Positions 1-64,000 of a stretch of 64,000 nt of DNA are shown piece after piece. The notes under the pieces were generated by a model. It was given only the letters and a program-made list of their open reading frames with translations. It had not been told where the DNA came from and ran no database searches. The position numbers and the translations under genes were made by a program. Source of the stretch: a bacterium (GTDB taxonomy: Bacteria > Patescibacteriota > Minisyncoccia > UBA6257 > JAGOQP01); assembly GCA_021814695.1 (NCBI GenBank), contig JAKAHY010000002.1:8920-72919 (forward strand). The letters run 5' to 3'. Numbering within the stretch: position 1 is the first letter of the stretch; every line of letters begins with the position of its first letter.

Positions 1-705
1 AAAATAATAACTATTGAAGATCCAATTGAATACCATCTGGAAGGGATAGAACAAACTCAAGTTGACGAAGAGGCGGGATATACGTTTGCCGGAGGTTTGC
101 GTTCGCTGATGAGACAGGACCCGGACGTAATACTCGTTGGTGAAATCAGAGACAGAGAAACTGCCGAGATATCTGTCCAAGCGGCTCTTACGGGACACTT
201 GGTCCTTTCAACTATTCACGCCAATGAAGCTTCCGGAGCCATTCCTCGGCTTTTGGATTTGGGAGTGAAAAATGTCAGTCTTGCTCCTGCGTTAAATCTT
301 TTGATTGCCCAACGTTTGGTGAGGCGTTTGTGCAAATATTGTAAAACGGAATCCGAAATATCCGATGAATTAAGAAAAAATATCGAAACTTTTGTAAATG
401 CAATGCCCGATAGAGTCGATAAAAAACATTATCTGGAGAACATGAAGACGTACAAAGTGGTCGGGTGTGAAAAATGCAACATGACCGGATATAAAGGCAG
501 GGTTGGAATTTATGAATTATTGGAGATAAGCAAAAAAATGCAGGACATGATAGTCCAAGGTTCGGGTCAGCTGGCGATAGAAGAGGAGATAAAAAATACC
601 GATTTTGTAAACGTGCAGCAGGATGGGGTATTGAAATTTATTTCGGGAATAACCACTCTTGAAGAAGTTGAAGGGGTGGCGGGTAAAATAAACTGGAAGG
701 CATAA
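1..705 (+). CDS. Type II/IV secretion ATPase (GspE/PilB family), C-terminal part; gene starts upstream of window
   Basis: Frame-1 translation from nt 1 reads KIITIEDPIEYHLEG...RQDPDVILVGEIRDRETAE...LTGHLVLSTIHAN (GspE Asp/His boxes) plus a C-terminal tetracysteine CKYC...CEKC motif; no start codon in window. Confidence 0.85.
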   Translation, partial: KIITIEDPIEYHLEGIEQTQVDEEAGYTFAGGLRSLMRQDPDVILVGEIRDRETAEISVQAALTGHLVLSTIHANEASGAIPRLLDLGVKNVSLAPALNLLIAQRLVRRLCKYCKTESEISDELRKNIETFVNAMPDRVDKKHYLENMKTYKVVGCEKCNMTGYKGRVGIYELLEISKKMQDMIVQGSGQLAIEEEIKNTDFVNVQQDGVLKFISGITTLEEVEGVAGKINWKA

Positions 706-737
706 AAAAATCCCGACTTTCGTCGGGATTTTTTATT
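706..737. terminator. Bidirectional rho-independent terminator between the PilB-like gene (+) and rplT (-)
   Basis: aaaaaaaTCCCGACtttcGTCGGGAttttttat: 7-bp GC stem flanked by an A-run and a T-run. Confidence 0.6.
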
Positions 738-1077
738 TGACAGCCTTTACTATTTCGGAGAAAACTTTCGGATACTTATTGGCAATTTCGGCCAACACTT
801 TTCTGTCCAGAGCGATGTTGTTTTTCTTTAGGGCATCTATAAATTTACTGTAAGTTGTTCCTTCGGCTCTGACTGCGGCGTTAAGCTGGGTTTGCCATAA
901 TGCGCGGTAGTTCCTTTTGTTTTCTTTTCTTCCTTTGAACATCCGGCTTTGAGCGTGCAGCAAAGCCTCTTTTGCCGCGCGTTCTTTTGACTTGCGGCCC
1001 CATCGGTACCCCTTAACTTTTTTTAGCAGCTTCTCTCTCTTTTTATGGGCGAGAGCTCCTCTTTTGACTCTTGTCAT
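733..1077 (-). CDS. rplT: 50S ribosomal protein L20
   Basis: MTRVKRG..HKKR..LKK.KGYRG....LW...LNAA.R, a canonical bL20 sequence; last gene of the infC-rpmI-rplT operon. Confidence 0.95.
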   Translation of the reverse strand: MTRVKRGALAHKKREKLLKKVKGYRWGRKSKERAAKEALLHAQSRMFKGRKENKRNYRALWQTQLNAAVRAEGTTYSKFIDALKKNNIALDRKVLAEIANKYPKVFSEIVKAVK

Positions 1078-1103
1078 AGCGTTTAGTAATTAGTAAATAA
1101 AAA

Positions 1104-1286
1104 TTATAAACTTCCGGGCTTTTTGAAAATTCTTTCCGAAATGGCGCGAGCTGCCGGATTCATTCCTTGCAATCTGTGAATCTGAGTTGAACTCTTTTTT
1201 GAGCGAAAATGGCACTGTGCCATAGTGCGTCTCATTACCTTTCCGTTTTTTGTTACCCTGAATCTGGTTGTAATTGATTTTTTCAT
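1104..1286 (-). CDS. rpmI: 50S ribosomal protein L35
   Basis: 60-aa basic protein between infC and rplT; the RFRVTKNGKVMRR..HFRSKKS block fits bL35. Confidence 0.8.
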   Translation of the reverse strand: MKKSITTRFRVTKNGKVMRRTMAQCHFRSKKSSTQIHRLQGMNPAARAISERIFKKPGSL

Positions 1287-1289
1287 ATT

Positions 1290-1751
1290 CTATTTTCCTT
1301 TCATTATTTGCATTATGAGGCCTCTTCCTCCCGGTCTTATTGTTGTTGTAACCTGATAATCTGCACTGATCATTTTTATAAAATCGTTGAATCTTTTTCT
1401 GGCCCAATCCTGATTGTATTTCTCCCTGCCCCTTAAGGCCATCATTATTTCAACTTTATTTCCTTTCTCAAGAAATTCTTCCGCCTGGAGTGCTCTGATT
1501 TTAAGATCGTTATCGGCAGCTCTTGGAGTTATTCTTACCTGTTTTAACTCTCCGGTTGGTTTGTGCGCACGCTTCTTCTCCTCTTTTCTTTGTTGATATC
1601 GGAATTTATCGTAGCTGATTATTTTTACTACCGGCGGTTTGATATTAGGTGCGATTTCAACCACATCCAGCCCTTTTTCTTCGGCTAGTGCAAGTGCCTC
1701 AGAGAGTTTCATAACGCCCAAATTAGCTCCTGCTTCGTCAACCACGCGCAC
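1290..1751 (-). CDS. infC: Translation initiation factor IF-3; the true start is probably a non-AUG codon (AUU/AUC) some 10-15 codons upstream (to about 1796)
   Basis: VRVVDEAGANLGVM..LALAEEKGLDVVEIAPN..PPVVKI is conserved IF-3 sequence. The upstream in-frame extension ...YVRINQRITASEV continues the IF-3 N-domain, and the codon at 1749-1751 is GTG. Confidence 0.9.
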   Translation of the reverse strand: MRVVDEAGANLGVMKLSEALALAEEKGLDVVEIAPNIKPPVVKIISYDKFRYQQRKEEKKRAHKPTGELKQVRITPRAADNDLKIRALQAEEFLEKGNKVEIMMALRGREKYNQDWARKRFNDFIKMISADYQVTTTIRPGGRGLIMQIMKGK

Positions 1752-1873
1752 TTCTGATGCCGTAATTCTTTGGTTGATTCTGACGTAGTTATCGATGGTG
1801 AGTGGCGTTACTGTTTTTAACGTCCATTAGATTAACACACAAATAAGCCGTTTGCAATACTTTTGCGGCTGAT

Positions 1874-1902
1874 AAAAAAAGCCCACCGGTGTTCTGGTGG
1901 GG
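1874..1902 (-). terminator. Rho-independent terminator of the GC-rich small gene
   Basis: Minus strand CCCACCagaacaccGGTGGGcttttttt. Confidence 0.6.
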
Positions 1903-1930
1903 CGCCTCGTTGGAGGCGGTTGGGAAGCGC

Positions 1931-2152
1931 TTAGCCGCGCTTCGCTTTGGAGGATGCCGAGACCTTGTGAGTCCCGGCGACGGCCACGCCGCGGTTGGCG
2001 GTGGCCAGGTCGGCCTGAGTCCTCCGCTTGGCCGCCCGGTTCGCGTGCTTGACGCTGTGACGGTCCTTGGGCGCGGTCTTGCCGCAGCGCCCGTTGGGGT
2101 GGCGGTTGCCGCCACCCGAAACCCGACAGTGACACAGTTCGCACACGGCCAT
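1931..2152 (-). CDS. Small basic Cys-containing protein (73 aa) encoded by a 65% GC, GC3-rich ORF; resembles ribosomal protein bL28 (GK...SV.H..R..KRR ... V.V.GT.K....SSKAK)
   Basis: Strong SD GGGAGGTG lies 6 nt upstream of the ATG, with its own promoter and terminator. The sequence MAVCELCHC..CGKTAPKDRHSVKHANRAAKRR..GVAVAGTHKVSASSKAKRG fits bL28 loosely. Two other-frame ORFs over the same DNA are GC-rich artefacts. Confidence 0.5.
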   Translation of the reverse strand: MAVCELCHCRVSGGGNRHPNGRCGKTAPKDRHSVKHANRAAKRRTQADLATANRGVAVAGTHKVSASSKAKRG

Positions 2153-2190
2153 ATTACACCTCCCTTGTCGTTTGATTTACCGCTTTTTAT

Positions 2191-2219
2191 AACATAGCAT
2201 AACTAACTACATTTGTCAA
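2191..2219 (-). promoter_or_regulatory. Sigma70-like promoter (TTGACA-17-TATGTT) for the GC-rich small gene
   Basis: Minus strand reads TTGACAaatgtagttagttatgcTATGTT, about 40 nt upstream of the SD/ATG. Confidence 0.45.
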
Positions 2220-2246
2220 TATTTATGGGAAAACAAAATCACCCGC

Positions 2247-2275
2247 AAGGGGTGATCTTATTTTTGTGGAGATGG
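2247..2275. terminator. Terminator hairpin downstream of the GIY-YIG gene
   Basis: ATCACCCgcaaGGGGTGAT flanked by T-runs on both strands. Confidence 0.5.
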
Positions 2276-2290
2276 GAGAGTTGGCTCCGA

Positions 2291-2530
2291 CTAAACTAAA
2301 TGCTTGTTTCTAAAAGCTATTCCCGAACCACTTTTCAGATATTTTTCAAAGTTGATCGCCTGTTCCTTGTTATGAAAAGTGCAGTGCCAAGCAATAATAA
2401 ATGGCGCTCTACTTGAGCTATATTTGGAACCATAACTATTATGTTCCAATAGTCTTTTCTTAATATCAATTGTGATGCCCGTATAGAAACTCCCATCTTT
2501 TAAACTGCGAAGAATATAGACAAAATACAT
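2291..2530 (-). CDS. GIY-YIG nuclease family protein (small, stand-alone)
   Basis: MYFVYILRSLKDGSFYTGITIDIKKRLLEHN matches the GIY-YIG motif arrangement; 79 aa. Confidence 0.8.
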   Translation of the reverse strand: MYFVYILRSLKDGSFYTGITIDIKKRLLEHNSYGSKYSSSRAPFIIAWHCTFHNKEQAINFEKYLKSGSGIAFRNKHLV

Positions 2531-2596
2531 ATTATCTATAATTATATGGCCCTCCTTCGCATAAAGCTACGGAGGACTCACTACTCGCACCATAAA

Positions 2597-2622
2597 ACTC
2601 CCCAGATGGGGAGTTTTATTGC
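2597..2622 (-). terminator. Rho-independent terminator of the tmRNA
   Basis: Minus strand AAAACTCCCCAtctGGGGAGTTTTAT. Confidence 0.55.
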
Positions 2623-2672
2623 AATGCTTCTTGTGCAAGGAGTGCTTGCACTACGAAGCCTTGGCGAAGTAG

Positions 2673-2988
2673 TGGAGATGGCGAGAGTTGAACTCGCGTC
2701 CAGAAAGAGGGATTGAAAGCGTCTACGGGCGTATCTTCTTTTGGAAGCTGATTTGCTTTCTGATTGTCCCTACGGATACGAAAGCGCTTTCCGTGGGTAA
2801 GCCTCAAATATAACACCGGCGATTTCCCCATGAGACATCGGGAGCCGATGGCTTACGCACGAACTAAAAAGTTCTTAAGCGTATGCAAGTGCTACATTTC
2901 TGTTAGCAGATTTGTTTTGGCGGATTTACAAGTCGCCGCTTGACCCGCAACTTTCAAAGAACTCTATCTGTCAAAGCCCAGCATCCCC
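2673..2988 (-). ncRNA. ssrA: tmRNA (SsrA), about 316 nt, encoding the tag ANRNVALAYA*
   Basis: 5' GGGGAUG pairs with 3' CAUCUCC-A and includes the G3·U Ala identity pair. T-arm is GCGAG-TTCAACT-CTCGC. 5' domain reads CUGGGCUUUGACAG. Tag ORF is GCU AAC AGA AAU GUA GCA CUU GCA UAC GCU UAA, followed by the hairpin GAACUuuuuaGUUC. It lies immediately 3' of smpB. Confidence 0.85.
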
Positions 2989-3426
2989 TTAGGCAATATG
3001 TTTTCTTACTTGGCGCTCGGTTTCCCTTTTTTTAATCGTTTCTCTCTTATCCGTTTTCTTCTTGTGAACGCCCAGTCCTATTTCAAGCTTTATTTTACCG
3101 CGCTTGTTATACAGCTTAAGGGGCACCAGAGTCAAGTTTTTGGATGATGCTTGACCGACAAGAGCGATAATTTCCGACTTTTTTGCCAAAAGTCGGCGCG
3201 ATCGGCGAGGATCGAAATCTTTGGGTGTATTTTTCTCCTGGTAGGGGCCAATTGTTGCGCCAACCAGCCAAAGCTGTCCTCCATAAATTTTAACCAACGA
3301 CCCGACAACACTGGCTTTACCGGAGCGGATAGCTTTAGCCTCATGGCCCAAAAGTTCAATTCCGGCATTTAAAGTGTCGGAAATTTCGTAATCAAAATAG
3401 GCTTTTTTGTTTTGGATTGATTCCAT
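2989..3426 (-). CDS. smpB: SsrA-binding protein SmpB
   Basis: YFDYEI.....GIEL.G.E.K......ASV.GS ... C-terminal basic tail; adjacent to the tmRNA. Confidence 0.95.
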   Translation of the reverse strand: MESIQNKKAYFDYEISDTLNAGIELLGHEAKAIRSGKASVVGSLVKIYGGQLWLVGATIGPYQEKNTPKDFDPRRSRRLLAKKSEIIALVGQASSKNLTLVPLKLYNKRGKIKLEIGLGVHKKKTDKRETIKKRETERQVRKHIA

Positions 3427-3470
3427 CTGTTTATTTATGATAGTGCCTTGTGGGATTTTTTTGCAAGCGA

Positions 3471-3481
3471 TGTGATATAAT
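3471..3481 (+). promoter_or_regulatory. Extended -10 promoter TGTGATATAAT, copy 1 of 4 of a shared motif
   Basis: ttgcaagcgaTGTGATATAATgaaacaaataaaaaactATG, nearly identical to the motifs at 5688, 8367 and 52583. Confidence 0.45.
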
Positions 3482-3498
3482 GAAACAAATAAAAAACT

Positions 3499-5643
3499 AT
3501 GAAAAAATCTTCATTAATCGTGGTCATTTTGCTTGTTGTGGCAAGCGTAGGAATGACCGTCATCTTTTCAAATCAAGTGTCGATAAAGGGATTTCTATCG
3601 AGCGTTTATTCTACTGCATCAGGCAGAAATCATATACAGCTGGCAAACGCTCAGTCCTTGGGACAGGGGGTTGTAGTTTTTAAAGCGCAATTTGGCCATT
3701 TGGAAGCAACCGGCCAAGTTGTCTCCGGTATTTCCGGACTAGCGGGGCTGCCGGTGACAAAATTTGTTCCCGACAGAGACCTTTCGGATTCTGAAAAAAA
3801 GCAGGTTGAAGTAAACATCACCGAAGAGAACACCGTTTTCGGATTTATTGTGGCAAAAAACGTTTCATTAGGGCAGGGAATCGGTTTTAACATTCCCCAA
3901 GGAGAAGTTTATAACTACGGTTTTTATGTGAATTCCGACATCCTTCCTCAAGGATGGACATATAACTCTTCTTGCGTAGAGACGGGAGGAAATATTAAAT
4001 TATCTGCCGGCCAACAAAGCGAATGCACGATAGGTTTTTATCTGAAACCAACGCCTGCGCCGGTTACTCCTCCCGCTTCGACGTCCACTCCCGTCTCACC
4101 TCAGGAAGGAGCGTCAGGTACCGTTATTAGTGAAGATTCCGGTTCTGGATCGCTGCAGTTTGTAAAAAATATTTTGGACTTAAGTACGGGGTGGAAAAAC
4201 CCCGGATCGGATAAAATATTGGACGCAAAAATCGTTGAATTATACGGAAAGAAATTTCTTATTGTTTCGACTCAAAACAAACATTTGCTTGTTTACGATG
4301 CTTCAAACCAGTTTTCGCCGGTTCTTTTGAAAGATAATGATTTATCAGGCAGTAACGTGTCGGCGTTTTATCTTGTGGTTTTAGATAATTTCAATTACGT
4401 ATTTGCCTGGGGAGGAAACTCTGCCAACTACGGATCTTTTAAGATTGAACAAGACGGATCTGCGTCTCTGGTAAAAAGTTACAAACCTGACCAATATAGC
4501 GTTACTCAACCGAATTTGGTTTTCGGGTTGTTTAGAGGGTTAGACGGTAAAGCGTATGGATTTGGAGGGAACGGGGGCGATGGATGGCTAACTATTTATG
4601 ACGTGTCCGATCCGGCAAACATCAGCGAAATTGGATCATATCAAGATGGCTTAGTCGGGAATCACTGCGGCAATTATGGTCTGATTGGATTGGACAGGCC
4701 GCTTCAATGGAATACTTCTCAACAAGGGAACAAGCTTTATCTGGTAACTCATGCGGACCAGTGCGTCCAGCGGCTGCATACTTCCGGAGACGCCAGAATT
4801 TATATTTTTGACGTTTCTGATCCAAAAAATCCGCAGCTTTCCCATCAATATGAGCTTTCCGGTTCTTTTAACCACATACCTTCGGACGCGACTAAGGCCG
4901 AACAGACATTTCTTTTTGGCGGGATCGCCGACATTGCCGTTGATTCAAATTCGGGTAAGGTTTTTGATTTTTACAGGACGGTTTTTGATTGGCAGGGGCC
5001 ATCCTGGTCTCAGATAGCAAACATAGTGCATGGTACTTTGTTTAGATACAGAACCGGACTGGTCACTCTTTCACTGCAATCGGACGGTTCTCTAAAAGAA
5101 TTGTCGCGGGCTTTATTGTGCGAACAAAAGGGCCCAATGTATGATGGTGGCGGTCCGCAATATTATCGATGCGGCGACGTGGATGGAAACGACAAAAATA
5201 CCCAAGGCGGATATGATTATTCGGCAAGAAATTCTCAACAAAATTACAACGGAGTTTTTCTCCTCAGTGGGCCGGGAAATAGCGGTCAGGTGGGCTTACT
5301 AAGGAGTGATAATAGTTTTGTTGTCATTCCCGATACCGCCGGAGAGATGACTAAATTTAAGACGGCTATTAAAGATTCATCTTATTATTCGAATATCTAT
5401 AATCCCGCTATCAATGGTGTTGTGACCCAGGTTGACAGTAAAACATTTGCCATCTATCAATTTGATAGTTATTCGTTAAGCGTCGTTAAGGTTTTGTTGT
5501 CGCAATCTCTTGTGGGGGGATCGAAAAATCCCTCTCCTCCAGTGACCGGAGTTGCGCCTTCGGCAAACGTACCACTAACATCACCCGCATTTTCATTTAA
5601 TGCGCTCCTGAACATCTTCAGAAGGATACTTAACAACTACTAA
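3499..5643 (+). CDS. Cell-surface protein, paralog A: N-terminal signal-anchor, P/T-rich linker, LVIVD-like beta-propeller repeats, conserved C-terminal tail
   Basis: Repeats of the type LTIYDVSDPANISEIGSY and IYIFDVSDPKNPQLSHQY; N-terminal TM MKKSSLIVVILLVVASVGMTVIF; C-terminus ...SPAFSFNALLNIFRRILNNY. Confidence 0.8.
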   Translation: MKKSSLIVVILLVVASVGMTVIFSNQVSIKGFLSSVYSTASGRNHIQLANAQSLGQGVVVFKAQFGHLEATGQVVSGISGLAGLPVTKFVPDRDLSDSEKKQVEVNITEENTVFGFIVAKNVSLGQGIGFNIPQGEVYNYGFYVNSDILPQGWTYNSSCVETGGNIKLSAGQQSECTIGFYLKPTPAPVTPPASTSTPVSPQEGASGTVISEDSGSGSLQFVKNILDLSTGWKNPGSDKILDAKIVELYGKKFLIVSTQNKHLLVYDASNQFSPVLLKDNDLSGSNVSAFYLVVLDNFNYVFAWGGNSANYGSFKIEQDGSASLVKSYKPDQYSVTQPNLVFGLFRGLDGKAYGFGGNGGDGWLTIYDVSDPANISEIGSYQDGLVGNHCGNYGLIGLDRPLQWNTSQQGNKLYLVTHADQCVQRLHTSGDARIYIFDVSDPKNPQLSHQYELSGSFNHIPSDATKAEQTFLFGGIADIAVDSNSGKVFDFYRTVFDWQGPSWSQIANIVHGTLFRYRTGLVTLSLQSDGSLKELSRALLCEQKGPMYDGGGPQYYRCGDVDGNDKNTQGGYDYSARNSQQNYNGVFLLSGPGNSGQVGLLRSDNSFVVIPDTAGEMTKFKTAIKDSSYYSNIYNPAINGVVTQVDSKTFAIYQFDSYSLSVVKVLLSQSLVGGSKNPSPPVTGVAPSANVPLTSPAFSFNALLNIFRRILNNY

Positions 5644-5656
5644 AAATTTAAAATAA

Positions 5657-5685
5657 AGCCCCCTGTAAATACAGGGGGCTTTTTG
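5657..5685 (+). terminator. Rho-independent terminator
   Basis: GCCCCCTGtaaataCAGGGGGCttttt. Confidence 0.7.
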
Positions 5686-5687
5686 AA

Positions 5688-5698
5688 TGTGATATAAT
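5688..5698 (+). promoter_or_regulatory. Extended -10 promoter TGTGATATAAT (copy 2)
   Basis: gaaTGTGATATAATgaaacaaATGaaaaaaac. The first ATG (5697) lies inside the -10 box, so the start at 5709 is preferred. Confidence 0.45.
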
Positions 5699-5708
5699 GA
5701 AACAAATG

Positions 5709-8321
5709 AAAAAAACATTACTCATCGGGTTTATTGTGGTCGGCATTGTAAGCTTTTCGGCATTTACCGCGCATGCTCAGTCGGTCAATTATCTTAGTAA
5801 ATTTTTTGCAGATGTCTACGGAGCGTTTTTTGGGAATTCCCAAACGCAAAAAGTTGACGCCCAAACAGTGGGTAATGGAACACTTACTATTCATGCTCAG
5901 ATATGTCAGACGCTCGGGAATTTCGAAAATCCAAGCAGTGCGACCTGTTCTGGTACTCCTCGCGACCCCAATTCTACGGAGTCTCCGTTATTTGTTTATG
6001 ATGTCCAGCGCATAGTTGGGAATGGAGCGAGCGCTCAAGTTACCACAGTTCTTTCAGGTATCGGTCCCGGACAAAGTTATTCGTTACCGGCGAATACTCC
6101 AAACGCTAGTAATAATAACAGAGATGAGTACGTGATTGTGTTTAAGGGGGCACCGACAAATTATTTGTACGTGAGACAAGGAGGAAATTTTGATTTGCCC
6201 TATAAATTTTCAATTTCTTCCGGACAAAATACTCAAGTAAATATTCCTTATGTTATTTATACGGCGATTGAATCAACGGGTCCTGTTGGCACTACTGTTA
6301 CCGCCGATATTGTTGATGGCAATGGAAATTTTGTCAGAGCGCTGACGGCTTCAGAAATTCAATCGGTATCCTTTGACATCCAGCATTCGGTTCCGGCCAC
6401 CGGAGGATATGTCGGATCGCATGCGAACAATTTTGATACTCAAGTTTCTTCGGGAAAATTAAATACTTCATATCAGCTTGCGACCTATGTCCATTCCGGT
6501 TCAATTTTGACAAATATTAAGCCACCATCCGGTTACGTAGTCAGATCAATTAAGCCGGGAACATATTTTGATCCTACTGATGACGTTACTATTCATTTTA
6601 CCAAGTCTCCTGTTTCGTCTCAGGTTCAAAAAGTTGATCAAATGCTCTATGTTCCTAATGGAATTAGCTATGTAAAAAAAATAGCTCAAACATATTCGGA
6701 CAATGAATACAAATATTCGAATCTTGACGTTGATTTATTTGCTTATTATGGAAACAATAATCGTCCTTTTCCCTTGAACTGGACAGTTGCCAAATATTCG
6801 GGAGTTCCTTATTTGTTTATGAATGGAGCAGGAAAGATAGTTATTTATAATATTTCCGATCCTAAAAATCCCAAACAAGTTAGTGAATATGTTCTTTCCG
6901 GTTTGGAAAAATTTAATCAATACAAAGATCGTCAGGGAAATACTTATGGACAGTGTTCTCCTAACCAAGAAGGTACTCATGATTTTATAACTGGAGCCGG
7001 TAAAGTTTTTGCTCTTGATGATTCCCCTTATCTTTTGATTGACATTCAGAGACCGGGTGGGCCAGGCCCTGGAGGGACGGCAGTTTTGTCCTTAGATCCT
7101 TCAACTATGGCCATAACCGCCTATCCTCAATGGACCGAGTGTAACAGTGGTCAAGATACTCCCGGAACCGCTTTCGGAATGTATAAAGGAAGTGACGGAA
7201 ATACTTATTTTATTTCCCAATTCCCGAATAATGCATATGATACGGGTGGAGTAGATACCGGGAATATTGGTATTTACACAATCAATTCTGCTGGTATTGC
7301 CAATAAAGTTGTCGTTCTCAGCGGAATGTCCGGGATTGCTCCGAGTTTGGATTATTCTAATGGAACAATCTCTGTTGTTTCCGTTGGAAGTAAAAAATAT
7401 CTTATTGGTAATGGAAAATCATCTATCGCAAACATAAATTCGACCAGTGCACCAATTTATATTTACGATATTTCCAATCCAAAAAATATAATCAAAATCA
7501 ATCAACAGATCACGGTGTCTACGTCTGGGTCCGGCAGATTAAAAATTGACGAACAAGCCAATCGTATGTATGTTCAGTCATCCATTCCAAATCCTGCCGC
7601 AACATCAACTTCGTACACCATCCCCAAAACATTACCTATTTGGCAGGTATATGACTTGAGTGTTTTGCCCAGTACTCCAAAATTAATTGCTACTTATAAC
7701 AAACCAACCGACCTACTTAATTCAAGTCAAGTGAATGCTGATTTTTCTCAAATTACCAAGAGATTAAATATTGCATCGTCAGGTAATCTTGTGGATATAA
7801 ATAATTCTTCTTTCACTTACGGCGCCTACGGATATTCTTCTTCACTCCAGTTGATAAATGTTTCAAATAATTTAGCTTATATATCACTGTATACAAACGG
7901 AAAAAACCCTTGGGATACGATTGCCAATCAAGCCGGAGTAACGGACGGAAGCGAATACGGGACCAATGCTATTCAATTTATAGTTGACGTGTCCAATGCG
8001 TCCAGTCCCAAAATACTTGGAATGATATTCGGGCATACGGAATATTCTGCTTACGGACTTTCCGCCGGCGGATGGTTTGATGTTCCTCTTTACGGAAGTA
8101 TCTATAACTATAACGGATATATTTACCGAGCCAATTTCCGCATCGCTGATGTATGGAAATTGGGGAATCCTCCGGCCCAAAGTACGGGAGGTGCTGGAAG
8201 TGGGGCTGGTGCGAGCGGCACTGGAACTACCGAAGGAGGATCTGCGCCATCATCAGTTCAATCTCCATTTTCTTTCAGTTCTCTTTTGAAGATATTCCAG
8301 AGAGTGTTTAATAATCAATAA
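5709..8321 (+). CDS. Cell-surface protein, paralog B: cleavable signal peptide, LVIVD-like repeats, conserved C-terminal tail (the ORF track starts at 5697)
   Basis: Signal peptide MKKTLLIGFIVVGIVSFSAFTAHA|QS; repeats IVIYNISDPKNPKQVSEY and IYIYDISNPKNIIKI; G/S/T-rich linker; C-terminus ...SPFSFSSLLKIFQRVFNNQ. Confidence 0.8.
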   Translation, partial: KKTLLIGFIVVGIVSFSAFTAHAQSVNYLSKFFADVYGAFFGNSQTQKVDAQTVGNGTLTIHAQICQTLGNFENPSSATCSGTPRDPNSTESPLFVYDVQRIVGNGASAQVTTVLSGIGPGQSYSLPANTPNASNNNRDEYVIVFKGAPTNYLYVRQGGNFDLPYKFSISSGQNTQVNIPYVIYTAIESTGPVGTTVTADIVDGNGNFVRALTASEIQSVSFDIQHSVPATGGYVGSHANNFDTQVSSGKLNTSYQLATYVHSGSILTNIKPPSGYVVRSIKPGTYFDPTDDVTIHFTKSPVSSQVQKVDQMLYVPNGISYVKKIAQTYSDNEYKYSNLDVDLFAYYGNNNRPFPLNWTVAKYSGVPYLFMNGAGKIVIYNISDPKNPKQVSEYVLSGLEKFNQYKDRQGNTYGQCSPNQEGTHDFITGAGKVFALDDSPYLLIDIQRPGGPGPGGTAVLSLDPSTMAITAYPQWTECNSGQDTPGTAFGMYKGSDGNTYFISQFPNNAYDTGGVDTGNIGIYTINSAGIANKVVVLSGMSGIAPSLDYSNGTISVVSVGSKKYLIGNGKSSIANINSTSAPIYIYDISNPKNIIKINQQITVSTSGSGRLKIDEQANRMYVQSSIPNPAATSTSYTIPKTLPIWQVYDLSVLPSTPKLIATYNKPTDLLNSSQVNADFSQITKRLNIASSGNLVDINNSSFTYGAYGYSSSLQLINVSNNLAYISLYTNGKNPWDTIANQAGVTDGSEYGTNAIQFIVDVSNASSPKILGMIFGHTEYSAYGLSAGGWFDVPLYGSIYNYNGYIYRANFRIADVWKLGNPPAQSTGGAGSGAGASGTGTTEGGSAPSSVQSPFSFSSLLKIFQRVFNNQ

Positions 8322-8333
8322 TAATTTGAAACA

Positions 8334-8359
8334 ATCCCCCTAGCTGGGGGATTTTTTTG
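8334..8359 (+). terminator. Rho-independent terminator
   Basis: ATCCCCCtagctGGGGGATttttttt. Confidence 0.7.
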
Positions 8360-8366
8360 CAAGCAA

Positions 8367-8377
8367 TGTGATATAAT
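8367..8377 (+). promoter_or_regulatory. Extended -10 promoter TGTGATATAAT (copy 3)
   Basis: tttttttgcaagcaaTGTGATATAATaaaacaaataaaaataaccATG. Confidence 0.45.
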
Positions 8378-8396
8378 AAAACAAATAAAAATAACC

Positions 8397-10580
8397 ATGA
8401 AAAAATATTCATTAATTGTGATTATCTTACTTGTTGTTGCAAGTATAGGGATTACCGCTATCTTTTCAAGTCAAGTGTCGATAACCGGATTTCTTTTGAG
8501 CGTTTACTCAACTGTTTCGGGGAGCAATCAAATACAGAGAGTAAATGCACAAACGACAGGCCAAGGAACCATATTATTCCAAGGCCAATTCGGTCATCTT
8601 GAATCGACCGGAAAGGTCACTACCGGAATTTCGGGCTTATCCGGACTTCCGGTGATGAAATTTGTTAAAGACCGTGACCTATCTAGCGATGAAAAAAATC
8701 AGATTAGAGTGGATGTTATTGAACATAACACTCCTTTTGAATTTGTAGTTGCAAAAAATATTTCGCTTGGAGAGGGTGTTAATTTTAATATTCCCGTAGG
8801 TTCGACATATAGATATAGTTTTTATGTTCACCCCGACTCGATTCCCTCCGGATGGGTTTATTATTCCGGTTGTTTAGAGACCGATGGGAATGTTTCGGTA
8901 CTGGCCGGTCAGCAAAGTACTTGCAGCATAGGATTTTATTTAAAGCCCGAAACAATCTCACCCCCTCCGGTCACATCAACATCTACGATCACGTCTACTC
9001 CTTCGGTAGGTGTTTCGGGAACTGTTGTCGGTGAAGATGCCAGCGCAGGATCGTTGCAGTTTGTAAAAAACGTTTTGGATTTAAGCTCACAAAGAAAGGG
9101 CATTATTTATGGAGTTTTGGACGCAAGAACCGTTAATTTGTATGGAAAAAATCTTCTGATAGTTGCTAGAGGTGGAGCTTACTCTGCTACCACTCCAACC
9201 TGGCATATGCTTGTTTATGATATAACCGATCCGCTTGCCCCGGTTCTTTTGAAGGATAATGATATGTCCGGAAGTGGCATAATCTATAGTTCTCCAATGA
9301 CCGGTTTGGCAGTGCTTGATGGCTTTAATTATGTATTTGTCCGTGGAAATGTCGGTTACGGTTCGTTTAAAATTAATCAGGACGGAACTGCGTCTCTTGT
9401 GAAAAGCTATAAATATTCTGAAGTTCAGCAGATACAGACAGATTTAATCAGGGGATTGTTCAACGGTCTGGATGGAAATATATACGGCTACGGAGGGTTT
9501 GTGCAGGATGGAGGACTCGTGCTTTATAACGTTTCCGATCCCGCTAATATTATTCAAGTTGGAACGTATACTAATGGTCTTGAACCAGCGATTGCCATCT
9601 ATGGACAAATTGGATTGAATCGCCAGAGCACTTGGGGCGTTGTTAAAGAAGGAGGCAAACTTTATCTTATTGCTCATGCGGACCAGTTGGTTCTGCGCCT
9701 TCATACGGATTATGATGGAATGATTTATGTTTTTGATGTGTCCAATCCGGCAAGTCCGCAGCTTTCACATATCTATAAAATGTCCAGCTCCTTTAATCAC
9801 CTTCCTTCCGATATGACTTCGTATGAGAAGATGTTTCTTTACGGAGGAGAAGCTAATATATCGGTTGATCCAATATCAAATAGAGTATTTGATTTTTACA
9901 GAACGGTTTTTGATTGGCAGGGACCCAATCAGCTTAAGATAAAAGACATTCCTAAAGGAGCCTTGTTTCGTTATAGAAATGGAATAGCCGTTCTTTCAAT
10001 AGGAATCGATGGTTCTTTGAAATCAAGTTCCAGTAACATATTATTGTGCGAAAGAATAGCCATTCAAGATAATGGGACGTCAGGCGAAGATAAATGTGAT
10101 ACAAAGAGTCCCGAAACGGTTGGGGGATATTATAGTTCCAGTCTTTATGGAAACAGGAATCCTCAAGAAAATTATAACGGAGTATTTCTTCTTGGCGACG
10201 TGAATAATGTCGGACATGTAGGGCTGTTAAAAAGCGATGGTAGTTTTGTTATCATACCCGATCCAACCGGAGAAATGCTTAAATTCAAATCTGTCTTGGC
10301 TGACCCGTCGTATTATTCCGATCCTGGTTTTCGTTCGTCTCCAATCAATGGCATTGTCACTCAAGTTGATAGCAAAACCTTTGCAATATTTCAGATTGAT
10401 AATTATTCCATAAGTGTTACAAAGCTAAATCTATCACAATCCATAACGAGCGTAACACAAAAATCTTCGCCACCTACCACAAATGCCCCTAGTTCATTAA
10501 ATACATCATCTCCTACTCAGACTCCATTTTCCTTCAGCTCGCTCCTGAGAATATTTCAGAGGGTGTTCAATAGTCAGTAA
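8397..10580 (+). CDS. Cell-surface protein, paralog C (close paralog of A)
   Basis: N-terminal 230 aa nearly collinear with paralog A; repeats VLYNVSDPANIIQVGTY and IYVFDVSNPASPQLSHIY; C-terminus ...TPFSFSSLLRIFQRVFNSQ. Confidence 0.8.
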   Translation: MKKYSLIVIILLVVASIGITAIFSSQVSITGFLLSVYSTVSGSNQIQRVNAQTTGQGTILFQGQFGHLESTGKVTTGISGLSGLPVMKFVKDRDLSSDEKNQIRVDVIEHNTPFEFVVAKNISLGEGVNFNIPVGSTYRYSFYVHPDSIPSGWVYYSGCLETDGNVSVLAGQQSTCSIGFYLKPETISPPPVTSTSTITSTPSVGVSGTVVGEDASAGSLQFVKNVLDLSSQRKGIIYGVLDARTVNLYGKNLLIVARGGAYSATTPTWHMLVYDITDPLAPVLLKDNDMSGSGIIYSSPMTGLAVLDGFNYVFVRGNVGYGSFKINQDGTASLVKSYKYSEVQQIQTDLIRGLFNGLDGNIYGYGGFVQDGGLVLYNVSDPANIIQVGTYTNGLEPAIAIYGQIGLNRQSTWGVVKEGGKLYLIAHADQLVLRLHTDYDGMIYVFDVSNPASPQLSHIYKMSSSFNHLPSDMTSYEKMFLYGGEANISVDPISNRVFDFYRTVFDWQGPNQLKIKDIPKGALFRYRNGIAVLSIGIDGSLKSSSSNILLCERIAIQDNGTSGEDKCDTKSPETVGGYYSSSLYGNRNPQENYNGVFLLGDVNNVGHVGLLKSDGSFVIIPDPTGEMLKFKSVLADPSYYSDPGFRSSPINGIVTQVDSKTFAIFQIDNYSISVTKLNLSQSITSVTQKSSPPTTNAPSSLNTSSPTQTPFSFSSLLRIFQRVFNSQ

Positions 10581-10598
10581 AAATTAAAAATAAAATTG

Positions 10599-10630
10599 CT
10601 CCCATTTTAACGGATGGGGGCTGTTTTTTT
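10599..10630 (+). terminator. Rho-independent terminator
   Basis: CTCCCATtttaacggATGGGGGctgttttttt. Confidence 0.65.
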
Positions 10631-10668
10631 ATCTTTAAATCTCAAAAAAATTGTGATAAAGTAACTTA

Positions 10669-13600
10669 ATGTTGAGAAATCTTAAACACTTTAATCCGCC
10701 GGAAATTGAGGAAAAAGTTTTACAGCTTTGGAAAGAAAAAGGGATATTTCAAAAAACACTCAAAGTTCCAAAAGGAAAAAAGGCCCTGCCTACCGGCAGG
10801 CAGGCAAAAATATTTCGGTTTTGGGAAGGTCCACCGACAGCCAATGGCCGTCCCGGAATTCATCATATTTTAGCCCGTTCTTTTAAGGACGTTGTTTTGC
10901 GTTTTAAAACGATGCAAGGGTATACGGTTCCCCGTAAGGGTGGTTGGGATACTCATGGATTGCCCGTTGAAATCCAGGTTGAAAAGCAGCTCGGATTTAA
11001 AACAAAAAAAGATATAGAAGATTACGGAATAGCCGCATTCAACCAAAAATGTAAAGAATCAGTCTGGCTTTATCAAAGCGAATGGGAAAAATTGACCGAA
11101 CGCATGGGTTTTTGGCTGGATTTGAAAAATCCTTATGTCACATACCACAAAGATTACATAGAGTCGCTTTGGTGGATCATCAAACAAGTTTGGGATAAAG
11201 GGTTGATGTATCAAGGGCATAAAGTGGTTCCTTGGTGTACTCGCTGCGGGACAGCTCTTTCTTCCCATGAATTGGCTCAAGGATACAAAGAGCTTACCGA
11301 TACTTCTGTTTACATAAAATTTAAACTTCTTCCAAAACAAAAAATCGGTTCTTTTATAACCGATGATAAAACATACATCTTATCCTGGACGACGACTCCT
11401 TGGACTTTGCCCGGAAACGTCGCTTTGGCAGTCGGAAATAAAATCAAATATATTGCGGCAAAAATCGGAGGAGAGACTTTTATTATTGCGGAAGATCTTG
11501 CCGGATCGGTTTTGGGATCGGAAAATCATAAAGTTATCAATGAATTTAAAGGCGAGTCGATTTCAGGGAAAGAATACGCCCCACTTTTTGAAATTGCGGC
11601 ATTAAAAAAACCGGAATCGTACAAGGTATATCCGGCTAAATTTGTGACAACCACCGATGGAACGGGGGTGGTGCACACGGCCGTAATGTACGGAGAGGAC
11701 GATTATAACCTGGGAAAAGAAGTCGGACTTCCTCAGCATCATACGGTTACCGAACAAGGAACTTTCACAAAAGACGTTAAAGGATTTGAAGGGATGTACG
11801 TCAAAGCCAAGGAGACCGAGGATAAGATACTAGATTATCTAAAGAAAAATAATTTCCTTTTGCAAACACAGGCTTATACCCATGAATATCCTCATTGCTG
11901 GAGATGTGGAACTCCGCTTTTGTATTACGCGCGCAGTTCATGGTTTGTAGCGATGTCGAAACTGAAAGATAATCTGATCGAAAGCAACCAGGGAACCAAC
12001 TGGGTTCCGGCACATATCAAAGAGGGCAGATATGGAGAATGGCTCTCCGAAATTAAAGATTGGAATTTTTCACGGGAAAGATATTGGGGCACCCCACTGC
12101 CGATCTGGACGTGCGAGAATTGTGGAAACCATAAAGCTGTTGGAAGTTATAAAGAGCTTTCGGAACATCTTCCTTCTAGTACCAACAGATATATTCTTGT
12201 CCGTCATGGAGAAGCGGGGCAAAATGTTTCCAATATAATCAACTGCGACCCCAAAGATAAGGATAAATACCCGTTAACAACCAATGGAATAATCCAGGCG
12301 AAGAGAACTTCCCTGAGCCTCAAGAAAAAAATAAAAAAAATAGACGCGATTATCTCGTCGGATTTTATTCGGACAAAGGAAACCGCAAAAATTATCGGCG
12401 ATGAATTTGGAATAAAGAAAATAATCACCGATCCGCTTTTGAGGGAAGTTAACATGGGAGATTTTAACGGGGACAATGTTTCTCGTTACCACGAGTACTT
12501 TTCTTCGCTTGAAGAAAAATTTATGAAACGGACCCCTAACGGAGAAAACCTCAGAGATCTGGCCGCAAGAAGCTACGATTTTATACAAAAATGTGAAAAA
12601 AAATACAGCGGGAAAACTATTGTTGTGGTAGGGCATGAATATCCGCTGTGGATGGCGGAGACCGTTCTTTCTGGATGGAGTCAGGAAGAATCGGTGTCGG
12701 AAAAAGAAAAAAGAGGTCCCGATTTTATAGAAGTCGGAGGATTTGATTCCGTTACTTTTGTTCCGGCATCAAGAGATGAACAGGGAATCTGTGATTATCA
12801 TAAGCCATATGTGGATTCAATCAGCATCCCTTGCGAAAAATGCGGAAAAAAGATGAATCGAGTTAAAGAAGTTGCCGACGTATGGTTTGATTCGGGGTCA
12901 ATGCCATTTGCCCAAGATCATTATCCTTTTGAGAAGGGTGATAAAGTCGGGAAAGCGCCCCAATCGTTTCCGGCCGATTATATCTGTGAGGCAGTCGATC
13001 AGACCCGCGGGTGGTTTTACACTCTTATGGCCGTCTCTACATTATTGGATTATGAAACGCCGTATAAAAACGTCGTTTGCCTAGGGCATATAAACGACAA
13101 GCATGGACAGAAAATGTCCAAATCAAAAGGGAACATTGTTGATCCATGGATGATAATAGATAAATATGGCATTGATGCCGTTAGGTGGTATTTTTACACC
13201 GTTAATGCTCCGGGGGAGCCGAAGAATTTTGACGAGAATGAGGTTGCTAAAGTACTGAGAAAATTCAGCATGACTCTTTATAATTCGTTCGCGTTTTTGG
13301 CGCTTTATGGAAAACAGAAGGTAAGTATCCAAAAGAAACCTTCATCGCCGAATATTTTGGACAGGTGGATTTTGGCAAGGCTAAATCAAACAACTGTCGG
13401 AGTTTCGGACAAAATGGACGCATATGATTTCTTGGCTACCGGACAAATAATAGAATCGTTTATTGACGATCTTTCCAGATGGTACATTCGCCGATCGAGA
13501 AAGAGATTCCAAAAAATTTCGGATAAATCGGATTGGGGTACGGCGACCGGTGTTTTGGCGTATGTTTTGGCCGAATTTTCAAAAGTGATCGCTCCCTTTA

Positions 13601-14223
13601 CTCCATTTTTCGCCGAAGCTCTTTACAGATCCATAGCCGAATTTTGTTCGTTTAGCGCAAAAGAATCCGTTCATCTCGAATCATGGCCGGAGGGCAGGGT
13701 TTTTAATGACGATGCGGTTATGTCGGAAGCCATGAAACAGATAAGAGACTACGCCAGTGCTGTTTTGGCAAAAAGAGCCGAAGTTGGAATCAAAGTGCGG
13801 CAGCCTTTGAGCTTGTTGAAAATAAGAAGCATTAAGTCTAAAGAAAAAGACTCTAAACAATTATTAGAAGTGTTAAGGGATGAAGTTAACGTCAAAGAAG
13901 TTGTGATTGATCCAAAAATAGAAAATGAATTTGAGTTGGATATCAACATCACTCCGGAACTTAAAGCCGAAGGAATTTTGAGGGAAATAGCCCGGACAAT
14001 TCAGGAATTGAGACAAAGTTCGGCATGTGTTCCCAAGGATAAAATAGAAGTTCGCATTTCCGGACCTGCCGACATTGAAGCGGTGGTCAAAAACGGACAA
14101 GCCACGCTTTGCCAATACGTTAACGCCAAAAATATTCTTTTCGGTAAGAGCGGTAAATTTGATTCCGAAATTGAAACCAAAATTGATTCGTCAAAAATTT
14201 GGATAGGTTTAAGAAAAATATAA
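10669..14223 (+). CDS. ileS: Isoleucyl-tRNA synthetase (1184 aa) with an inserted histidine-phosphatase-like domain
   Basis: HIGH region PTANGRPGIHHILARS; KMSKS motif QKMSKSKGN; CP1/editing region; CxxC..CxxC zinc motifs (CENCG ... CEKCG); about 205 extra residues between the zinc knuckles. Confidence 0.95.
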   Translation: MLRNLKHFNPPEIEEKVLQLWKEKGIFQKTLKVPKGKKALPTGRQAKIFRFWEGPPTANGRPGIHHILARSFKDVVLRFKTMQGYTVPRKGGWDTHGLPVEIQVEKQLGFKTKKDIEDYGIAAFNQKCKESVWLYQSEWEKLTERMGFWLDLKNPYVTYHKDYIESLWWIIKQVWDKGLMYQGHKVVPWCTRCGTALSSHELAQGYKELTDTSVYIKFKLLPKQKIGSFITDDKTYILSWTTTPWTLPGNVALAVGNKIKYIAAKIGGETFIIAEDLAGSVLGSENHKVINEFKGESISGKEYAPLFEIAALKKPESYKVYPAKFVTTTDGTGVVHTAVMYGEDDYNLGKEVGLPQHHTVTEQGTFTKDVKGFEGMYVKAKETEDKILDYLKKNNFLLQTQAYTHEYPHCWRCGTPLLYYARSSWFVAMSKLKDNLIESNQGTNWVPAHIKEGRYGEWLSEIKDWNFSRERYWGTPLPIWTCENCGNHKAVGSYKELSEHLPSSTNRYILVRHGEAGQNVSNIINCDPKDKDKYPLTTNGIIQAKRTSLSLKKKIKKIDAIISSDFIRTKETAKIIGDEFGIKKIITDPLLREVNMGDFNGDNVSRYHEYFSSLEEKFMKRTPNGENLRDLAARSYDFIQKCEKKYSGKTIVVVGHEYPLWMAETVLSGWSQEESVSEKEKRGPDFIEVGGFDSVTFVPASRDEQGICDYHKPYVDSISIPCEKCGKKMNRVKEVADVWFDSGSMPFAQDHYPFEKGDKVGKAPQSFPADYICEAVDQTRGWFYTLMAVSTLLDYETPYKNVVCLGHINDKHGQKMSKSKGNIVDPWMIIDKYGIDAVRWYFYTVNAPGEPKNFDENEVAKVLRKFSMTLYNSFAFLALYGKQKVSIQKKPSSPNILDRWILARLNQTTVGVSDKMDAYDFLATGQIIESFIDDLSRWYIRRSRKRFQKISDKSDWGTATGVLAYVLAEFSKVIAPFTPFFAEALYRSIAEFCSFSAKESVHLESWPEGRVFNDDAVMSEAMKQIRDYASAVLAKRAEVGIKVRQPLSLLKIRSIKSKEKDSKQLLEVLRDEVNVKEVVIDPKIENEFELDINITPELKAEGILREIARTIQELRQSSACVPKDKIEVRISGPADIEAVVKNGQATLCQYVNAKNILFGKSGKFDSEIETKIDSSKIWIGLRKI
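10785..10804. repeat. 20-nt GC-rich near-perfect palindrome CCTGCCTACCGGCAGGCAGG inside ileS (encodes ..ALPTGRQAK..)
   Basis: Inverted-repeat arms CCTGCCTA/CAGGCAGG around CCGG; the same palindrome recurs at 36984..37003 in csaA. Confidence 0.6.
12175..12790 (+). other. Inserted histidine phosphatase (phosphoglycerate-mutase-like, branch 1) domain within IleRS
   Basis: YILVRHGEAGQN (RHG catalytic motif with N at +7) ... VVGHEYPLW (second His); inserted between WTCENCG and YHKPYVDSISIPCEKCG. Confidence 0.6.
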
Positions 14224-14224
14224 A

Positions 14225-15139
14225 ATGACTCCATTTTTTATATCGGTTCCCGTATTCCTGGTGATAATAGCCGGGTGGTTGTTTAAGAAGTACAAAATAG
14301 TAGACGAAGTCTGGATTCATGTTTTAAACCGATTTGTCTATCACGTTTCTCTTCCGGCGCTTATCATTGCCAGTTTTTGGAGTATCAATTTTAGCGACAA
14401 AATTTCATTAATGACCGTTGTATGGAGCGCGTCCTTTATGATTGCTTTTATGATATTAGTCGCAATCGTTTTGTCTTTTTTAAGTCTTCCTCATAAAACA
14501 AAAGCGGCCGCATTTCTAATTATTTGCACAGGAAATACTATTTACATGGGCTTTCCGATAATATCGGATGCATTCGGTGGTGGAGCGATGCCGATGGGGT
14601 CGTTAATAGCCGTTCTATATCTCATTTTACCGATATTGGCGTCGATTTTCATGATCAGAATTTGGGCCAACAGCCATCTTTCGTTATCATCCCAATTTAT
14701 TGAATTTATAAAAAATCCACTTATGATTTCGGCTGTTGCCGGGGTGATGGCAAGTTTTATTCCAAGACAGGCAGTTGGCGTGGAGTTGCTTTATAAAGCA
14801 TTGATTTTGGTTGGAGCGACGGCCTCACCGGTGGCGCTTTTTGCACTGGGGAGCTTTTTGTATAAAAGATTTCTAAAAAGTAATTTTAAACTGGTTTTTT
14901 GGTCGTCTTTTTCAAAAGTTGCCGTATTTCCGGTTGCGGTATTTATTGCAGGAAAACTAATGGGAATTGCCAAGCCGGACTTTGGGCTGATGGTCTTGCT
15001 TGCGGTCATGCCCTCTGCAGTGACTACCTTTATTATCGCCGAGAAATTTTCATTAGATGAAATAGCCGTAGGGAACGCTATATTGCTTTCAACAATCCTT
15101 TCGTTTTTTGTGATTCCTCTGGCGGCTTTAATTATTTAA
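14225..15139 (+). CDS. AEC-family (auxin efflux carrier / malate permease-like) membrane transporter
   Basis: 10-TM profile; N- and C-terminal halves are similar, typical of PF03547-like permeases. Confidence 0.7.
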   Translation: MTPFFISVPVFLVIIAGWLFKKYKIVDEVWIHVLNRFVYHVSLPALIIASFWSINFSDKISLMTVVWSASFMIAFMILVAIVLSFLSLPHKTKAAAFLIICTGNTIYMGFPIISDAFGGGAMPMGSLIAVLYLILPILASIFMIRIWANSHLSLSSQFIEFIKNPLMISAVAGVMASFIPRQAVGVELLYKALILVGATASPVALFALGSFLYKRFLKSNFKLVFWSSFSKVAVFPVAVFIAGKLMGIAKPDFGLMVLLAVMPSAVTTFIIAEKFSLDEIAVGNAILLSTILSFFVIPLAALII

Positions 15140-15142
15140 CAG

Positions 15143-16384
15143 ATGTTTTTGAGATTTCCAAAAGATTTTTTTTGGGGAACAGCCACTTCCGCTCATCAGG
15201 TGGAGGGAAATAACCGCAACGACTGGACCGAATGGGAAAAAGATAATGCTTCTTGCCTTGCCGATGAGTCTCATAGAAAGTGGCAATCTTGGCAGCAAAA
15301 AAAATTTCCGGAAATGTTTAATCCGGACAATTATATTTCGGGAAAAGCCTGTGACCATTACAATCTTTTTGAGAAAGATTTCGATATTGCAAAAAAATTG
15401 GGCCATAATGCCCATAGATTTTCCATTGAGTGGTCTCGGATAGAGCCGGAAGAGGGGAGGTTTAACGAAAAAGAGATTGAGCATTACCGCAAGGTTATTA
15501 CTGCTCTAAAAAAAAGAGAAATGGAGCCGTTAGTAACTTTGTGGCAATTTACCCTGCCGATGTGGATCGCAAATAATGGCGGAGTCAGCCACAGAAAATT
15601 TACGTCGTATTTTGCTCGATATGCGTCAAAAATTGCCAGCGCCTTTCCGGAGGTTAAGTTATGGATTACTTTAAATGAACCAGACGTCTTTGCCGGCCGC
15701 GCCTATCTTAAAGGGTTTTGGCCGCCCGAAAAACATAACGCCTTCTCATATCTGAGGGCGCTTAACAATCTTGTACAAGCTCACAAAGCGGCGCATAAGG
15801 AAATAAAAAAGGTGAATTTGTCGGCGAGGGTTGGGATTGCTAAACACAACGTCTATTTCGAGATGGCAAAAGATACGGCACTGAACCGAATTTTAAAATT
15901 TGGGGCGGATTTATGGTGGAACCGGTACTTCCTGTGGCGGATAAAAAATTATCAGGATTTTATCGGGCTTAACTATTACAATCGTAACCTGATTAATAAC
16001 GGATATTACAAAAATAAAAATATAAAATTAACCGACTTCGGTTGGGAATATTGGCCCTCATCTTTGTACGGCGCTCTAATGGATTTAAAGATGTATAATC
16101 TTCCCGTGTATATAACCGAGAATGGAATTGCCGATTCCGACGACAACCAACGGTCCGAGTTTTTATCAATCACTCTTGAGTCAGCGGCAAAAGCCATTCG
16201 GGACGGAATTGACGTCCGCGGATATTTTTATTGGTCTTTATTGGATAATTTTGAATGGGACAAAGGTTTTTGGCCGAGGTTCGGGTTGGTTGAGGTTGAT
16301 TATAAAACTCAAAAGAGAACTATTCGCAAAAGCGCCGCGTACTATAGAGACATAATTTTAAAAAATGGAGTAGAATTGGGATAA
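15143..16384 (+). CDS. Glycoside hydrolase family 1 beta-glucosidase
   Basis: FPKDFFWGTATSAHQVEG; catalytic acid/base TLNEP and nucleophile ITENG. Confidence 0.9.
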   Translation: MFLRFPKDFFWGTATSAHQVEGNNRNDWTEWEKDNASCLADESHRKWQSWQQKKFPEMFNPDNYISGKACDHYNLFEKDFDIAKKLGHNAHRFSIEWSRIEPEEGRFNEKEIEHYRKVITALKKREMEPLVTLWQFTLPMWIANNGGVSHRKFTSYFARYASKIASAFPEVKLWITLNEPDVFAGRAYLKGFWPPEKHNAFSYLRALNNLVQAHKAAHKEIKKVNLSARVGIAKHNVYFEMAKDTALNRILKFGADLWWNRYFLWRIKNYQDFIGLNYYNRNLINNGYYKNKNIKLTDFGWEYWPSSLYGALMDLKMYNLPVYITENGIADSDDNQRSEFLSITLESAAKAIRDGIDVRGYFYWSLLDNFEWDKGFWPRFGLVEVDYKTQKRTIRKSAAYYRDIILKNGVELG

Positions 16385-16385
16385 T

Positions 16386-17696
16386 ATGATAATTCGTAAT
16401 TACAAATCTCTGGCAACAACGAAACTTCGCAGAGACGGGCTAAAAATTATCGAGAGCGCTTATGAGGCGATTGATATCGAAAAACTTATTAAAAGACGTT
16501 TTTTGCTCAATGGACGAACTCTCGAGGTAAGGGACTTGGCCCAAAAAAACAAAATATTATTGGATAAATATAAGCGGGTTTTTGTAATTGGTTTTGGAAA
16601 GGGGTCATACGCGGCGGTTTCCAAAATGTCGGATATTTTGGGAAAGAAACTTTACGGAGCGATATCGCTTGATATTAATTCTTCGTACAAACCAAAAAGA
16701 CCAAATAAAAAAGTTACAGCTTTTTGGGGGACTCATCCTACGCCATCTAAGGAAAATGTAGAGGCGACAACGACAATAACTTCAATTGCCAGAGATGCGA
16801 ATAAAGACGATTTGATAATTTATTTTATAGGAGGGGGAGGCTCATCTCTTTTGTGCGGTTCTTTGGGAGAGTTGGATTATTCAGGATGGCTTTTTAAAAA
16901 ACTAACCAAGAAGGGAGCGACGATAGAGGAAATCAATACGGTCAGAAAACACATCTCGGAGGTTAAGGGCGGTAATCTGGCCAAGCTTACATATCCGGCA
17001 GACTCCTTTTCACTCATAGTTTCCGATGTTTGCGGCAATTCTTTGGGAACGATCGCTTCGGGCCCCACAATCTATGATAAATCAAAAGTTGAAGATGCTC
17101 TGATGGTGTTGAAAAAATATAAAATACCTGTCGGAAATATCATTTTCACAAAAACTCCCAAAGAAAAGAAATATTTTTCTAAATGTAAGTATTTTCTTCT
17201 GGCTTGTAATCAAGACGCTGTTTTAGCGATGGTAAATACGGCGAGAAAAATCGGATACGATGCTTCCATAGGCTCTCTTCTTGTTAATGGTGAGGCAAGG
17301 AAAGCTATTTTCCCTTTCATTAAAAAAACTAAAGTTGGTCAGGCAACAATTCTTGCCGGTGAAACAACGGTAGTGATAAGAGGAAGGGGAAAGGGCGGCA
17401 GAAATCAGGAGTTGGTACTTTCGGTTATCGCGGCGGCAAGTGATAAAAAAATAGATATGACAGGAACGTTTCTGGCCAGCTTTAATTCGGATGGATTTGA
17501 TAATACTCCGGTTGCCGGAGCGATTGCCGACGATGTTTCGTTTAAAAATTGTAAAAAAAGGAAACTTAATCCTGCCAAATATTTGAATAATAACGACTCG
17601 TTTACTTTCTTCCAAAAAACCGGAGATTTCATCCGGACAGAGAGGAGAGCATTTAATGTTGCCGATTTGATGCTGATTTTGATATCAGATAAATAA
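16386..17696 (+). CDS. Glycerate kinase (MOFRL family, glycerate 2-kinase)
   Basis: IGFGKGSYAAV...YFIGGGGSSLL...EINTVRKHISEVKGGNLAK (MOFRL/DUF4147 signature). Confidence 0.8.
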   Translation: MIIRNYKSLATTKLRRDGLKIIESAYEAIDIEKLIKRRFLLNGRTLEVRDLAQKNKILLDKYKRVFVIGFGKGSYAAVSKMSDILGKKLYGAISLDINSSYKPKRPNKKVTAFWGTHPTPSKENVEATTTITSIARDANKDDLIIYFIGGGGSSLLCGSLGELDYSGWLFKKLTKKGATIEEINTVRKHISEVKGGNLAKLTYPADSFSLIVSDVCGNSLGTIASGPTIYDKSKVEDALMVLKKYKIPVGNIIFTKTPKEKKYFSKCKYFLLACNQDAVLAMVNTARKIGYDASIGSLLVNGEARKAIFPFIKKTKVGQATILAGETTVVIRGRGKGGRNQELVLSVIAAASDKKIDMTGTFLASFNSDGFDNTPVAGAIADDVSFKNCKKRKLNPAKYLNNNDSFTFFQKTGDFIRTERRAFNVADLMLILISDK

Positions 17697-17711
17697 AAAA
17701 ATCGCTTAGTT

Positions 17712-17834
17712 CCGTGGACAACTGTGTGGATGTGAGACCTTTGCCAACAGCAAAGGAGTTCAGAATCTTTCAGAGGTGCACCTCAGCCGGAACCGAGATA
17801 TCCTATGCGTAGAAAAATTCCAAGATTGTCCACG
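17712..17834 (+). ncRNA. Putative structured RNA in the glycerate-kinase/ruvB intergenic region (identity unknown)
   Basis: Closing helix CCGUGGACAA...UUGUCCACG encloses two perfect hairpins, CCUUUGCcaacaGCAAAGG and GAGGUGCACCUC; no ORF with an RBS. Confidence 0.25.
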
Positions 17835-17980
17835 AAACCAAACGATCTTCTATAAGCTAAATATTATCATAAATAATGGAATTTGTCAAGCATGGGAACA
17901 TTCCATTATCTTTAAAATATTTACTTTTATAATGAGCTCTTTTTTGATACAGTTAGGAATAATAGTGGCATAAGTAAATC

Positions 17981-18979
17981 ATGTCAAGTGGAAAAACTGT
18001 GAACAATTCAACACTTCTGTCAAGAGATGAAACTGTAGATTCGGCATTGAGGCCGCTTAATTTTGGCGATTATATAGGACAGGATAGGGTGAAGGGAAAT
18101 CTTAGGATGATGATAGAAGCGGCCAAAAAAAGAACCGAGCCGATAGATCACCTGCTTTTTTACGGTCAGGCGGGGCTTGGCAAAACTACGCTGGCAATGA
18201 TTGTTGCCAAAGAAATGAATGCAAATATAAAAGTTACTTCTGGTCCCGTTCTGGAAAAAACCGGAGATTTGGCAGCGATTCTGTCGACTTTGGACGAAGG
18301 GGATATTCTTTTTATAGACGAAGCTCATAGAATAAACAGAACTATTGAAGAGATGCTTTATCCGGCGATGGAATCAAGAAAGCTTCACTTGGTTATTGGT
18401 AAGGGTCCGGCAGCTCGGATGATGACTCTGGATTTACCGCAATTTACTCTTATTGCGGCGACGACTCGGGTTAATCTTTTAACGTCTCCGCTTCGTTCCC
18501 GATTCGGGGGATTGTTTAAGCTTGATTACTATAATCCGGTAGATATCGAAAAAATTATCGAACGTTCGGCCAAGATATTGGGAGTTTCTATTAGCCCGGA
18601 GGCGATTACCATACTCGCGTCTGCGTCGCGATTTACGCCAAGAATAGCAAACCGTCTTTTAAAACGCGTTCGCGATCTGGTTGAGGTAAGCGATCGAAGA
18701 GTGGTCGACGAAAATGCGGCGCACAAAGTCCTTTCCATGTTTGAGATAGATGAGCTCGGACTCGAAGAGCATGACCGAAAGCTTCTTTACACTATTATAG
18801 AAAGATTTAATGGAGGCCCTGTCGGTCTGGGGTCAATCTCGGCGGCTTTAGGCGAAGACAGGGGGACTATAGAAGACGTCTACGAGCCCTATCTGCTTAA
18901 AATAGGACTTCTCTCCAGGACTTCTCAGGGAAGGATAGCTACAAAAGAGGCTTATAATCATTTAAAAAAAGACAGATAA
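17981..18979 (+). CDS. ruvB: Holliday junction branch migration helicase RuvB
   Basis: Walker A GQAGLGKTTLA; DEAH-like ILFIDEAH; AAA+ sensor motifs. Confidence 0.95.
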   Translation: MSSGKTVNNSTLLSRDETVDSALRPLNFGDYIGQDRVKGNLRMMIEAAKKRTEPIDHLLFYGQAGLGKTTLAMIVAKEMNANIKVTSGPVLEKTGDLAAILSTLDEGDILFIDEAHRINRTIEEMLYPAMESRKLHLVIGKGPAARMMTLDLPQFTLIAATTRVNLLTSPLRSRFGGLFKLDYYNPVDIEKIIERSAKILGVSISPEAITILASASRFTPRIANRLLKRVRDLVEVSDRRVVDENAAHKVLSMFEIDELGLEEHDRKLLYTIIERFNGGPVGLGSISAALGEDRGTIEDVYEPYLLKIGLLSRTSQGRIATKEAYNHLKKDR

Positions 18980-19041
18980 TTCCCCGTTCGAGGCCTCTTG
19001 TGATACAATATAAGCGTTATTAATAACGTTTTTTATTTATT

Positions 19042-21477
19042 ATGGCAAAACCTTTTATTCGTGAGATGGCTTCATTAACAATTAAAGATGTTCCTGAAGC
19101 AGGAGGGAAAAATGCATCACTTGGAGAAATGCTTAAGGTCTTGAGGCCCAAAGGAGTTAACATTCCCGATGGCTTTGTGGTTACAGCCACGGCTTATAGG
19201 CATTTTATAAACGAAGGGATGGTTGTAACCAACGGAGAAAAAGTTAACTTAAAGAAATTTATCAAGGATACCCTTAAAGGACTGGACACTAAAAATGTCA
19301 GGGATTTGTATGCTCGTGGAAAATCAATCAGACAAGCAATTGTTTCGGCGGAACTACCTAAAGATCTACAGCGCCAGATTGTAAATTTTTACAGAAAAAT
19401 GGAAAAACAGTATTTTCCCAACGTCGACGTTGCTGTTCGTTCTTCGGCCACGGCCGAAGATCTTCCAGGGGCATCCTTTGCCGGACAGCAGGAAACTTAT
19501 TTGAACGTAGTCGGAGATGAGAAGTTGCTTGAGGCTGTTAAAAAATGCATCGCTTCTCTTTTTACCGACAGAGCCATATCTTACAGGCAGGATAAGGGAT
19601 TTGATCATCTTAAAATTGCGCTCTCGGTCGGGGTTCAAAAAATGGTTCGTTCGGACAAGGCGGCGTCGGGAGTTATGTTTACTGTCGACACCGAATCGGG
19701 GTTTAAAGACATAGTTATTGTCACGGCTACCTTTGGTTTGGGCGAGTTGATTGTTCAGGGAGAAATAGTCCCGGACGAATATCTGGTACACAAATCTTTT
19801 TTGGGCAAAAAAGACATCGTCCCGATAATCAGCAAAAAACACGGCTCAAAGGACAGAAAAATGATTTATTCGTTTGGCGGAAATAAATCCACAAAAATTA
19901 TCGATACGACTCCTAAAGAGAGAGACTCGTACGTCTTGACCGACGAAGAAATCCTAACTCTTTCAAAGTGGGCAACTCTTGTGGAAGAACATTACACGCG
20001 CGTCAGGAAAACGTGGACGCCCATGGACCTTGAGTGGGCCAAAGACGGCAAAAGCGGGAAACTTTATATAGTTCAGGCAAGGCCCGAGACGGTTCAGGCC
20101 GGGAGAGACTTTTCTAAAATTAAGGAATTTGAACTGTTGGGAAAAGGAAGTTTGCTTTGTAAGGGAACTTCCGTGGGAAGCCAAATTGCATCAGGCAAGG
20201 CCCAGATTATTCTTGATGTAAAACATATTGAATCGTTCAAAGCGGGGGAGGTATTGGTAACGGACATGACCGATCCGGACTGGGAGCCAATAATGAAGAT
20301 TGCGTCGGCAATAATTACGGATAAAGGCGGGCGTACTTCGCATGCGGCAATAGTTTCCCGGGAACTAGGAATTCCCTGTATTGTCGGGACGGAAAATGCC
20401 ACTAAAAAAATAAAAACTGGGCAAGCCGTAACGGTGGATACTACCGGAGGCGAGGGGTATGTGTATGATGGATTGATTAAATTTAAAGTTATCGAGCATG
20501 ACGTAAAACACATCCCTAAACTTAAAACGAAGATAATGATGAACATAGCTACTCCTGATACTGCTTTTGAAAAATCATTTTTACCCAATAGCGGGGTAGG
20601 ATTGGCTCGTGAAGAATTTATTATAGCTTCCGATATCGGAATTCATCCGATGGCCCTGCTCGAATTTCCGGAATTGGAAAAAAGAGCCAAGCGGGATCCA
20701 AAAATAAAGAAAATAGTGACGGAAATAGAAAAGCGGACTCGGGGATGGAAAGATAAAAAGAAATATTATGTTGAGAATTTGGCTTATGGGATTGCAAAAA
20801 TCGCCACAGCTTTTTACCCCAAGGATATTATTGTCAGATTCTCGGATTTTAAGACCAATGAGTATAGGCAACTTGTGGGCGGAGAATTATATGAACCACA
20901 CGAAGAAAATCCGATGATAGGATGGCGCGGAGCTTCCCGATATTATAATCCTTCGTTTGCCCCGGCATTTGCTCTTGAAGTAAAAGCCATAAATAAAGTC
21001 AGGGAGGAAATGGGACTCTCTAATGTCCAGGTGATGATTCCTGTATGCCGAACTGTGGATGAGGGTAAAAAAGTTGTTGCGTTGATGGCAAAATACGGCC
21101 TCAAAAAACACGATGGATTTAAAATCTACGTAATGTGTGAAATTCCATCAAATGTTATCTTGGCGGATGATTTTCTGGATATTTTTGATGGTATGAGCAT
21201 TGGCTCCAACGATCTCACCCAAATGACTTTGGGTCTGGACAGAGACGGAAATGAGCGCATCAGAGGTATTGGGAATGAAAAGAACGAAGCGGTAAAGACT
21301 CTGATTTCTCAGGTAATAAAGCGCTGCAATGCCAGAAAAAAATATATAGGCATCTGCGGACAAGCCCCCAGCGATTATCCTGATTTCGCCAAGTTCCTGG
21401 TGGATGAAGGAATTCAAAGCATGTCACTTAATCCCGACTCAATCGTAAAAACAATTTTGTATTTGGCCAAAAAATAA
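19042..21477 (+). CDS. ppsA: Phosphoenolpyruvate synthase (pyruvate, water dikinase)
   Basis: N-terminal PEP/pyruvate-binding domain; phospho-His domain GGRTSHAAIVSRELGIPCIVG; C-terminal PEP-utilizing TIM barrel. Confidence 0.9.
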   Translation: MAKPFIREMASLTIKDVPEAGGKNASLGEMLKVLRPKGVNIPDGFVVTATAYRHFINEGMVVTNGEKVNLKKFIKDTLKGLDTKNVRDLYARGKSIRQAIVSAELPKDLQRQIVNFYRKMEKQYFPNVDVAVRSSATAEDLPGASFAGQQETYLNVVGDEKLLEAVKKCIASLFTDRAISYRQDKGFDHLKIALSVGVQKMVRSDKAASGVMFTVDTESGFKDIVIVTATFGLGELIVQGEIVPDEYLVHKSFLGKKDIVPIISKKHGSKDRKMIYSFGGNKSTKIIDTTPKERDSYVLTDEEILTLSKWATLVEEHYTRVRKTWTPMDLEWAKDGKSGKLYIVQARPETVQAGRDFSKIKEFELLGKGSLLCKGTSVGSQIASGKAQIILDVKHIESFKAGEVLVTDMTDPDWEPIMKIASAIITDKGGRTSHAAIVSRELGIPCIVGTENATKKIKTGQAVTVDTTGGEGYVYDGLIKFKVIEHDVKHIPKLKTKIMMNIATPDTAFEKSFLPNSGVGLAREEFIIASDIGIHPMALLEFPELEKRAKRDPKIKKIVTEIEKRTRGWKDKKKYYVENLAYGIAKIATAFYPKDIIVRFSDFKTNEYRQLVGGELYEPHEENPMIGWRGASRYYNPSFAPAFALEVKAINKVREEMGLSNVQVMIPVCRTVDEGKKVVALMAKYGLKKHDGFKIYVMCEIPSNVILADDFLDIFDGMSIGSNDLTQMTLGLDRDGNERIRGIGNEKNEAVKTLISQVIKRCNARKKYIGICGQAPSDYPDFAKFLVDEGIQSMSLNPDSIVKTILYLAKK

Positions 21478-22746
21478 ATGATTCTTTCGGAAACAAAAAT
21501 CGTAGCCATTAAAGATTCAAGAGGCAGTCAAACGCTTGAAGCGCACATCACAGCCCATGAAGGCGATAGTAAGGAAATTTCCGTTGTGGCAAGCGTTCCT
21601 GCCGGGAAAAGTACCGGAATTCACGAAGTAAAGTCGTTGAGTCCGGCTCTTGCATTTGAACAGTTTGAAAAAATAAAACGCAATATCATCGGAGTTAACT
21701 TTCATGACCAGCAGGAATTTGATGCTTTGTTGATCGCATTAGACGGAAGTTTGGATAAGCATGTTTTGGGAGGTAATTTAATCCTTGTTTTGTCGGAAGG
21801 ATTTGCGCGGGCTTTTGCTGCAACCCGAGATCTAGGGCTTAACCAATACCTTCATCAGCTGCTTGGGTCAAAACATAAAATTCCGGACCGGTTTCCCAGA
21901 CCTTTATTTAATATAATAAACGGAGGGGCTCATGTGACGATTCCCTCGGACTGGGATAAAAAATTCGGAGTTTCAAAATCTCTGGATATCCAGGAATTTC
22001 AGGTGGTTCCAGCGACAGATGATTTTGCTTTAGGATTAAGTGTGGGAAAAGAATTTTATTCAAAACTTGGATATGAGCTTGGAAAAATATATGGAGCAGA
22101 AAATGTAATCTTAGGGGATGAGGCGGGATATGTCTGTCCGTTTAAAACAAATGAAGAAGCGCTCGAAATTATCCAAGAGCTGATTAATCGGTATTTATAT
22201 CCACTCAAAATAGGGCTGGATGCGGCAGCATCCCAATTTCATAATGATGCCGACGATTCTTATATGATAGAAGGAGCCGAAAGGACCCCAGAAGAGTTGA
22301 CGATGCTTTATTACGACCTTGCTCATGCTTACGAATTGATATCGCTTGAGGATCCTTTTAACGAAGAGGCATTTGATGATTTTGCCGGTCTTCAAGAAAA
22401 AATTCCCAAGACTATTCTTATTACCGACGATCTTACGACAACCAATCCCGAAAGATTATCCAAGGCGATTTCTAAAAAATCGGCCAATGCCATACTTATT
22501 AAACCCAATCAAATCGGAACAATAACAGAAACGATTGATGTTATTTCTATGGCTTATGAAAACGGATGGAAGACAATAGTCAGTCACCGGAGCGGTGAAA
22601 CCAAAGATGATTTTATCGCCGACTTAGCTGTTGGTGTCGGAGCTTGGGGATTAAAATCCGGAGCGCCGGCGACAGAATACAGAATGGCAAAATATTCCAG
22701 GGCTCTCGATCTATGGCAAAAAATTAACCCTTCCGGCCCCTTTTAA
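21478..22746 (+). CDS. eno: Enolase
   Basis: SHRSGETKDDFIADLAVG and IKPNQIGTITE motifs; the ATG overlaps the ppsA stop (TAAATG). Confidence 0.95.
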   Translation: MILSETKIVAIKDSRGSQTLEAHITAHEGDSKEISVVASVPAGKSTGIHEVKSLSPALAFEQFEKIKRNIIGVNFHDQQEFDALLIALDGSLDKHVLGGNLILVLSEGFARAFAATRDLGLNQYLHQLLGSKHKIPDRFPRPLFNIINGGAHVTIPSDWDKKFGVSKSLDIQEFQVVPATDDFALGLSVGKEFYSKLGYELGKIYGAENVILGDEAGYVCPFKTNEEALEIIQELINRYLYPLKIGLDAAASQFHNDADDSYMIEGAERTPEELTMLYYDLAHAYELISLEDPFNEEAFDDFAGLQEKIPKTILITDDLTTTNPERLSKAISKKSANAILIKPNQIGTITETIDVISMAYENGWKTIVSHRSGETKDDFIADLAVGVGAWGLKSGAPATEYRMAKYSRALDLWQKINPSGPF

Positions 22747-22774
22747 ATATTTTCAGGTATGAGGCGACGGATTT

Positions 22775-22806
22775 CTGCCCTAGCTTTTTTATTGCAAAAG
22801 CTGTTT
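22775..22806. terminator. Bidirectional terminator between eno (+) and gpmI (-)
   Basis: AGCTTTTttattgcAAAAGCT with flanking T/A runs. Confidence 0.5.
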
Positions 22807-24330
22807 TATCAGGCTCTCTCCGGTCATGTCTTGAGGTTTAGGAAGTTCCATTAGTTCAAGAATTGTCGGTCCTATATCGGCCAACATTCCGGACATAAAA
22901 CGCTCCCTTTCTTTTACATCAAATGGATTTTGGGGTTTTTTGTATTTGCTTCCCACTAAGTAAATCGGCACCGGACTCGTGTCATGTTTAGTCTCCGGCT
23001 CTCCGGTAAGAGGATTAAAAAGCCGTTCTATGTTGCCATGGTCGGACGTTATAATAGCCGTTGAATTGTGCTGAAGTATCGTTTGGACGATTTTTCCTAT
23101 TTGCTCATCAATTACTTCGATAGCTTTCATAGAGGCGTCAAAATTTCCGGTATGTGCAACCATATCGGCATTGGCATAGTTAACCAATATAAAATCGAAA
23201 GTTTCTTCTTCAATTGCCTGTAGCAGGCGAGTTGTTATTTCGGGAGCCATCATTACCGGATCCTGGTCCTGCTGAGGGACGATTCTCGATGGAATCAAAA
23301 TTCTATATTCATTTTGAAACGCCTTATCGTTAAGACCATTGAAAAAGAAAGTAACATGAGCATATTTTTGAGTTTCGGCCATTCTGAGCTGGCTTTTCTG
23401 GTTGTCAGCGATAACTTTTCCTACGGGATTATTCACTCGTTGGGGTGGAAAAGCTACGGGGATGGTAAAATCTTCCCTGAGCTGAGTCATGGAAGCGACC
23501 AAAAGATTATCGAACTTTTTTATAGGAAATTGGGTAAATGACGGATTAATAAACCCTTCGGCCAGTTGTCTGGTTCGGTCTTCCCTAAAATTAAAAAAGA
23601 AAATCGAATCTCCGTCTTTGATGGCATTGTCGGCCGAACCAATAAGCGCCGGTAATATAAACTCATCATCCAATTTTTTATCGTAGGCTTGTTGAAGATG
23701 GTTTTTTATCTCCGTAATAGGCATTATTGTTCCGTTACCGACAAGCATTTCATAAGCCCGCTGGGTCAGGTCCCACCTGCTGTCTCTGTCCATTGCATAA
23801 AATCTTCCCGCAATACTTCCGATTTTATCTTGGGGAAGTTTTTCTATAAGTGAAAAGGCCGATTGGGGAGCGCTGTCACGACCGTCGGTTATGACATGAA
23901 TTCTGTAGTCAATTTTGCGCCTATTTGCCAGATCTATTAAAGCTTGGAGGTGTTCCATTGAAGAATGAACATTGGCTTCTCCAACGAGGCCTATTAAATT
24001 TATTTTGGAGTTGTTTTTTTGGGCATGGTCAAAAGCGCCGTTAATCGTCGGATTAGAAAAAAAAGAACCGTCCCGAATCGCCAAGCTTATGCGGGGATAG
24101 TGTTGGTAAATTATTTTCCCCGCCCCCATTGTCAAATGGCCCACTTCGCTGTTACCCTCCTCTCCCCAAGGGAGGCCTACGGCAATGCCGGATGCCTGCA
24201 AGGCTCCGGAAGGAAAGTTGTTTTTTACATATTCTATATTTTTAGGCTTGGCAACATGAATCGGGTTCGAGTCGCCCTCCACTCCAATTCCCCAGCCATC
24301 AAGAACTATAAGAACTACGGTATTTCGCAT
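22789..24330 (-). CDS. gpmI: 2,3-bisphosphoglycerate-independent phosphoglycerate mutase
   Basis: VVLIVLDGWG, metal ligands, and the C-terminal alkaline-phosphatase-like core ITSDHGN. Confidence 0.95.
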   Translation of the reverse strand: MRNTVVLIVLDGWGIGVEGDSNPIHVAKPKNIEYVKNNFPSGALQASGIAVGLPWGEEGNSEVGHLTMGAGKIIYQHYPRISLAIRDGSFFSNPTINGAFDHAQKNNSKINLIGLVGEANVHSSMEHLQALIDLANRRKIDYRIHVITDGRDSAPQSAFSLIEKLPQDKIGSIAGRFYAMDRDSRWDLTQRAYEMLVGNGTIMPITEIKNHLQQAYDKKLDDEFILPALIGSADNAIKDGDSIFFFNFREDRTRQLAEGFINPSFTQFPIKKFDNLLVASMTQLREDFTIPVAFPPQRVNNPVGKVIADNQKSQLRMAETQKYAHVTFFFNGLNDKAFQNEYRILIPSRIVPQQDQDPVMMAPEITTRLLQAIEEETFDFILVNYANADMVAHTGNFDASMKAIEVIDEQIGKIVQTILQHNSTAIITSDHGNIERLFNPLTGEPETKHDTSPVPIYLVGSKYKKPQNPFDVKERERFMSGMLADIGPTILELMELPKPQDMTGESLIKQLLQ

Positions 24331-24513
24331 TCATTAAGTATAACAAATAAAGACTATTTTTCATTATATTGACGTCGCTATTCCACAATAGTATTATAGA
24401 TTTGTGAAACTAAATTAACTTTTGACTTGAGATGAATTCTCGGATTTTATTTGGTCAGCCAATTTCAAAACTGAATAAAGCAGAAGGGAAGAGTCTGCAA
24501 GCCAGCAAAACGT

Positions 24514-26040
24514 ATGAACACGATAGATTTTATGTATCTTGGAATAGCCCTACTTGCGGGAGCGGTAGTCGGCTACATTGTTAGGCAAAACGTCGTTTCA
24601 AAACAAGCGGCGTCGGTCGAAGAAAAAATAAAGCATCAACTTGAGGAAAGTAGGGCCAAATCGAAAGAGGTCATCTTGGAGGCACAGCAAAAATCAGCTC
24701 AAATTCTTGAAGATATAAAACGCGACGAGCGTGACAGGAAGTTGCAGCTGGATAAAGTAGAAGAGAGACTTTTAAAAAAAGAAGAACTCTTGGAACGCGA
24801 AGGGCTTGAGTTGAAGGACAAGGAAAAATCCATACAGACGGATGTCCAAAAATTAATCGACGCCAAAGCTCATATTGAAGAGCTTAAGTCGAATGTTATC
24901 AAGGAGTTGGAAAAAGTATCCGGTCTCAGCGCTGAAGAGGCTAAAAAAATCATTTTAAAGGACGTTGAACAAAAATATCAGCAGGATTTGGCCGAATACG
25001 TCAAAAAAATGATGGGCGAAAGACGGGAAGAAATCGAAAAACAGGCAATCGGAATTTTATCCACGGCAATCCAGCGCTACAGCCGCTCATCGGCAGCTGA
25101 ATTGACAACTACCACCGTTCAGTTACCCGACGAAGAATTTAAGGGTAAAATTATCGGAAAAGAGGGCAGAAACATCCGGACGTTCGAAAAAGTTACGGGC
25201 GTTGAGCTCGTTATCGACGAAACTCCAGATAGTATAGTTATTTCTTCGTTTGATCCGGTCAGAAGAGAAGTGGCCAGGATGGCATTGGAGAAACTTATAA
25301 AAGACGGAAGAATCCAGCCGGCAAAAATCGAGGAAAAAGTGGAAGAGGCTACTCAGGAAATAAACAAAAAAATCGGAGAAGCCGGAGAAGCGGCAGCTTA
25401 TGAAGTCGGAGTTTATGACTTACCCAAAGAAATAATCCAACTTCTCGGTCGGCTTAATTTCAGAACCAGCTATGGTCAAAATGTTCTCAGGCATTCAACG
25501 GAAGTTGCTCATTTTGCCGGAATGATTGCCGAAGAGCTTGGTCTTAATGCCGATATCGCCAAAAAAGGAGCGCTTCTGCATGATATCGGAAAATCGATTG
25601 ACCACGAGGTTGCCGGAAGCCACGTAGACATAGGAAGAAAAATCTTAAAAAAATATGGAGTCAGTGATGTCGTTATCCAGTCAATGGAGGCTCATCATGA
25701 GGAATATCCTTTTGCAATACCCGAAGCGTATGTAGTAGCTGCAGCTGATGCATTATCTGCGGCCAGGCCGGGAGCCAGAAGGGATACTCTTGAAAACTAC
25801 ATCAAACGCCTGGGAGATTTGGAAAATATCGCTTCCGGATTTGAAGGAGTTAAGAATGCATATGCCATTTCTGCGGGAAGAGAGCTTAGGATATTCGTCA
25901 CTCCGGAAAAAATAGACGATTTCGGATCACTCCAATTGGCCCGTGAAATCGCAAAGAAAATAGAGTCGGAATTGAAATATCCCGGAGAAATCAAGGTTGT
26001 AGTTATGAGGGAGACCAGGGCGGTAGAATACGCCAAATAA
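24514..26040 (+). CDS. rny: Ribonuclease Y
   Basis: N-terminal TM, coiled coil, KH domain (GKIIGKEGRNIR), HD domain (LLHDIGK). Confidence 0.9.
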   Translation: MNTIDFMYLGIALLAGAVVGYIVRQNVVSKQAASVEEKIKHQLEESRAKSKEVILEAQQKSAQILEDIKRDERDRKLQLDKVEERLLKKEELLEREGLELKDKEKSIQTDVQKLIDAKAHIEELKSNVIKELEKVSGLSAEEAKKIILKDVEQKYQQDLAEYVKKMMGERREEIEKQAIGILSTAIQRYSRSSAAELTTTTVQLPDEEFKGKIIGKEGRNIRTFEKVTGVELVIDETPDSIVISSFDPVRREVARMALEKLIKDGRIQPAKIEEKVEEATQEINKKIGEAGEAAAYEVGVYDLPKEIIQLLGRLNFRTSYGQNVLRHSTEVAHFAGMIAEELGLNADIAKKGALLHDIGKSIDHEVAGSHVDIGRKILKKYGVSDVVIQSMEAHHEEYPFAIPEAYVVAAADALSAARPGARRDTLENYIKRLGDLENIASGFEGVKNAYAISAGRELRIFVTPEKIDDFGSLQLAREIAKKIESELKYPGEIKVVVMRETRAVEYAK

Positions 26041-26076
26041 AATAATAAGAAAATAAGCCAATTTTGTGTGAATAAC

Positions 26077-26109
26077 CAAAAAACCGGACATTAATTCCGG
26101 TTTTTTGTT
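26077..26109 (+). terminator. Rho-independent terminator after rny
   Basis: AACCGGAcattaatTCCGGTTttttg. Confidence 0.7.
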
Positions 26110-26258
26110 ATAAAAAAGTGAGTATTTAAGCGGTTTTTTGCTATTTCACAGGAAATGCACAAAACACCGCATATTTGCTTGTTTTTTTAAAACAGTATCT
26201 GCTACAATTATCTAAAGTAATAAAAGGTCGTTTATTTAGCGCGTAAAATGTGTTTAAT

Positions 26259-26534
26259 ATGAAAAAGCCAGAATTAGTAGAAGCAGTAATGAAAGCGGCT
26301 GGACTCGAAGTGAAAAAGCAAGCGACAGAAGCCGTTGAAGCTGTATTCGATACTATCTCAAAGGTTTTGAGCAAGGGAGAAGAGGTTGCTATTTCGGGAT
26401 TTGGAACTTTTAAAGTCGCCAAGAGAGCGGCTCGCGAAGGAATCAATCCTCGAACCGGAGAAAAAATCCAGATTGCAGCTTCAATCAAGCCCAAGTTCAG
26501 AGCAGCAAAAGCACTTAAGGAAGCTGTCAAATAA
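26259..26534 (+). CDS. hup: DNA-binding protein HU
   Basis: MKKPELVEAV...ISGFGTF.V..R.AR.GRNP.TGE.I.I; the ORF track's start at 26250 adds MFN. Confidence 0.9.
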   Translation: MKKPELVEAVMKAAGLEVKKQATEAVEAVFDTISKVLSKGEEVAISGFGTFKVAKRAAREGINPRTGEKIQIAASIKPKFRAAKALKEAVK

Positions 26535-26610
26535 TCGTTTCTATAGAAATATAAAAATAACCCTAAGGTGAGGTCTTTGGGGTTATTTTTTATATACAAA
26601 GACAAACAAA

Positions 26611-26640
26611 AAACCGCTTTCAGCGGCTTTTTAGAAAAGA
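26611..26640. terminator. Bidirectional terminator
   Basis: aaaaaaCCGCTttcAGCGGcttttt. Confidence 0.6.
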
Positions 26641-26643
26641 TGT

Positions 26644-27585
26644 TTATTGAAGATATTTTTTAACGTTGACGCTCATATTGATGAATGTATCGTAAGCGTT
26701 CTTTATGTTGTTGTATGCTTCCGAAACGGTGTTTGCGATGTAAGAATCTATATCATCCTGGGTAACTCTAATGGTTGAGGTGTCCGTAAGGGGATACTGA
26801 GCTTCAATTGAGGATATTTTTTGGGAAAGTATTTTTTCCTTAAGTGTAGCCACAAATTCGTCAGTTGAGGTGGTGGTTGTGCTCGTATAAAGATTCAGTA
26901 TTGCCTGGCTTGAATCGTCGTTGAGTGCGTGGGCATTCTTTAGATTTTCGGCCGCTTGATTATAAAGGTTTCTGAGCGCCTGATTTTGGGTCAATTTATT
27001 CGAATAAATTCTATTAACGTCGATTCCTACCTTGGACAATCTGTCATCGGCCACCGAAAGGACGCTATTTATATTAACTGCCGCCAAGACATTGTTGGCT
27101 CTCGCTACGTCTTTGTCTATGTTGTTGGATTTCATCGCCTCAAGAGCTCTGGCAAAGCTTTTCAGATCCGCAGCCGTCATATCCTGATTATCTTGGAGTG
27201 AGGATTGGGTATTGTCGTAGTAGGATGAGTCTTGATTTAAAATGTTCAAAAGGTAATTACGAACGTTATTCCATTCGTCGTTTTTCGGAAGAGTGCTGCT
27301 GGAAAGTTGATTCTGGACATCTGAAAGTTGGGATTGAGCGACATCAATTACATTGGATATGATTTCGCGCCTGAGATCAATTTCCATCTTTTGTTTAGGT
27401 CCCGTGGGGATAGTCATGTCGTCCTGAATCTTGAGAAGCTTGGCTACATCATCTTTAGTCTGGGAAAGCTTTGCGTTTATTGAGTCGTCGGCAAACGCCG
27501 ATTTTGTACCGGCTAAGGTCGTTAAAATTAATACTGTCACGAACAATACGACCAGGACATGTTTTGTTTTATAAAAAATTTTCAT
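26644..27585 (-). CDS. Secreted hypothetical protein (signal peptide, Q/N/D-rich helical); last gene of the ECF sigma operon
   Basis: Signal peptide MKIFYKTKHVLVVLFVTVLILTTLAGTKSAFA|DD. Confidence 0.65.
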   Translation of the reverse strand: MKIFYKTKHVLVVLFVTVLILTTLAGTKSAFADDSINAKLSQTKDDVAKLLKIQDDMTIPTGPKQKMEIDLRREIISNVIDVAQSQLSDVQNQLSSSTLPKNDEWNNVRNYLLNILNQDSSYYDNTQSSLQDNQDMTAADLKSFARALEAMKSNNIDKDVARANNVLAAVNINSVLSVADDRLSKVGIDVNRIYSNKLTQNQALRNLYNQAAENLKNAHALNDDSSQAILNLYTSTTTTSTDEFVATLKEKILSQKISSIEAQYPLTDTSTIRVTQDDIDSYIANTVSEAYNNIKNAYDTFINMSVNVKKYLQ

Positions 27586-27587
27586 AT

Positions 27588-28133
27588 TTATTTAGTAATT
27601 GAATTTAAAATATCATTCACGTCGCTTGTAGTAGATGACGTCGAATCGGATGGATTTGCCGAATTTATCTTTGTTTGCTCCCCTTTAATCACGGACTCGC
27701 TTAAATGAGCGGGGGTGTTGGCAGCTACCTCTTTAAGGGCTGACGCGCTTTCGCTCGCGTCTTGTTCAAAGCGTTGTATATGTGAAAGTTGAACGTCTAT
27801 TGATGCGTTTATCATATCGGCCTCCGCTACAACTCCGCGCTGGTTTAATCCGGGCAAAAATAGGGGAGAAAGCTGGGAGGTGGCCAAATAAATTATTATA
27901 AATAAGCCGACGGTTGCAGTTGCAACGGCTAATCCGCGCCACACATTTTGGAACAAAGAAGTGAATGAAATCGTTCTCAAATCTGCGGTAGCAGCGGCAA
28001 ATGACGGGCTTTCCTGGATAGTGGGTGTAAATGGAGTAGCCAGAATTATATTTTTGGAACGCTCCGAATACGCCTTATCGGGCGTTATGGTTCTGAATTG
28101 TTCCAATATTTTTATAATTTGATTATGCTTCAT
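27588..28133 (-). CDS. Putative anti-sigma factor (single-pass membrane protein)
   Basis: Translationally coupled to the ECF sigma (overlap 28123-28133); central TM GLAVATATVGLFIIIYLA. Confidence 0.55.
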   Translation of the reverse strand: MKHNQIIKILEQFRTITPDKAYSERSKNIILATPFTPTIQESPSFAAATADLRTISFTSLFQNVWRGLAVATATVGLFIIIYLATSQLSPLFLPGLNQRGVVAEADMINASIDVQLSHIQRFEQDASESASALKEVAANTPAHLSESVIKGEQTKINSANPSDSTSSTTSDVNDILNSITK

Positions 28134-28683
28134 ATTTTTCCAGTTCCTTTTTCAGTTGCCGGAGCGCCCTGAATTGCAGCACGCGTACGGCGCCATGGTT
28201 TTTTCCGGTGATTTTAGCTATTTCTTTGGGAGATAGTCCTTCTACGAACCTCATAAGTATAATTTCCTGATAATCCGATGGTAGTCGCTTGATTGTTTTG
28301 TAAACCGTTTCCACCTCTAATTTATTGGAGAGCATTTCCTCGCTGCTTTTTGTGGTCAGTGACAAAACTTCATCGGGGATATCATCAATGTTGGTTATTT
28401 GTTTTTTTGTCCTATAAAAATCAATGACCTTATTTCTGGCAATTTTATATAACCAACTTGCCATAGGAAGGCCCTGATCCTGAAACATCTCAATGTTCTG
28501 CCAAGCACTTAAAAATACCTGATGGGTGAGGTCCTCAGCTTCCTCACGCTGGCTTACTTTTAGGAATATAAACCGAAATAGTTTCGGTTGATATTTGTCG
28601 TAAAGCAAGCCAAAAGCCGAGGCCTCACCCCGGATAGCGCGCTCTAGTAAGTCTCTTTCGTTGTCTATGCGCTCATCTTTCAT
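28123..28683 (-). CDS. ECF (sigma-70 family, group 4) RNA polymerase sigma factor
   Basis: Region 2 LTHQVFLSAWQN..F.....WLYKIARNKVIDFYR and region 4 HTH EIAKITGKNHGAVRV. Confidence 0.9.
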   Translation of the reverse strand: MKDERIDNERDLLERAIRGEASAFGLLYDKYQPKLFRFIFLKVSQREEAEDLTHQVFLSAWQNIEMFQDQGLPMASWLYKIARNKVIDFYRTKKQITNIDDIPDEVLSLTTKSSEEMLSNKLEVETVYKTIKRLPSDYQEIILMRFVEGLSPKEIAKITGKNHGAVRVLQFRALRQLKKELEKYEA

Positions 28684-28846
28684 AATAAACGAATAAGAAT
28701 GCCTTGTGTTTCAGTTGTTTTAGCAGGCATTCTCGTAGTTTTAAGCCCCCTTTTCTGGGGGCATACCACATTATGGCATATATCCTTGAGAAAGGGAAGG
28801 AATATTCAAAGGATGGCTACTTTAGTAACCGAACGGAATAGTAGTA

Positions 28847-28875
28847 TTGACTAATATGTTATATTATGTTAATAT
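28847..28875 (+). promoter_or_regulatory. Sigma70-like promoter TTGACT-17-TAATAT for the GC-rich small membrane-protein gene
   Basis: TTGACTaatatgttatattatgtTAATAT; SD AAAGGAG lies 7 nt before the ATG at 28898. Confidence 0.45.
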
Positions 28876-28897
28876 TATGGCAGAAAGGAGATTGCCC

Positions 28898-29116
28898 ATG
28901 AACAGCACGAATAAGCGGAGGGGTTGGATCGGCGTGATCGGGGCGGCGGGGTTGGCGGTTCTGTTATACGCCAACACTCTCAATGTTGTGGCTCATATGG
29001 CCAGCGGCCGCGGCTCGTTGGGTTTGGGCATCCCGCTCGCCCTCATATTCGGTGGCGGGACCTACTTCTTCGGGGACATCGCGCTCAAGAAGGCGAGGTA
29101 TCTCGCCAGCCACTAG
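28898..29116 (+). CDS. Small 2-TM membrane peptide (72 aa) encoded by about 63% GC, GC3-rich DNA (the ORF track's longer ORF starts inside the promoter)
   Basis: MNSTNKRRGWIGVIGAAGLAVLLYANTL...GLGIPLALIFGGGTYFFGDIALKKARYLASH; own promoter, SD and terminator. Confidence 0.5.
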   Translation: MNSTNKRRGWIGVIGAAGLAVLLYANTLNVVAHMASGRGSLGLGIPLALIFGGGTYFFGDIALKKARYLASH

Positions 29117-29140
29117 CAGTTCTTTGTTTCGTTCGACGTG

Positions 29141-29170
29141 AACGGTTCTACGGAGCCGTTCCTTTTTTTA
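29141..29170 (+). terminator. Rho-independent terminator
   Basis: AACGGttctacggagCCGTTccttttttta. Confidence 0.65.
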
Positions 29171-29233
29171 TCCCACACCTTTTATTTGCAAATAAAAGAT
29201 GCGGGATTTTATAAACCCTGGTAATATGAGGCA

Positions 29234-30157
29234 ATGCTTTTTTCGCGAATAACAAAAAAAGATATTTTGATATTTATCGTCGTTTTCCTGGTTTTGGGCG
29301 CTATTTTTGTTTTACATAAGCCCACATCGTTTATCGGAGATAATTATGCCGTTGTGGAAAATTCGAGCATCCCCAAACTTCAGGTGGCTACCTCATTTCC
29401 ATTGGCGGCTGATTGGATAAATTCCGTCGGCAAAGACCGGGTTCAGGTACAGGTTTTTGCATCACCCACGGATGATGGGCTGATTCAGTGGCTAAAAAAG
29501 CCCTCTTCGGATGCTCCACAGGAGACCAAAGTTTTTGTTTCTATGGGAAATAATTTTGACCAATGGGCCCAAGAACTGTCCGGGGGAGATCCCAAAATAA
29601 AAATTGATGTTATGATTTTGAGTAATTTTGCGTCTCCGGTTAAAACATATCCTACTTTATCGGGTTCTTCTAAGAACGCTGAAAATTCCTCACCTTACTA
29701 TTGGCTTTCACTTGAGAATGTCCGGGAGTCAGTTCAGGGCATTGCCCGGGAATTTGGAAAAGTTGATGCTGCCGATAGGGAATATTTTATAAACAATGCA
29801 TATGAATATTCTGTCAGACTCGATTCGCTGCTGCACGAAACTGTGGATGTTTTGGGAAGTATCAGAAATACCGCAGTGGCACTTGATGGCGCCAGATGGG
29901 CTCCTTTTGTAGACAGTTTGCAGTTGCGGGTTGTCGGGTTGTTTGATTCAAACTCCACAGAAGACATCAAGGCTATTCTTAAAAAAAATAAAATCACCAC
30001 AGTTGTGACCGATAGCGATTCGAACGGCCGATTTTTGGAACCGGCATTATCCGGGACGACCGTATCGGTTGCTGTCATAGATCCCTGGGGACTTAATAGC
30101 AATAACTACGTGGATTTTATGCGCTCTAATATTTCGGAACTGATGAAAGCGCTTTAG
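29234..30157 (+). CDS. ZnuA/TroA-family substrate-binding protein homolog with degenerate metal site
   Basis: Collinear with the ZnuA at 43054 (ATSFPLAADWINSVG ~ ATTIFPVFDIARNIVG; SPYYWLSLEN ~ DPHYWLALNN), but His/Asp ligands are replaced (DPH to SPY). Confidence 0.65.
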   Translation: MLFSRITKKDILIFIVVFLVLGAIFVLHKPTSFIGDNYAVVENSSIPKLQVATSFPLAADWINSVGKDRVQVQVFASPTDDGLIQWLKKPSSDAPQETKVFVSMGNNFDQWAQELSGGDPKIKIDVMILSNFASPVKTYPTLSGSSKNAENSSPYYWLSLENVRESVQGIAREFGKVDAADREYFINNAYEYSVRLDSLLHETVDVLGSIRNTAVALDGARWAPFVDSLQLRVVGLFDSNSTEDIKAILKKNKITTVVTDSDSNGRFLEPALSGTTVSVAVIDPWGLNSNNYVDFMRSNISELMKAL

Positions 30158-30227
30158 TTTTTATAAAAAAGTTTATTAACATGATGGACTTTTTTTAAAA
30201 ATCACGATAACATAAACTCACAAATTT

Positions 30228-30299
30228 GCGGGTATCGTATAGCGGCTATTATACTTCCTTGCCAAGGAAGAGATACGGGTCCGACTCCCGTTACCCGCT
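30228..30299 (+). tRNA. tRNA-Gly (GCC)
   Basis: Acceptor GCGGGTA/TACCCGC; anticodon arm CTTCC-TTGCCAA-GGAAG; T-arm ACGGG-TCCGACT-CCCGT. Confidence 0.9.
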
Positions 30300-30302
30300 C
30301 AA

Positions 30303-30337
30303 AAACAAAAATTACCCAAACGGGTAATTTTTGTTTT
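30303..30337. terminator. Perfect 11-bp hairpin terminator after tRNA-Gly
   Basis: AAAAATTACCCaaaCGGGTAATTTTTgtttt. Confidence 0.6.
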
Positions 30338-30466
30338 GGGTGTTGACGGGGTAGGATGCGGGGTGGTCGAGGGGCTGCAAGCCCCTCGTGTTGGAAATTA
30401 TTCAAAACCGAGGGTTTTGAAGGAGCGAATATAATGAGCGACGTCCGATTTCCCGTTACCCGCTCA
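30336..30466 (+). repeat. tRNA-trailer structured element, copy E1, ending in a duplicate of the tRNA-Gly(GCC) 3' end
   Basis: GGGGTGGTCGAGGGGctgcaaGCCCCTCGTGTTGGAAATTA-TTCAAAACCgagGGTTTTGAAGGAG-CGAATATAATGAGCGACGTCCGATTTCCC followed by GTTACCCGCTCA (= tRNA 3' end). Confidence 0.6.
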
Positions 30467-30502
30467 AAAACAAAAAGCACCACAAGGGTGTTTTTTGTTT
30501 TC

Positions 30503-30650
30503 TGTCCGCCCGGAAGGGAGTCTCACGTCGCTCCGACATTGCGTCGGAGCTCCCAAGACACCCTCGGTTTCTTGACGCTCCTCCGGAGCTTTTTCCTACA
30601 CGGGAGATTAAGCATCTCCCGACCCCTCTCTATTCAATTCCTTGTTGACG
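30503..30650 (-). repeat. tRNA-trailer structured element, copy E2 (minus strand), fused to a duplicate of the tRNA-Lys 3' end
   Basis: Minus strand GGAATTGAATAGAGAG-GGGTCGGGAGATgcttaATCTCCCGTGTAGGAAAAAG-CTCCggaGGAG-CGTCAAGAAACCGAGGGTGTCTTGGGAG-CTCCGACgcaatGTCGGAG-CGACGTGAGACTCCC-TTCCGGGCGGACA. Confidence 0.6.
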
Positions 30651-30689
30651 AACAAAACAAAAAATATTCACAAAGGATATTTCTTATTT

Positions 30690-30826
30690 TGTCCGCCCGG
30701 AAGGGAATCTCACGTCGCTCCGACCTTGCGTCGGAGCTCCTTAAAACCATTCGGTTTTAATATTTCCTCCACGGAAAACCTTCGGTTTCCCGACCCCATC
30801 CGATTTGATTCCTTTACTGACGAATA
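30690..30826 (-). repeat. tRNA-trailer structured element, copy E3 (minus strand), fused to a second duplicate of the tRNA-Lys 3' end
   Basis: Minus strand GGAATCAAATCGGAT-GGGGTCGGGAAACCgaagGTTTTCCGTGGAGGAAATA-TTAAAACCgaatGGTTTTAA-GGAG-CTCCGACgcaagGTCGGAG-CGACGTGAGATTCCC-TTCCGGGCGGACA. Confidence 0.6.
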
Positions 30827-30865
30827 TAAAACAAAAAGCACCACAAGGGTGTTTTTTGTTTTCTG

Positions 30866-30938
30866 TCCGCCCGGAAGGGATCGAACCTTCGACCGTCTCC
30901 TTAAGAGGGAGCTGCTCTACCAGCTGAGCTACGGGCGG
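30866..30938 (-). tRNA. tRNA-Lys (CTT)
   Basis: Minus strand CCGCCCG-TA-GCTCAGCTGGTAGAGC-A-GCTCC-CTCTTAA-GGAGA-CGGTC-GAAGG-TTCGATC-CCTTC-CGGGCGG-A. Confidence 0.9.
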
Positions 30939-30978
30939 TACGAAACCATTCTGCCATCAAAAAAATAATTTTGCAATC

Positions 30979-31920
30979 TTATGGCTGAAAAATCGGTTGG
31001 GTTTGTCCATCAATTGAAAGCGTTATGGATTTTATTGTTGGAAATTGAAGGAGTGTTTGTTTTATTTGTGCCACACGCATTGCCATGGAACATGAACCGC
31101 CCCCAGATTCTGTTAGCGAATTAAAATCGGCATGCGCATTGTCGTTGCTGTCTATGGAAAGAGAATTTAAATCAGAACCTGGTGGCAAGGAGCTTGTATA
31201 TCCGGAATCACTTTCGTCTTGAGTTGGCCCGGCAAAAAGCAATTCCAGTGCTGCCGTCGCTATTTTGGGAGTGGTTATTATCTGTCTTTCTACGGGAACA
31301 ACTTCTTTGCAGGTTTTTTCCGGCTTTATTTTATTGTTGGCAAAATAAACCTTGATTGAAACGAATTCCGGCATGGACGATTTGGAAGAGCTTACTTGTA
31401 AAGATTGGATAATTTTTAATGATTCATCAACCGGTTTCTTCAGATGAGCAATGACAAAACCGGGTGTTTGGGCAAAAATTATCCATTCGTCGGTAATATT
31501 TGAATAAGTAGCAACATCATTCGTCTTATAAGAAAAATTATTTAAAGAAGGTAAACAATCCGGACATTGTGACTTATATTGATTTTCCCAAAAATCTTTT
31601 GCCGAAGGGAAACCGGCAGCACCGTTATAGAAAAAAGAAACCGTATTTATCTGATTATTTGAAAGATTTTCTATGGTAACAAGCGATGGCAATGTAACTT
31701 TTGACTTAAGAGAAAATTTATCTTTGGGGTATGAAAATTGGTAAGCGATATTTTGAAAATCGCCTTCATATCCGACAACGTAAGAGTTTGAGAAGGTTGC
31801 CAGTTCCGGAGAAGGAGATGGGGCATTAACGGTTGAAATGGGATTATTTTTTATGAATCCAAAATAAGCGGCTATTGTCGCCAATAAAAATAATAAAATA
31901 AAAATAATTGTTTTCTTCAT
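30979..31920 (-). CDS. Secreted or lipoprotein-like protein with C-terminal GerMN-like (sporulation/germination, Gmad2-type) domain
   Basis: Signal peptide MKKTIIFILLFLLATIAA; C-terminal LLFAGPTQDE..GYTSSLPPG...AHADFNSLTESGGGSCSMAMRVAQIKQTLLQFPTIKSITLSIDGQ. Confidence 0.65.
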   Translation of the reverse strand: MKKTIIFILLFLLATIAAYFGFIKNNPISTVNAPSPSPELATFSNSYVVGYEGDFQNIAYQFSYPKDKFSLKSKVTLPSLVTIENLSNNQINTVSFFYNGAAGFPSAKDFWENQYKSQCPDCLPSLNNFSYKTNDVATYSNITDEWIIFAQTPGFVIAHLKKPVDESLKIIQSLQVSSSKSSMPEFVSIKVYFANNKIKPEKTCKEVVPVERQIITTPKIATAALELLFAGPTQDESDSGYTSSLPPGSDLNSLSIDSNDNAHADFNSLTESGGGSCSMAMRVAQIKQTLLQFPTIKSITLSIDGQTQPIFQP

Positions 31921-31925
31921 TGTTG

Positions 31926-31997
31926 TGCCCCCGCCAGGATTTGAACCCGGAATTCATGGTTCGAAGCCATGCGTGATATCCATTTCACTACAGGGGC
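31926..31997 (-). tRNA. tRNA-Arg (TCG)
   Basis: Minus strand GCCCCTG...CATGG-CTTCGAA-CCATG...CCGGG-TTCAAAT-CCTGG-CGGGGGC-A. Confidence 0.85.
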
Positions 31998-32149
31998 AAA
32001 TTTCGGCGGGCAGGGAAGCCAGATATTCTACCTGCCCCGTTAAAATTGCTATGCAATTTTTTCGGGGTCCGTTGAAATAAGGGGGCTTATTTTTTTCAGT
32101 AATTTTACTATGCCAGTATGGTATGATTTAATCAATACCTCTTATTAAT

Positions 32150-33643
32150 ATGGATACTAACCTGAAAATTCCCAAAGAAATTTTAGAAATAGTAGGAACG
32201 CTCGGAAAAGCGGGTTTTGAGGCATATCCGGTAGGAGGATGTGTTAGGGATTTACTTATTAAAAAAGAACCTAAAGATTGGGATGTTGCCACCAATGCCA
32301 GACCAGAGGAAATCCAAAAAATATTTCCGGATAGTGTTTATGAGAATAATTTTGGCACTGTTGGAATCAAAACCAGATCCGATGAATCATCCTTAAAAAT
32401 CGTTGAGGTTACTACATTCAGAATTGAAGGGGGGTATAGCGATAGCCGTCACCCGGATTTGGTTAAATTTGCGGACAATTTACAAGACGACCTTTCCAGG
32501 CGTGACTTTACAATAAATGCGCTTGCATTGGAAATTCAAAATGAAAATATCAGAAATAAAAATAGTAATCAAAAATTCAAAATTATTGATCCGTATGAAG
32601 GGGGGACGGATATAAAGAATAAAATCATTAAAGCCGTAGGAGACCCGAATAAAAGGTTTGGAGAGGATGCTTTAAGAATGCTTAGAGCTGTCAGACTTGC
32701 TTGTCAGCTTGAGTTTGATATAGAGAAAAAAACGGAAGAAGAGATAAGGGAAAATGCTCACCTACTCAAAAAAATATCTAAAGAAAGAATAAGGGATGAA
32801 TTTTCTAAAATCATAATGACCGATTATGCCGAGCGGGGAGTTCGAATGCTCCAAAATCTTGGATTGATGAAATTTATTATCCCCGAGTTAATTGAGGGCG
32901 TCGGCGTTGCACAAAATAAACACCATATTTATACGGTTTGGGAACATAACGTTTTGGCATTGGGATACTCTGTTGCCAAGAGATATTCGTTTGAAGTCAG
33001 ATTGGCATCTCTTTTGCACGATGTCGGCAAACCGAGAACAAAACAAGGAGAGGGGCCCGATTCCACTTTTTATCAGCATGAATATGTCGGGGCCAAGATG
33101 ACAAGAAAAATTTTGGAAGATCTTAAATTTCCAAAACACATTGTTGATTATGTAACTCATCTGGTTAAATCACATCTTTTTTATTACAATGTCGGCGAAG
33201 TAACCGAGGCCGGAGTCAGAAGATTTTTGGCCAGAGTTGGACCGGAAAATGTTGACGACCTTATAAAGGTCAGAGAGGCGGACAGAATCGGTTCGGGCGT
33301 CCCCAAAGCATTCCCTTATAAATTGAGACATCTCCTTTTTATGATAGACAAGGTTAGACGGGACCCGATTTCTCCAAAAATGCTTAAAATAAACGGCAAT
33401 GATTTGATGAAAATCCTATCAATCGATCCCGGACCAAAAATCGGCCACATTCTCAATGCTCTTTTGGAAGAAGTTATTGAAGACCCGGAAAAAAACTCAA
33501 AAAAATATCTGGAAAAAAGAGCCGGAGAGTTAAATCGGCTTTCTGTTAAAGAACTTGAAAATTTGAGAAAAAGAGCAGAGAATGCCAAAGAAGAATTTGA
33601 GACGGGTATTGAAAAGGAAATGAAGCGCAGACATCACGTTTAA
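32150..33643 (+). CDS. cca: CCA-adding tRNA nucleotidyltransferase with HD domain
   Basis: Pol-beta nucleotidyltransferase head GGCVRDLLIKKEPKDWDVAT; HD motif LLHDVGK. Confidence 0.9.
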   Translation: MDTNLKIPKEILEIVGTLGKAGFEAYPVGGCVRDLLIKKEPKDWDVATNARPEEIQKIFPDSVYENNFGTVGIKTRSDESSLKIVEVTTFRIEGGYSDSRHPDLVKFADNLQDDLSRRDFTINALALEIQNENIRNKNSNQKFKIIDPYEGGTDIKNKIIKAVGDPNKRFGEDALRMLRAVRLACQLEFDIEKKTEEEIRENAHLLKKISKERIRDEFSKIIMTDYAERGVRMLQNLGLMKFIIPELIEGVGVAQNKHHIYTVWEHNVLALGYSVAKRYSFEVRLASLLHDVGKPRTKQGEGPDSTFYQHEYVGAKMTRKILEDLKFPKHIVDYVTHLVKSHLFYYNVGEVTEAGVRRFLARVGPENVDDLIKVREADRIGSGVPKAFPYKLRHLLFMIDKVRRDPISPKMLKINGNDLMKILSIDPGPKIGHILNALLEEVIEDPEKNSKKYLEKRAGELNRLSVKELENLRKRAENAKEEFETGIEKEMKRRHHV

Positions 33644-33677
33644 ATCTTTTTATTAAATTAAATACAAAATATAGATT

Positions 33678-33956
33678 ATGAAATATGCCAGGCATTTTAT
33701 AGTTACATTGTTGATTTTTTTGGCTCTTTTGGTTGCCGGAATTTTTCTGACCAACCAACCGTCAGTTAGTTATTCCATGTCGCCTGTTTATTCAAAACCG
33801 GTAACAATTGATGTTTGTAATCAAAATATTACAAGGAGCTGGACTGGGGCTTATGAATCGCAAGGATGCGCTACCACGGTTGGTCACGATTGGAACTATT
33901 ATTATCAAAGCACCGTAAACAACGGTTCCGGAACTTATGTTCCGTATATGAATTAA
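33678..33956 (+). CDS. Small secreted hypothetical protein (92 aa, Cys/Tyr-rich)
   Basis: Signal-anchor MKYARHFIVTLLIFLALLVAGIFL; no homology recognised. Confidence 0.45.
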   Translation: MKYARHFIVTLLIFLALLVAGIFLTNQPSVSYSMSPVYSKPVTIDVCNQNITRSWTGAYESQGCATTVGHDWNYYYQSTVNNGSGTYVPYMN

Positions 33957-34022
33957 TGACCGCTCCGGCGGTCTTCTTTTTTTGATCTTTAAATTTTAAA
34001 CTTTCCGCCCTATACTTTATCT

Positions 34023-34340
34023 ATGTTTGATTTTCTTAACTTTCACATTGCTCAACAATGGAGTGAATTTAACTTCATAACTGCAATGCTGGTGTTTGTC
34101 GTCTATATTTTTATTGACGCGCTTTATTCGGGCTATACTTTGAGTGTTGCCGGACACAAACCTTACGCCGCTGCTACTATGGGCTCTTTAATTTATTTTT
34201 TTACCGCGCTCGGAGTAATAAGTTACACACAAAATTATTTGTATATTATTCCCATAGCTGCTGGTTCATGGGTCGGTACGTTTGCGGTAGTATACAACGC
34301 CAGAAAGCATTCAATCAAAAAGAATATAACTGAAAAATAA
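34023..34340 (+). CDS. Small membrane protein (3 TM), hypothetical
   Basis: Hydrophobicity profile; ends one codon before murI. Confidence 0.5.
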   Translation: MFDFLNFHIAQQWSEFNFITAMLVFVVYIFIDALYSGYTLSVAGHKPYAAATMGSLIYFFTALGVISYTQNYLYIIPIAAGSWVGTFAVVYNARKHSIKKNITEK

Positions 34341-34341
34341 C

Positions 34342-35154
34342 ATGCTGGGATTTTTTGATTCGGGACTTGGGGGACTGGCGGTTTTAAAAGAGGTTGAAAA
34401 AGCAATGCCGCAGTATTCGTATATTTATCTTGGAGATAATGCCAGGACTCCTTATGGTTCACATAGCCACGACACGATTTATAAATTTACCAGGCAAGGG
34501 GTGGCTTATTTATTTAAAAAAGGGGCCGAAGTCGTGATATTGGCGTGTAACACGGCATCCTCATCGGCGCTGAGAAGAATCCAGCAGGAATTTTTGCCGA
34601 AATATTATCCCAAAAATAAAGTATTGGGAATTATTATACCGACAGCAGAAGAGGTAATATCCAAAACCAAAACCGGAGAAATCGGAATTTTGGCGACCGA
34701 AGCAACAGTCCACTCCTTTGCTTATCCGAAAGAAATAACCAAGATGGACGAATCTTTAAGAGTTCATCAGCAAGCCGGAACTTTGTTGGTCCCTATAATT
34801 GAGGCGGGAGAATTGGATTGGGACGGACTTGATTCGATTATAAAAAAATACCTAAACGAATTATTTGAAAGAAGTAAAAAAATAGATACTTTAGTTTTGG
34901 CTTGCACTCACTACGCTTTAATTGAAGATAAAATAAGAAAGCATACGCCATCCAAAGTCCAAATTATATCCCAAGGCCAAATTGTTGCACAAAAATTGAA
35001 AGAATATCTTGAAAGGCATCCGGAAATTGAATCCCGATTAAAAAAAAGTAACAGGAGAGATTTTTATTCTACCGAAGATTCCTGGAGAGTAAGAAATCTT
35101 TTTAAGCTTTTTTACGGCAGGCCGGTTGAGATAAAAAAGATTTCTCTTGAGTGA
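34342..35154 (+). CDS. murI: Glutamate racemase
   Basis: FDSGLGGL...LACNTAS...LACTHY (both catalytic Cys motifs). Confidence 0.95.
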   Translation: MLGFFDSGLGGLAVLKEVEKAMPQYSYIYLGDNARTPYGSHSHDTIYKFTRQGVAYLFKKGAEVVILACNTASSSALRRIQQEFLPKYYPKNKVLGIIIPTAEEVISKTKTGEIGILATEATVHSFAYPKEITKMDESLRVHQQAGTLLVPIIEAGELDWDGLDSIIKKYLNELFERSKKIDTLVLACTHYALIEDKIRKHTPSKVQIISQGQIVAQKLKEYLERHPEIESRLKKSNRRDFYSTEDSWRVRNLFKLFYGRPVEIKKISLE

Positions 35155-35394
35155 TTTGATATTTGACGAAGTCAATATATTCTGTTTTTATATTCTTTCG
35201 GACTGGTAATGTGGACAGTTTTCTGAAACAATAAATATGACACTGTGTGGGTGTCGAGCGTTCACGTTCTTTGTTTTAATTATCTATCGGTCTTGAGCCG
35301 AAGAGTTTTTTACACGCATTTATTTGTTTATTTGAATTAAAATTGGAAATTGGTATTTTTTCTTGTATTTCACCCGTGGTGAGGCATAGTATGT

Positions 35395-35425
35395 CGGTAG
35401 TACGTGCATTCGTTACGTTAGATAA
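35395..35425 (+). other. Degenerate partial copy of the tRNA-Pro 5' half (D-arm plus altered anticodon arm) immediately upstream of the tRNA
   Basis: TAGTATGTCGGTAGTACGTGCATTCGTTACGT versus tRNA TAGTATACCGGTAGTACGTGCGCTTCGGGTGCGT. Confidence 0.3.
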
Positions 35426-35429
35426 ATAT

Positions 35430-35500
35430 CGGGCTGTAGTATACCGGTAGTACGTGCGCTTCGGGTGCGTAAAGACCGGGTTCGATTCCCGGCAGCCCGA
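35430..35500 (+). tRNA. tRNA-Pro (CGG)
   Basis: CGGGCTG-TA-GTAT-ACCGGTA-GTAC-G-TGCGC-TTCGGGT-GCGTA-AAGA-CCGGG-TTCGATT-CCCGG-CAGCCCG-A. Confidence 0.9.
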
Positions 35501-35544
35501 CTAAAATAGAAATCCCATTCGGGATTTTTATTTTTGCTTGGACT

Positions 35545-35680
35545 CCGGAAATTGAATCAGAAGGGGTCGGGGAACCTGTGGTTCCCCGTGTAGGAAAAAG
35601 TCCGCCCTGGGCGGACGTCAAGAAACCGAGGGTGTTTTGGGAGGAGTGAAACGACGACGTGAGATTCCCGGCAGCCCGAC
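35545..35680 (+). repeat. tRNA-trailer structured element, copy E4, fused to a duplicate of the tRNA-Pro 3' end (GATTCCCGGCAGCCCGAC)
   Basis: GGAAATTGAATCAGAAG-GGGTCGGGGAACCtgtGGTTCCCCGTGTAGGAAAAAG-TCCGCCCtggGGCGGA-CGTCAAGAAACCGAGGGTGTTTTGGGAGGAGTGAAACGACGACGTGAGATTCCC-GGCAGCCCGAC. It is followed by a second copy of the tRNA flank and the first 16 nt of a further element (GGAATTGAATCGGAAG). Confidence 0.6.
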
Positions 35681-35772
35681 GAAAATAAAATTCCCCTTTA
35701 GGGGAGTTTTATTTATGTTTGGGTTTCAGGGGAATTGAATCGGAAGAAAAATGTTCTTAAATTTGATATACT

Positions 35773-36822
35773 TTGTTTATGTCTTCGAATAAATCTCAAT
35801 CTATTCTGATAGTTCTTTTGCTGGTTTTTTTGCTGGCTATTTCTTTTTTTGTTATTGAACCATATTTAACCTCTATAATATTGGCAACGGTTTTTGCCAT
35901 TGTTTTTTGGCCGGTTTACAGACGGCTTTCTGGAATTATCAAGCTCGGGGGATTTGATGCGTTGATAATGGTCTTTCTTGTACTTGTCGTTTTTTTAATA
36001 CCTCTTACTTTTGTCGGTTCGAGGGTTTTAAGTGAAGCTTACAGCGCCTATAATTCAATTTTTAATGCAAACGGAAATGCTCAAATAACCTCCACTATCA
36101 GCTGGCTAAATCAAAAGATAAATGAATCAGCCCCGACTTTTATCGGTCCAATTGATTTGACTGGATATGCCAAGTCAATATTGGAATGGTTTTTGGGAAA
36201 TCTTGGCACAATCTTTACTGGAGTTGCCAGGGGATTATTTACTTTTGTTCTAAGCTTGTTTATGCTCTTTTATTTTTTCAGGGATGGAAACAAAATAAAA
36301 AAATTTCTTATTGAACATAGTCCGCTGAACGAACCTTACAATACCCGGCTTATAGAAAAAATACGGGAAGCAATTAATTCGGTAGTGAGAGGATCGCTTA
36401 TTGTGGCTTTGCTTCAAAGTATCGTGAGCGGAATCGGATTTTATATATTTGGAGTTCCCAATCCGTCTTTATGGGGAGGTCTGACTTTTGTTGCCGCTTT
36501 CGTTCCAACACTCGGGACTTCTTTAGTAATCGTTCCGGTGATTGTTTATATGTTTTTTGCATCAAACACTCTGATGGCCTTAGGTCTTGCCGTCTGGGGA
36601 ATACTTGCCGTTGGTTTGATAGATAATACTTTAGGGCCGATACTTGTCGGAAGGGGAATGAAAATCCATCCCTTGGTTGTCTTTATTGGAGTTTTGGGAG
36701 GAGTCAGTTTGTTTGGGCCGATAGGTTTTATTGTGGGACCGATAGTTTTTGCTCTTCTATACGCAGTATCGGATATTTATTTTGAATTTATAAAAAAAGA
36801 CAATCAATCCTCCGAAACTTGA
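35773..36822 (+). CDS. AI-2E family transporter (PerM/YhhT-like, UPF0118)
   Basis: 8-TM topology with the characteristic long first periplasmic loop. Confidence 0.8.
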   Translation: MFMSSNKSQSILIVLLLVFLLAISFFVIEPYLTSIILATVFAIVFWPVYRRLSGIIKLGGFDALIMVFLVLVVFLIPLTFVGSRVLSEAYSAYNSIFNANGNAQITSTISWLNQKINESAPTFIGPIDLTGYAKSILEWFLGNLGTIFTGVARGLFTFVLSLFMLFYFFRDGNKIKKFLIEHSPLNEPYNTRLIEKIREAINSVVRGSLIVALLQSIVSGIGFYIFGVPNPSLWGGLTFVAAFVPTLGTSLVIVPVIVYMFFASNTLMALGLAVWGILAVGLIDNTLGPILVGRGMKIHPLVVFIGVLGGVSLFGPIGFIVGPIVFALLYAVSDIYFEFIKKDNQSSET

Positions 36823-36855
36823 TTTTGCCCTTAAATTCAATAGAATTGAAACGTT

Positions 36856-37200
36856 ATGATAAATTATGAAACTTTTAAACAAGTTGAGTTAAAAGTCGCT
36901 AAAGTTTTAGAGGCCGAAAGAGTTGAGGGTTCCGAGAAGCTTTTAAAACTCAGGGTGTCTTTGGGAGCGGAGGAAGAAGCGGACCTGCCTGCCGGCAGGC
37001 AGGTTATTGCCGGTGTCGGAATCAAGTATCAGCCGGAAAATTTGGTCGGCAAAAACATTATTATTGTCGCCAACTTGGAACCGAGAAAGCTTATGGGATT
37101 GGAAAGCCAGGGGATGCTTTTGGCGGCAAGCAACGAAAATGAAGGGCCGATATTGTTGACGACAATGGAAGATATTTTGCCCGGTTCAAATATAAATTGA
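36856..37200 (+). CDS. csaA: tRNA-binding protein (CsaA/Trbp111-type OB-fold domain)
   Basis: FKQVELKVAKVLEAERVEGSEKLLKLRVSLG....IAGVGIKYQPENLVGKNIIIVANLEPRKLMG.ESQGMLLAA. Confidence 0.85.
   Translation: MINYETFKQVELKVAKVLEAERVEGSEKLLKLRVSLGAEEEADLPAGRQVIAGVGIKYQPENLVGKNIIIVANLEPRKLMGLESQGMLLAASNENEGPILLTTMEDILPGSNIN
36984..37003. repeat. 20-nt perfect GC-rich palindrome CCTGCCTGCCGGCAGGCAGG inside csaA (encodes ..DLPAGRQVI.., an apparent 5-7-aa insertion relative to the family consensus)
   Basis: Exact inverted repeat, 22 nt with the A/T flank; the same element occurs at 10785..10804 in ileS. Confidence 0.6.
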
Positions 37201-37281
37201 TCCAGAAATTACTAAATTCCGATTATAAAAATTTTGGTATTTGAATATTGAAGTTTGGAATTTGCCACATTTGTGGCTTTT

Positions 37282-37355
37282 GGGCCTGTAGTAAAACGGT
37301 ATTACGCAGCATTCGCATTGCTGAAGTAGGGGTTCAATTCCCCTCAGGTCCACCA
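37282..37355 (+). tRNA. tRNA-Ala (CGC), CCA encoded
   Basis: GGGCCTG (G3·U70) ... CAGCA-TTCGCAT-TGCTG ... AGGGG-TTCAATT-CCCCT-CAGGTCC-A-CCA. Confidence 0.9.
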
Positions 37356-37359
37356 AAAT

Positions 37360-37406
37360 TATAGTGACATTGCATGAGTGTGGGTTCGGTTCTCGCTGGA
37401 TCTACC
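37360..37406 (+). other. tRNA-like 3' fragment (T-arm-like plus ..CTACCA) immediately downstream of tRNA-Ala(CGC)
   Basis: ATAGTGACATTGCATGAGTGTGGGTTCGGTTCTCGCTGGATCTACCA, which is not the 3' end of the adjacent tRNA. Confidence 0.3.
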
Positions 37407-37491
37407 AAAAACAAATCCCCCCTTAGTTATCTAGTTGACTTTCGGATAACTTTTGATTACTATATCAATATAAATTGATATAGTTTATCAT

Positions 37492-37833
37492 TTGCATATG
37501 AATAAAATAAAAAAATTAACTTCTGCGACAGTCATGTCGGAATGCTGCCTTCCTGGAAAAACTTTAAAAAAAGTCAAAAAAACATCCGATCTTTTGAAAA
37601 TAATTTCCGAAGCCAATCGTCTGAAGATTCTGTGTATTCTAAAAAGGGGTGAGCGATGTGCCTGCGATATTGCTCGTGATATTGGTGTTTCTCAAAATCT
37701 GGCATCGCACCACTTAAAGACATTAAAAGAAGGGGGGGTGGTTGAATCGCGTCGAAAGGGTCTCGAAATTATTTATCGCTTAAGAAAAGAATCACTAAAC
37801 AAATTTAATTCAATATTAAACAATCTTTTTTAA
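37492..37833 (+). CDS. ArsR/SmtB family metalloregulator
   Basis: wHTH block ILKRGERCACDIARDIGVSQNLASHHLKTLKEGGVV with a Cys pair in helix a3. Confidence 0.85.
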   Translation: MHMNKIKKLTSATVMSECCLPGKTLKKVKKTSDLLKIISEANRLKILCILKRGERCACDIARDIGVSQNLASHHLKTLKEGGVVESRRKGLEIIYRLRKESLNKFNSILNNLF

Positions 37834-37837
37834 TTTT

Positions 37838-38086
37838 ATGGAAAATAACATTATTCAGGTTCTGGGTTCCGGTTGTCCCACTTGCCAAAAACTTTATGAA
37901 ATAACTAAAAAAACAGTAGGCGAGCTTGGGCTGAATATAGAAGTTGATTATATTACCGACGTTCAAAAAATATTGGATATGGGGCTTATGCAAAGTCCGG
38001 TTTTGGCGATAAATGGCAAGCCGGCTATGGTTGGCTTTACACCCGATATGGCGAAAATAAAAAAAATAATTAAGGACAACCTATAG
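37838..38086 (+). CDS. Thioredoxin-fold protein (redox-active disulfide protein 2 family)
   Basis: QVLGSGCPTCQKLYE (CPxC) in an 82-aa protein; typical partner of ArsR/permease operons. Confidence 0.75.
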   Translation: MENNIIQVLGSGCPTCQKLYEITKKTVGELGLNIEVDYITDVQKILDMGLMQSPVLAINGKPAMVGFTPDMAKIKKIIKDNL

Positions 38087-38090
38087 TTTT

Positions 38091-38990
38091 ATGGAAAATC
38101 ATAAACACACATCTTCTCCAAAAAATCTCGTTGTCGCAATCGTCATAAATGCTGTAATTGTTGTGACAGAAATCATCTTCGGTGTAATTGCCAGAAGCAT
38201 GGCTTTAATTTCCGAAGCACTGCACAATTTTACCGATATCGGTTCTATGACCTTAAGTTGGTATGGTGAAAAGGTGACTAACAGGCCAAAAACAAGCACA
38301 AAAACTTACGGCTATAAACGTGCGGAAGTTATTATTGCTTTTGTTAATGGTGGCGTACTTTTGGGGGTGAGTGGCTGGGTTTTGATTGAATCGGTCATGA
38401 GAATATTTAACCCGGAACCGGTTGGCGGATTTATTATGCTCGTCGTGGCCATTATATCGCTTTTAGGCAACGGTCTGGCCGCATATATTCTTGAGAGAGA
38501 TTCTAAAAAGAACCTGAATCTAAAAAGTACCTGGCTTCATTCATTGCAAGACGCTCTGTTTTCACTTGGCGTTGTCATGGCGGCCGTTATTATCTACTAC
38601 ACCGGATGGAATATTGTTGACCCCATTGTTTCCATCGTGGTGTCGCTATTTCTGCTCAAGGAGGTTTACAAAATTTTGTCAGAGTCGGTTAGTATGCTTT
38701 TGGACTCGGTACCGGACGATTTGGATTTTGAGGAGATTAAAGAAGCCCTGAAAAAATTTGATGGAGTGACAAATATCAATGATTTACATATATGGCAGAC
38801 GGGATCGCATGATCGTTTTTTGAGCGTGCACATGGTCATTAGCGAAATGCCGGAAGCGGAAAGAGTAAAAATTCTGGCTAAGGTCATGGTTTTACTAAAA
38901 GATAAATACAACATCCAACATCCAACGCTTCAGATGGTATCGGCACGGGAAATAAAAGAGATCGGACTGGAACGTGAGCATTGCAATTAG
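38091..38990 (+). CDS. Cation diffusion facilitator family transporter (CzcD-like)
   Basis: 6 TM; HxxxD-type motifs in TM2/TM5 (EALHNFTD; LHSLQDALFS); C-terminal cytoplasmic domain. Confidence 0.9.
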   Translation: MENHKHTSSPKNLVVAIVINAVIVVTEIIFGVIARSMALISEALHNFTDIGSMTLSWYGEKVTNRPKTSTKTYGYKRAEVIIAFVNGGVLLGVSGWVLIESVMRIFNPEPVGGFIMLVVAIISLLGNGLAAYILERDSKKNLNLKSTWLHSLQDALFSLGVVMAAVIIYYTGWNIVDPIVSIVVSLFLLKEVYKILSESVSMLLDSVPDDLDFEEIKEALKKFDGVTNINDLHIWQTGSHDRFLSVHMVISEMPEAERVKILAKVMVLLKDKYNIQHPTLQMVSAREIKEIGLEREHCN

Positions 38991-39019
38991 AATTAACATT
39001 AATTTGACTGATAAGGATT

Positions 39020-39799
39020 ATGTCTCTTATTACAATTATTATTTTAAGCTCAATCGTTGGTATTATCACCGCCGGTCTTTCTATTAGATTTGACCGATTT
39101 TTTGTCATGCTTCTGCTATTGTTTTTGGCTGGTGTGGAAATAAAAAATGCAGTTAATATTTTTTTGATAATTATTTTTTTGGGTGCGGCGATGATCTTAG
39201 TTGAAAACAAGGAAAATTTAAGAAAAATACCGGCTGAAAATATAACTAAATTTTTGACAATTATACCAATGCTTACATGGCTCTTCTCTTTTTTAGGGAC
39301 GTGGGCATTTATGAGCGTTTCCTCGGTAACATTAATCGCAACGTTTGGTGTGCTGACTTTTTTTTATGGCCTGCGCATGACTCTCATACATTTCAAGGAG
39401 GAAGAAAAAAATCACATACACGGAATGCCGGTAATGCAAAAATTTTGCGGATTGGCTGGACCTATGATCAGCGGATTTTTTGTGGGTTTTATTGGCACCT
39501 CGCTTAAATCGCTTAAGATCCCATTTGCGGTAAAGTTTGGGAAAATGAATTTGTCGCAAGTATATATCGGAAACGCTATTACGGCTGCATATGCGTCTTT
39601 GTTTGCTATTATGTGGCGTTTTGTTTTTGGTATTGGCAATGTTTTATTTCTGTTATATGGCGTGGCGATTTGGGGTACGATCCATGGAGTTTCGGATTTA
39701 GTCTCGCCGGTATTCCCAGGGCGTTGGAAAAAGGGTTTTCAAATTATCGTCGGTCTAGCTTTGTTAATCGCGGCAGTTAAGGTTTTCAAACTGATATAA
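39020..39799 (+). CDS. Polytopic membrane protein, hypothetical
   Basis: 8 predicted TM segments. Confidence 0.55.
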   Translation: MSLITIIILSSIVGIITAGLSIRFDRFFVMLLLLFLAGVEIKNAVNIFLIIIFLGAAMILVENKENLRKIPAENITKFLTIIPMLTWLFSFLGTWAFMSVSSVTLIATFGVLTFFYGLRMTLIHFKEEEKNHIHGMPVMQKFCGLAGPMISGFFVGFIGTSLKSLKIPFAVKFGKMNLSQVYIGNAITAAYASLFAIMWRFVFGIGNVLFLLYGVAIWGTIHGVSDLVSPVFPGRWKKGFQIIVGLALLIAAVKVFKLI

Positions 39800-39813
39800 A
39801 ATTAAAAATAACT

Positions 39814-40239
39814 ATGGAAAAGATATTTAATGTAAGAGTAAGGCAAATAAATGGAGGTCGAGTCGAATCCGAAGCGCATGGACAGAAAATAATTCTTTCT
39901 ACAAATGGCAATGATCCAAATTTGGGGATTACAGCTCCGGAAACTGTTTTGGCGGCTTTGGGAACTTGTATTGTCTCTAATATAAATAAAATTGCCAGTG
40001 AGTTGGGATTAAAAATTGACGACGTAGTCATTACGTTTGAGGCAAAAAAACGTTTGGATCCTTTGGGAATTAAAGATTTATACTACACGGTTAAAATTCA
40101 AAGTCCGGAACCGGTAGAAAAATTGCAGACATTGTATGAAATGGCGACTACTAATGGGACCGCTACCAATGCTCTCTTGGAGGGGATTGAGCCTATTGGA
40201 AAATTATTAATAAATGTAGCAAGTAATGCCGTGCAATAA
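39814..40239 (+). CDS. OsmC/Ohr family peroxiredoxin-like protein
   Basis: Length, ...LAALGTC... and the second Cys region fit the OsmC family. Confidence 0.7.
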   Translation: MEKIFNVRVRQINGGRVESEAHGQKIILSTNGNDPNLGITAPETVLAALGTCIVSNINKIASELGLKIDDVVITFEAKKRLDPLGIKDLYYTVKIQSPEPVEKLQTLYEMATTNGTATNALLEGIEPIGKLLINVASNAVQ

Positions 40240-40254
40240 TAGCACAACGTAGTT

Positions 40255-41457
40255 ATGAAAAAACCAACCCTATCGGAACTTTTTAAAACAGCTCTTTATA
40301 TAGGTGCTATCGGCTACGGCGGAGCAGCAAATTTGGCACTGATGAAAAAGACCTTTGTACATGAAAAGGAATGGATCTCAGAAAAGGATTTTATGGAAGC
40401 GCTTAGTTTATCGCAGATTATTCCAGGTTCTACGGGGGTTAGTTTGATGGGAAATATTGGATTTAGATTTCACCGCATATTGGGTGGCATTTTAATCCCA
40501 CTTGCATTTATGTTCCCGGCAACTATCGCGATTCTTATTCTTTCGTGGGCATATTTTTATTTTGGCAACACTTCATTTGTTCAGTCGTTATTTCTCGGTT
40601 TGGGCGCGCTGGTAGTAGCGCTTCTGGTTAATGCGACGTGGATGTTGGGTAAATCGGTTTTTAAAAAGGTATCTATTAATGATTGGAAAGGTTTCTTTAT
40701 TACTATAATTACCTTTGTTGGTGTTTTTTTTATTAAGGTTAATGTGATTTATCTTATTCTAACCGCTGGATTGTTGGGTTTTGTATTTTATTATTTTACT
40801 AAAGAATTTGAAGGTGAAAAGACAAAAGAGGGAAAATCAATTTTATCCGAACCGACGATATCGGCATGGAAATTAATGAGTGTTGAAGATTGGGGTGCGT
40901 TGTCCATATTACTCATTCTTGTTGTTATTGGATTTATCTTTCCATTAGTTAGTAAATTGTTTGCGACATTCGTTAAAATCGGGCTCTTTGCTTTTGGTGG
41001 AGGATTTGCGGTTATCCCTCTTATTCAGAATCAGGTTGTTGCCGTTCATGGCTGGATGACCACTAAAGAATTTATCGACGGAATCGCGCTGGGACAAGTA
41101 ACGCCGGGACCGGTATTGGTAACCGCAACGTTTGTGGGGTATCGCGTGGCCGGAATTTTGGGTGCGCTGTTTTCTACATTGGCTATATTTTTGATTCCGA
41201 TTCTTTCAGTGATCGCTCTCGCCGATATTCATGCAAAAGTCCGTAATTTAAAAGCGGTAAAAGTTGTCGTAAAGGGATTTTTGTCTGGTTTTATTGGATT
41301 ATTGATTGCCATAACTTTACAATTTGCCTCCAAATCTTTATTGGGTTGGCAAACGTGGCTAATTTTTATCGCGTCATTGGTGTGGATCATGTATTTAAAA
41401 AAAGATTCCATTTGGGCGATATTGGGAACGATCGCGCTATCGTTATTAATATTTTAA
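40255..41457 (+). CDS. chrA: Chromate transporter (ChrA, CHR family, two-domain form)
   Basis: Duplicated CHR halves: GYGGAANLALMKKTFVHEKEWISEKDF... and FGGGFAVIPLIQNQVVAVHGWMTTKEF... Confidence 0.85.
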   Translation: MKKPTLSELFKTALYIGAIGYGGAANLALMKKTFVHEKEWISEKDFMEALSLSQIIPGSTGVSLMGNIGFRFHRILGGILIPLAFMFPATIAILILSWAYFYFGNTSFVQSLFLGLGALVVALLVNATWMLGKSVFKKVSINDWKGFFITIITFVGVFFIKVNVIYLILTAGLLGFVFYYFTKEFEGEKTKEGKSILSEPTISAWKLMSVEDWGALSILLILVVIGFIFPLVSKLFATFVKIGLFAFGGGFAVIPLIQNQVVAVHGWMTTKEFIDGIALGQVTPGPVLVTATFVGYRVAGILGALFSTLAIFLIPILSVIALADIHAKVRNLKAVKVVVKGFLSGFIGLLIAITLQFASKSLLGWQTWLIFIASLVWIMYLKKDSIWAILGTIALSLLIF

Positions 41458-41467
41458 AAATAATTTT

Positions 41468-42436
41468 ATGGACATTTTTTATCCTTTACAGGCGCTTGCC
41501 GATTGGCTGACTTATTCGGTTTTCGGTATTATTCCCAAAACGCTTCTGGCCAGCGCGGTAAATTTTTTTATTTTTGACACGACAAAGATATTAGTTCTTT
41601 TGTCGGTGATTATATTTTTTGTTTCAATTATCCGCTCATATCTGCCACCGGAAAAAATCAGGGCTGTTTTGGCACACAAAAATGAATTTGTTGGGAATAT
41701 TTTAGCGTCTCTCTTGGGGATAATTACTCCGTTTTGTTCCTGCTCGGCCATCCCGCTTTTTTTGGGATTTGTTCAGGCTGGAGTTCCATTGGGGACAACT
41801 TTTTCTTTTTTGGTTTCTTCGCCTATGGTCAACGAGGTGGCCTTGGTAATGCTTCTTGGACTTTTTGGCTGGAAAATTGCCCTAATTTATATTATCAGCG
41901 GACTGATTATTGCCATTTTTTCCGGAATTGTTATTGGAAAAATGAAAATGGAAAATTTAGTTGAGCCATTTGTTTATCAGAACGCTCTTAGTGGTGACAG
42001 CATTGATTTTCCGAGAATGTCTTGTAAGGAAAGAATAATTTACGCCAAAGATTACACGTTGGATATTTTAAAAAAAGTTTGGTTGTATGTTTTAATCGGT
42101 ATTGGTATGGGAGCTTGGATACATGGTTATGTGCCAGCAGATTTTTTGGCACAATACGCCGGATCGGGAAAGTGGTATGCAGTTCCATTGGCGGTACTGA
42201 TTGGCATTCCGCTTTATTCCAATGCCGCCGGAGTAATTCCACTGGTTAGTGCTTTAACCGAAAAAGGAGTGGCAATGGGAACAACGTTGGCTTTCATGAT
42301 GTCGGTAACGGCACTTTCGTTGCCGGAGTTTATGATTTTAAAAAAAGTTATGAAAGTCAGGTTAATTTTGATTTTTGCTGGAATTGTTGGTATTGGAATT
42401 ATGCTCATCGGATTTTTGTTTAACTGGATTTTGTAA
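41468..42436 (+). CDS. Predicted permease (DUF318/COG0701 family, often linked to ArsR and thioredoxin-like genes)
   Basis: ITPFCSCSAIPLFLGF motif; 8-TM inverted-repeat topology. Confidence 0.7.
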   Translation: MDIFYPLQALADWLTYSVFGIIPKTLLASAVNFFIFDTTKILVLLSVIIFFVSIIRSYLPPEKIRAVLAHKNEFVGNILASLLGIITPFCSCSAIPLFLGFVQAGVPLGTTFSFLVSSPMVNEVALVMLLGLFGWKIALIYIISGLIIAIFSGIVIGKMKMENLVEPFVYQNALSGDSIDFPRMSCKERIIYAKDYTLDILKKVWLYVLIGIGMGAWIHGYVPADFLAQYAGSGKWYAVPLAVLIGIPLYSNAAGVIPLVSALTEKGVAMGTTLAFMMSVTALSLPEFMILKKVMKVRLILIFAGIVGIGIMLIGFLFNWIL

Positions 42437-42519
42437 TTTAATTAAATTTTAAACCCTTGCCAGTCGTTCATTTTTGACGTATTGTTTGGTTAGTATTTTT
42501 CAAACGAAAGGAGACAATA

Positions 42520-43005
42520 ATGGACGCCGACGATGTTGTTATCAATGATAGTATGGAAGTCGTTTATGAAGATGATTATCACATCAAGAAATGCCCGACT
42601 GATGGATTTATCCAATTCAGCGAAGTGGTTGAATTAGAAGACCAGAAAATTTACAGATCGGTTCTTTTGGATGAATCTAAAAAAGAGATAGCGGTCGGAT
42701 TTTTCCACCGTTCGGAAATTAAACCATTTGATGCGGTTTATGTAAAAATCATGGACGAAAAAAAGGGTGGATATTTGGTTTATTACAATGCCACATCCCA
42801 AAGCTATGGGTTTATGCAGGGGGGCGCTGTCTGGATTCCCAAGGATTTGTTATCGGTAATGACAAATCGCACAATCAGAGGTATTGTCGATGGCAGAATG
42901 GTAACTCTCAAGTGCAAATGCGGGGAAGAACTGGTGATGGCTGCTGGCCTGCCGAGAACTTTGGCCGCGTGTCCCAAGTGCAAACGTGCTGATCATGTTG
43001 TTTAA
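42520..43005 (+). CDS. Hypothetical protein with C-terminal zinc ribbon
   Basis: SD GAAAGGAG; C-terminal CKCG...CPKCK. Confidence 0.55.
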   Translation: MDADDVVINDSMEVVYEDDYHIKKCPTDGFIQFSEVVELEDQKIYRSVLLDESKKEIAVGFFHRSEIKPFDAVYVKIMDEKKGGYLVYYNATSQSYGFMQGGAVWIPKDLLSVMTNRTIRGIVDGRMVTLKCKCGEELVMAAGLPRTLAACPKCKRADHVV

Positions 43006-43053
43006 TTAATATATTTTTGGGCGCGAAGCGCCCTTTTTTGTTACAATAAAATA

Positions 43054-43938
43054 ATGAGAAAAACATTTTATATTATCTTAATCATACTGCCGGTTGTATT
43101 CGCAGTAGCCATTTATTTATTTTCAAGAAGTTCCACTTCAAAAGAAAGCGGATTAAAAATAGCGACGACTATTTTCCCTGTTTTTGACATCGCAAGAAAT
43201 ATTGTTGGCGATAAAATTCAGGTTATTCAGGTAGTTCCTCCGGGAGCCAGTCCGCATACTTTTGAGGTAACTCCCCAAACGGCATTGGAACTGCAAGGCG
43301 TCAAGGCGATATTTAAAATAGGAAATGGGCTTGATGACTGGATTGACGGCGTTGCCCAAAGCGGCGCCCCAAACGCTCGGATTTTTACGCTCTCGCAAGG
43401 AATAGATTTGAGGAAATTTTCAGACGGCAGTGTTGATCCTCACTACTGGCTGGCGTTAAATAATGCGCAAATAATCGCTCAAAATATTTTTCAGGATGTT
43501 TTGGAAATTGATCCTGCCAATAAAGATTATTATCAATCTAATCTGGATGCTTACTTGAAAAAACTTGATACTGCCGACAAAAAGATATCGGCAACTTTGG
43601 CCGACGTTTCTCAAAAAAACATCGCCACTTTCCATGATGCTTGGTATTATTTTGCCCAAAGATATGGACTTAACGTTATCACCGCTTTTGAGCCGTTTCC
43701 CGGAAAAGAACCCACCCCCCAATATCTTTCGCAATTTATAAACGATATAAAAAAATATAATTTGAAAGTTGTTTTTATAGAACCTCAATTTTCGTCTCAA
43801 AGTTTGGAACAAATCGCTAAAGACCAGGGAGTTAATTTGGTCTTAATCAATCCGGCTGATGGCGGAGCTTCGGGAAATGACGATTTGATAACGCTGCTTG
43901 AAAATGATGCTCAAATAATGGCTTCCGTGCTAAAATAG
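43054..43938 (+). CDS. znuA: Zinc/manganese ABC transporter substrate-binding protein
   Basis: TroA-like: TTIFPVFDIARNIVGDKI..V..PGASPHTFE, DPHYWL, FHDAWYYF. Confidence 0.85.
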   Translation: MRKTFYIILIILPVVFAVAIYLFSRSSTSKESGLKIATTIFPVFDIARNIVGDKIQVIQVVPPGASPHTFEVTPQTALELQGVKAIFKIGNGLDDWIDGVAQSGAPNARIFTLSQGIDLRKFSDGSVDPHYWLALNNAQIIAQNIFQDVLEIDPANKDYYQSNLDAYLKKLDTADKKISATLADVSQKNIATFHDAWYYFAQRYGLNVITAFEPFPGKEPTPQYLSQFINDIKKYNLKVVFIEPQFSSQSLEQIAKDQGVNLVLINPADGGASGNDDLITLLENDAQIMASVLK

Positions 43939-43942
43939 AAAA

Positions 43943-44653
43943 ATGGATCCGCTACTGGATGTTAAAAATTTATCGGTAAAATTTGGTGATGTTTCCGTCT
44001 TGGAAAACGTCAATTTTTCTTTGAACAAGGGAGATATCTTGACGATTATCGGTCCTAACGGAGCCGGCAAAACGGTATTGGTAAAATCCATACTCGGATT
44101 AATTAGTCACGAGGGAATAGTTGAATTTAACGGCCGACCGGTTTTGTCCCAACTTTCAAAAATAGGTTATGTTCCTCAGCGGCTTGATTTTGACCGGACA
44201 TTTCCGATTACCGCCAAAGAATTACTGGATTTGGTTTCAAAAAAAACAACTTCCGAAGAAACAAAAACCGTTTGTCAGCATCTTGAAATAGAAAATATTC
44301 TTTCAAAAAAGATTGGAACGCTTTCAGGTGGTCAAATGCAAAGAGTTTTAATCGCTCGGGCGGTTATGGGTGGTCCCGAACTTTTGATTATGGATGAGCC
44401 GACGGCGGGAGTGGATATCGGCGGCGTTAAAAATTTTTACGACATAGTCGGTCATTTAAACAAAGAACACGGGATGACGATTATATTAATATCCCATGAA
44501 ATAAATATGGTCTATTCGCTGGCAAGCAAGGTTTTGTGTTTGAATAAACAAATGCTTTGCGTTGGAACTCCCAAGCAGGCGATTACCAGAAAAATTTTGG
44601 ATAAGCTTTATGGAGGAAGTGTCGGCCCCAGGGAACATAATCACTTAAATTAG
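43943..44653 (+). CDS. znuC: Metal ABC transporter ATP-binding protein
   Basis: Walker A GPNGAGKT; signature LSGGQMQRV; Walker B LLIMDEP. Confidence 0.9.
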   Translation: MDPLLDVKNLSVKFGDVSVLENVNFSLNKGDILTIIGPNGAGKTVLVKSILGLISHEGIVEFNGRPVLSQLSKIGYVPQRLDFDRTFPITAKELLDLVSKKTTSEETKTVCQHLEIENILSKKIGTLSGGQMQRVLIARAVMGGPELLIMDEPTAGVDIGGVKNFYDIVGHLNKEHGMTIILISHEINMVYSLASKVLCLNKQMLCVGTPKQAITRKILDKLYGGSVGPREHNHLN

Positions 44654-44677
44654 CAAGCAATAATCGATATTCGATAA

Positions 44678-45487
44678 ATGGAAAACATAATCAATCTAAT
44701 TTCATATCCGTTTGTTTTGAGGGCAATATTTGCCGGAATTGTTACTGCGGCACTGCTGGCTTTCTTAGGGGTTTTTGTGGTGTTAAGAAAAATGTCTTTT
44801 TACAGCGACGGTATCGCGCATGCGTCTTTGGCCGGAGTGGCGGCGGGAATTTTGCTTTCCAGCCAGCCGCTTTTGTGGGCAATGATTGTTGGAATTATTT
44901 TTGCGATTTTGGTTTTTTGGCTGGAAAAAAGAACTTCGGTTTCGGTTGATGCGATTATCGGAGTTTTGTTTACCGCTAGTTTGGCCTTGGGTGTGGTTTT
45001 GATGAATTTCAAATCGGGATATCAGCCAGATTTAATCAGTTTTCTTTTTGGAAATATTCTGACGATTCAATATTCGGATATCTGGCTTATTTTAATTATC
45101 GCTTTAATTACCGGAATTTTTATGACAATTAATTACAAAAAATATTTGCTTTTATCGTTAAATAAGGACTTGGCTTATCTTTCGGGAATAAATCTTTCTT
45201 TATATCAATTGTTGTTTTATATCGCCTTATCGGTTTCGGTTATTTTGGGAATAAAAATTGTAGGAGTGGTTTTGGTTAGTGCTTTAGTGATTATTCCCGT
45301 TTCTATCGCGAAACTTTTTTCGGTCTCAGCAAAGTCCTTGGTAGTTTGGAGCATTGTCTTATCGGAAATAATTATGCTTTTAGGCGTAATGCTGTCTTTA
45401 ATATTTAATTTGCCTACCGGAGCGACAATCGTTCTTGTTGGAGCAGTTATATTTTTTGGAGGAGTTTTAATTTTAAAAAAATTATAA
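44678..45487 (+). CDS. znuB: Metal ABC transporter permease
   Basis: ABC-3 family, 8 TM. Confidence 0.9.
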   Translation: MENIINLISYPFVLRAIFAGIVTAALLAFLGVFVVLRKMSFYSDGIAHASLAGVAAGILLSSQPLLWAMIVGIIFAILVFWLEKRTSVSVDAIIGVLFTASLALGVVLMNFKSGYQPDLISFLFGNILTIQYSDIWLILIIALITGIFMTINYKKYLLLSLNKDLAYLSGINLSLYQLLFYIALSVSVILGIKIVGVVLVSALVIIPVSIAKLFSVSAKSLVVWSIVLSEIIMLLGVMLSLIFNLPTGATIVLVGAVIFFGGVLILKKL

Positions 45488-45539
45488 TTTTAACCGGCTG
45501 GAAATGCCGGAGCACAAGTGTATAATCAAGTTAATTTTT

Positions 45540-46055
45540 ATGAATAAGAAAAAATTTTTACCGGCAGCTATAGTGGCTTTTTTTGTGGGAATTTTCTGGG
45601 CATTTCCCGCTCAAGCCGTATGTCCCGTTTGCACCGTTGCCGTTGGGGCGGGCGTGGGATTGGCGAGGTATCTTGGAGTTGACGATACAATTACCGGAAC
45701 TTGGATAGGAGGATTAATGATTTCGTTAATATTTTGGACTCTCAGTTGGTTTGATAAAAAAAAGATATTCTTTAAAGGCAAAGTCGCACTAACGGTAGTC
45801 TTGTATTACGGATTGGTTGTCGTTCCTCTCGTCTGGATAGATGTCATTGGCCACCCTCTCAATAAATTATGGGGTTTTGACAAATTATTGCTTGGGATAA
45901 CATTCGGCAGCGCGGTATTTCTCGCGGCGAATTATTTGTACGAAATATTAAAAAGAAAAAACGGAGGGAGGGCTTGGTTTCCATTCCAAAAAATAATTAT
46001 GCCTGTTTTAGCTCTTATAATAACAAGCGGAATATTTTATTTTATAACCAAATAA
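45540..46055 (+). CDS. Membrane protein, hypothetical (signal peptide plus 4 TM); the ORF track starts at 45504
   Basis: MNKKKFLPAAIVAFFVGIFWAFPAQA signal-like N-terminus. Confidence 0.55.
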   Translation: MNKKKFLPAAIVAFFVGIFWAFPAQAVCPVCTVAVGAGVGLARYLGVDDTITGTWIGGLMISLIFWTLSWFDKKKIFFKGKVALTVVLYYGLVVVPLVWIDVIGHPLNKLWGFDKLLLGITFGSAVFLAANYLYEILKRKNGGRAWFPFQKIIMPVLALIITSGIFYFITK

Positions 46056-46059
46056 ATCT

Positions 46060-46590
46060 ATGAATAATCCGATAAAAAACGTTGACGAGTTCATAAAAAA
46101 AGTCGGTGAAATGAAAAAACAAGACAAGTTCGATTTGTCTTCGGACGAAGACCTGTCTATTGCGGTCATGAATCTGGTTAGTATAGAGGAGCATTTTTTC
46201 TTTACGGCCGAGAAAACCGGCAGGAGTGAATATTTTGACCTGCTCAAGGAGGTGAGAGAAATGCGCAAAGAACTCCTTAAGAAATTAATAAAAGAATATG
46301 AAGGCGAAGTCTGGTGTATTTCAAAACATTTATTGGCTGCTTCTATGCGATTAATGGAGGTTGGCACAAAACAGCTTGGGGCCGGAAATAAAAAGGAGGC
46401 AAGAGAACTTTTTGAAAAGGCCTACAATCTTTATTCGTTGTTCTGGGGAGTAAATATGAAATTAATCGGTTCCAAGGATTTGAAAAAAATAGACGATAAC
46501 GCCTTAAATCGTCATGATTCCAAAAAAAGCGGATTCATGGGCAAACTAGGAGAATTGGTCAAAAAAGCGATTGATTGTTGCATTGAATAA
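46060..46590 (+). CDS. Hypothetical cytoplasmic protein
   Basis: ORF with reasonable codon usage; no recognised motif. Confidence 0.5.
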   Translation: MNNPIKNVDEFIKKVGEMKKQDKFDLSSDEDLSIAVMNLVSIEEHFFFTAEKTGRSEYFDLLKEVREMRKELLKKLIKEYEGEVWCISKHLLAASMRLMEVGTKQLGAGNKKEARELFEKAYNLYSLFWGVNMKLIGSKDLKKIDDNALNRHDSKKSGFMGKLGELVKKAIDCCIE

Positions 46591-46672
46591 AACCTCCAGT
46601 GAGTAGCCACAGATAAATACGGATTAAACAGATTTATGCGGATAATAAAAAAGAGTCGCTAACAGCGATTCT

Positions 46673-46993
46673 TTATTTTTTGGATTTATTTGCGGCTCGG
46701 CGCAGCTGCCAATTGATGTGACGGTAAAAACGGGGAAGGTGCTTACGATCAGTTGCGCGAAGCAAGGATTCCAACCCCCGTTTATCAAGAGACAATCCCA
46801 AGCATCTGAATTTATTCAGCAAAGCGGCATCTTCCTTATAGCCGCACGGATAAAAATTTAATACGCGCTTGAATTGTTTAAATGTTTCAACAAGTTCAAT
46901 GAGCCGTATGATTCTTGGGTCGTTTTTGTCCAATAACGGGATTTGGCTTGTGTGGATATTGCGCAGTTGTTTTCCGAAGGCAGTAGGAACCAC
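46673..46993 (-). CDS. Hypothetical basic protein (106 aa)
   Basis: ORF in the higher-GC islet; no recognised motif. Confidence 0.45.
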   Translation of the reverse strand: MVPTAFGKQLRNIHTSQIPLLDKNDPRIIRLIELVETFKQFKRVLNFYPCGYKEDAALLNKFRCLGLSLDKRGLESLLRATDRKHLPRFYRHINWQLRRAANKSKK

Positions 46994-47125
46994 AAGACCT
47001 CCTTGTGATAAGTTCTAACGGGTAGTATCTGATATTTTTGGATATGAATCAAGTATTTGGTCCAATTGTTTATCGGGATAATTATTGACATTATTCTTTT
47101 ATAGTGGTATAAAATAATCAGCAGC

Positions 47126-47791
47126 TTGATTCAAATACGGCTGCGGAAAAGGACGGACATACACATGTCCGAAGAAGCTATCCGCATCAGCAACACCGCA
47201 GGGATTTTTCTGGTTATTCTTCCATCTTCAGGCGAGACGGAAGTGAAGACGGTATTGGTATTGGGAAAGTCTGAATTGGTAGAGCAGAGCAACGGCACTG
47301 TTTTTTCCAAGCCGCGCATGTGGGGATTGCCCAAGGGAAGGATGAAGTCCGATACGGATGAAGACGTTGTCACAACCGCCCTCCGAGAGTTTCAGGAGGA
47401 AACCGGAATCACCGAGATTTCCAAGGGTATGATCAATTGGGAGTTGTCCGTAACGGAGAAGGAATGTTCACTCCGTCCGGGCTCAGACGAACATCACAAG
47501 ACGTTTTTCCTGGTGGTTATGAAGAAAACGCCCAAGATCGGAATTCCTGTCGATCCCAAGATTGAGAAAGCCCAGATTTTTTCCATCAGCGAACTTCCCA
47601 TCACGGGCGGAACAAAGTTGGCCAAAAGTCATGCTCGGGCCATGAGCGCACTTCTGGAAAAGTGCCGGCCACAGCTTTTGGCAGAAGGCGTCCATCCCAT
47701 GGTTTTGGCTATGTGCGAGGTAGGCCTGTCCCACAAGCCGGGAGAAAATAAACCCGATGACGAAAAGAACAATTTCCGCAATCAGCGGTAA
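47126..47791 (+). CDS. NUDIX hydrolase
   Basis: Nudix box GLPKGRMKSDTDEDVVTTALREFQEETGI; about 52% GC; the start may be the internal Met at 47165. Confidence 0.8.
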   Translation: MIQIRLRKRTDIHMSEEAIRISNTAGIFLVILPSSGETEVKTVLVLGKSELVEQSNGTVFSKPRMWGLPKGRMKSDTDEDVVTTALREFQEETGITEISKGMINWELSVTEKECSLRPGSDEHHKTFFLVVMKKTPKIGIPVDPKIEKAQIFSISELPITGGTKLAKSHARAMSALLEKCRPQLLAEGVHPMVLAMCEVGLSHKPGENKPDDEKNNFRNQR

Positions 47792-47792
47792 C

Positions 47793-47819
47793 TCCGAGCA
47801 TGTCTCGGAGATTTTTTTA
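47793..47819 (+). terminator. Rho-independent terminator
   Basis: CTCCGAGcatgtCTCGGAGattttttt. Confidence 0.7.
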
Positions 47820-47832
47820 ATCAAAAAATAAT

Positions 47833-47960
47833 ATTTGAAAATATCCCGACAAGTGAGGGGATTTTGTATAGTCCTTCTTCGCATAAAGCTTCGAAGGACA
47901 CTTTTCGTCTGGCTTGCACTTCGTAGCTCGCCAGGGCGAAGAAGTGAGCGGGTAAGGGGA
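47833..47960. repeat. Direct repeat copy a (about 128 bp): tRNA-Gly(TCC) downstream flank plus the 16-nt tRNA 3' end
   Basis: Near-identical to 48061..48188 (offset 228 bp); ends in ..GTGAGCGGGTAAGGGGA, the reverse complement of the tRNA 3' end. Confidence 0.8.
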
Positions 47961-48061
47961 AGTCTTACGCTCACCCCCGACCCCCGCTTAAGAAACCTTC
48001 GGGTTTCTTACGTCCCTATTTTCCAACACGGGGGTTCGCATTCGACTCCCAAACTCACCCA
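47961..48061 (-). repeat. Divergent copy (E5) of the tRNA-trailer element between the two direct repeats
   Basis: Minus strand GGGAGTCGAATGCGAACCCCCGTGTTGGAAAATAGG-GACGTAAGAAACCcgaagGGTTTCTTAAG-CGGGGGTCGGGGGTGAGCGTAAGACTTCCCC followed by TTACCCGCTCA. Confidence 0.45.
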
Positions 48062-48188
48062 CAAAAAAATATCCCGACAAGTGAGGGGATTTTGTATAGT
48101 CCTTCTTCGCATAAAGCTTCGAAGGACACTTTTCGTCTGGCTTGCACTTCGTAGCTCGCCAGGGCGAAGAAGTGAGCGGGTAAGGGGA
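48061..48188. repeat. Direct repeat copy b (overlaps the 3' end of the intact tRNA-Gly(TCC))
   Basis: See copy a. Confidence 0.8.
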
Positions 48189-48245
48189 GTCGGACCCCTC
48201 TCATCAGCTTGGAAAGCTGAGGTAATACCGATATACGATACCCGC
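48175..48245 (-). tRNA. tRNA-Gly (TCC)
   Basis: Minus strand GCGGGTA-TC-GTAT..-TCAGC-TTTCCAA-GCTGA-TGAG-AGGGG-TCCGACT-CCCCT-TACCCGC-T. Confidence 0.85.
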
Positions 48246-48307
48246 TTAATGTGAATAAAGGTAACAAATTTTCTTGATTTTTTCAATAACTCAGGTAATC
48301 TGAGCGT

Positions 48308-48922
48308 ATGTTTTTGGACAGGTTCGATAGATTGCCTAAAAAAATTAGAAGGACCGCATGGGTTGTTATCGGATTGGTGGTTTTGATGTTGATTGCATAT
48401 TTGGCGTGGAGTTACTTCGGTTCCCATGTGCCGGGAGATTTCAACGAGGCCAGGATAGCGGCGTCCGTGGAAGCTAAAACGATTGCCGATACCCTGAAAG
48501 ATTCTCCTGAGAATCTTCAAAAAATACAACAACTTCAGGAAAAGTGGAAAGACGATCAGGCGCTGACACTTTTGGTTGCGGAGTTCCAAAAAAACCAGGC
48601 AGCCAGAGATGCATCGGTTAAACTTGCGGGAGAACTGGAAAGAATGGCTCAGGCCATTCCCGACATTCGTCCCAAAAAATCCGCCGAAAATGCTTTAGTT
48701 GCAATAACTACCGAAACTCAGTTGATTTATAAACTGGTCTCGTTTAATGATGATATGAGTCAGTTGCTTAAGTTGATGCAGGATAAAATTACGAATAAAA
48801 TCTACGGGGTGGATAAAGTAAATCAATTAGTGGATGCCATTAATTCCGAAGTCGATTCGATAAATCAGCTCAATAATCAGTTTGAAGATTATCTGAAAAC
48901 GTTTGACGGGTCGTTTAATTAA
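48308..48922 (+). CDS. Membrane-anchored coiled-coil hypothetical protein
   Basis: N-terminal TM RRTAWVVIGLVVLMLIAYLAW; helical remainder. Confidence 0.6.
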   Translation: MFLDRFDRLPKKIRRTAWVVIGLVVLMLIAYLAWSYFGSHVPGDFNEARIAASVEAKTIADTLKDSPENLQKIQQLQEKWKDDQALTLLVAEFQKNQAARDASVKLAGELERMAQAIPDIRPKKSAENALVAITTETQLIYKLVSFNDDMSQLLKLMQDKITNKIYGVDKVNQLVDAINSEVDSINQLNNQFEDYLKTFDGSFN

Positions 48923-48941
48923 TTTAGGTTTTTATAAAATT

Positions 48942-49014
48942 GGGCCGTTAGCTTAGTTGGTAGAGCGCCTCGTTTGCAACGAGGAGGTCACCGGTTCGAA
49001 TCCGGTACGGTCCA
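48942..49014 (+). tRNA. tRNA-Ala (TGC)
   Basis: GGGCCGT (G3·U70)-TA-GCTT-AGTTGGTA-GAGC-G-CCTCG-TTTGCAA-CGAGG-AGGTC-ACCGG-TTCGAAT-CCGGT-ACGGTCC-A. Confidence 0.9.
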
Positions 49015-49020
49015 CATAAC

Positions 49021-49047
49021 AAAAAAATTGCCTAGCGCAATTTTTTT
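49021..49047. terminator. Hairpin terminator after tRNA-Ala
   Basis: AAAAAAATTGCctagcGCAATTTTTTT. Confidence 0.55.
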
Positions 49048-49054
49048 GTTATGA

Positions 49055-49184
49055 TGAATCAGGGTCGGTTTGAATATTTAGGGGTCGGGGTATTTGTAAA
49101 TACCCCGAGTAAGAAAATTTGAGAAACCGTGGGTTTCTCACGAACGAATGAAATGAGTGAGGTGAGATTCCGGTACGGTCCACA
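49055..49184 (+). repeat. tRNA-trailer structured element, copy E6, fused to a duplicate of the tRNA-Ala(TGC) 3' end
   Basis: GGTTTGAATATTTAG-GGGTCGGGGTATTTgtaAATACCCCGAGTAAGAAAAT-TTGAGAAACCgtgGGTTTCTCA-CGAACGAATGAAATGAGTGAG-GTGAGATTCC-GGTACGGTCCACA. Confidence 0.6.
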
Positions 49185-49188
49185 AAAT

Positions 49189-49500
49189 ATGAAAAAATCA
49201 GAATATCTTTTGAGAAGTTTTATAAATGCGGCTGGAGTATTTGTTTATGTAGCATTGATTGCCTGGCTGGGTTTTAACAGCAAAACAATTTTTGGAGAAG
49301 CTCCAAGTTTTATTGCGCCATTGTTTATGCTTCTTTTGTTTGTCGTGTCGGCTTGTATAACGGGCCTATTGGTCTTGGGTAAGCCAATTCTTATGTATTT
49401 GAACAATCAGAGAAGAGAGGCCATTGTTTTATTTTCGGTTACTCTTAGCTGGCTCGTATTGTTTTTGGCGATTATCGCGACTGCTCTTGCCTTAAGATAA
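49189..49500 (+). CDS. Small membrane protein (3 TM); the ORF track's longer ORF (49129) runs through the repeat element
   Basis: MKKSEYLLRSFINAAGVFVYVALIAWLGF... Confidence 0.55.
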   Translation: MKKSEYLLRSFINAAGVFVYVALIAWLGFNSKTIFGEAPSFIAPLFMLLLFVVSACITGLLVLGKPILMYLNNQRREAIVLFSVTLSWLVLFLAIIATALALR

Positions 49501-49569
49501 ATTAATATAGAAGGCGGTTAATTTGCATTTGGAAAAAAGTGCGCTATTTTATAACCAGAACGCAAAGAG

Positions 49570-50097
49570 GTGAGCGTGCGCGCTCTTTCCCATCCGATAT
49601 CCGTTTTTGTTTGCGGTTTTGAGGAACTGGACGAACAGGAGCAGGCGTTACTGCTTGTAGCGGCGGATGCTATGACTAAGGCTCAAGCGCCGTATTCGCA
49701 TTATCTGGTTGGTGCTGCCGTGTTGGATGGTGACGGCCACATAACTGCCGGATGTAACGTTGAGCGGTGTACGTATACGCAGACGACGCATGCGGAACAG
49801 GCGGCCGTGGATGCGATGGTTGTTCATGGCAAATCCAGAAAAATTCAAGCGGTTGCGGTTGTCGGGGGACCGGATGGCACGATCAATGGACCCATTGAGA
49901 GATTTCCCAAAGGAGAAGTTGTTGCTTCTTTTGATGAAATTCCGGCGCCATCTTGCGGGCATTGCCTTCAGATTATCTGGGAGAATTGCCGGGGCGATAA
50001 CAAGGTTAAGTTGTATTCCTGGGCCGATGGCTGGGTTTACATCACGACCATTGGTGATGCGCTTCCGATGAAGTTCGGGCCCAATGATTTGTTGTAA
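49570..50097 (+). CDS. Cytidine/deoxycytidylate deaminase-fold zinc enzyme (cytidine deaminase-like)
   Basis: HAEQAAV ... PCGHCLQ zinc-binding motifs; about 55% GC. Confidence 0.75.
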   Translation: MSVRALSHPISVFVCGFEELDEQEQALLLVAADAMTKAQAPYSHYLVGAAVLDGDGHITAGCNVERCTYTQTTHAEQAAVDAMVVHGKSRKIQAVAVVGGPDGTINGPIERFPKGEVVASFDEIPAPSCGHCLQIIWENCRGDNKVKLYSWADGWVYITTIGDALPMKFGPNDLL

Positions 50098-50104
50098 TTT
50101 GCGA

Positions 50105-50140
50105 GTGCTCTTGTTTGGAGCACTTTTTCTTTGACTGAAT
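50105..50140 (+). terminator. Rho-independent terminator
   Basis: GAGTGCTCttgtttgGAGCACTttttctttg. Confidence 0.6.
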
Positions 50141-50171
50141 TTCGGGTATCGTGTATAAAAGTAACATTACT

Positions 50172-50258
50172 GGAGGGGTGTGTGAGTGGTTGAAACAAAC
50201 GGTCTTGAAAACCGTTATGCCCGCAAGGGCATCGCGAGTTCGAATCTCGCCCCCTCCG
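50172..50258 (+). tRNA. tRNA-Ser (TGA), class II long variable arm
   Basis: GGAGGGG...ACGGT-CTTGAAA-ACCGT-TATGCCCGCAAGGGCAT-CGCGAG-TTCGAAT-CTCGC-CCCCTCC-G. Confidence 0.9.
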
Positions 50259-50342
50259 CTTTGTGCGGAAAATAAAATATCACCATTTTTTTGACAGTTG
50301 TATTTTATATGATATCTTTTTGTCAGTACTAAAAAACATGGA

Positions 50343-50960
50343 GTGACCGTGCCTGACAACTGCGTGTTTTGCGATCGGGTGAAGGTTGAAGAAAGAATCG
50401 TCGGAGAGACTGCCGATTTCTTTATTGTTGCAACTATTGGCCAGATCAGTGACGGGGGATATCTTCTTTTGATCCCCAAGCGTCATGTGGCATGCATTGC
50501 CGCAATGAGTGAACCGGAAATTCGTCTTGCTTATTACGCGATTCAAGAAGTGCGCACGGCAGTTTCATGGGAATATTCATTCGCGCCAGTGACGATTTTT
50601 GAACATGGGATTGTCGGACAAACGGTAGAGCATGCGCACATTCATTTTGTTCCTGCTGCGTGCGACATTACCGCCAGAGTTAGAAAGGATTTTCCGGATT
50701 GCAGAATCATCTCTCCGATAACGCTGGAGGAAATCCGACATTCTTATTTGATTGATCCTCGTCCGTATTTGATGTGGCGGGACCAGAATTTTAACATCAG
50801 TGTTTGCTGGAATCCTCCTGCTCCGCCAATGTACTTTAGGATTGTTGTCGCCGAAGCGCTTGGGCGTCCCGAAAGAGCCAACTGGCGCACGATGGACAGG
50901 GAAGTCGATAATCGTCTGGTCTCTGAAACTATTGCCCATTTGAAGCCGTATTTTTCATAA
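50343..50960 (+). CDS. HIT (histidine triad) family hydrolase; GTG start
   Basis: N-terminal CVFC zinc motif; HIT motif EHAHIHFVP. Confidence 0.8.
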   Translation: MTVPDNCVFCDRVKVEERIVGETADFFIVATIGQISDGGYLLLIPKRHVACIAAMSEPEIRLAYYAIQEVRTAVSWEYSFAPVTIFEHGIVGQTVEHAHIHFVPAACDITARVRKDFPDCRIISPITLEEIRHSYLIDPRPYLMWRDQNFNISVCWNPPAPPMYFRIVVAEALGRPERANWRTMDREVDNRLVSETIAHLKPYFS

Positions 50961-50990
50961 GCCCGCATATTTGGGGCTTTTATTTTAGAG
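50961..50990 (+). terminator. Rho-independent terminator
   Basis: AAGCCCgcatatttgGGGCTTttatttt. Confidence 0.6.
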
Positions 50991-51099
50991 CCATAATATT
51001 TGACAAAAATATAAATATGTATTATCTTATAAATATCTTTAGTGAGAATCCTGCACATAGTAGCAATAAAAGGTTCTTACCCGAGGATTTTTTATTTCT

Positions 51100-52479
51100 A
51101 TGAACAACAGATTCGGCAACAAAAGGCCCGTTCACGGGCACAGTAATCACGCAGGCTCGTCTCATTCTTCCAGCTCATATCCGCAGCATAATGCCGGCGG
51201 CAGTTCGAGGCGGAGAAATTTCGGTCGTGGCCGCGGCGCATCGTCAAAAAGCCAAAGGATCAATGAAACGCGATTTATAAACAAATCAAGCGTTGTAAAC
51301 TCGACTCTTGCTTATGAACCCAAAAATTCTTTTGCCGATTTTGAAATCGACGGCCGCTTAAAAGAAAATATTGCCAAAAAAGGATTTACAAAACCGACTT
51401 CAATCCAGGACAAAACCATCCCGGAGATTTTATCCGGCAAGGATGTTGCGGGACTGGCAGATACCGGCACCGGAAAAACCGCAGCTTTTCTTATTCCATT
51501 AATAAATAAAATACTTAAAGATAAAAACCAGAGAATATTGATTTTGGCTCCGACAAGAGAGTTGGCGTTACAGATAAATGCCGAGTCAATGGATTTTTGC
51601 AGAGGGTTGGGAATTTATTCAGTTGAGGCTGTGGGAGGCGAAAGCATCCGCGAACAAATATACCAGATAAGGAGGGGATTCAACCTGCTTATAGGCACTC
51701 CCGGAAGACTTCGGGATTTGGCCGACCGCAAAGCGGTGAACTTGGGAATTTTTCAAAACGTTGTATTGGATGAAGCCGATAGAATGTTGGATATGGGATT
51801 TTTGCCGGATGTTAAATTTTTACTCGGCTTATTGAGAAAGGAGCGGCAAACCGTATTTTTCTCGGCGACATTTTCTCAGGAGATTAGCGACCTGACCAAA
51901 CAATTTTCTCAAAATCCGATAAAGATAGAAACCAAGATCAGAGATACCTCATCCGATGTTGACCAGGATATAGTACGTGTCGGGCTTTCTGATAATAAAA
52001 TAGAGATATTGGAAGAATTATTGAACAAGAAAGAATTTCAAAAAGTTCTGATCTTCGGAAAAACAAAAGTCGGCGTTCAGCACGTGGCCGATGAATTGAA
52101 AAAACATGGATTTGCTGCAGAGGCTATTCATGGAGATAAGTATCAGGCCAGTAGAGAAAAAACCCTCCGCGCCTTCAAGCAGGGGAGATTTAACATTCTT
52201 GTAGCAACCGATGTGGCCGCCAGAGGACTGGATATTCCCGATGTCACTCATGTAATAAACTATGACATTCCATCGACATATGAAGATTATATTCATCGTA
52301 TCGGTAGAACTGGGCGTGCGGGTAAGAAAGGAATGGCGCTCACTTTTATCGGCGGGAAAGAGCATCGTCACGATCTAAGGGCTCAAGGGGGAAATAAAAA
52401 GTTTTTCGGATCAAGTCACGGGCATCCGGGAAGGCGGCCGTTTTCCAAAAGAGGCCGCAGAGATAGAAGGGGAAGATAG
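51100..52479 (+). CDS. DEAD-box ATP-dependent RNA helicase with R/G/S-rich N- and C-terminal tails
   Basis: Q-motif; Walker A AQTGTGKT variant (ADTGTGKTAAF); DEAD; SAT; HRIGRTGRAG. Confidence 0.9.
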   Translation: MNNRFGNKRPVHGHSNHAGSSHSSSSYPQHNAGGSSRRRNFGRGRGASSKSQRINETRFINKSSVVNSTLAYEPKNSFADFEIDGRLKENIAKKGFTKPTSIQDKTIPEILSGKDVAGLADTGTGKTAAFLIPLINKILKDKNQRILILAPTRELALQINAESMDFCRGLGIYSVEAVGGESIREQIYQIRRGFNLLIGTPGRLRDLADRKAVNLGIFQNVVLDEADRMLDMGFLPDVKFLLGLLRKERQTVFFSATFSQEISDLTKQFSQNPIKIETKIRDTSSDVDQDIVRVGLSDNKIEILEELLNKKEFQKVLIFGKTKVGVQHVADELKKHGFAAEAIHGDKYQASREKTLRAFKQGRFNILVATDVAARGLDIPDVTHVINYDIPSTYEDYIHRIGRTGRAGKKGMALTFIGGKEHRHDLRAQGGNKKFFGSSHGHPGRRPFSKRGRRDRRGR

Positions 52480-52515
52480 GCGCAAAGCCTTGCTGCGGGA
52501 GTCAGTATACCAAGG

Positions 52516-52550
52516 GTGGCGGGAATTTTTCCGCCACTTGTTTTTATCGG
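52516..52550 (+). terminator. Rho-independent terminator
   Basis: GTGGCGGgaatttttCCGCCACttgtttttat. Confidence 0.65.
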
Positions 52551-52582
52551 ATGAATTTTGACCTAAGCTATTAAGGCAATAA

Positions 52583-52593
52583 TGTGATATAAT
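52583..52593 (+). promoter_or_regulatory. Extended -10 promoter TGTGATATAAT (copy 4)
   Basis: aaggcaataaTGTGATATAATaataactt... 33 nt upstream of the ATG at 52626. Confidence 0.4.
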
Positions 52594-52625
52594 AATAACT
52601 TAGGATAATAATTAAAAAAACAAAC

Positions 52626-53384
52626 ATGAGAAACAAATTATTTGTATTATTCGTAGCAGTGGCTCTTGTTTTCGGTGGAATATACTATGCTTTCGCTCAA
52701 GAAAGCGGAGGAGCAAAAGTCCAACTACAAGGACAAGTCGAGACCCAAAACAGTGGGGGAGAAGTCCAGGTTCAGGTCCAATCCCGGAACGAGGTACAAA
52801 GTGGGAATGACAGCGAAAAGAATTCTACCGGCACCGAGTCCGAGATGAACCAGAAAAACGAAATTCAAGGCCAGAATGAGATTAAGGGAGAAAATGAAAT
52901 TGAAGCAACGAGCTCACAGGAAGGAACGAGCAGCGATCAGGAAGTCGAAAAAACCGAGCCGGTAAAAATGGCCGAGCAAACCAGAAGCGAAGTCGCTAAC
53001 GCAGTTCAGGAAATGCTTAGCGTTGCCGACAGAGCCGGAGGAATCGGAAGCGAAATCAAAGTTATTGCACAAGCCCAAAATGAAAATCAGCTGAAAATAG
53101 AAAACAGCATAAAAAATATTGAAGGGCGAAACGGCTTCGTTAAATTTTTGATAGGTCCGGACTACAATGAAGTTGATAATGCCCAAAAGGCCTTGAGCCA
53201 AAACAAGGAACAAATTACCCAACTCAACCAAATTAAGGCTAAAATTACCAATCAGGCCGATCAGCAGGTGTTGGCTAACCAAATCTCCATTCTTGAAAAA
53301 GCCAACGTGAATATTGAAACGTCTCTGAATCAATCGCAAGGAGGTTTTAGTCTTTTTGGCTGGCTGTTTAGGATAGTTAAATAA
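52626..53384 (+). CDS. Secreted low-complexity (Q/N/E/S-rich) hypothetical protein
   Basis: Signal peptide MRNKLFVLFVAVALVFGGIYYAFA|QE; repeated NEIQGQNEIKGENEIE; C-terminus GGFSLFGWLFRIVK. Confidence 0.65.
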   Translation: MRNKLFVLFVAVALVFGGIYYAFAQESGGAKVQLQGQVETQNSGGEVQVQVQSRNEVQSGNDSEKNSTGTESEMNQKNEIQGQNEIKGENEIEATSSQEGTSSDQEVEKTEPVKMAEQTRSEVANAVQEMLSVADRAGGIGSEIKVIAQAQNENQLKIENSIKNIEGRNGFVKFLIGPDYNEVDNAQKALSQNKEQITQLNQIKAKITNQADQQVLANQISILEKANVNIETSLNQSQGGFSLFGWLFRIVK

Positions 53385-53394
53385 TAGCGAACAA

Positions 53395-53440
53395 AAAAGC
53401 CGCGAAAGATAAATGTCCGAGCGGCTTTTTGTTTTATCGG
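53395..53440 (+). terminator. Rho-independent terminator
   Basis: AGCCGCgaaagataaatgtccgaGCGGCTttttgtttt. Confidence 0.6.
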
Positions 53441-53765
53441 CGGGTATTGTAATGAATATATGAAAAATATAATTATAAGCGTTGTTATAACGCCGTTGGT
53501 TGTGGCAGCGGGTTTTTCGCTTGGCAGTATTTTACAAATAAAAACCAAGCGCCGTTTATGATATAAACTCAAAAACTTATCAGACGCCAGAAACGTCATT
53601 TCCGATGGAACTTAAGACGGGGGCAATATCGGATGTGGTACTTTGTCCCAGCAGGTGGGAGTATATGAATACAAATTATATCTGGACAATATTCTCGTGG
53701 AGATTATTCCGTTTCGGGTTAAATAGATTATAATAAGCAAAAGGTCATAAAATTAGAAAAATAAT

Positions 53766-54158
53766 ATGAGTATTACAGATGCGATTTTTCTTATCGGCCG
53801 GATAATTTACGGCGGGTATCTTATAAAAAGTTCCTGGAACCATTTTGCCCATCATAAAGATTTGGTCGGATACGCTTCGTCAAAAAATGTCCCGATGCCA
53901 AATATTTCTGTCTTGTTAGCGGGGATATTTTTACTACTTGGTGGATTGGGAATAGTATTTGGGGTTTATGTGCAATGGGCGGTTATCTCTATCGCATTAT
54001 TCTTTATTCCGGTGACATTTATGATGCACCAATATTGGAAAGAGCAGGATGGCCAAAGAATGTCGGATAATGTCAATTTTTACAAAAACTTGGCATTGCT
54101 TGGAGCAGCGCTGATATTTTTGGCGATTCCGCTCCCTTGGCCGTTGGCGTTATTTTAA
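53766..54158 (+). CDS. DoxX family membrane protein
   Basis: 4-TM 130-aa protein; IIYGGYLIKSSWNHF...LLLGGLGIV fits the DoxX profile. Confidence 0.8.
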   Translation: MSITDAIFLIGRIIYGGYLIKSSWNHFAHHKDLVGYASSKNVPMPNISVLLAGIFLLLGGLGIVFGVYVQWAVISIALFFIPVTFMMHQYWKEQDGQRMSDNVNFYKNLALLGAALIFLAIPLPWPLALF

Positions 54159-54189
54159 AGCTGTCAGTTATCAGGATATTATGCGGATA

Positions 54190-54235
54190 AAAACACCCCA
54201 AATAATTTGGGGTGTTTTCCACTTTTTATTTTGTA
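54190..54235 (+). terminator. Rho-independent terminator
   Basis: ACACCCCAAAtaatTTGGGGTGTtttccactttttatttt. Confidence 0.65.
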
Positions 54236-54261
54236 TAAAAAGGTACAATTAAAGGAAAACT

Positions 54262-54495
54262 ATGTCTACTAAAAAAACAACAATTGTGATTATTCTCCTG
54301 GTTATACTGGTGGCAGCAGCCATTCTTGCATATTCCTGGTATACAAAGAAAGCTTCGGTTTCTACTACAGAAACATCTACCGCGCCCACATCCGGATTGG
54401 GTAGTCAATTATATCAGCAGACAGGAGCTCCGGCAGCCAGCCCGCTTCAAAATACCAACCCCTTCGACAAGGTAAAAACTAATCCTTTTGAGTAA
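54262..54495 (+). CDS. Small membrane-anchored protein (77 aa)
   Basis: TM TTIVIILLVILVAAAILAYSWY followed by an S/T-rich tail. Confidence 0.5.
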   Translation: MSTKKTTIVIILLVILVAAAILAYSWYTKKASVSTTETSTAPTSGLGSQLYQQTGAPAASPLQNTNPFDKVKTNPFE

Positions 54496-54496
54496 T

Positions 54497-56239
54497 ATGA
54501 AAAAAAATATCTTACGGCACCTTCCTCATTTGATTATTTTTTCCGCAATCATTATTTCGGGGATAATTATCGGAGGGGCTGCTTATGCTCAACAAGTAAG
54601 TTCGACATCGACATCAAATATAACTTTTCCGATAGCGGAATTGGGAAATTGTACTGATCAGGTAGCTTGTAAGGCGTATTGTGATATTGATGCCAATAAG
54701 ATTGCCTGCGTCAATTACGCTCAATCTCATGGACTAATGTCTTCTGATGATACCAATCGTGCCAAAAAATTTCTGCAGGCCGGTCCGGGACCGGGAGGCT
54801 GTACCGATGCCCAAACTTGTCGTTCGTATTGTTCCGATATTAATCATATCGATGAATGTTTAGCTTATGCCAAGAAAACGGGAATCCTTTCGAGTAGTGA
54901 ATTGGACGAAGCCCAAAAAATCGCCAGCGCACTTTCTCAAGGCGCACAACTTCCGGGCGGGTGCACCACTAAGGATCAATGCGAGGCTTATTGTAAAGAC
55001 TCGTCTCATTTAACCGAATGCGTTGCCTTTGCCGAAAAGGCGGGAATGATTTCCCAGCAAGAGGCCGACATAGTCCGTAAAACCGGAGGCAAGGGTCCCG
55101 GCGGATGTGATTCACAACAATCGTGTGATGCCTATTGTAACAATAAAGATAATGCCAATACGTGTTTCGCATTTGCCCAGGAACACGGATTGATATCACA
55201 AGATCAGATTGACCAAATGAAAGAAGGAATGACTCGTCTACGAGCGGGATTAACTCAGGCTCCTGAGGAAGTTGTCCAGTGTCTAAAAGATGCTTTGGGC
55301 TCGGATATTATAGGGAAAATAGAGTCGGGAAATTTTACTCCGACACAATCGGACGGACAGACAATCCAAAATTGCTTCAATCAGTTTAAGAGTCAATCAA
55401 CACAAAAAATGTTGGAAGGATTTAATCAGGTTCCTGGCGCTGAGGCGTGTATTCAAAATAAATTAGGCACCAGCACTCTTGACCAAATAAAACAGGGGAA
55501 TATGCCAAATGACCCCAATATTGGAGATCAAATCCGATCCTGTTTTGAAGAAAATGCAAAAGAGGCCCAACAAAAAGGATTGGAGCAGATAAAAAATGCC
55601 CTTGAAAACGCTCCCGAATCGGTCAAGGCGTGTCTTCAAGATGCGATAGGAGCTGACGGTCTTGCCAAAATTCAACAGGGAGATTCATCGGTTTTAACTC
55701 AAGATTCGGAAAATAAAATCAAACTGTGTTTTTCCCAGATGCAGCAACAGGGAGTTAACCAACTACAAAGCGCCCCCGCCGAGATTCAAAGTTGCCTCAA
55801 AGAACAAATGGGTAGTGAGAGATACGGCAGAATTATAAGCGGCCAGGGAACAGCCGAAGACCAAAAAGAAATGCCTCAGGCAATCCAGGAATGCACAAAA
55901 AAATATCAGGAACAAATGCAGAATCAGATTCAGGAAAGAATGCAGCAAATCCCCGGATCCGGAGAGGGATTGCCGGGAATGCCGATTAACGGACTTAATG
56001 TTATTCAGAATCAGGGAGGGTCCGGCACTCAGGGAATGATGCCTCCGCAAGGACAGCAAGGAATAACCGGCCAGCAAGTTCCTTCGTTTCCCAGTGGTGT
56101 AAAAGATTGTTTGGAACAAGTATATGGAAGCGATATAGTGGATAAAATTCAAAGCGGACAGTCTCAACTTCCGGCTGATTATATGCAAAAGATAGGCTCT
56201 TGCATGGCTCAAAAAATGGGAGCTCCGAGCGGTAATTAG
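54497..56239 (+). CDS. Secreted repetitive Cys-rich protein (four roughly 45-aa 4-Cys repeats plus five roughly 40-aa 2-Cys repeats); the ORF track's 54488 start is a TTG
   Basis: Signal peptide; repeats GGCTDAQTCRSYCSDINHIDECLAYAKKTGILS / GGCTTKDQCEAYCKDSSHLTECVAFAEKAGMIS / GGCDSQQSCDAYCNNKDNANTCFAFAQEHGLIS, then xCLKDALGSDIIGKIESG...QNCF-type repeats. Confidence 0.7.
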   Translation: MKKNILRHLPHLIIFSAIIISGIIIGGAAYAQQVSSTSTSNITFPIAELGNCTDQVACKAYCDIDANKIACVNYAQSHGLMSSDDTNRAKKFLQAGPGPGGCTDAQTCRSYCSDINHIDECLAYAKKTGILSSSELDEAQKIASALSQGAQLPGGCTTKDQCEAYCKDSSHLTECVAFAEKAGMISQQEADIVRKTGGKGPGGCDSQQSCDAYCNNKDNANTCFAFAQEHGLISQDQIDQMKEGMTRLRAGLTQAPEEVVQCLKDALGSDIIGKIESGNFTPTQSDGQTIQNCFNQFKSQSTQKMLEGFNQVPGAEACIQNKLGTSTLDQIKQGNMPNDPNIGDQIRSCFEENAKEAQQKGLEQIKNALENAPESVKACLQDAIGADGLAKIQQGDSSVLTQDSENKIKLCFSQMQQQGVNQLQSAPAEIQSCLKEQMGSERYGRIISGQGTAEDQKEMPQAIQECTKKYQEQMQNQIQERMQQIPGSGEGLPGMPINGLNVIQNQGGSGTQGMMPPQGQQGITGQQVPSFPSGVKDCLEQVYGSDIVDKIQSGQSQLPADYMQKIGSCMAQKMGAPSGN

Positions 56240-56279
56240 TGATGAGTAAAAAATATCCCGAATCGATTCGGGATATTTT

Positions 56280-56978
56280 TTATGCCTTTGCCACCACTAA
56301 GCCGATTATTTTTTGGGCGCCATATTTTTTAAGAAGAAGAGAAATTTCGTTAAGCGTTGCCCCTGATGTTGAAACGTCATCTATCAGGATAATGTTTTTG
56401 CCCGAAACCGACTCCGGGCCGGTAATTTGAAAACATTCGGAAATATTTTTTATTCTTTCGGAAAAATCTTTGGTTTTGGCCTGGGGTGGATTATTTTTTA
56501 CTCTTTTCAGGACATCAAGACAGGGGAGAGAAAAATAATCCGAAACAACAGAGGCAATAATTTGCGCCTGATTGAATCCTCGGGCGCGAAATTTGGATTT
56601 ATGAAGGGGAACGAATGTTATAACATATCGGCTCAAATCGATTCCGGTTTCTTTAAGATATGAAATTAACATGGCACATAATATTGTTCCTATGCCCTCT
56701 ATTTTTTTATATTTAAATGTATGGATCAGGGACGGTATGGGTGCTTCAAATCTGCTTGCGGGCGCCAAGACATAGCTTGTGTCGTGGCATTTATCTGTCC
56801 CCGGCAGGCGGGACATACACTTCGGGCAATAAAGAGCCGAGTTGAGACGTATTTCATCAAAGCATGATTGGCAAAGAAATTGTTTCTGATCGGGAATGGA
56901 GGATTTGCAGTTTACGCATACAGGAGGAAAAACGGTGTCCGAGGCTAATTTATTCAATTGAGCGATGATTTTTATCAT
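56280..56978 (-). CDS. comFC: ComF family protein (ComFC-like phosphoribosyltransferase with N-terminal 4-Cys zinc finger)
   Basis: CVNCKS...CQSC zinc finger; PRTase motif IILIDDVSTSGATL. Confidence 0.85.
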   Translation of the reverse strand: MIKIIAQLNKLASDTVFPPVCVNCKSSIPDQKQFLCQSCFDEIRLNSALYCPKCMSRLPGTDKCHDTSYVLAPASRFEAPIPSLIHTFKYKKIEGIGTILCAMLISYLKETGIDLSRYVITFVPLHKSKFRARGFNQAQIIASVVSDYFSLPCLDVLKRVKNNPPQAKTKDFSERIKNISECFQITGPESVSGKNIILIDDVSTSGATLNEISLLLKKYGAQKIIGLVVAKA

Positions 56979-57047
56979 AAATTCGGATATAATAATTATA
57001 AAAGATAGAGGTTACCGGTTTCCAGATCTTCGTGATCGGCAATCTTT

Positions 57048-58142
57048 TTGTCTTATACGACCATGTTTGATCTCTTAAAAAAAATTATTCCCGGACGATC
57101 TTCTTATCTTGGCGTTGATATCGGGACTACCTCAATTAAAGCTGTCGAACTTACCAAAGGAGCGCAAAATCCGACTCTGACGAATTACGGACTTTTGGAA
57201 AGTTATGGCCACTTTGAGCGTGCTAATAATGTCATACAGGCCAACGCCCTTAAGCTTTCAGAAAAAGAGACAACGTTTATGCTTAAGACTCTTGTAAAAC
57301 AATCGGGATTTAAAACCAGCGCGGCGATTGCATCCATTCCTTCGTTTGCTTCTTTCATAACAATGATTGAAATGCCCTCCATGTCAGAAGAAGAGACTAA
57401 TAAAGCTATGGGATTTCAGATAAGACAGAGCGTTCCTCTGCCCCTATCGGAAATTGCCGTAGATTGGATTAGGGTCGGCGAACGCAATGATGAAAACGGG
57501 TTTGCTAAACAGCAGATGGTTCTCATCGCAATTCCAAACGAAACGGTTTCCAGATATAAATCTATTTTCAAGGGAGCGGGACTTTCTTTAAAAGCGCTCG
57601 AAGTGGAAAGCCTGTCCTATATACGATCGGTTATTGGAGGAGATAAAACTCCTTCGATGATTATTGATATCGGTGCGCGCTCCACAAACATCACTGTCGT
57701 TGACCAGGGATTTTTGAAACATAATTCTCAGATAGATTATGCCGGAGATTCTTTAACGCAAGCGATTACCAAGGGACTGGGTATAAGCTACAAGAGAGCC
57801 GAGGAGCTCAAGAAACAACGGGGCATAAGCGGAGGGTCCGGAGAATATGAGTTATCCACATTGGAACTACCTTTCATAGATGTTATAATTAGTGAGGTAA
57901 ATAAGGTTAAGGACAATTTTGAGTCCAATTTTGGCTTAAAAATTCAGCGGGCCATACTCATAGGGGGAGGCTCAAGCTTGATAGGAATAGATAAATATTT
58001 TGAAAGCCAAATGCAAATAACCTCAGTGTTGGGCAATGGATTACTTTTTGTGAATACTCCAAGTCAGTTGAACGTTGTTGAAAAAGAGTTGCAGGTAAGA
58101 TTTGCGACAGCGATAGGGCTTGCGATAAAGAATTTCGTTTAG
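57048..58142 (+). CDS. pilM: Type IV pilus assembly protein PilM (actin-like ATPase)
   Basis: LGVDIGTTSIKAVEL...IIDIGARSTNI...LIGGGS. Confidence 0.85.
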   Translation: MSYTTMFDLLKKIIPGRSSYLGVDIGTTSIKAVELTKGAQNPTLTNYGLLESYGHFERANNVIQANALKLSEKETTFMLKTLVKQSGFKTSAAIASIPSFASFITMIEMPSMSEEETNKAMGFQIRQSVPLPLSEIAVDWIRVGERNDENGFAKQQMVLIAIPNETVSRYKSIFKGAGLSLKALEVESLSYIRSVIGGDKTPSMIIDIGARSTNITVVDQGFLKHNSQIDYAGDSLTQAITKGLGISYKRAEELKKQRGISGGSGEYELSTLELPFIDVIISEVNKVKDNFESNFGLKIQRAILIGGGSSLIGIDKYFESQMQITSVLGNGLLFVNTPSQLNVVEKELQVRFATAIGLAIKNFV

Positions 58143-58155
58143 TTTTAAATTTTTC

Positions 58156-58719
58156 ATGGCAGATTTAAATACAACAGTAAATCGAGCGCGAGCGGCAGGA
58201 GCGGCATCCGCCGGTTTTCCTTGGCGGCTTTTAATTATATCTTTCGTTGTGTTCGGGCTGACGATTCTTGTCTGGGCCGGAATTCAATTTGGATACATTC
58301 CGTTTTTGAATTCCCAGTTATCGAACGCTATGGCTAATTTTAATTCCCTTTCCGGAAAAATCAGCGAGCAACAGCAGAAAGACCTGACCGGTTTTTATTC
58401 TCAGCTCTATAATATTCAGTCTTTGCAAGCGTCACATATTTATTCCGCGAAACTGTTTGATTTTTTGGAGAAAAATATTTATCCCAACGTTGTTTTAACC
58501 AGTTTTCAGGCGAGCCTTACCGGAGGAAGTATCCGTTTTGATGGAATTGCTTCCGACTACTCTACCCTAACTAACGAGCTGGCAATACTTAAATCCGATC
58601 CGAACGTAACTTTGGTAACGCTGGATTCGTCGCGCCAAAAAGATGTTAAAGAAGGAGGGGGAGTGGCATTTACAATAAGCGTATCCATTTCGCCAAAATT
58701 ATTTGATTCCGCCCAATAA
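58156..58719 (+). CDS. pilN: PilN-like type IV pilus assembly protein
   Basis: Single N-terminal TM; position after pilM. Confidence 0.55.
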   Translation: MADLNTTVNRARAAGAASAGFPWRLLIISFVVFGLTILVWAGIQFGYIPFLNSQLSNAMANFNSLSGKISEQQQKDLTGFYSQLYNIQSLQASHIYSAKLFDFLEKNIYPNVVLTSFQASLTGGSIRFDGIASDYSTLTNELAILKSDPNVTLVTLDSSRQKDVKEGGGVAFTISVSISPKLFDSAQ

Positions 58720-59305
58720 TATGAAAACAAGCTCCAGAAGAATTCTATTTGTCATATTATCTCTAACCTTGGTTATTGCGGCTGCTTTTGTATATTCCTC
58801 TTTTATTTCTCCGGCCTATGACAATGTCATGACTTTAAGAAGCCAAATTGCGTCCCAGAACTCCGTTATTCAGAGATTCCAGATTACATTCGGAAAGGTG
58901 CAAAAACTTTTATCGGATCTTCAGACCGCTCCGGATGTCCAAAAACAGGTATCTCTGATTCTCCCGACGTCCCGTGACGTGAGTTATTTGGTCGGCCAGA
59001 TTTCAGGACTTGCCGAAGCAAACGGAATGACGCTTTCGCTTCTTTCAACAAATGTTCTTCCGGTTCAGCCGGCACAATCCAAAGTTATTCAGTCTGTGGG
59101 AAAATTGCGAGCGGATATCAAGTTGAACGGAAGTTATGCCGGATTCAAATCTTTTCTGAGGCAATTGCAATCAAATATTCTTCTGCTTGATGTGACGGAT
59201 ATTAAAATAGACAGCAGCGTGGTCAGTGGCACTACCGGTAGGGCCGGCTCAACATCTTTATCGTATTCCATATCTGTAAATAGTTATTATCAAACGAGTC
59301 AATAA
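58703..59305 (+). CDS. pilO: PilO-like type IV pilus assembly protein
   Basis: N-terminal TM, coiled coil; overlaps pilN by 17 nt. Confidence 0.5.
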   Translation: MIPPNNMKTSSRRILFVILSLTLVIAAAFVYSSFISPAYDNVMTLRSQIASQNSVIQRFQITFGKVQKLLSDLQTAPDVQKQVSLILPTSRDVSYLVGQISGLAEANGMTLSLLSTNVLPVQPAQSKVIQSVGKLRADIKLNGSYAGFKSFLRQLQSNILLLDVTDIKIDSSVVSGTTGRAGSTSLSYSISVNSYYQTSQ

Positions 59306-59308
59306 TTT

Positions 59309-59605
59309 ATGGCAATTTTTATTGAAGAAGAAAAAAAGGGAGGTGGCAGGTGGTTTGGTTTCGGGATAATATTTATTTCCCTCATAATTGTTGGGGCAGC
59401 GGTTTATTATCTGTTTTTTGTACAGACTCAATTATTCAACGTAGTCCTTCCGATAAAACTTCAATCCATTGACGAACTGACAAAGATCGCGAATTTTGAC
59501 CCTCAGACGGTTATCAACAGCGATTTTTATAAAAGTCTAAGACAGGTGATTCCGCCGCCGAGTCCTCCTCCGGCCGGCAACGCATCCCCATTTAATGTTT
59601 TTTAG
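59309..59605 (+). CDS. Small single-TM protein with proline-rich C-terminus within the pilus operon
   Basis: TM WFGFGIIFISLIIVGAAVYYLFF; C-terminus PPPSPPPAG. Confidence 0.45.
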   Translation: MAIFIEEEKKGGGRWFGFGIIFISLIIVGAAVYYLFFVQTQLFNVVLPIKLQSIDELTKIANFDPQTVINSDFYKSLRQVIPPPSPPPAGNASPFNVF

Positions 59606-59607
59606 AT

Positions 59608-61344
59608 ATGGAGAACAAAGTTCTCATTGACAAGTTAATTGCATCGGGCGCACTGAGTCAGGATAACGGGCAGAAGCTTCTTCAAGAAGCTTCTTTTGCC
59701 AAACGACCAGTGGAAGAACTCATGTACGAAAGGAGAATTATTCCCGAACAAGCGCTGATGGATGCAAAGAGCCAGCTTCTTAAAGCGCCGTATAAAAAAA
59801 TTGACCCGCAGTCTATTACCGACCAAGTTTTGAAAACAATTCCGGAAACTACCGTAAGAAATTTTAAAGTTGTTCCGATTGAGTTAAAAGAAGATCTGTT
59901 AGTTGTCGGTATGGTTAATCCCGACGATGAGAAGGCCCAGGATGCGCTAAAATTCATAGCCAGGCAACTGAGGGTGAATCTTGGAATATATCTTATTCCC
60001 ATGTCTTTGTGGGACACGATCCTGAGAAGATATTCTCCATACCGGAGTGAAGTTGAAGCGGCAGTGAAATCTATTTCGGCTTTTGGTAAAAAAATGACGC
60101 CGGCATCCCAGATTGTTCAATTGGAAGCTGGCCAGACCGGAGCGGAAGATGCTCCAATCATCCGCATAGTGGCATCAACTTTAAAAGAAGCGGTTTTTGA
60201 GCAGGCGTCAGATATACATATAGAGCCTCAGCGTAATCGACTGCGTATTCGTTTCAGGCTTGATGGGGAATTGAGGGAAGTGGCCTCAATGCCTCTTGAG
60301 CTTTATCAGCCAATCGTTTCGCGCATAAAAGTCCTTTCGGATTTGAAAATAGACGAGACTCGTGTTCCTCAAGATGGGCGCTTTAGGACAATGTTAATGG
60401 GAAGGGATATAGACTTTCGTGTTGCGACATTTCCGACTCCGGTAGGGGAAAAAGTAGCAATACGTGTTTTGGACCCGACTGTCGGGCTGAAGGGGCTTAA
60501 GGAGCTGGGGCTTATGGGAAGAAATTTGGATATTATTCAGCAGGGAATAGAAAAGCCTTACGGCATGGTACTTATCACCGGACCAACCGGTTCGGGTAAA
60601 ACAACGACGCTGTATGCTTTGATGCAGGGACTTAACAACGATTCGGTTAATATCGTCAGCTTGGAAGATCCTGTGGAATATTATATGGACGGATTAAACC
60701 AGTCCCAAGTACACCCCGAAATAGGATACGACTTTGCTTCCGGACTCAGACAGATTCTAAGACAAGATCCCGATATTATTATGGTCGGTGAAATTCGCGA
60801 TAATGAAACTGCGGCACTGGCCGTTCATGCGGCTCTGACCGGACACATTGTTCTATCGACGCTGCACACCAATAACGCAGTCGGAGTTATTCCTCGTCTT
60901 TTGGATATGAAAGTCGATTCATTCCTTATCCCGGCATCGCTAAACTTGATGGTTGGCCAGCGCCTGATTCCAAAACTTTGCCAGCAATGCAAAGAAGAGA
61001 AGCAACTCACTCCGGATTTAACCAGAGAAATGGAAGCTACTCTTAAGGAAATATCCGAAGAGGACAAAAAATCTTTTGGTATAGAAGCTCCTTATAAAGT
61101 TTACGAATCCAAGGGTTGCTCCGCGTGTAAGGGCAAAGGAATTTCCGGACGTATAGCAATGTTTGAAATATTAAGAATGACTCGGGAATTGGCGGAAGTC
61201 ATCAGTCGTAAGGGAACCGAGGGCGATATTGTTAAGGAGGCGGAGCGACAACATATGATTACTTTGCGCCAGGATGGGGTGATGAAGGCGGTTAAAGGTT
61301 TGGTATCTTTGGAAACCGTTCTTCGTGAAACGGAATTGATGTAA
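59608..61344 (+). CDS. pilB: Type IV pilus assembly ATPase PilB
   Basis: N-terminal GSPII_E_N domain; Walker A GPTGSGKTTT; Asp/His boxes; CQQC...CSAC zinc motif. Confidence 0.9.
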   Translation: MENKVLIDKLIASGALSQDNGQKLLQEASFAKRPVEELMYERRIIPEQALMDAKSQLLKAPYKKIDPQSITDQVLKTIPETTVRNFKVVPIELKEDLLVVGMVNPDDEKAQDALKFIARQLRVNLGIYLIPMSLWDTILRRYSPYRSEVEAAVKSISAFGKKMTPASQIVQLEAGQTGAEDAPIIRIVASTLKEAVFEQASDIHIEPQRNRLRIRFRLDGELREVASMPLELYQPIVSRIKVLSDLKIDETRVPQDGRFRTMLMGRDIDFRVATFPTPVGEKVAIRVLDPTVGLKGLKELGLMGRNLDIIQQGIEKPYGMVLITGPTGSGKTTTLYALMQGLNNDSVNIVSLEDPVEYYMDGLNQSQVHPEIGYDFASGLRQILRQDPDIIMVGEIRDNETAALAVHAALTGHIVLSTLHTNNAVGVIPRLLDMKVDSFLIPASLNLMVGQRLIPKLCQQCKEEKQLTPDLTREMEATLKEISEEDKKSFGIEAPYKVYESKGCSACKGKGISGRIAMFEILRMTRELAEVISRKGTEGDIVKEAERQHMITLRQDGVMKAVKGLVSLETVLRETELM

Positions 61345-61382
61345 ATTAGCCAATAAATATTCGATAAGTTATACTTAAATAT

Positions 61383-62453
61383 ATGACTGACTACAAACAG
61401 AAACTGAACGATCTTTTGTTGATGTGCGCCAAACAAGATGCTTCCGACCTGCATATTGCCGTTGGGCGCCACCCGACTTTGCGTATAGACGGAGCATTGG
61501 TTCCGCTGACAAAAGAATTAATATTGACACCCCAGGATGCCGAAGGCCTTGTTTTGGCTTTATTGACCGAATCTCAGAAGGGCGAACTTGCCTTGAAAAA
61601 ACAAGTCGACTTTTCTTATTCCTATGAAGACAAAGCGCGGTTCAGGGTAAATACTTATTATCAGCGCGGATATATGGCTGCGGCTTTGCGTTTAATTCCG
61701 GCCCAAATCAGAACAATTGAGGAACTTAAATTACCTCCGATACTGCATGATTTTGCCAATCTGTCACAGGGATTCGTGCTTGTTGTGGGTCCGGCGGGAC
61801 ACGGCAAGTCAACGACGCTGGCCGCCGTTTTGGATGAGGTAAACCATAATCGCACGGAACACATTGTCACCATTGAAGATCCGATAGAATATATTTTCGT
61901 TCAGGATAAAAGTATCGTTTCCCAAAGAGAGGTGCGGACCGATGCTATGGATTTTTCGCAGGCATTGAGATCGCTTCTCAGACAGGACCCGGACGTAGTT
62001 ATGATAGGAGAAATGCGCGATACGGAATCTATTGCAACTGCCTTAACCGCAGCCGAAACCGGACACTTGGTTCTTTCAACTCTTCACACCAACTCCGCTT
62101 CTCAAACAATCGACAGAATCATAGACAGCTTTCCGGCCGAACAGCAAAGTCAGATAGCTTCTCAACTTGCGGCAACGCTTGTGGGAATCGTTTCCGAGCG
62201 TCTTATTCCACGAATCGAAGGAGGCCGTGTTCCGACTTGTGAAATTATGATAGCCAATCCGGCCATAAGAAATTTAATTCGGGAAAGAAAAACCTATCAG
62301 ATAGATTTGGTTATAGAAACTAATGCTCAAGAAGGAATGATCACGCTCAATCGTTCGTTGGCGGATTTGGTGCGCCGCAGGGAAATAAGCTTGGAAAATG
62401 CCGAGTTGTACTCTCTCAATCCTTCCGAGTTAAGAATCCTTTTGGAAAAATAA
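61383..62453 (+). CDS. pilT: Twitching-motility/retraction ATPase PilT
   Basis: Walker A GPAGHGKSTT; PilT signature AIRNLIRE. Confidence 0.9.
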   Translation: MTDYKQKLNDLLLMCAKQDASDLHIAVGRHPTLRIDGALVPLTKELILTPQDAEGLVLALLTESQKGELALKKQVDFSYSYEDKARFRVNTYYQRGYMAAALRLIPAQIRTIEELKLPPILHDFANLSQGFVLVVGPAGHGKSTTLAAVLDEVNHNRTEHIVTIEDPIEYIFVQDKSIVSQREVRTDAMDFSQALRSLLRQDPDVVMIGEMRDTESIATALTAAETGHLVLSTLHTNSASQTIDRIIDSFPAEQQSQIASQLAATLVGIVSERLIPRIEGGRVPTCEIMIANPAIRNLIRERKTYQIDLVIETNAQEGMITLNRSLADLVRRREISLENAELYSLNPSELRILLEK

Positions 62454-62459
62454 ATAGAA

Positions 62460-63674
62460 ATGAAGTTCAAATATCAAGCCAGAAATAAAACAGGGGAATT
62501 ACAGGTGGGATTTGTTGAGGCTACCACGAGAGATGCGGCTTCCAACACCCTTACTTCCCATGACCTCTACGTTCTTAGCATTGAATCGGCGGAGAAAAAG
62601 AGCGTCTTTGACGCACTAACCAAAGTTTTCAAGAGAGTAAAAACAAAAGACCTGATGATATTTACCAGACAGCTGGCGACTCTTTTGGAATCCCAAATGC
62701 CTCTTAATAATGCACTGCAATCTTTGTATCAGCAGACTAATAACGAAACACTCAAAGAGTCGGTTTTTTTGATACTTCAGGACGTAGAAGCGGGACTTTC
62801 TTTGTCACAAGCTCTTGAGAGGCAGCGGCCGATATTTTCCGAATTTTATGTGAGCATGGTACGTTCGGCCGAAGTCACCGGACGTCTTGAGGAGGCGATG
62901 ACTTTTTTGGCTTATTACATAGAACGCGAAGCTAAATGGAAAGGAAAAATCGGCAATGCTCTTATTTATCCGGCAGTTCTTTTGGGTATGTTTGTCATAG
63001 TTGCCGGAATTATGGTTGCGGTGGTATTTCCTAAAATTCAGCCTGTTTTTACCGAAAGCAATGTCCAGCTTCCGTTTGTCACCCAGGCTTTAATGTCCGG
63101 GGGACAGTTAATTAGCAATTGGTGGTGGTTGGTGATTTTGGTTATGGCGGGCATAGTTTTTATTATCGTCGACTATCTTAGGAGCAATGAAGGAAAGGCG
63201 GTGGGCAACCAGCTGATATTGGTCATCCCCGTATTTGGAGAGCTTTTTAAAAAAATATATATCGCCCGTTTTTGCCAATCCCTTAGCGTTTTAATCAAAG
63301 GAGGCATTCCCATAACTCAGGCAATCGAAATAGCATCTTCTACTATTAACAACGTTATATACGAAGAAGTATTAAAACAAATAGCCGAAGGCGTCAGAGG
63401 TGGCGCGCTGTTTTCCCAGCTTCTGGGGGACAACATTAAATATTTTCCGATAATGGTCAGTCAAATGGCGGCAGTAGGAGAAACTACCGGCAGAGTGGAC
63501 GAAATGATGAATAAAATCGCGGATTTTTATGACAGCGAAGTAAACGATATGATGGCCAATCTTTCGGAATTAATTCAACCTATTTTAATTCTTATTATCG
63601 GCGTATTAATTGCCCTGCTATTTGCCGCCATTCTTCTTCCTATTTACAATATGGCCCAAACATTTAAAATATAA
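62460..63674 (+). CDS. pilC: Type IV pilus platform protein PilC (GspF family)
   Basis: Two T2SF domains; 3 TM. Confidence 0.9.
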   Translation: MKFKYQARNKTGELQVGFVEATTRDAASNTLTSHDLYVLSIESAEKKSVFDALTKVFKRVKTKDLMIFTRQLATLLESQMPLNNALQSLYQQTNNETLKESVFLILQDVEAGLSLSQALERQRPIFSEFYVSMVRSAEVTGRLEEAMTFLAYYIEREAKWKGKIGNALIYPAVLLGMFVIVAGIMVAVVFPKIQPVFTESNVQLPFVTQALMSGGQLISNWWWLVILVMAGIVFIIVDYLRSNEGKAVGNQLILVIPVFGELFKKIYIARFCQSLSVLIKGGIPITQAIEIASSTINNVIYEEVLKQIAEGVRGGALFSQLLGDNIKYFPIMVSQMAAVGETTGRVDEMMNKIADFYDSEVNDMMANLSELIQPILILIIGVLIALLFAAILLPIYNMAQTFKI

Positions 63675-63699
63675 TTATAAATTTATAAATAAAATAAGT

Positions 63700-64000
63700 A
63701 TGAAAAAAATATTTTTATCGGCATCGGGATTCACTTTGATCGAAATGATGGTCGTTATCGCAATTATCGCAATTTTGGCGTCCATCTTCCTGGTGGGACT
63801 GGGAGGATTTAGAAGCAGCGCTTACGACACCAGAAGGATTTCCGACTTACAACACGTCCAAAGCTATCTTGAGCTTTATTATAATAGCGCTCATCATTAT
63901 CCGTCATCTGTGGACTATACGGCTCTTGGCACGGATTTGATTGGGGCCGGAATTGGAGTTACGGCATTGCCTCAAGATCCTCAATACAGTAATGGAACCG
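63700..64000 (+). CDS. Type IV pilin (prepilin, class III signal); continues beyond the window
   Basis: MKKIFLSASG|FTLIEMMVVIAIIAILASI, a prepilin peptidase site with Glu+5. Confidence 0.8.
   Translation, partial: MKKIFLSASGFTLIEMMVVIAIIAILASIFLVGLGGFRSSAYDTRRISDLQHVQSYLELYYNSAHHYPSSVDYTALGTDLIGAGIGVTALPQDPQYSNGT

What the first reader, a model, noticed from the sequence alone, without database searches (positions are those of the whole stretch)
12175..12790. Isoleucyl-tRNA synthetase carrying an inserted histidine phosphatase (PGAM-like RHG) domain
IleRS is 1184 aa, versus roughly 900-1050 typically. The extra roughly 205 residues lie between the two zinc knuckles (WTCENCG ... IPCEKCG) that normally sit about 30-50 aa apart. 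They carry the hallmark motifs of branch-1 histidine phosphatases: LVRHGEaGqN (catalytic His in RHG, with Asn at +7) and a second His in VVGHEYPLW.

There is no intein signature (no Cys/Ser at the N-terminal junction, no His-Asn at the C-terminal junction). This therefore looks like a genuine domain insertion of a phosphatase into an aminoacyl-tRNA synthetase, a combination I do not recognise as described. The function could be regulatory, or could involve hydrolysis of a phospho-intermediate or nucleotide.
Basis: partly seen in the sequence, partly recalled or inferred. Interest (0 to 1): 0.8.

Follow-up and report, generated by a model that had tools for sequence, protein, structure and literature searches.

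The report
Histidine phosphatase nested inside IleRS
An essential protein-synthesis enzyme (isoleucyl-tRNA synthetase) of a tiny 'candidate phyla radiation' bacterium carries a complete, apparently active phosphatase spliced into a surface loop of its catalytic core; many relatives (and some valyl-tRNA synthetases) share this layout, and I found no paper describing it.

Summary
ORF 10669-14223 (+) is a 1184-aa type-2 IleRS. Residues about 506-700 are a branch-1 histidine phosphatase (Pfam His_Phos_1, E=4e-28). The domain sits in the tip of the CP3 zinc hairpin, where Thermus IleRS has a roughly 10-residue loop.

It is not a chimera, frameshift or intein. All 120 best homologues (52-83% identity, Paceibacteria and other Patescibacteria) carry it. 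Every catalytic residue is invariant, and AlphaFold folds it confidently.

New here:
- Peribacteria IleRS carry two tandem copies, and some IleRS have a second copy at another loop.
- Many Gracilibacteria/Peregrinibacteria ValRS carry 1-4 copies at the homologous CP3 site.
- Where IleRS lacks the insert, a stand-alone homologue often lies directly upstream of ileS, with stop and start 2 nt apart or overlapping.

It is not the cell's phosphoglycerate mutase: an iPGM lies 8.5 kb downstream and the dPGM-specific residues are absent.

The substrate is unknown. My best guess (about 45%) is a phosphomonoesterase that works with the synthetase, acting on PPi or a nucleotide by-product, or on a phosphorylated tRNA end. 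The main rival (about 30%) is an unrelated housekeeping phosphatase. Five literature searches found no paper on it. I rate it a new variant of a known kind.

The parts
10669..14223 (+). ileS: 1184-aa type-2 isoleucyl-tRNA synthetase that hosts the insertion
   Evidence: ORF. TIGR00392 scores 859 bits against a cut-off of 621. Best PDB match is 1ILE, E=4.5e-242.
10855..10866 (+). Class I signature motif in its non-canonical GXHH form (G63-I-H-H66)
   Evidence: Positions. G63 and H65 are at least 90% conserved and H66 is invariant. The motif's meaning comes from PMC10485003.
11236..11907 (+). CP core zinc knuckles (C190/C193 and C410/C413) bracketing the CP1 editing domain (WTTTPWT 240-246, GTGVVH 331-336)
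   Evidence: Positions. These residues are invariant columns. The region aligns to the isolated Tth editing-domain structures 1WK8/1UE0.
12085..12183 (+). WGTPLPIW strand, first CP3 zinc knuckle (C482-E-N-C485), and the retained CP3 strand and helix (aa 473-505)
   Evidence: Positions. This stretch aligns to Tth 452-478. AF2 secondary structure shows E479-482, E488-490 and H494-498.
12184..12768 (+). Nested branch-1 histidine phosphatase domain (aa 506-700)
   Evidence: Pfam PF00300 covers aa 509-673, E=4.3e-28. A profile built from 26 homologues covers aa 505-700. AF2 pLDDT is 89-98 over 501-700. Foldseek probability is 1.0 to 6S2Q, 4IJ6, 6E4B, 1H2E and 4QIH.
12202..12228 (+). RHG motif: R512, nucleophile H513, G514 ... 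N519
   Evidence: Positions. R512 and H513 are invariant in 118 and in 26 diverse homologues. N519 is 84% conserved.
12355..12459 (+). Second phosphate-binding Arg (S564...R568...T572) and the proton-donor Glu (L-R-E593)
   Evidence: S564, R568 and E593 are invariant. They are kept in every copy of the multi-copy proteins.
12538..12651 (+). G625-E626 ... R634 motif and the second catalytic His (VVGH656EYPLW)
   Evidence: E626, R634 and H656 are invariant.
12769..12846 (+). Return linker (S701-R702...G706..D709-x-H711-x-P713) and the second CP3 zinc knuckle (C722-E-K-C725)
   Evidence: Positions. This stretch aligns to Tth 489-505. H711, P713, D716, C722 and C725 are invariant.
12877..13125 (+). 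Second half of the Rossmann fold: DVWFDSG, DQTRGWF, KMSKS (aa 815-819)
   Evidence: Positions. These are invariant columns.
13360..14217 (+). Anticodon-binding domain (aa 898-1049) and IleRS2-type C-terminal domain (DUF5915, aa 1090-1183)
   Evidence: Pfam PF08264 and PF19302.

Best explanation
The gene encodes a bifunctional enzyme. It is a complete type-2 (GXHH) IleRS of a Paceibacteria/Patescibacteria bacterium. An independently folding, roughly 195-residue branch-1 histidine phosphatase (HP) is nested in the tip of the CP3 zinc hairpin of its catalytic domain.

SHOWN:
- the architecture and the exact insertion point;
- the fold;
- invariance of the full catalytic set (R512, H513 nucleophile, N519, R568, E593 acid, H656);
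- intact synthetic and editing motifs in the host IleRS;
- presence of the insert across a whole bacterial lineage;
- extra copies of HP in some IleRS, and equivalent CP3 insertions in ValRS;
- stand-alone HP genes abutting ileS genes that lack the insert.

INFERRED:
1. HP is an active phosphomonoesterase of the PhoE/PspA/CobC/GpgP type. It is not a mutase.
2. It acts together with the synthetase rather than by accident of linkage.

My preferred mechanism is this. His513 attacks a terminal phosphoryl group of a species made or held at the synthetase, forms a phospho-His intermediate, and releases Pi. The candidate substrates are the PPi or nucleotide by-product of adenylate formation, or a 3'-phosphorylated or pyrophosphorylated tRNA acceptor end. 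Removing it would keep aminoacylation running in organisms with very reduced housekeeping metabolism.

I put about 45% on 'synthetase-coupled' overall. No single substrate is above about 20-25%.
For: Architecture and fold.

Catalytic residues are invariant in 118 close and 26 diverse homologues, and in every copy of the multi-copy proteins. The insert is as conserved as the anticodon-binding and C-terminal part of the protein (45% against 48% mean identity).

The association with class Ia synthetases recurs in several forms:
- All 120 best IleRS homologues carry HP.
- Of the 150 best 50%-identity representatives found with the insert alone, 89 have class Ia synthetase sequence on one or both sides: IleRS in all but the ValRS P0145.
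- Peribacteria IleRS have two tandem HP domains at the same site.
- P0179, P0249 and P0156 have a second HP in the loop before the anticodon-binding domain.
- 70 of 119 ValRS relatives of P0145 carry 1-3 HP domains. Most sit about 20 aa after WWGHRIP, the homologous CP3 site, and some sit in CP2. P0145 itself has at least 4.
- One protein is a TsaC/Sua5-HP fusion. TsaC is another enzyme that converts ATP to an adenylate plus PPi.

Split-gene (Rosetta-stone) evidence: stand-alone HP genes of 188-195 aa lie directly 5' of ileS genes that lack the insert. Stop and start are 2 nt apart (L081, L085), 10 nt apart (L087), or overlapping (L097). In L089 the two genes are convergent.

A bona fide iPGM is encoded in the same window, so HP is not simply the missing glycolytic mutase.
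Against: - No biochemical data exist and no substrate can be read from the sequence.
- The nearest structures are small-molecule metabolic phosphatases at only 18-26% identity.
- The domain carries no consistent positive charge that would suggest RNA binding (median pI 7.3 in the fused forms).
- I know of no branch-1 histidine phosphatase reported to hydrolyse PPi or RNA 3'-phosphates (my own knowledge).
- The organism's CCA-adding enzyme already has an HD domain, which in E. coli repairs tRNA 3' ends.
- The stand-alone HP next to ileS could be a relic. An old ileS(HP) gene may have been displaced in place by a foreign ileS: the IleRS in split loci is only 34-44% identical to this one. That would show HP is needed, not that it needs IleRS.
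- ValRS genes that lack HP have no stand-alone HP gene beside them.
- The TsaC fusion is a singleton.
- In the closest relatives, the neighbouring gene is a glycerate 2-kinase, which hints at phosphoglycerate metabolism instead.
- The orientation of the HP pocket relative to the IleRS active site could not be measured, because no coordinates were available.
Confidence: 0.45

Rival explanations
1. HP is an autonomous housekeeping or metabolic phosphatase, acting for example on a phosphoglycerate-like or sugar-acid phosphate, phosphoserine, or a nucleotide. It merely rides inside an abundant essential gene. The link to IleRS and ValRS reflects a permissive surface loop and history, not shared chemistry.
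For: - The closest sequence and structure relatives are PhoE, phosphoserine phosphatases, CobC, GpgP and small dPGMs.
- Glycerate 2-kinase lies directly 3' of ileS(HP) in relatives that are 60-69% identical, and 2 kb downstream here. PEP synthase, enolase and iPGM follow.
- Stand-alone HP genes exist and so can work without covalent attachment.
- CP3 is a structurally variable module with no assigned function (PMC7191050; PMC10810186).
- The 'relic of gene displacement' scenario explains the adjacency to ileS without any coupling.
Against: - It has to explain several things as chance: repeated insertion at three different loops of two paralogous synthetases, arrays of 2-4 intact copies, and abutting or overlapping HP-ileS gene pairs in several distinct families.
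- The glycerate-kinase neighbourhood is absent from the 32 more distant ileS(HP) loci.
Confidence: 0.3
2. HP is a regulatory or protein phosphatase. In this reading it either dephosphorylates the synthetase itself, for instance reversing inhibitory Ser/Thr/His phosphorylation by HipA-like kinases, or it senses a phospho-metabolite to tune aminoacylation.
For: - From my own knowledge, branch-1 members include the protein phosphatases SixA, PGAM5 and Sts-1, and HipA-family kinases inactivate GltX and TrpS.
- Insertion at several loops and in several copies would suit protection of the host enzyme in cis.
- SixA gives a weak partial NCBIfam hit, 34 bits against a cut-off of 74.5.
Against: - There is no specific similarity to the protein-phosphatase subfamilies. 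The top fold matches are small-molecule enzymes.
- No kinase gene is linked in any locus examined.
Confidence: 0.1
3. HP is a self-protection module. It would hydrolyse a phosphorylated natural inhibitor aimed at IleRS or ValRS, by analogy with GNAT or HIT enzymes that detoxify aminoacyl-nucleotide antibiotics.
For: - The host IleRS carries the GXHH motif that confers mupirocin hyper-resistance, so this IleRS lineage shows a signature of antibiotic pressure.
- NCBIfam has a separate model for IleRS carrying a GNAT domain (NF040702).
- One of two MccH-like Parcubacteria HIT enzymes tested protected E. coli against a microcin C form; the other was inactive (PMC7157772).
Against: No phosphomonoester inhibitor of IleRS or ValRS is known to me. 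Histidine phosphatases need a terminal phosphoryl group, which adenylate mimics lack.
Confidence: 0.05
4. HP is the cell's cofactor-dependent phosphoglycerate mutase.
For: - The best NCBIfam hit is the archaeal small dPGM model (93 bits).
- The best PDB sequence hit is the S. pombe PGAM 1FZT.
- Glycolytic genes lie nearby.
Against: - The score is far below the model's cut-off of 225.
- In the alignment to 1FZT the mutase's E-R-Y-Y-G, W-R-R and H-G-N motifs read E-V-N-M-G, M-K-R and H-E-Y here. From my own knowledge these correspond to dPGM substrate-binding residues R90, Y92, R116/R117 and N186 (E. coli numbering).
- A canonical iPGM passes its equivalog cut-off at 22789-24330 (TIGR01307, 549 bits against 331).
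Confidence: 0.03
5. The domain is catalytically silent and serves only as a structural or tRNA-binding appendage.
For: Many idiosyncratic synthetase insertions are non-catalytic (general knowledge).
Against: All eight active-site positions are invariant or nearly so in hundreds of sequences and in every duplicated copy, while the rest of the domain drifts to 33% identity. There is no basic surface signature.
Confidence: 0.03
6. The insertion is an artefact (assembly chimera or frameshift), or an intein or other mobile element that is removed from the mature protein.
For: None beyond the unusual length of the protein.
Against: - The ORF is continuous with uniform G+C.
- The same architecture appears in more than 120 independent assemblies.
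- Pfam gives no Hint or intein hit.
- The junctions lack the Cys/Ser...His-Asn-Cys/Ser/Thr signature...PSSTN|RYILVRHG... and ...RDEQGICDYHKPY....
- AF2 packs the domain confidently on short linkers, with pTM 0.83.
Confidence: 0.01

Closest known systems
Type-2 (eukaryote-like, mupirocin-resistant) bacterial IleRS, e.g. Thermus thermophilus IleRS (PDB 1ILE/1JZQ) and Priestia megaterium IleRS2 (8C8U-8C9D)
   Same: - The full-length alignment has E=1e-242 to 1e-228.
- It has the same CP core, CP1 editing domain, CP2, zinc-knuckle CP3, KMSKS motif, anticodon-binding domain and DUF5915 C-terminus.
- It has the GXHH signature variant described for hyper-resistant IleRS2.
   Different: The tip of the CP3 hairpin is a loop of about 10 residues in Tth (478-489). 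Here it is replaced by a phosphatase domain of about 200 residues, giving 1184 aa against 821-1032 aa.
Small branch-1 histidine phosphatases: PhoE/YhfR (1H2E, 1EBB), Hydrogenobacter and Entamoeba phosphoserine phosphatases (4IJ5, 6M1X), CobC (6E4B, 6NRU), mycobacterial GpgP Rv2419c (4QIH)
   Same: - Same fold: Foldseek probability 1.0, target-normalised TM 0.68-0.76.
- Same catalytic residues, and the same 'LRE...G.[FW].G', 'GES...R' and 'sH' motifs.
   Different: - Only 18-26% identical.
- It reaches no NCBIfam equivalog cut-off.
- It is not a free protein but is nested in another enzyme's catalytic domain.
- It has clade-specific conserved positions (N506, Y508, Y607, F618, W661, W670) of unknown meaning.
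IleRS with an added GNAT acetyltransferase domain (NCBIfam NF040702, 'ileS_w_GNAT')
   Same: It is another IleRS lineage that carries an extra enzymatic domain, and it shows that IleRS tolerates such additions.
   Different: The extra domain is of a different family. This protein scores 303 bits against that model's cut-off of 1999, so it is not a member. I did not examine where the GNAT domain sits.
Bifunctional proteins built on a histidine-phosphatase domain: PFK-2/FBPase-2 and mycobacterial RNase H/CobC-like acid phosphatase Rv2228c (NCBIfam NF005567)
   Same: An HP domain is covalently joined to a second catalytic domain. NF005567 gives a partial hit of 56-60 bits on the HP part.
   Different: Those are end-to-end fusions. 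Here the HP is inserted within the partner's fold. In PFK-2/FBPase-2 the two activities act on the same metabolite. No shared substrate is known here.
CP1 editing domain of class Ia synthetases
   Same: It is a hydrolytic domain nested in the Rossmann fold of IleRS, ValRS and LeuRS, and it works on the synthetase's own products. This is the functional analogy behind the preferred explanation.
   Different: CP1 is universal, has an unrelated fold, and hydrolyses aminoacyl esters. HP is lineage-restricted, sits in CP3, and has phosphoryl-transfer chemistry.

Membership tests
Isoleucyl-tRNA synthetase (class Ia; TIGR00392) | Whole-protein score above the curated equivalog cut-off | tested here: met
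   859.4 bits against a cut-off of 621.4. ValRS models score about half as much.
Isoleucyl-tRNA synthetase (class Ia; TIGR00392) | Class I signature motifs (HIGH-type and KMSKS) and CP1 editing motifs | tested here: met
   GIHH at 63-66 (the GXHH variant), KMSKS at 815-819, WTTTPWT at 240-246 and GTGVVH at 331-336. These are invariant or nearly invariant columns.
Isoleucyl-tRNA synthetase (class Ia; TIGR00392) | Isoleucine activation and tRNAIle charging activity | not testable with these tools
   Needs an enzyme assay. No second ileS lies in the 64-kb window.
IleRS2 subtype with GXHH motif (PMC10485003) | First and third positions of HXGH swapped; IleRS2-type C-terminus | tested here: met
   G63-I-H-H66. 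The C-terminal domain is DUF5915, and the best PDB relatives are IleRS2 enzymes. Mupirocin resistance itself was not tested.
Histidine phosphatase superfamily, branch 1 (Pfam PF00300) | Score above the Pfam gathering threshold | tested here: met
   98.7 bits against 21.7, E=4.3e-28, aa 509-673.
Histidine phosphatase superfamily, branch 1 (Pfam PF00300) | Catalytic core: RHG nucleophile His, two Arg, a second His, and an acidic proton donor | tested here: met
   R512, H513, R568, E593 and H656 are invariant, and N519 is 84% conserved.
Histidine phosphatase superfamily, branch 1 (Pfam PF00300) | Alpha/beta fold of the superfamily | tested here: met
   The AF2 model has pLDDT 92.7. Foldseek probability is 1.0 to more than 50 solved members.
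Histidine phosphatase superfamily, branch 1 (Pfam PF00300) | Phosphatase or mutase activity through a phospho-His intermediate | not testable with these tools
   Needs biochemistry.
Cofactor-dependent phosphoglycerate mutase (dPGM) | Equivalog score and dPGM-specific substrate residues (E. coli R90, Y92, K100, R116/R117, N186) | tested here: not met
   NF038349 scores 89-93 bits against a cut-off of 225, and TIGR01258 scores 23 against 82. In the alignment to 1FZT, ERYYG reads EVNMG, WRR reads MKR and HGN reads HEY. The mapping of these motifs to the E. coli residue numbers rests on my own knowledge. A separate iPGM is present.
Named HP phosphatases: CobC, PspA/PSP1, GpmB, SixA (NCBIfam equivalogs) | Score above the curated cut-off | tested here: not met
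   All are below cut-off: CobC 64 against 163, PspA 57 against 350, GpmB 64 against 261, SixA 34 against 74.5.
Intein | Hint domain; N-terminal Cys/Ser; C-terminal His-Asn followed by Cys/Ser/Thr | tested here: not met
   Pfam gives no Hint or intein hit. The junction residues are not conserved in that pattern.
IleRS with GNAT domain (NF040702) | Score above the cut-off (1999 bits) | tested here: not met
   302.6 bits, from the IleRS parts only.

The most novel reading that the evidence does not exclude
The histidine-phosphatase module is a dedicated, previously unrecognised accessory activity of class Ia synthetases (IleRS and ValRS) in Patescibacteria. It would be a third catalytic site alongside synthesis and editing. 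It would act on a phosphorylated species at the synthetase, either by removing a 3'-phosphate or pyrophosphate block from the tRNA acceptor end, or by hydrolysing PPi or a nucleotide by-product where it is made. Depending on lineage, the module would be supplied in cis (nested in CP3) or in trans (from a gene translationally coupled to ileS).
Probability: 0.35. Interest if true: 0.85.

Novelty: new variant of a known kind. Interest (0 to 1): 0.66.

Why it matters
Aminoacyl-tRNA synthetases are among the best-studied enzymes. Their catalogued insertion modules list CP3 as a 25-77-residue zinc finger with no assigned function (PMC10810186).

Here CP3 hosts a whole second enzyme, and this holds across a large part of the Candidate Phyla Radiation. 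The same solution appears in the paralogous ValRS. In some lineages a split-gene version sits next to ileS.

If the phosphatase acts on a product or substrate of aminoacylation, it would define a new kind of synthetase-associated activity, and the question can be tested directly with recombinant protein. If it is an unrelated housekeeping enzyme, it is still a striking case of gene economy in ultra-small genomes. It also warns that automated pipelines may count this domain as 'phosphoglycerate mutase' in metabolic reconstructions of these organisms. One stand-alone homologue is already labelled 'probable phosphoglycerate mutase', and another 'isoleucyl-tRNA synthetase'.

Tried and rejected
1. 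Antisense ORF 12274-12636 (120 aa). It lies wholly inside the conserved HP coding region and I treated it as spurious.
2. HP as the cell's PGAM. Rejected: an iPGM is present, the dPGM residues are absent, and the scores are below cut-off.
3. HP linked to ArgRS because of the argS-HP-ileS order. Rejected: argS-ileS synteny is general in Paceibacteria whether HP is inside or outside ileS.
4. Glycolytic neighbourhood as a conserved context. It holds only in close relatives. It is absent from 32 more distant ileS(HP) loci.
5. Charge or pI of the domain as a sign of RNA binding. Uninformative.
6. Neighbour-joining tree of 162 HP domains, to decide whether stand-alone forms are ancestral or derived. 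The tree is star-like and unresolved. It shows only that stand-alone and inserted forms intermingle and that tandem copies in Peribacteria are old duplicates.
7. Looking for a stand-alone HP beside valS genes that lack the insert. None found.
8. Looking for more TsaC/Sua5-HP fusions in metagenome contigs. None found; the five hits were IleRS inserts or stand-alone genes.
9. Five full-text literature searches for any description of a synthetase plus histidine phosphatase. Nothing relevant. A search for CPR pyrophosphatase content gave nothing usable.
10. Measuring the geometry of the HP pocket relative to the IleRS active site. Not possible, because the structure tool returns no coordinates.
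Full report
**The observation.** The window holds one uninterrupted ORF at 10669-14223 (+) encoding 1184 aa. It is an isoleucyl-tRNA synthetase: NCBIfam TIGR00392 scores 859 bits against a cut-off of 621. The next-best models are the mupirocin-resistant type-2 enzymes MupA and MupB. Pfam finds tRNA-synt_1 in two stretches, with His_Phos_1 (PF00300) between them at aa 509-673 (E=4.3e-28, 98.7 bits against a gathering score of 21.7). Anticodon_1 and DUF5915 follow. G+C of the insert (0.407) equals that of the rest of the gene (0.415).

**The insertion point.** In the alignment to T. thermophilus IleRS (1ILE, E=4.5e-242), query residues 6-499 pair with Tth 6-478 and query 709-1038 with Tth 489-818. 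About 200 residues therefore replace a loop of about 10 residues that lies between the Tth zinc ligands Cys461/464 and Cys502/504. The literature calls this module CP3. [quoted passage not shown] A catalogue of synthetase insertion modules lists CP3 as a 'cysteine-rich zinc finger', 25-77 aa, with no function given (PMC10810186). In a scan of species-representative genomes, non-CPR type-2 IleRS (Thermus, Chloroflexi, Actinobacteria, Clostridia, archaea) have 68-73 aa between RYWG and DVWF. This protein and loci L001-L027 have about 242-283 aa there.

**It is real, folded and under selection.**
- All 120 best homologues (52-83% identical, 1146-1373 aa full length plus two truncated entries) carry PF00300. 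Where named, they are Paceibacterota, Parcubacteria, Wolfebacteria, Jorgensenbacteria, Liptonbacteria or Minisyncoccia.
- In alignments of 118 close and 26 diverse relatives, R512, H513, S564, R568, E626 and H656 are invariant. E593 and R634 are invariant in the 118 and at least 90% conserved in the 26.
- The domain as a whole drifts to 33% identity. Its mean is 45%, the same as the anticodon-binding and C-terminal part at 48%.
- AlphaFold2 on the full protein gives pLDDT 91.4 and pTM 0.83, with block means of 89-98 over residues 501-700. The excised CP3+HP segment gives pLDDT 92.7 and pTM 0.89.
- Foldseek places that model among small branch-1 phosphatases: a mycobacterial hydrolase (6S2Q), phosphoserine phosphatases (4IJ6, 6M1X), CobC (6E4B), PhoE (1H2E) and GpgP (4QIH). 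Probability is 1.0, target-normalised TM about 0.7, and identity 18-26%.
- There is no Hint or intein match and no intein-type junction.
- The host enzyme keeps its class I motifs, both zinc sites and the CP1 editing motifs.

**Wider distribution, which changes the picture.**
- A search of 1.8 billion representatives with the insert alone gave 645 hits at E<=1e-10. Of the best 150, 89 have class Ia synthetase sequence on one or both sides (IleRS in all but the ValRS P0145), with N-terminal identity to this protein down to 34% among the IleRS. The other 61 have none, and 47 of those look like complete proteins of 170-235 aa.
- Peribacteria/Peregrinibacteria IleRS (L028-L032, 1326-1491 aa) have the domain in the same site: two tandem copies in four of the five loci and one in L030.
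- Three IleRS representatives (P0156, P0179, P0249) have a second HP domain in a different loop, between the stem-contact helix and the first helix of the anticodon-binding domain.
- P0145 is a ValRS (valS models 380-411 bits, ileS 199). It has one HP in the CP2 region and at least three after WWGHRIPVWY.
- Searching with P0145 showed this is common. Of its 119 ValRS relatives listed, 70 carry one to three HP domains, nearly always about 20 residues after the WWGHRIP motif. That is the site homologous to the IleRS insertion. The named ones are Gracilibacteria or Peregrinibacteria.
- Every complete copy in every multi-copy protein I examined in detail retains the core catalytic residues; P0207's first copy has Gln at the E626 and R634 positions, and P0145's contig-truncated fourth copy reads Gly at E593.
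- One protein fuses TsaC/Sua5 to the same kind of HP. A metagenome scan found no second example.

**A split-gene counterpart.**
- The stand-alone family around P0150 (named Candidatus Staskawiczbacteria, 188-195 aa, about 38% identical to the insert) lies directly upstream of an ileS gene that lacks the insertion (972-1002 aa).
- That ileS scores 673 bits on TIGR00392. It aligns to this IleRS at 8-497 and 711-1184, with only 16 residues in between.
- Stop and start are 2 nt apart in L081 and L085. They are 10 nt apart in a second family (P0146, L087) and overlap (ATGTTAA) in L097. In a third family the two genes are convergent (L089).
- Two other stand-alone genes are not next to ileS. One sits beside a gene whose N-terminal sequence I recognise as an archaeal-type ProRS (no tool confirmed this), and the other has no informative neighbour.
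- argS precedes ileS throughout Paceibacteria, so its presence in these loci is only synteny.
- The IleRS of the split loci is only 34-44% identical to the inserted type. The adjacency may therefore be a relic of in-place displacement of an old ileS(HP) gene. Even so, the phosphatase was kept, which argues that its activity matters in its own right.

**What it is not.** It is not the organism's phosphoglycerate mutase.
- The best NCBIfam hit is a small archaeal dPGM model, but at 93 bits against a cut-off of 225.
- In the alignment to the S. pombe mutase, its ERYYG, WRR and HGN motifs, which by my own knowledge hold the dPGM-specific substrate residues, read EVNMG, MKR and HEY here.
- A canonical cofactor-independent PGAM lies at 22789-24330 (TIGR01307, 549 bits against 331), next to enolase and PEP synthase.
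- It reaches no named equivalog (CobC, PspA, GpmB, SixA).

**How it most likely works.**
- *Shown:* a second, complete catalytic centre of the histidine-phosphatase type is tethered by short linkers to the tip of CP3 of an otherwise normal IleRS.
- *Established chemistry of the superfamily:* His513 would attack a terminal phosphoryl group held by R512, R568, N519 and H656. Glu593 would protonate the leaving group, and water would then release Pi.
- *Inferred:* the activity serves the synthetase. The arguments are the recurrence of the association (three loops, two paralogous synthetases, arrays of intact copies, abutting or overlapping HP-ileS gene pairs, and a fusion to another adenylate-forming enzyme) and the presence of an independent PGAM.
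- *Candidate substrates:* the PPi or nucleotide by-products of adenylate formation, or a phosphorylated or pyrophosphorylated tRNA 3' end. I cannot rank these with confidence.
- *Against:* the nearest structures are metabolic phosphatases. There is no RNA-binding charge signature. The CCA-adding enzyme here already has an HD domain. A glycerate 2-kinase sits directly after ileS(HP) in the closest relatives, although not in 32 more distant loci.
- *Probabilities:* about 45% synthetase-coupled, 30% autonomous housekeeping phosphatase, 10% regulatory or protein phosphatase, 5% inhibitor detoxification, and a few percent each for mutase, silent appendage or artefact.

**Novelty.** Both parent families are textbook, and the proteins are already in public databases with the Pfam domain computed. 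Five full-text searches found no paper that describes a synthetase carrying a histidine-phosphatase domain. Synthetases with extra catalytic domains are a known kind: CP1 editing domains, and an IleRS with a GNAT domain that has its own NCBIfam model. I therefore rate this a new variant of a known kind. Interest is moderately high, because the trait is ancient, lineage-wide, repeated in ValRS, and directly testable.

**Limits.** The structure tool returned no coordinates, so the orientation of the phosphatase pocket is unknown. Whole-genome phyletic profiles could not be built with these tools. Some MAG labels in that scan, such as 'Saccharibacteria' or 'Gammaproteobacteria', are probably unreliable.

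Noticed in passing
window 10855-10866 (aa 63-66 of IleRS): The class I HIGH motif is the swapped form G-I-H-H, and it is conserved in the whole family. In IleRS2 this GXHH variant was shown to give mupirocin hyper-resistance (PMC10485003). These Patescibacteria IleRS are therefore predicted to be highly mupirocin-resistant.
   Followed up: partly
proteins P0145 and P0394-P0511 (ValRS of Gracilibacteria/Peregrinibacteria): Valyl-tRNA synthetases carry 1-4 catalytically intact histidine-phosphatase domains. Most are at the CP3 site homologous to the IleRS insertion, and some are in CP2. Of the 119 relatives listed, 70 have at least one.
   Followed up: partly
loci L081-L086, L087, L089, L097: Stand-alone homologues of the inserted domain (188-195 aa) lie directly next to ileS genes that lack the insertion. 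Stop and start are 2 nt apart, 10 nt apart, or overlapping (ATGTTAA in L097). In L089 the two genes are convergent.
   Followed up: yes
proteins P0156, P0179, P0249 (IleRS, 1379-1419 aa): A second histidine-phosphatase domain is inserted at a different place, in the loop between the stem-contact helix and the first helix of the anticodon-binding domain (just before ...LDRW...).
   Followed up: partly
L088 977-2140 (protein P0173): A TsaC/Sua5 (threonylcarbamoyl-AMP synthase) domain is fused to the same type of histidine phosphatase. It is a single example on a 3.7-kb contig, and a metagenome scan found no other.
   Followed up: partly
window 16386-24330; L092 13715-15025; L094 13562-14878: There is a cluster of glycerate 2-kinase (MOFRL type), RuvB, PEP synthase, enolase and cofactor-independent PGAM. 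In relatives that are 60-69% identical, the glycerate kinase is the gene immediately 3' of ileS(HP). Here a transporter and a GH1 glycosidase are inserted between them.
   Followed up: partly
window 2672-2988 (-): ARAGORN predicts a tmRNA whose tag peptide is EAYPRKALSYP. This does not end in the usual ...LAA-type tail.
   Followed up: no
window 3499-10580 (+): Three consecutive large ORFs (714, 874 and 727 aa) lie just upstream of ileS. Two of them have only weak LVIVD-repeat hits. The one directly upstream begins with a hydrophobic, signal-peptide-like N-terminus and has Ser/Thr/Pro-rich stretches (read from its sequence). Similar unannotated 711-781-aa genes precede ileS in L092-L094.
   Followed up: no
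window 32150-33643 (+): A CCA-adding enzyme with an HD domain (Pfam HD, E=4e-10). In E. coli this domain has phosphatase and 2',3'-cyclic phosphodiesterase activity on tRNA ends, which bears on the tRNA-end-repair hypothesis.
   Followed up: no
window 50343-50960 (+): A HIT-family protein with no NCBIfam match. One of two MccH-like Parcubacteria HIT enzymes tested gave resistance to a microcin C form, the other was inactive (PMC7157772). Whether this one belongs to that group was not checked.
   Followed up: no
window 38091-45487 (+) and 29234-30157 (+): Metal-homeostasis genes: a cation-efflux (CDF) transporter, a chromate transporter, an ArsP-type permease, two ZnuA-like binding proteins and a ZnuBC-like ABC system.
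   Followed up: no
L094 16914-18276: A bAvd-like gene and a reverse transcriptase (RVT_1) lie about 3 kb from ileS(HP) in a relative. This pairing suggests a diversity-generating retroelement.
   Followed up: no

What the first reader, a model, noticed from the sequence alone, without database searches (positions are those of the whole stretch)
10785..10804. GC-rich 20-nt palindrome inserted in-frame in ileS (first of two occurrences in unrelated genes)
CCTGCCTACCGGCAGGCAGG (about 75% GC, a 20-nt near-perfect inverted repeat) sits in the AT-rich 5' end of ileS and encodes ALPTGRQA. An essentially identical perfect palindrome, CCTGCCTGCCGGCAGGCAGG, occurs in csaA at 36984, where it encodes DLPAGRQV. 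Comparison with the CsaA family indicates it adds about 5-7 residues there.

The same GC-rich palindrome in-frame in two unrelated housekeeping genes suggests a small palindromic insertion element that can sit inside ORFs, analogous to Rickettsia palindromic elements or REP-like sequences, or a recognition site for a nuclease or recombinase.
Basis: seen in the sequence. Interest (0 to 1): 0.68.

Follow-up and report, generated by a model that had tools for sequence, protein, structure and literature searches.

The report
Mobile 20-nt palindrome linked to GIY-YIG cassettes
The GC-rich 20-base palindrome sitting in-frame in two housekeeping genes is a solo copy of a tiny, apparently mobile DNA hairpin found with identical sequence in at least eight bacterial phyla and in viral contigs. 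It is the hallmark of a small nuclease-gene cassette that invades tRNA genes, a pairing I could not find described in the literature I could search.

Summary
**Observation.** It is correct. CCTGCCTACCGGCAGGCAGG (10785-10804, ileS) and CCTGCCTGCCGGCAGGCAGG (36984-37003, a Trbp111/CsaA-type tRNA-binding gene) are real. Each adds 7 residues (21 nt) that the nearest orthologues and the solved structures lack. Both read LPxGRQ.

**Distribution.** The palindrome ("P") is not private to this genome. It also occurs in 47 viral-contig stretches. My own estimate is that chance predicts only a handful.

**New finding.** P marks a small GIY-YIG (UPF0213/SLX1-like) nuclease gene cassette that sits in tRNA genes.
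- I fetched 70 non-redundant cassettes by protein similarity alone. 50 carry canonical P, and most of the rest carry P variants.
- P is an exact 20-nt insertion with no target-site duplication, in the redundant duplicated tRNA piece, usually at D-loop nt 20-24.
- About 95% of the P copies found by the pattern scans have no GIY-YIG gene nearby (solo).
- P nests inside P.
- In long ORFs 9 of 10 copies, plus the 2 here, use the cysteine-free frame.

**Best reading.** P is a minimal mobile palindrome partnered with these cassettes, and the window copies are solo insertions tolerated in loops. The association is shown. The mobilisation mechanism is inferred. I found no prior description.

The parts
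10785..10804 (.). Palindrome P, copy 1 (CCTGCCTACCGGCAGGCAGG, G8A variant), a solo copy inside ileS
   Evidence: The same G8A variant occurs in other genomes.
10783..10803 (+). Seven extra codons, A39-Q45 (ALPTGRQ), in IleRS: P plus 1 nt
   Evidence: The alignment of 120 orthologues and 1ile show a gap here, in the variable loop just before the FxFxEGPPTANG strand.
10669..14223 (+). Host gene ileS (1184 aa)
   Evidence: Pfam tRNA-synt_1, Anticodon_1.
36984..37003 (.). Palindrome P, copy 2 (canonical CCTGCCTGCCGGCAGGCAGG), a solo copy inside a Trbp111/CsaA-type gene
36976..36996 (+). Seven extra codons, E41-G47 (EADLPAG). Together with the R-Q-V codons AGGCAGG they make up P.
   Evidence: 21-nt gap in the closest relative L121, and a 7-residue gap in 1pyb.
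36856..37200 (+). Host gene: tRNA-binding domain protein (PF01588)
2291..2530 (-). Small GIY-YIG nuclease ORF (79 aa). It belongs to the same superfamily as the P-associated cassettes but to a different subfamily, and there is no P next to it.
   Evidence: HMM hit E=2.9e-17 and ORF listing. The 150 closest cluster representatives show no P-coded peptide.
2265..2290 (-). Duplicated copy of the tmRNA 3' end directly after the GIY-YIG ORF. This is the '3'-type' cassette architecture, here at ssrA (tmRNA 2672-2988).
   Evidence: 18 of 19 identical over CCAACTCTC-CCATCTCCAC.
37282..37355 (+). tRNA-Ala(CGC). In the close relative L121 the same tRNA carries a GIY-YIG cassette with a perfect 34-nt duplication and no P.
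37362..37412 (+). Diverged copy of the 3' half of tRNA-Ala, a likely remnant of an earlier cassette

Best explanation
The two window sequences are solo copies of a 20-bp GC-rich palindromic element, which I call P (CCTGCCTGCCGGCAGGCAGG).

**Shown**
- P is dispersed across many bacterial phyla and viral contigs.
- P is the near-constant cis companion of a family of 77-87 aa GIY-YIG (UPF0213/SLX1-like) nuclease gene cassettes that live in tRNA genes.
- Each cassette duplicates part of the tRNA, so an intact tRNA survives.
- P sits as an exact 20-nt insertion, with no target-site duplication, in the redundant copy. The usual place is the 3' end of the D-loop, or the T-loop or anticodon loop.

**Inferred**
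- P is itself the unit of insertion.
- It is mobilised in trans by the cassette nuclease, probably by structure-specific nicking or cutting followed by insertion of the hairpin.
- It behaves as the non-autonomous partner of the cassette, as a MITE does for its transposon.

**The window copies**
- In essential single-copy genes only events that restore the frame at once can survive, here P plus 1 nt, or 21 nt.
- They must also fall in permissive surface loops and use the only frame without cysteine (LPAGRQ).
- That is what the ileS and csaA-type copies look like.
For: **Insertion status**
- The nearest orthologues and the solved homologues lack exactly the 7 residues.

**Dispersal**
They come from Patescibacteria, Bacteroidota (including the cultured Winogradskyella, Flagellimonas and Olivibacter), Omnitrophota, Planctomycetota, Proteobacteria MAGs, Nitrospirota and Chloroflexota.
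- 47 viral-contig stretches.
- Nothing beyond the 20 nt is conserved in the flanks.

**Association, tested from the protein side**
- 80 loci were fetched only by GIY-YIG similarity.
- Of 70 non-redundant cassettes, 50 carry P with at most 2 mismatches within 130 nt.
- Of the 12 5'-type cassettes without canonical P, 10 carry P derivatives or P-like palindromes at the same tRNA position.

**Association, tested from the P side**
- 6 of the 9 GIY-YIG ORFs in the P-selected genome loci lie within about 150 nt of P.

**Exactness of the insertion**
- In 41 of 57 non-redundant cases, joining the two flanks of P reproduces the intact tRNA copy without a gap. Examples are L052, L025 and L093.
- The position is tRNA nt 20-24 in 22 of 30 cases.

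**P moves alone**
- About 95% of pattern-found copies have no GIY-YIG ORF and no tRNA nearby.
- P nests inside P at CCG^G (L020, L026, L059, L065) and inside cassettes (L231, L194).
- A whole cassette could never have sat inside ileS, so that copy must have arrived as P alone.

**Selection filter**
- 9 of 10 copies in long ORFs use the LPAGRQ frame against an expected 1/3, and both window copies do too.

**Nuclease type**
- Pfam GIY-YIG. The catalytic Y, Y, R, H, N and E columns are invariant.
- The best solved relatives are UPF0213 proteins and the structure-specific endonuclease SLX1.

**Cassette mobility**
- The cassette is present in L121 and absent in the window at the same tRNA-Ala.
Against: - No experiment or polymorphism here shows the nuclease cutting or moving P. 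The link is association only.
- The window's own GIY-YIG ORF belongs to a subfamily that shows no P. None of its 150 closest representatives read through a P. No P-cognate nuclease gene lies within these 64 kb.
- L121 has a cassette without any P, so P is not needed for cassette insertion.
- GIY-YIG enzymes hydrolyse DNA and do not form a covalent intermediate (established knowledge). A cut-and-paste role would therefore need host ligation or repair.
- In the csaA-type gene the last 7 nt of P coincide with the native R-Q-V codons. The insert sits at the identical codon position in orthologues only 66-73% identical. That fits homology-guided conversion or an old, maintained insert at least as well as random insertion.
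- The preference for hairpin loops is modest outside tRNA contexts: a flanking stem of at least 6 bp in 11% of copies against 2.4% of controls.
Confidence: 0.62

Rival explanations
1. P is a cis-acting accessory of the cassette but is not moved by the cassette nuclease. Possible accessory roles are splitting the 35-45 nt direct repeat so that recombination cannot delete the cassette, protecting an end of the nuclease mRNA, or acting as an autoregulatory operator. Solo copies would be spread by some other, unidentified activity or by short-patch gene conversion from existing P copies.
For: - P lies upstream of the ORF in 5'-type cassettes and downstream in 3'-type cassettes. It is always in the redundant tRNA piece and never at a fixed distance from the ORF.
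- It sits near the middle of the duplicated segment.
- A cassette without P exists.
- In the csaA-type gene the 3' arm of P overlaps the native codons. Nearly intact P is kept in diverged orthologues (L255 20/20; L123, L253 and L254 19/20). That pattern is what conversion from other copies would give.
Against: - Clustering of neighbouring ORFs around 125 P copies found no other recurrent protein family.
- Exact 20-nt insertions at sites with no homology, and P nested in P, are hard to obtain by conversion alone.
Confidence: 0.22
2. The window copies are old, immobile relics that have been co-opted, or are simply tolerated, in the host genes. The hairpin or the LPAGRQ loop would then be kept by selection on the host gene, and nothing is moving now in this lineage.
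For: - The csaA-type insert is shared at the same position by a large clade of Paceibacteria-like orthologues. There is a spectrum of decayed versions: LPATRQ, LPAARQ, SPAVRQ, LFINRQ.
- The window holds no decayed or intergenic P copies and no cognate nuclease.
Against: - The closest relatives of the window gene (91-93% identical) lack the insert, and long and short forms are interspersed on the tree.
- The ileS insert is unique among 120 orthologues.
- P keeps GC-rich synonymous positions in genes whose GC3 is 0.34-0.49.
Confidence: 0.12
3. The match is chance, protein-level convergence on an LPxGRQ motif, or a sequencing or assembly artefact.
For: Nothing beyond the fact that the window holds only two copies.
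Against: - 0 of 100 shuffles gave any match.
- Hundreds of exact copies exist elsewhere, mostly non-coding.
- Identical codon choice across orthologues.
- Ordinary mutational decay in relatives.
- Copies in cultured isolates and on 10 independent contigs.
Confidence: 0.01

Closest known systems
Rickettsia palindromic elements (RPE; Ogata et al. 2000, from my own knowledge)
   Same: Palindromic selfish DNA inserted in-frame into housekeeping genes. It adds a peptide segment in permissive loops and carries no stop codon in the frame used.
   Different: RPEs are 100-150 bp, confined to Rickettsia, and have no known dedicated enzyme. P is 20 bp, has an identical sequence across at least 8 phyla, and is tied to a nuclease gene cassette.
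REP/BIME elements with RAYT (TnpA-REP) transposases and IS200/IS605 hairpin ends (own knowledge; Di Nocera et al. 2013, PMC3733652, appeared but I did not read it)
   Same: Short GC-rich hairpins dispersed in many copies, inserted without a target-site duplication, with one single-copy enzyme gene as the presumed mobiliser.
   Different: REPs carry a GTAG/CGTC head, are extragenic, are specific to a species or genus, and pair with a Y1 HUH transposase. P has none of these features and pairs with a GIY-YIG hydrolase.
Free-standing GIY-YIG homing endonuclease genes, such as phage T4 SegB in the tRNA gene cluster, and I-TevI (own knowledge; a T4 mobile-DNA review, PMC2988022, was listed but I did not read it)
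   Same: A GIY-YIG gene inserted beside or in tRNA genes, with presence/absence polymorphism between relatives and an intact catalytic motif.
   Different: Seg and Tev enzymes are over 200 aa and have DNA-binding domains, and no palindrome accompanies them. Here the protein is the bare 77-87 aa catalytic domain. The cassette rebuilds the tRNA by duplicating part of it, and a constant palindrome interrupts the spare copy.
SLX1 / UPF0213 (COG2827, YhbQ-like) GIY-YIG proteins
   Same: These are the closest solved sequences (1zg2, 1ywl, SLX1 7cq2). SLX1 cuts branched and stem-loop DNA, which fits an enzyme acting on a hairpin.
   Different: No mobile-element role or palindrome partner turned up for UPF0213 proteins in my literature searches. 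The activity of this family on P is untested.
Mobile GC clusters of yeast mitochondrial DNA and the 'byp' elements of Magnusiomyces mitochondria (own knowledge)
   Same: Short GC-rich palindromes spreading in an AT-rich genome, including in-frame or tolerated insertions in protein genes (var1).
   Different: Those are organellar and 30-55 nt long. GC clusters show target duplications, and byps are skipped by the ribosome. P is bacterial or viral, 20 nt, and is translated in-frame here.

Membership tests
REP / RAYT (REPtron) | Imperfect palindrome with a conserved GTAG or CGTC tetranucleotide at one end | tested here: not met
   P starts CCTG and ends CAGG. There is no conserved flank beyond the 20 nt.
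REP / RAYT (REPtron) | Associated Y1 (HUH) RAYT transposase gene | tested here: not met
   All-against-all clustering of ORFs within 2.5 kb of 125 P copies found no recurrent family other than GIY-YIG. Whole genomes could not be searched.
REP / RAYT (REPtron) | Strictly extragenic location | tested here: not met
   Most copies are intergenic, but there are in-frame copies in IleRS, the Trbp111-like protein, FtsK, RfbB, TrpRS and a histidine kinase.
Rickettsia palindromic elements | 100-150 bp element, Rickettsia lineage | tested here: not met
   20 bp, and found in at least 8 phyla.
Rickettsia palindromic elements | In-frame insertion in ORFs that adds a peptide absent from orthologues | tested here: met
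MITE (DDE-transposon derived) | Terminal inverted repeats plus a target-site duplication of fixed length | tested here: not met
   In 41 of 57 cases removing P restores the intact sequence exactly, with no duplication. The 7-nt flanking repeats seen in 7% of copies come from heptamer arrays.
Free-standing GIY-YIG homing endonuclease cassette | ORF with the GIY-YIG catalytic motif intact | tested here: met
   PF01541 with E from 1e-14 to 1e-17. Y5, Y15, G17, R25, H29, N30 and E61 are invariant in alignment A3.
Free-standing GIY-YIG homing endonuclease cassette | Presence/absence polymorphism at the same locus in related genomes | tested here: met
   tRNA-Ala downstream of the csaA-type gene carries the cassette in L121 and not in the window. 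Tandem cassettes occur in L188, L192, L204, L214 and L250.
Free-standing GIY-YIG homing endonuclease cassette | The enzyme cleaves the cassette-less allele near the insertion site | not testable with these tools
   This needs biochemistry or genetic crosses.
Free-standing GIY-YIG homing endonuclease cassette | A separate DNA-binding domain that gives a long recognition site | tested here: not met
   The proteins are 77-87 aa, the catalytic domain only.
IS200/IS605-type single-strand hairpin transposition | HUH Y1 TnpA, and hairpins at both element ends | tested here: not met
   No TnpA was found near P. The cassette has P on one side only in most cases. The absence of a target-site duplication is shared.

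The most novel reading that the evidence does not exclude
P would be the smallest known mobile DNA, a 20-bp hairpin 'nano-transposon'. A bare-domain SLX1-like GIY-YIG nuclease would move it in trans.

The nuclease's own gene would home into the universally conserved D-, T- and anticodon-loop sequences of tRNA genes and rebuild the tRNA by partial duplication. That strategy needs no host-specific homology, which would explain why identical P copies and related cassettes occur from Patescibacteria to Bacteroidota, Planctomycetota and phages.

Nuclease subfamilies would each have their own cognate hairpin: P for the REKYLKSG type, and a CGAAGG/CCTTCG hairpin for the window's FEKYLKSGSG type. In compact genomes the hairpins would be a recurrent source of in-frame peptide insertions in essential proteins.
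Probability: 0.35. Interest if true: 0.9.

Novelty: new variant of a known kind. Interest (0 to 1): 0.8.

Why it matters
**If the partnership is real**
- It defines a very widespread and previously unremarked mobile system. The family has 4,396 protein-cluster representatives at E up to 1e-3.
- Its cis element is only 20 bp and is conserved to the base across phyla.

**What it would explain**
- The recurrent LPAGRQ, CLPAGR and PACRQAG peptides, and the odd N-terminal extensions, in predicted proteins of uncultured bacteria.
- The many partial tRNA genes found next to small GIY-YIG genes.

**What it would offer**
- A simple, testable nuclease-hairpin pair with possible use as a tool.
- A mechanism by which essential proteins of streamlined genomes acquire loop insertions.

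**Practical value for annotation.** P can be masked or flagged, and the ORF extensions that read through it can be corrected.

Tried and rejected
- **Chance or convergence.** Rejected by the shuffles, the collection scans and the identical codon choice across orthologues.
- **Artefact or adapter.** Rejected. The flanks are contiguous gene sequence, copies decay by point mutation in relatives, and copies occur in cultured isolates and on 10 independent contigs.
- **P interrupts functional tRNA genes like an intron.** Rejected. The interrupted pieces are redundant partial copies beside an intact tRNA. Removing P recreates a full tRNA in only 2 of 185 copies.
- **P as split terminal repeats of a larger element.** Isolated half-sites (CCTGCCTGCC) do not occur in the window beyond P itself.
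- **Solo P left by deletion between two P copies flanking a cassette.** Cannot explain a copy inside essential ileS, and most cassettes have P on one side only.
- **General rule that P inserts into hairpin loops.** Only partly supported. Flanking stems of at least 6 bp occur in 11% of copies against 2.4% of controls, several of them P-in-P nests, and neither window copy has one.
- **A fixed target motif.** Only a weak bias: T is rare at position -1 (6%) and A is rare at +1 (8%).
- **Rfam.** Only tRNA matched in cassette loci.
- **NCBIfam.** No family model reached its curated cut-off; the only match, a weak TIGR01453 group I intron endonuclease hit for the window protein, lies far below it.
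- **Phage GenBank records.** Only distant, uninformative GIY-YIG hits.
- **Viral-contig search for the window's own GIY-YIG subfamily.** It gave two loci, which carry a different hairpin. This is too few for a firm claim of subfamily-specific hairpins.
- **Literature.** Eight searches found no description of the 20-mer or of the cassette. The library is incomplete, so absence there is not proof of novelty.
- **History of the csaA insert.** The NJ tree rests on about 100 residues and cannot separate one old insertion with losses from repeated gains.
Full report
**1. The observation**

Both 20-mers are present as described.
- 10785-10804 reads CCTGCCTACCGGCAGGCAGG, one position short of perfect symmetry.
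- 36984-37003 reads CCTGCCTGCCGGCAGGCAGG, a perfect palindrome that extends to 22 nt with its flanking A and T.

They are the only matches in the window with up to 3 mismatches. None appeared in 100 dinucleotide-preserving shuffles. Even at up to 6 mismatches no decayed copies exist.

The window is 41% GC and the palindrome is 75-80% GC. As single-stranded DNA it forms an 8-bp stem with a CCGG loop, -8 kcal/mol.

Both copies lie in the same codon phase. One gives A-L-P-T-G-R-Q-A in ORF 10669-14223 and the other gives D-L-P-A-G-R-Q-V in ORF 36856-37200. The first ORF is IleRS. The second is a PF01588 tRNA-binding protein closest to Trbp111 and the MetRS beta subunit rather than to CsaA proper.

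**2. Both are insertions**

*The tRNA-binding protein*
- The closest relatives (P0004-P0007, 91-93% identical over the aligned part) are 107 aa instead of 114. They lack exactly E-A-D-L-P-A-G.
- At the DNA level the relative L121 lacks 21 nt and has AGA CAA ATT where the window has AGG CAG GTT.
- Trbp111 (1pyb) shows the same 7-residue gap.

*IleRS*
- About 110 of 120 orthologues have no counterpart of ALPTGRQ. The site is the variable loop just before the FxFxEGPPTANG strand.
- T. thermophilus IleRS (1ile) also has a gap there.

The exact insert-bearing csaA-type protein is on 10 independently assembled contigs. Each insert is therefore 21 nt: P plus one base.

**3. The palindrome is not private to this genome**

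By my own estimate a random 20-mer should occur only a few times in 596 Gb, perhaps ten times allowing for GC-rich genomes.

The hits are mostly in genomes of 33-50% GC. They come from:
- Patescibacteria: Parcubacteria, Saccharibacteria, WWE3, Wolfe-, Uhr-, Davies- and Doudnabacteria;
- Bacteroidota, including the cultured Winogradskyella echinorum, Flagellimonas yonaguniensis and Olivibacter oleidegradans;
- Omnitrophota, Planctomycetota, Proteobacteria MAGs, Bdellovibrionales, Ignavibacteriae, Nitrospirota and Chloroflexota.

Viral contigs hold 47 further stretches, and one 29.5-kb contig has six copies.

Nothing beyond the 20 nt is conserved in the flanks. I call the element P.

**4. Context of the dispersed copies**

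Most copies lie in short open stretches, that is, in intergenic DNA.

Ten copies lie well inside long ORFs in genomes that are not GC-rich. The hosts include FtsK, dTDP-glucose dehydratase, TrpRS, a histidine kinase and membrane proteins. Nine of the ten use the LPAGRQ frame. P has no stop codon in any frame. Because it is a palindrome, both strands offer the same three frames: PACRQAG, LPAGRQ and CLPAGR. The favoured frame is the one without cysteine. Counting the two window copies, 11 of 12 use it against an expected one third.

P also occurs nested in itself. Examples are CCTGCCTGCCG[P]GCAGGCAGG in L026, L059 and L065, and the mirror form in L020. It also occurs in tandem (L126, L132, L191).

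**5. The key result: P belongs to a GIY-YIG gene cassette**

*First lead.* Clustering the neighbours of P found one recurrent protein, a 77-84 aa GIY-YIG nuclease directly beside P in L025, L052, L089 and L093 and in the viral locus L166.

*Independent test.* I fetched 80 metagenome loci by similarity to that protein alone. After removing near-duplicates 70 remain.
- 50 carry P (at most 2 mismatches) within 130 nt of the ORF.
- 43 are "5'-type". They have the layout pseudo-5' part of a tRNA, short linker, ORF, then an intact copy of the same tRNA. The ORF's stop codon often lies inside the first bases of that tRNA.
- 31 of the 43 have canonical P in the pseudo-copy. 10 of the other 12 have P derivatives there. 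These include P minus one base, P with another palindrome nested in it, and the symmetric variants CCCGCCCG...CGGGCGGG and CCCGCCTG...
- 11 are "3'-type": intact tRNA, ORF, then a pseudo T-arm/3' end. P sits in that downstream piece in 6 of them.
- Five are tandem cassettes.
- The target tRNAs are Leu, Arg, Lys, Phe, Asn, Met, Pro, Gly, Val and Thr.

**6. P is an exact 20-nt unit**

In 41 of 57 non-redundant cases, joining the two flanks of P gives a sequence that aligns without a gap across the junction to the intact tRNA copy. One example is GGGGACGTAGCTCAGTGGTAGA[P]GCAGCGGC against GGGGACGTAGCTCAGTGGTAGAGCAGCGGC in L052. L025 and L093 show the same. There is no target-site duplication and no loss.

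The position is after tRNA nt 20-24, the 3' end of the D-loop, in 22 of 30 5'-type cassettes. Otherwise it is at nt 9-10, nt 14-15 or nt 32. In 3'-type cassettes it lies at the T-stem/T-loop junction or in the anticodon loop. The duplicated segment runs from about -12..0 to about +28..+46.

**7. What the nuclease is**

Pfam assigns only the GIY-YIG catalytic domain, and the catalytic columns are invariant. The nearest solved sequences are two UPF0213 proteins (1zg2, 1ywl) and the structure-specific endonuclease SLX1. I-TevI is only a distant match.

The family is large. The window's own member alone gives 4,396 cluster representatives at E up to 1e-3.

**8. The window's own cassettes**

- A 79-aa GIY-YIG ORF (2291-2530, minus strand) follows the tmRNA gene (2672-2988). 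A copy of the tmRNA 3' end follows the ORF (2265-2290, 18 of 19 identical). This is the 3'-type layout at ssrA.
- The ORF has no P. The 140-nt spacer folds into three hairpins (z = -7.1).
- None of the 150 closest representatives of this subfamily reads through a P. Many carry N-terminal strings such as ALRSFSEGG. Two viral relatives show CGAAGG/CCTTCG-type hairpins. This hints that subfamilies have their own hairpins, but the sample is small.
- In the relative L121, the tRNA-Ala downstream of the csaA-type gene carries a third-subfamily cassette with a perfect 34-nt duplication and no P. The window has the bare tRNA-Ala plus a diverged extra 3' half.
- Cassettes therefore come and go in this lineage, and P is not required for cassette insertion.

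**9. How it most likely works**

*Shown*
- The association of P with the cassette.
- The exact 20-nt insertion.
- The restriction of cassette-linked P to the redundant tRNA copy.
- The nesting of P in P.
- The predominance of solo copies: only 7 of about 185 pattern-found copies have a GIY-YIG ORF within 150 nt, and about 4 are in or beside a tRNA.
- The frame bias in ORFs.

*Inferred*
- P is itself the inserted unit. A whole cassette could never have resided in ileS, so that copy must have entered alone and in-frame in one step.
- The likeliest mobiliser is the cassette nuclease acting in trans, as a structure-specific enzyme on hairpin or cruciform DNA, with host repair or ligation completing the event.
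- Selection then keeps only copies in neutral places. These are the spare tRNA piece, the loops of terminators (L110, L011, L012, L030, L100) and permissive protein loops in the LPAGRQ frame.
- Within the cassette, P splits a 35-45 nt direct repeat near its middle. That should hinder recombinational loss of the cassette and would destroy one of two copies of any target site. Either effect would favour cassettes that carry P.

*Observations this picture does not fully explain*
- In the csaA-type gene the 3' arm of P (AGGCAGG) coincides with the native R-Q-V codons.
- The insert sits at the identical position in orthologues that are 66-73% identical.
- P is kept at 19-20 of 20 bases in L123, L253, L254 and L255 and decays in L122 and L252.
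- Long and short forms are interspersed on a weak tree.
- Homology-guided conversion, recurrent insertion at a permissive site, and an old maintained insert all remain possible.

**10. Comparison with known systems**

P works like a non-autonomous palindromic element (REP, RPE, yeast mitochondrial GC clusters). The cassette works like a free-standing homing-endonuclease gene (T4 SegB sits among tRNA genes). These comparisons are from my own knowledge.

P fails the membership tests for each family.
- REP/RAYT: no GTAG/CGTC head, no Y1 transposase nearby, and not strictly extragenic.
- RPE: wrong size and wrong lineage.
- MITEs: no target-site duplication.
- Classical GIY-YIG homing enzymes: no DNA-binding domain.

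Eight literature searches, including the literal sequence, found no description. The library is incomplete.

**11. Verdict**

The association is firmly shown. The mobilisation mechanism is a hypothesis. I rate it as a new variant of known kinds (palindromic mobile elements and homing-nuclease cassettes), with high interest.

Noticed in passing
window 10669-14223 (IleRS residues 509-673): IleRS carries a histidine-phosphatase domain (His_Phos_1, E=4e-28) inserted between segments of the catalytic core. This is unusual for an aminoacyl-tRNA synthetase.
   Followed up: no
window 2265-2988, minus strand: A 79-aa GIY-YIG ORF (2291-2530) lies directly after the tmRNA gene. A duplicated copy of the tmRNA 3' end follows the ORF. 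The 140-nt spacer between tmRNA and ORF is strongly structured, with three hairpins (z=-7.1).
   Followed up: partly
window 37362-37412; L121 2316-2356: A diverged extra copy of the 3' half of tRNA-Ala(CGC) follows the intact tRNA, both in the window and in a relative. It is probably the scar of a lost cassette.
   Followed up: partly
L126 10560-10680 and 11200-11330; L134 8396; L105 629; L152 6644; L128 1660: Many solo P copies lie inside arrays of degenerate 7-nt tandem repeats, often arranged as long imperfect hairpins between genes. A 7-nt direct repeat flanks 7.3% of P copies against 0.7% of control positions. The origin of these heptamer arrays is unexplained.
   Followed up: partly
L255 301-690 (Wolfebacteria csaA-type gene, protein P0099): Besides P, this orthologue has a second insert of about 16 aa, FTLRSDSPQQDSGQAGK, in another loop. 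Other orthologues have different inserts at the P site (GFDPSTGSGQVKQ, GKLETGEDRMRQ). This suggests that further hairpin-type inserts exist in these genomes.
   Followed up: no
L089 2790-4895: A GIY-YIG domain preceded by P lies in-frame inside a type I restriction specificity (HsdS) ORF, between its two target-recognition halves.
   Followed up: no
L166 820-1000; L245 downstream of the cassette: The 'intact' tRNA copy after the cassette is itself interrupted after the anticodon stem by a structured GC-rich sequence, possibly a group I intron or another element.
   Followed up: no
L201 (upstream of 1501), L195/L196, L182: Other palindromes are nested inside P or beside it in the pseudo-tRNA piece. 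One example is TTGCCTTCGCGAAGCTATGGCGAAGCAAGG at the centre of P in L201. Several hairpin families therefore appear to insert into one another.
   Followed up: partly
P0241-P0390 (representatives of the window's GIY-YIG subfamily): 87 of the 150 predicted proteins are at least 95 aa long, against about 79 aa for the core domain. Many of the 59 I printed begin well upstream of the YxVYIL start of the domain and read through GC-rich upstream DNA, giving strings such as ALRSFSEGG. These are probably mis-called start codons.
   Followed up: partly
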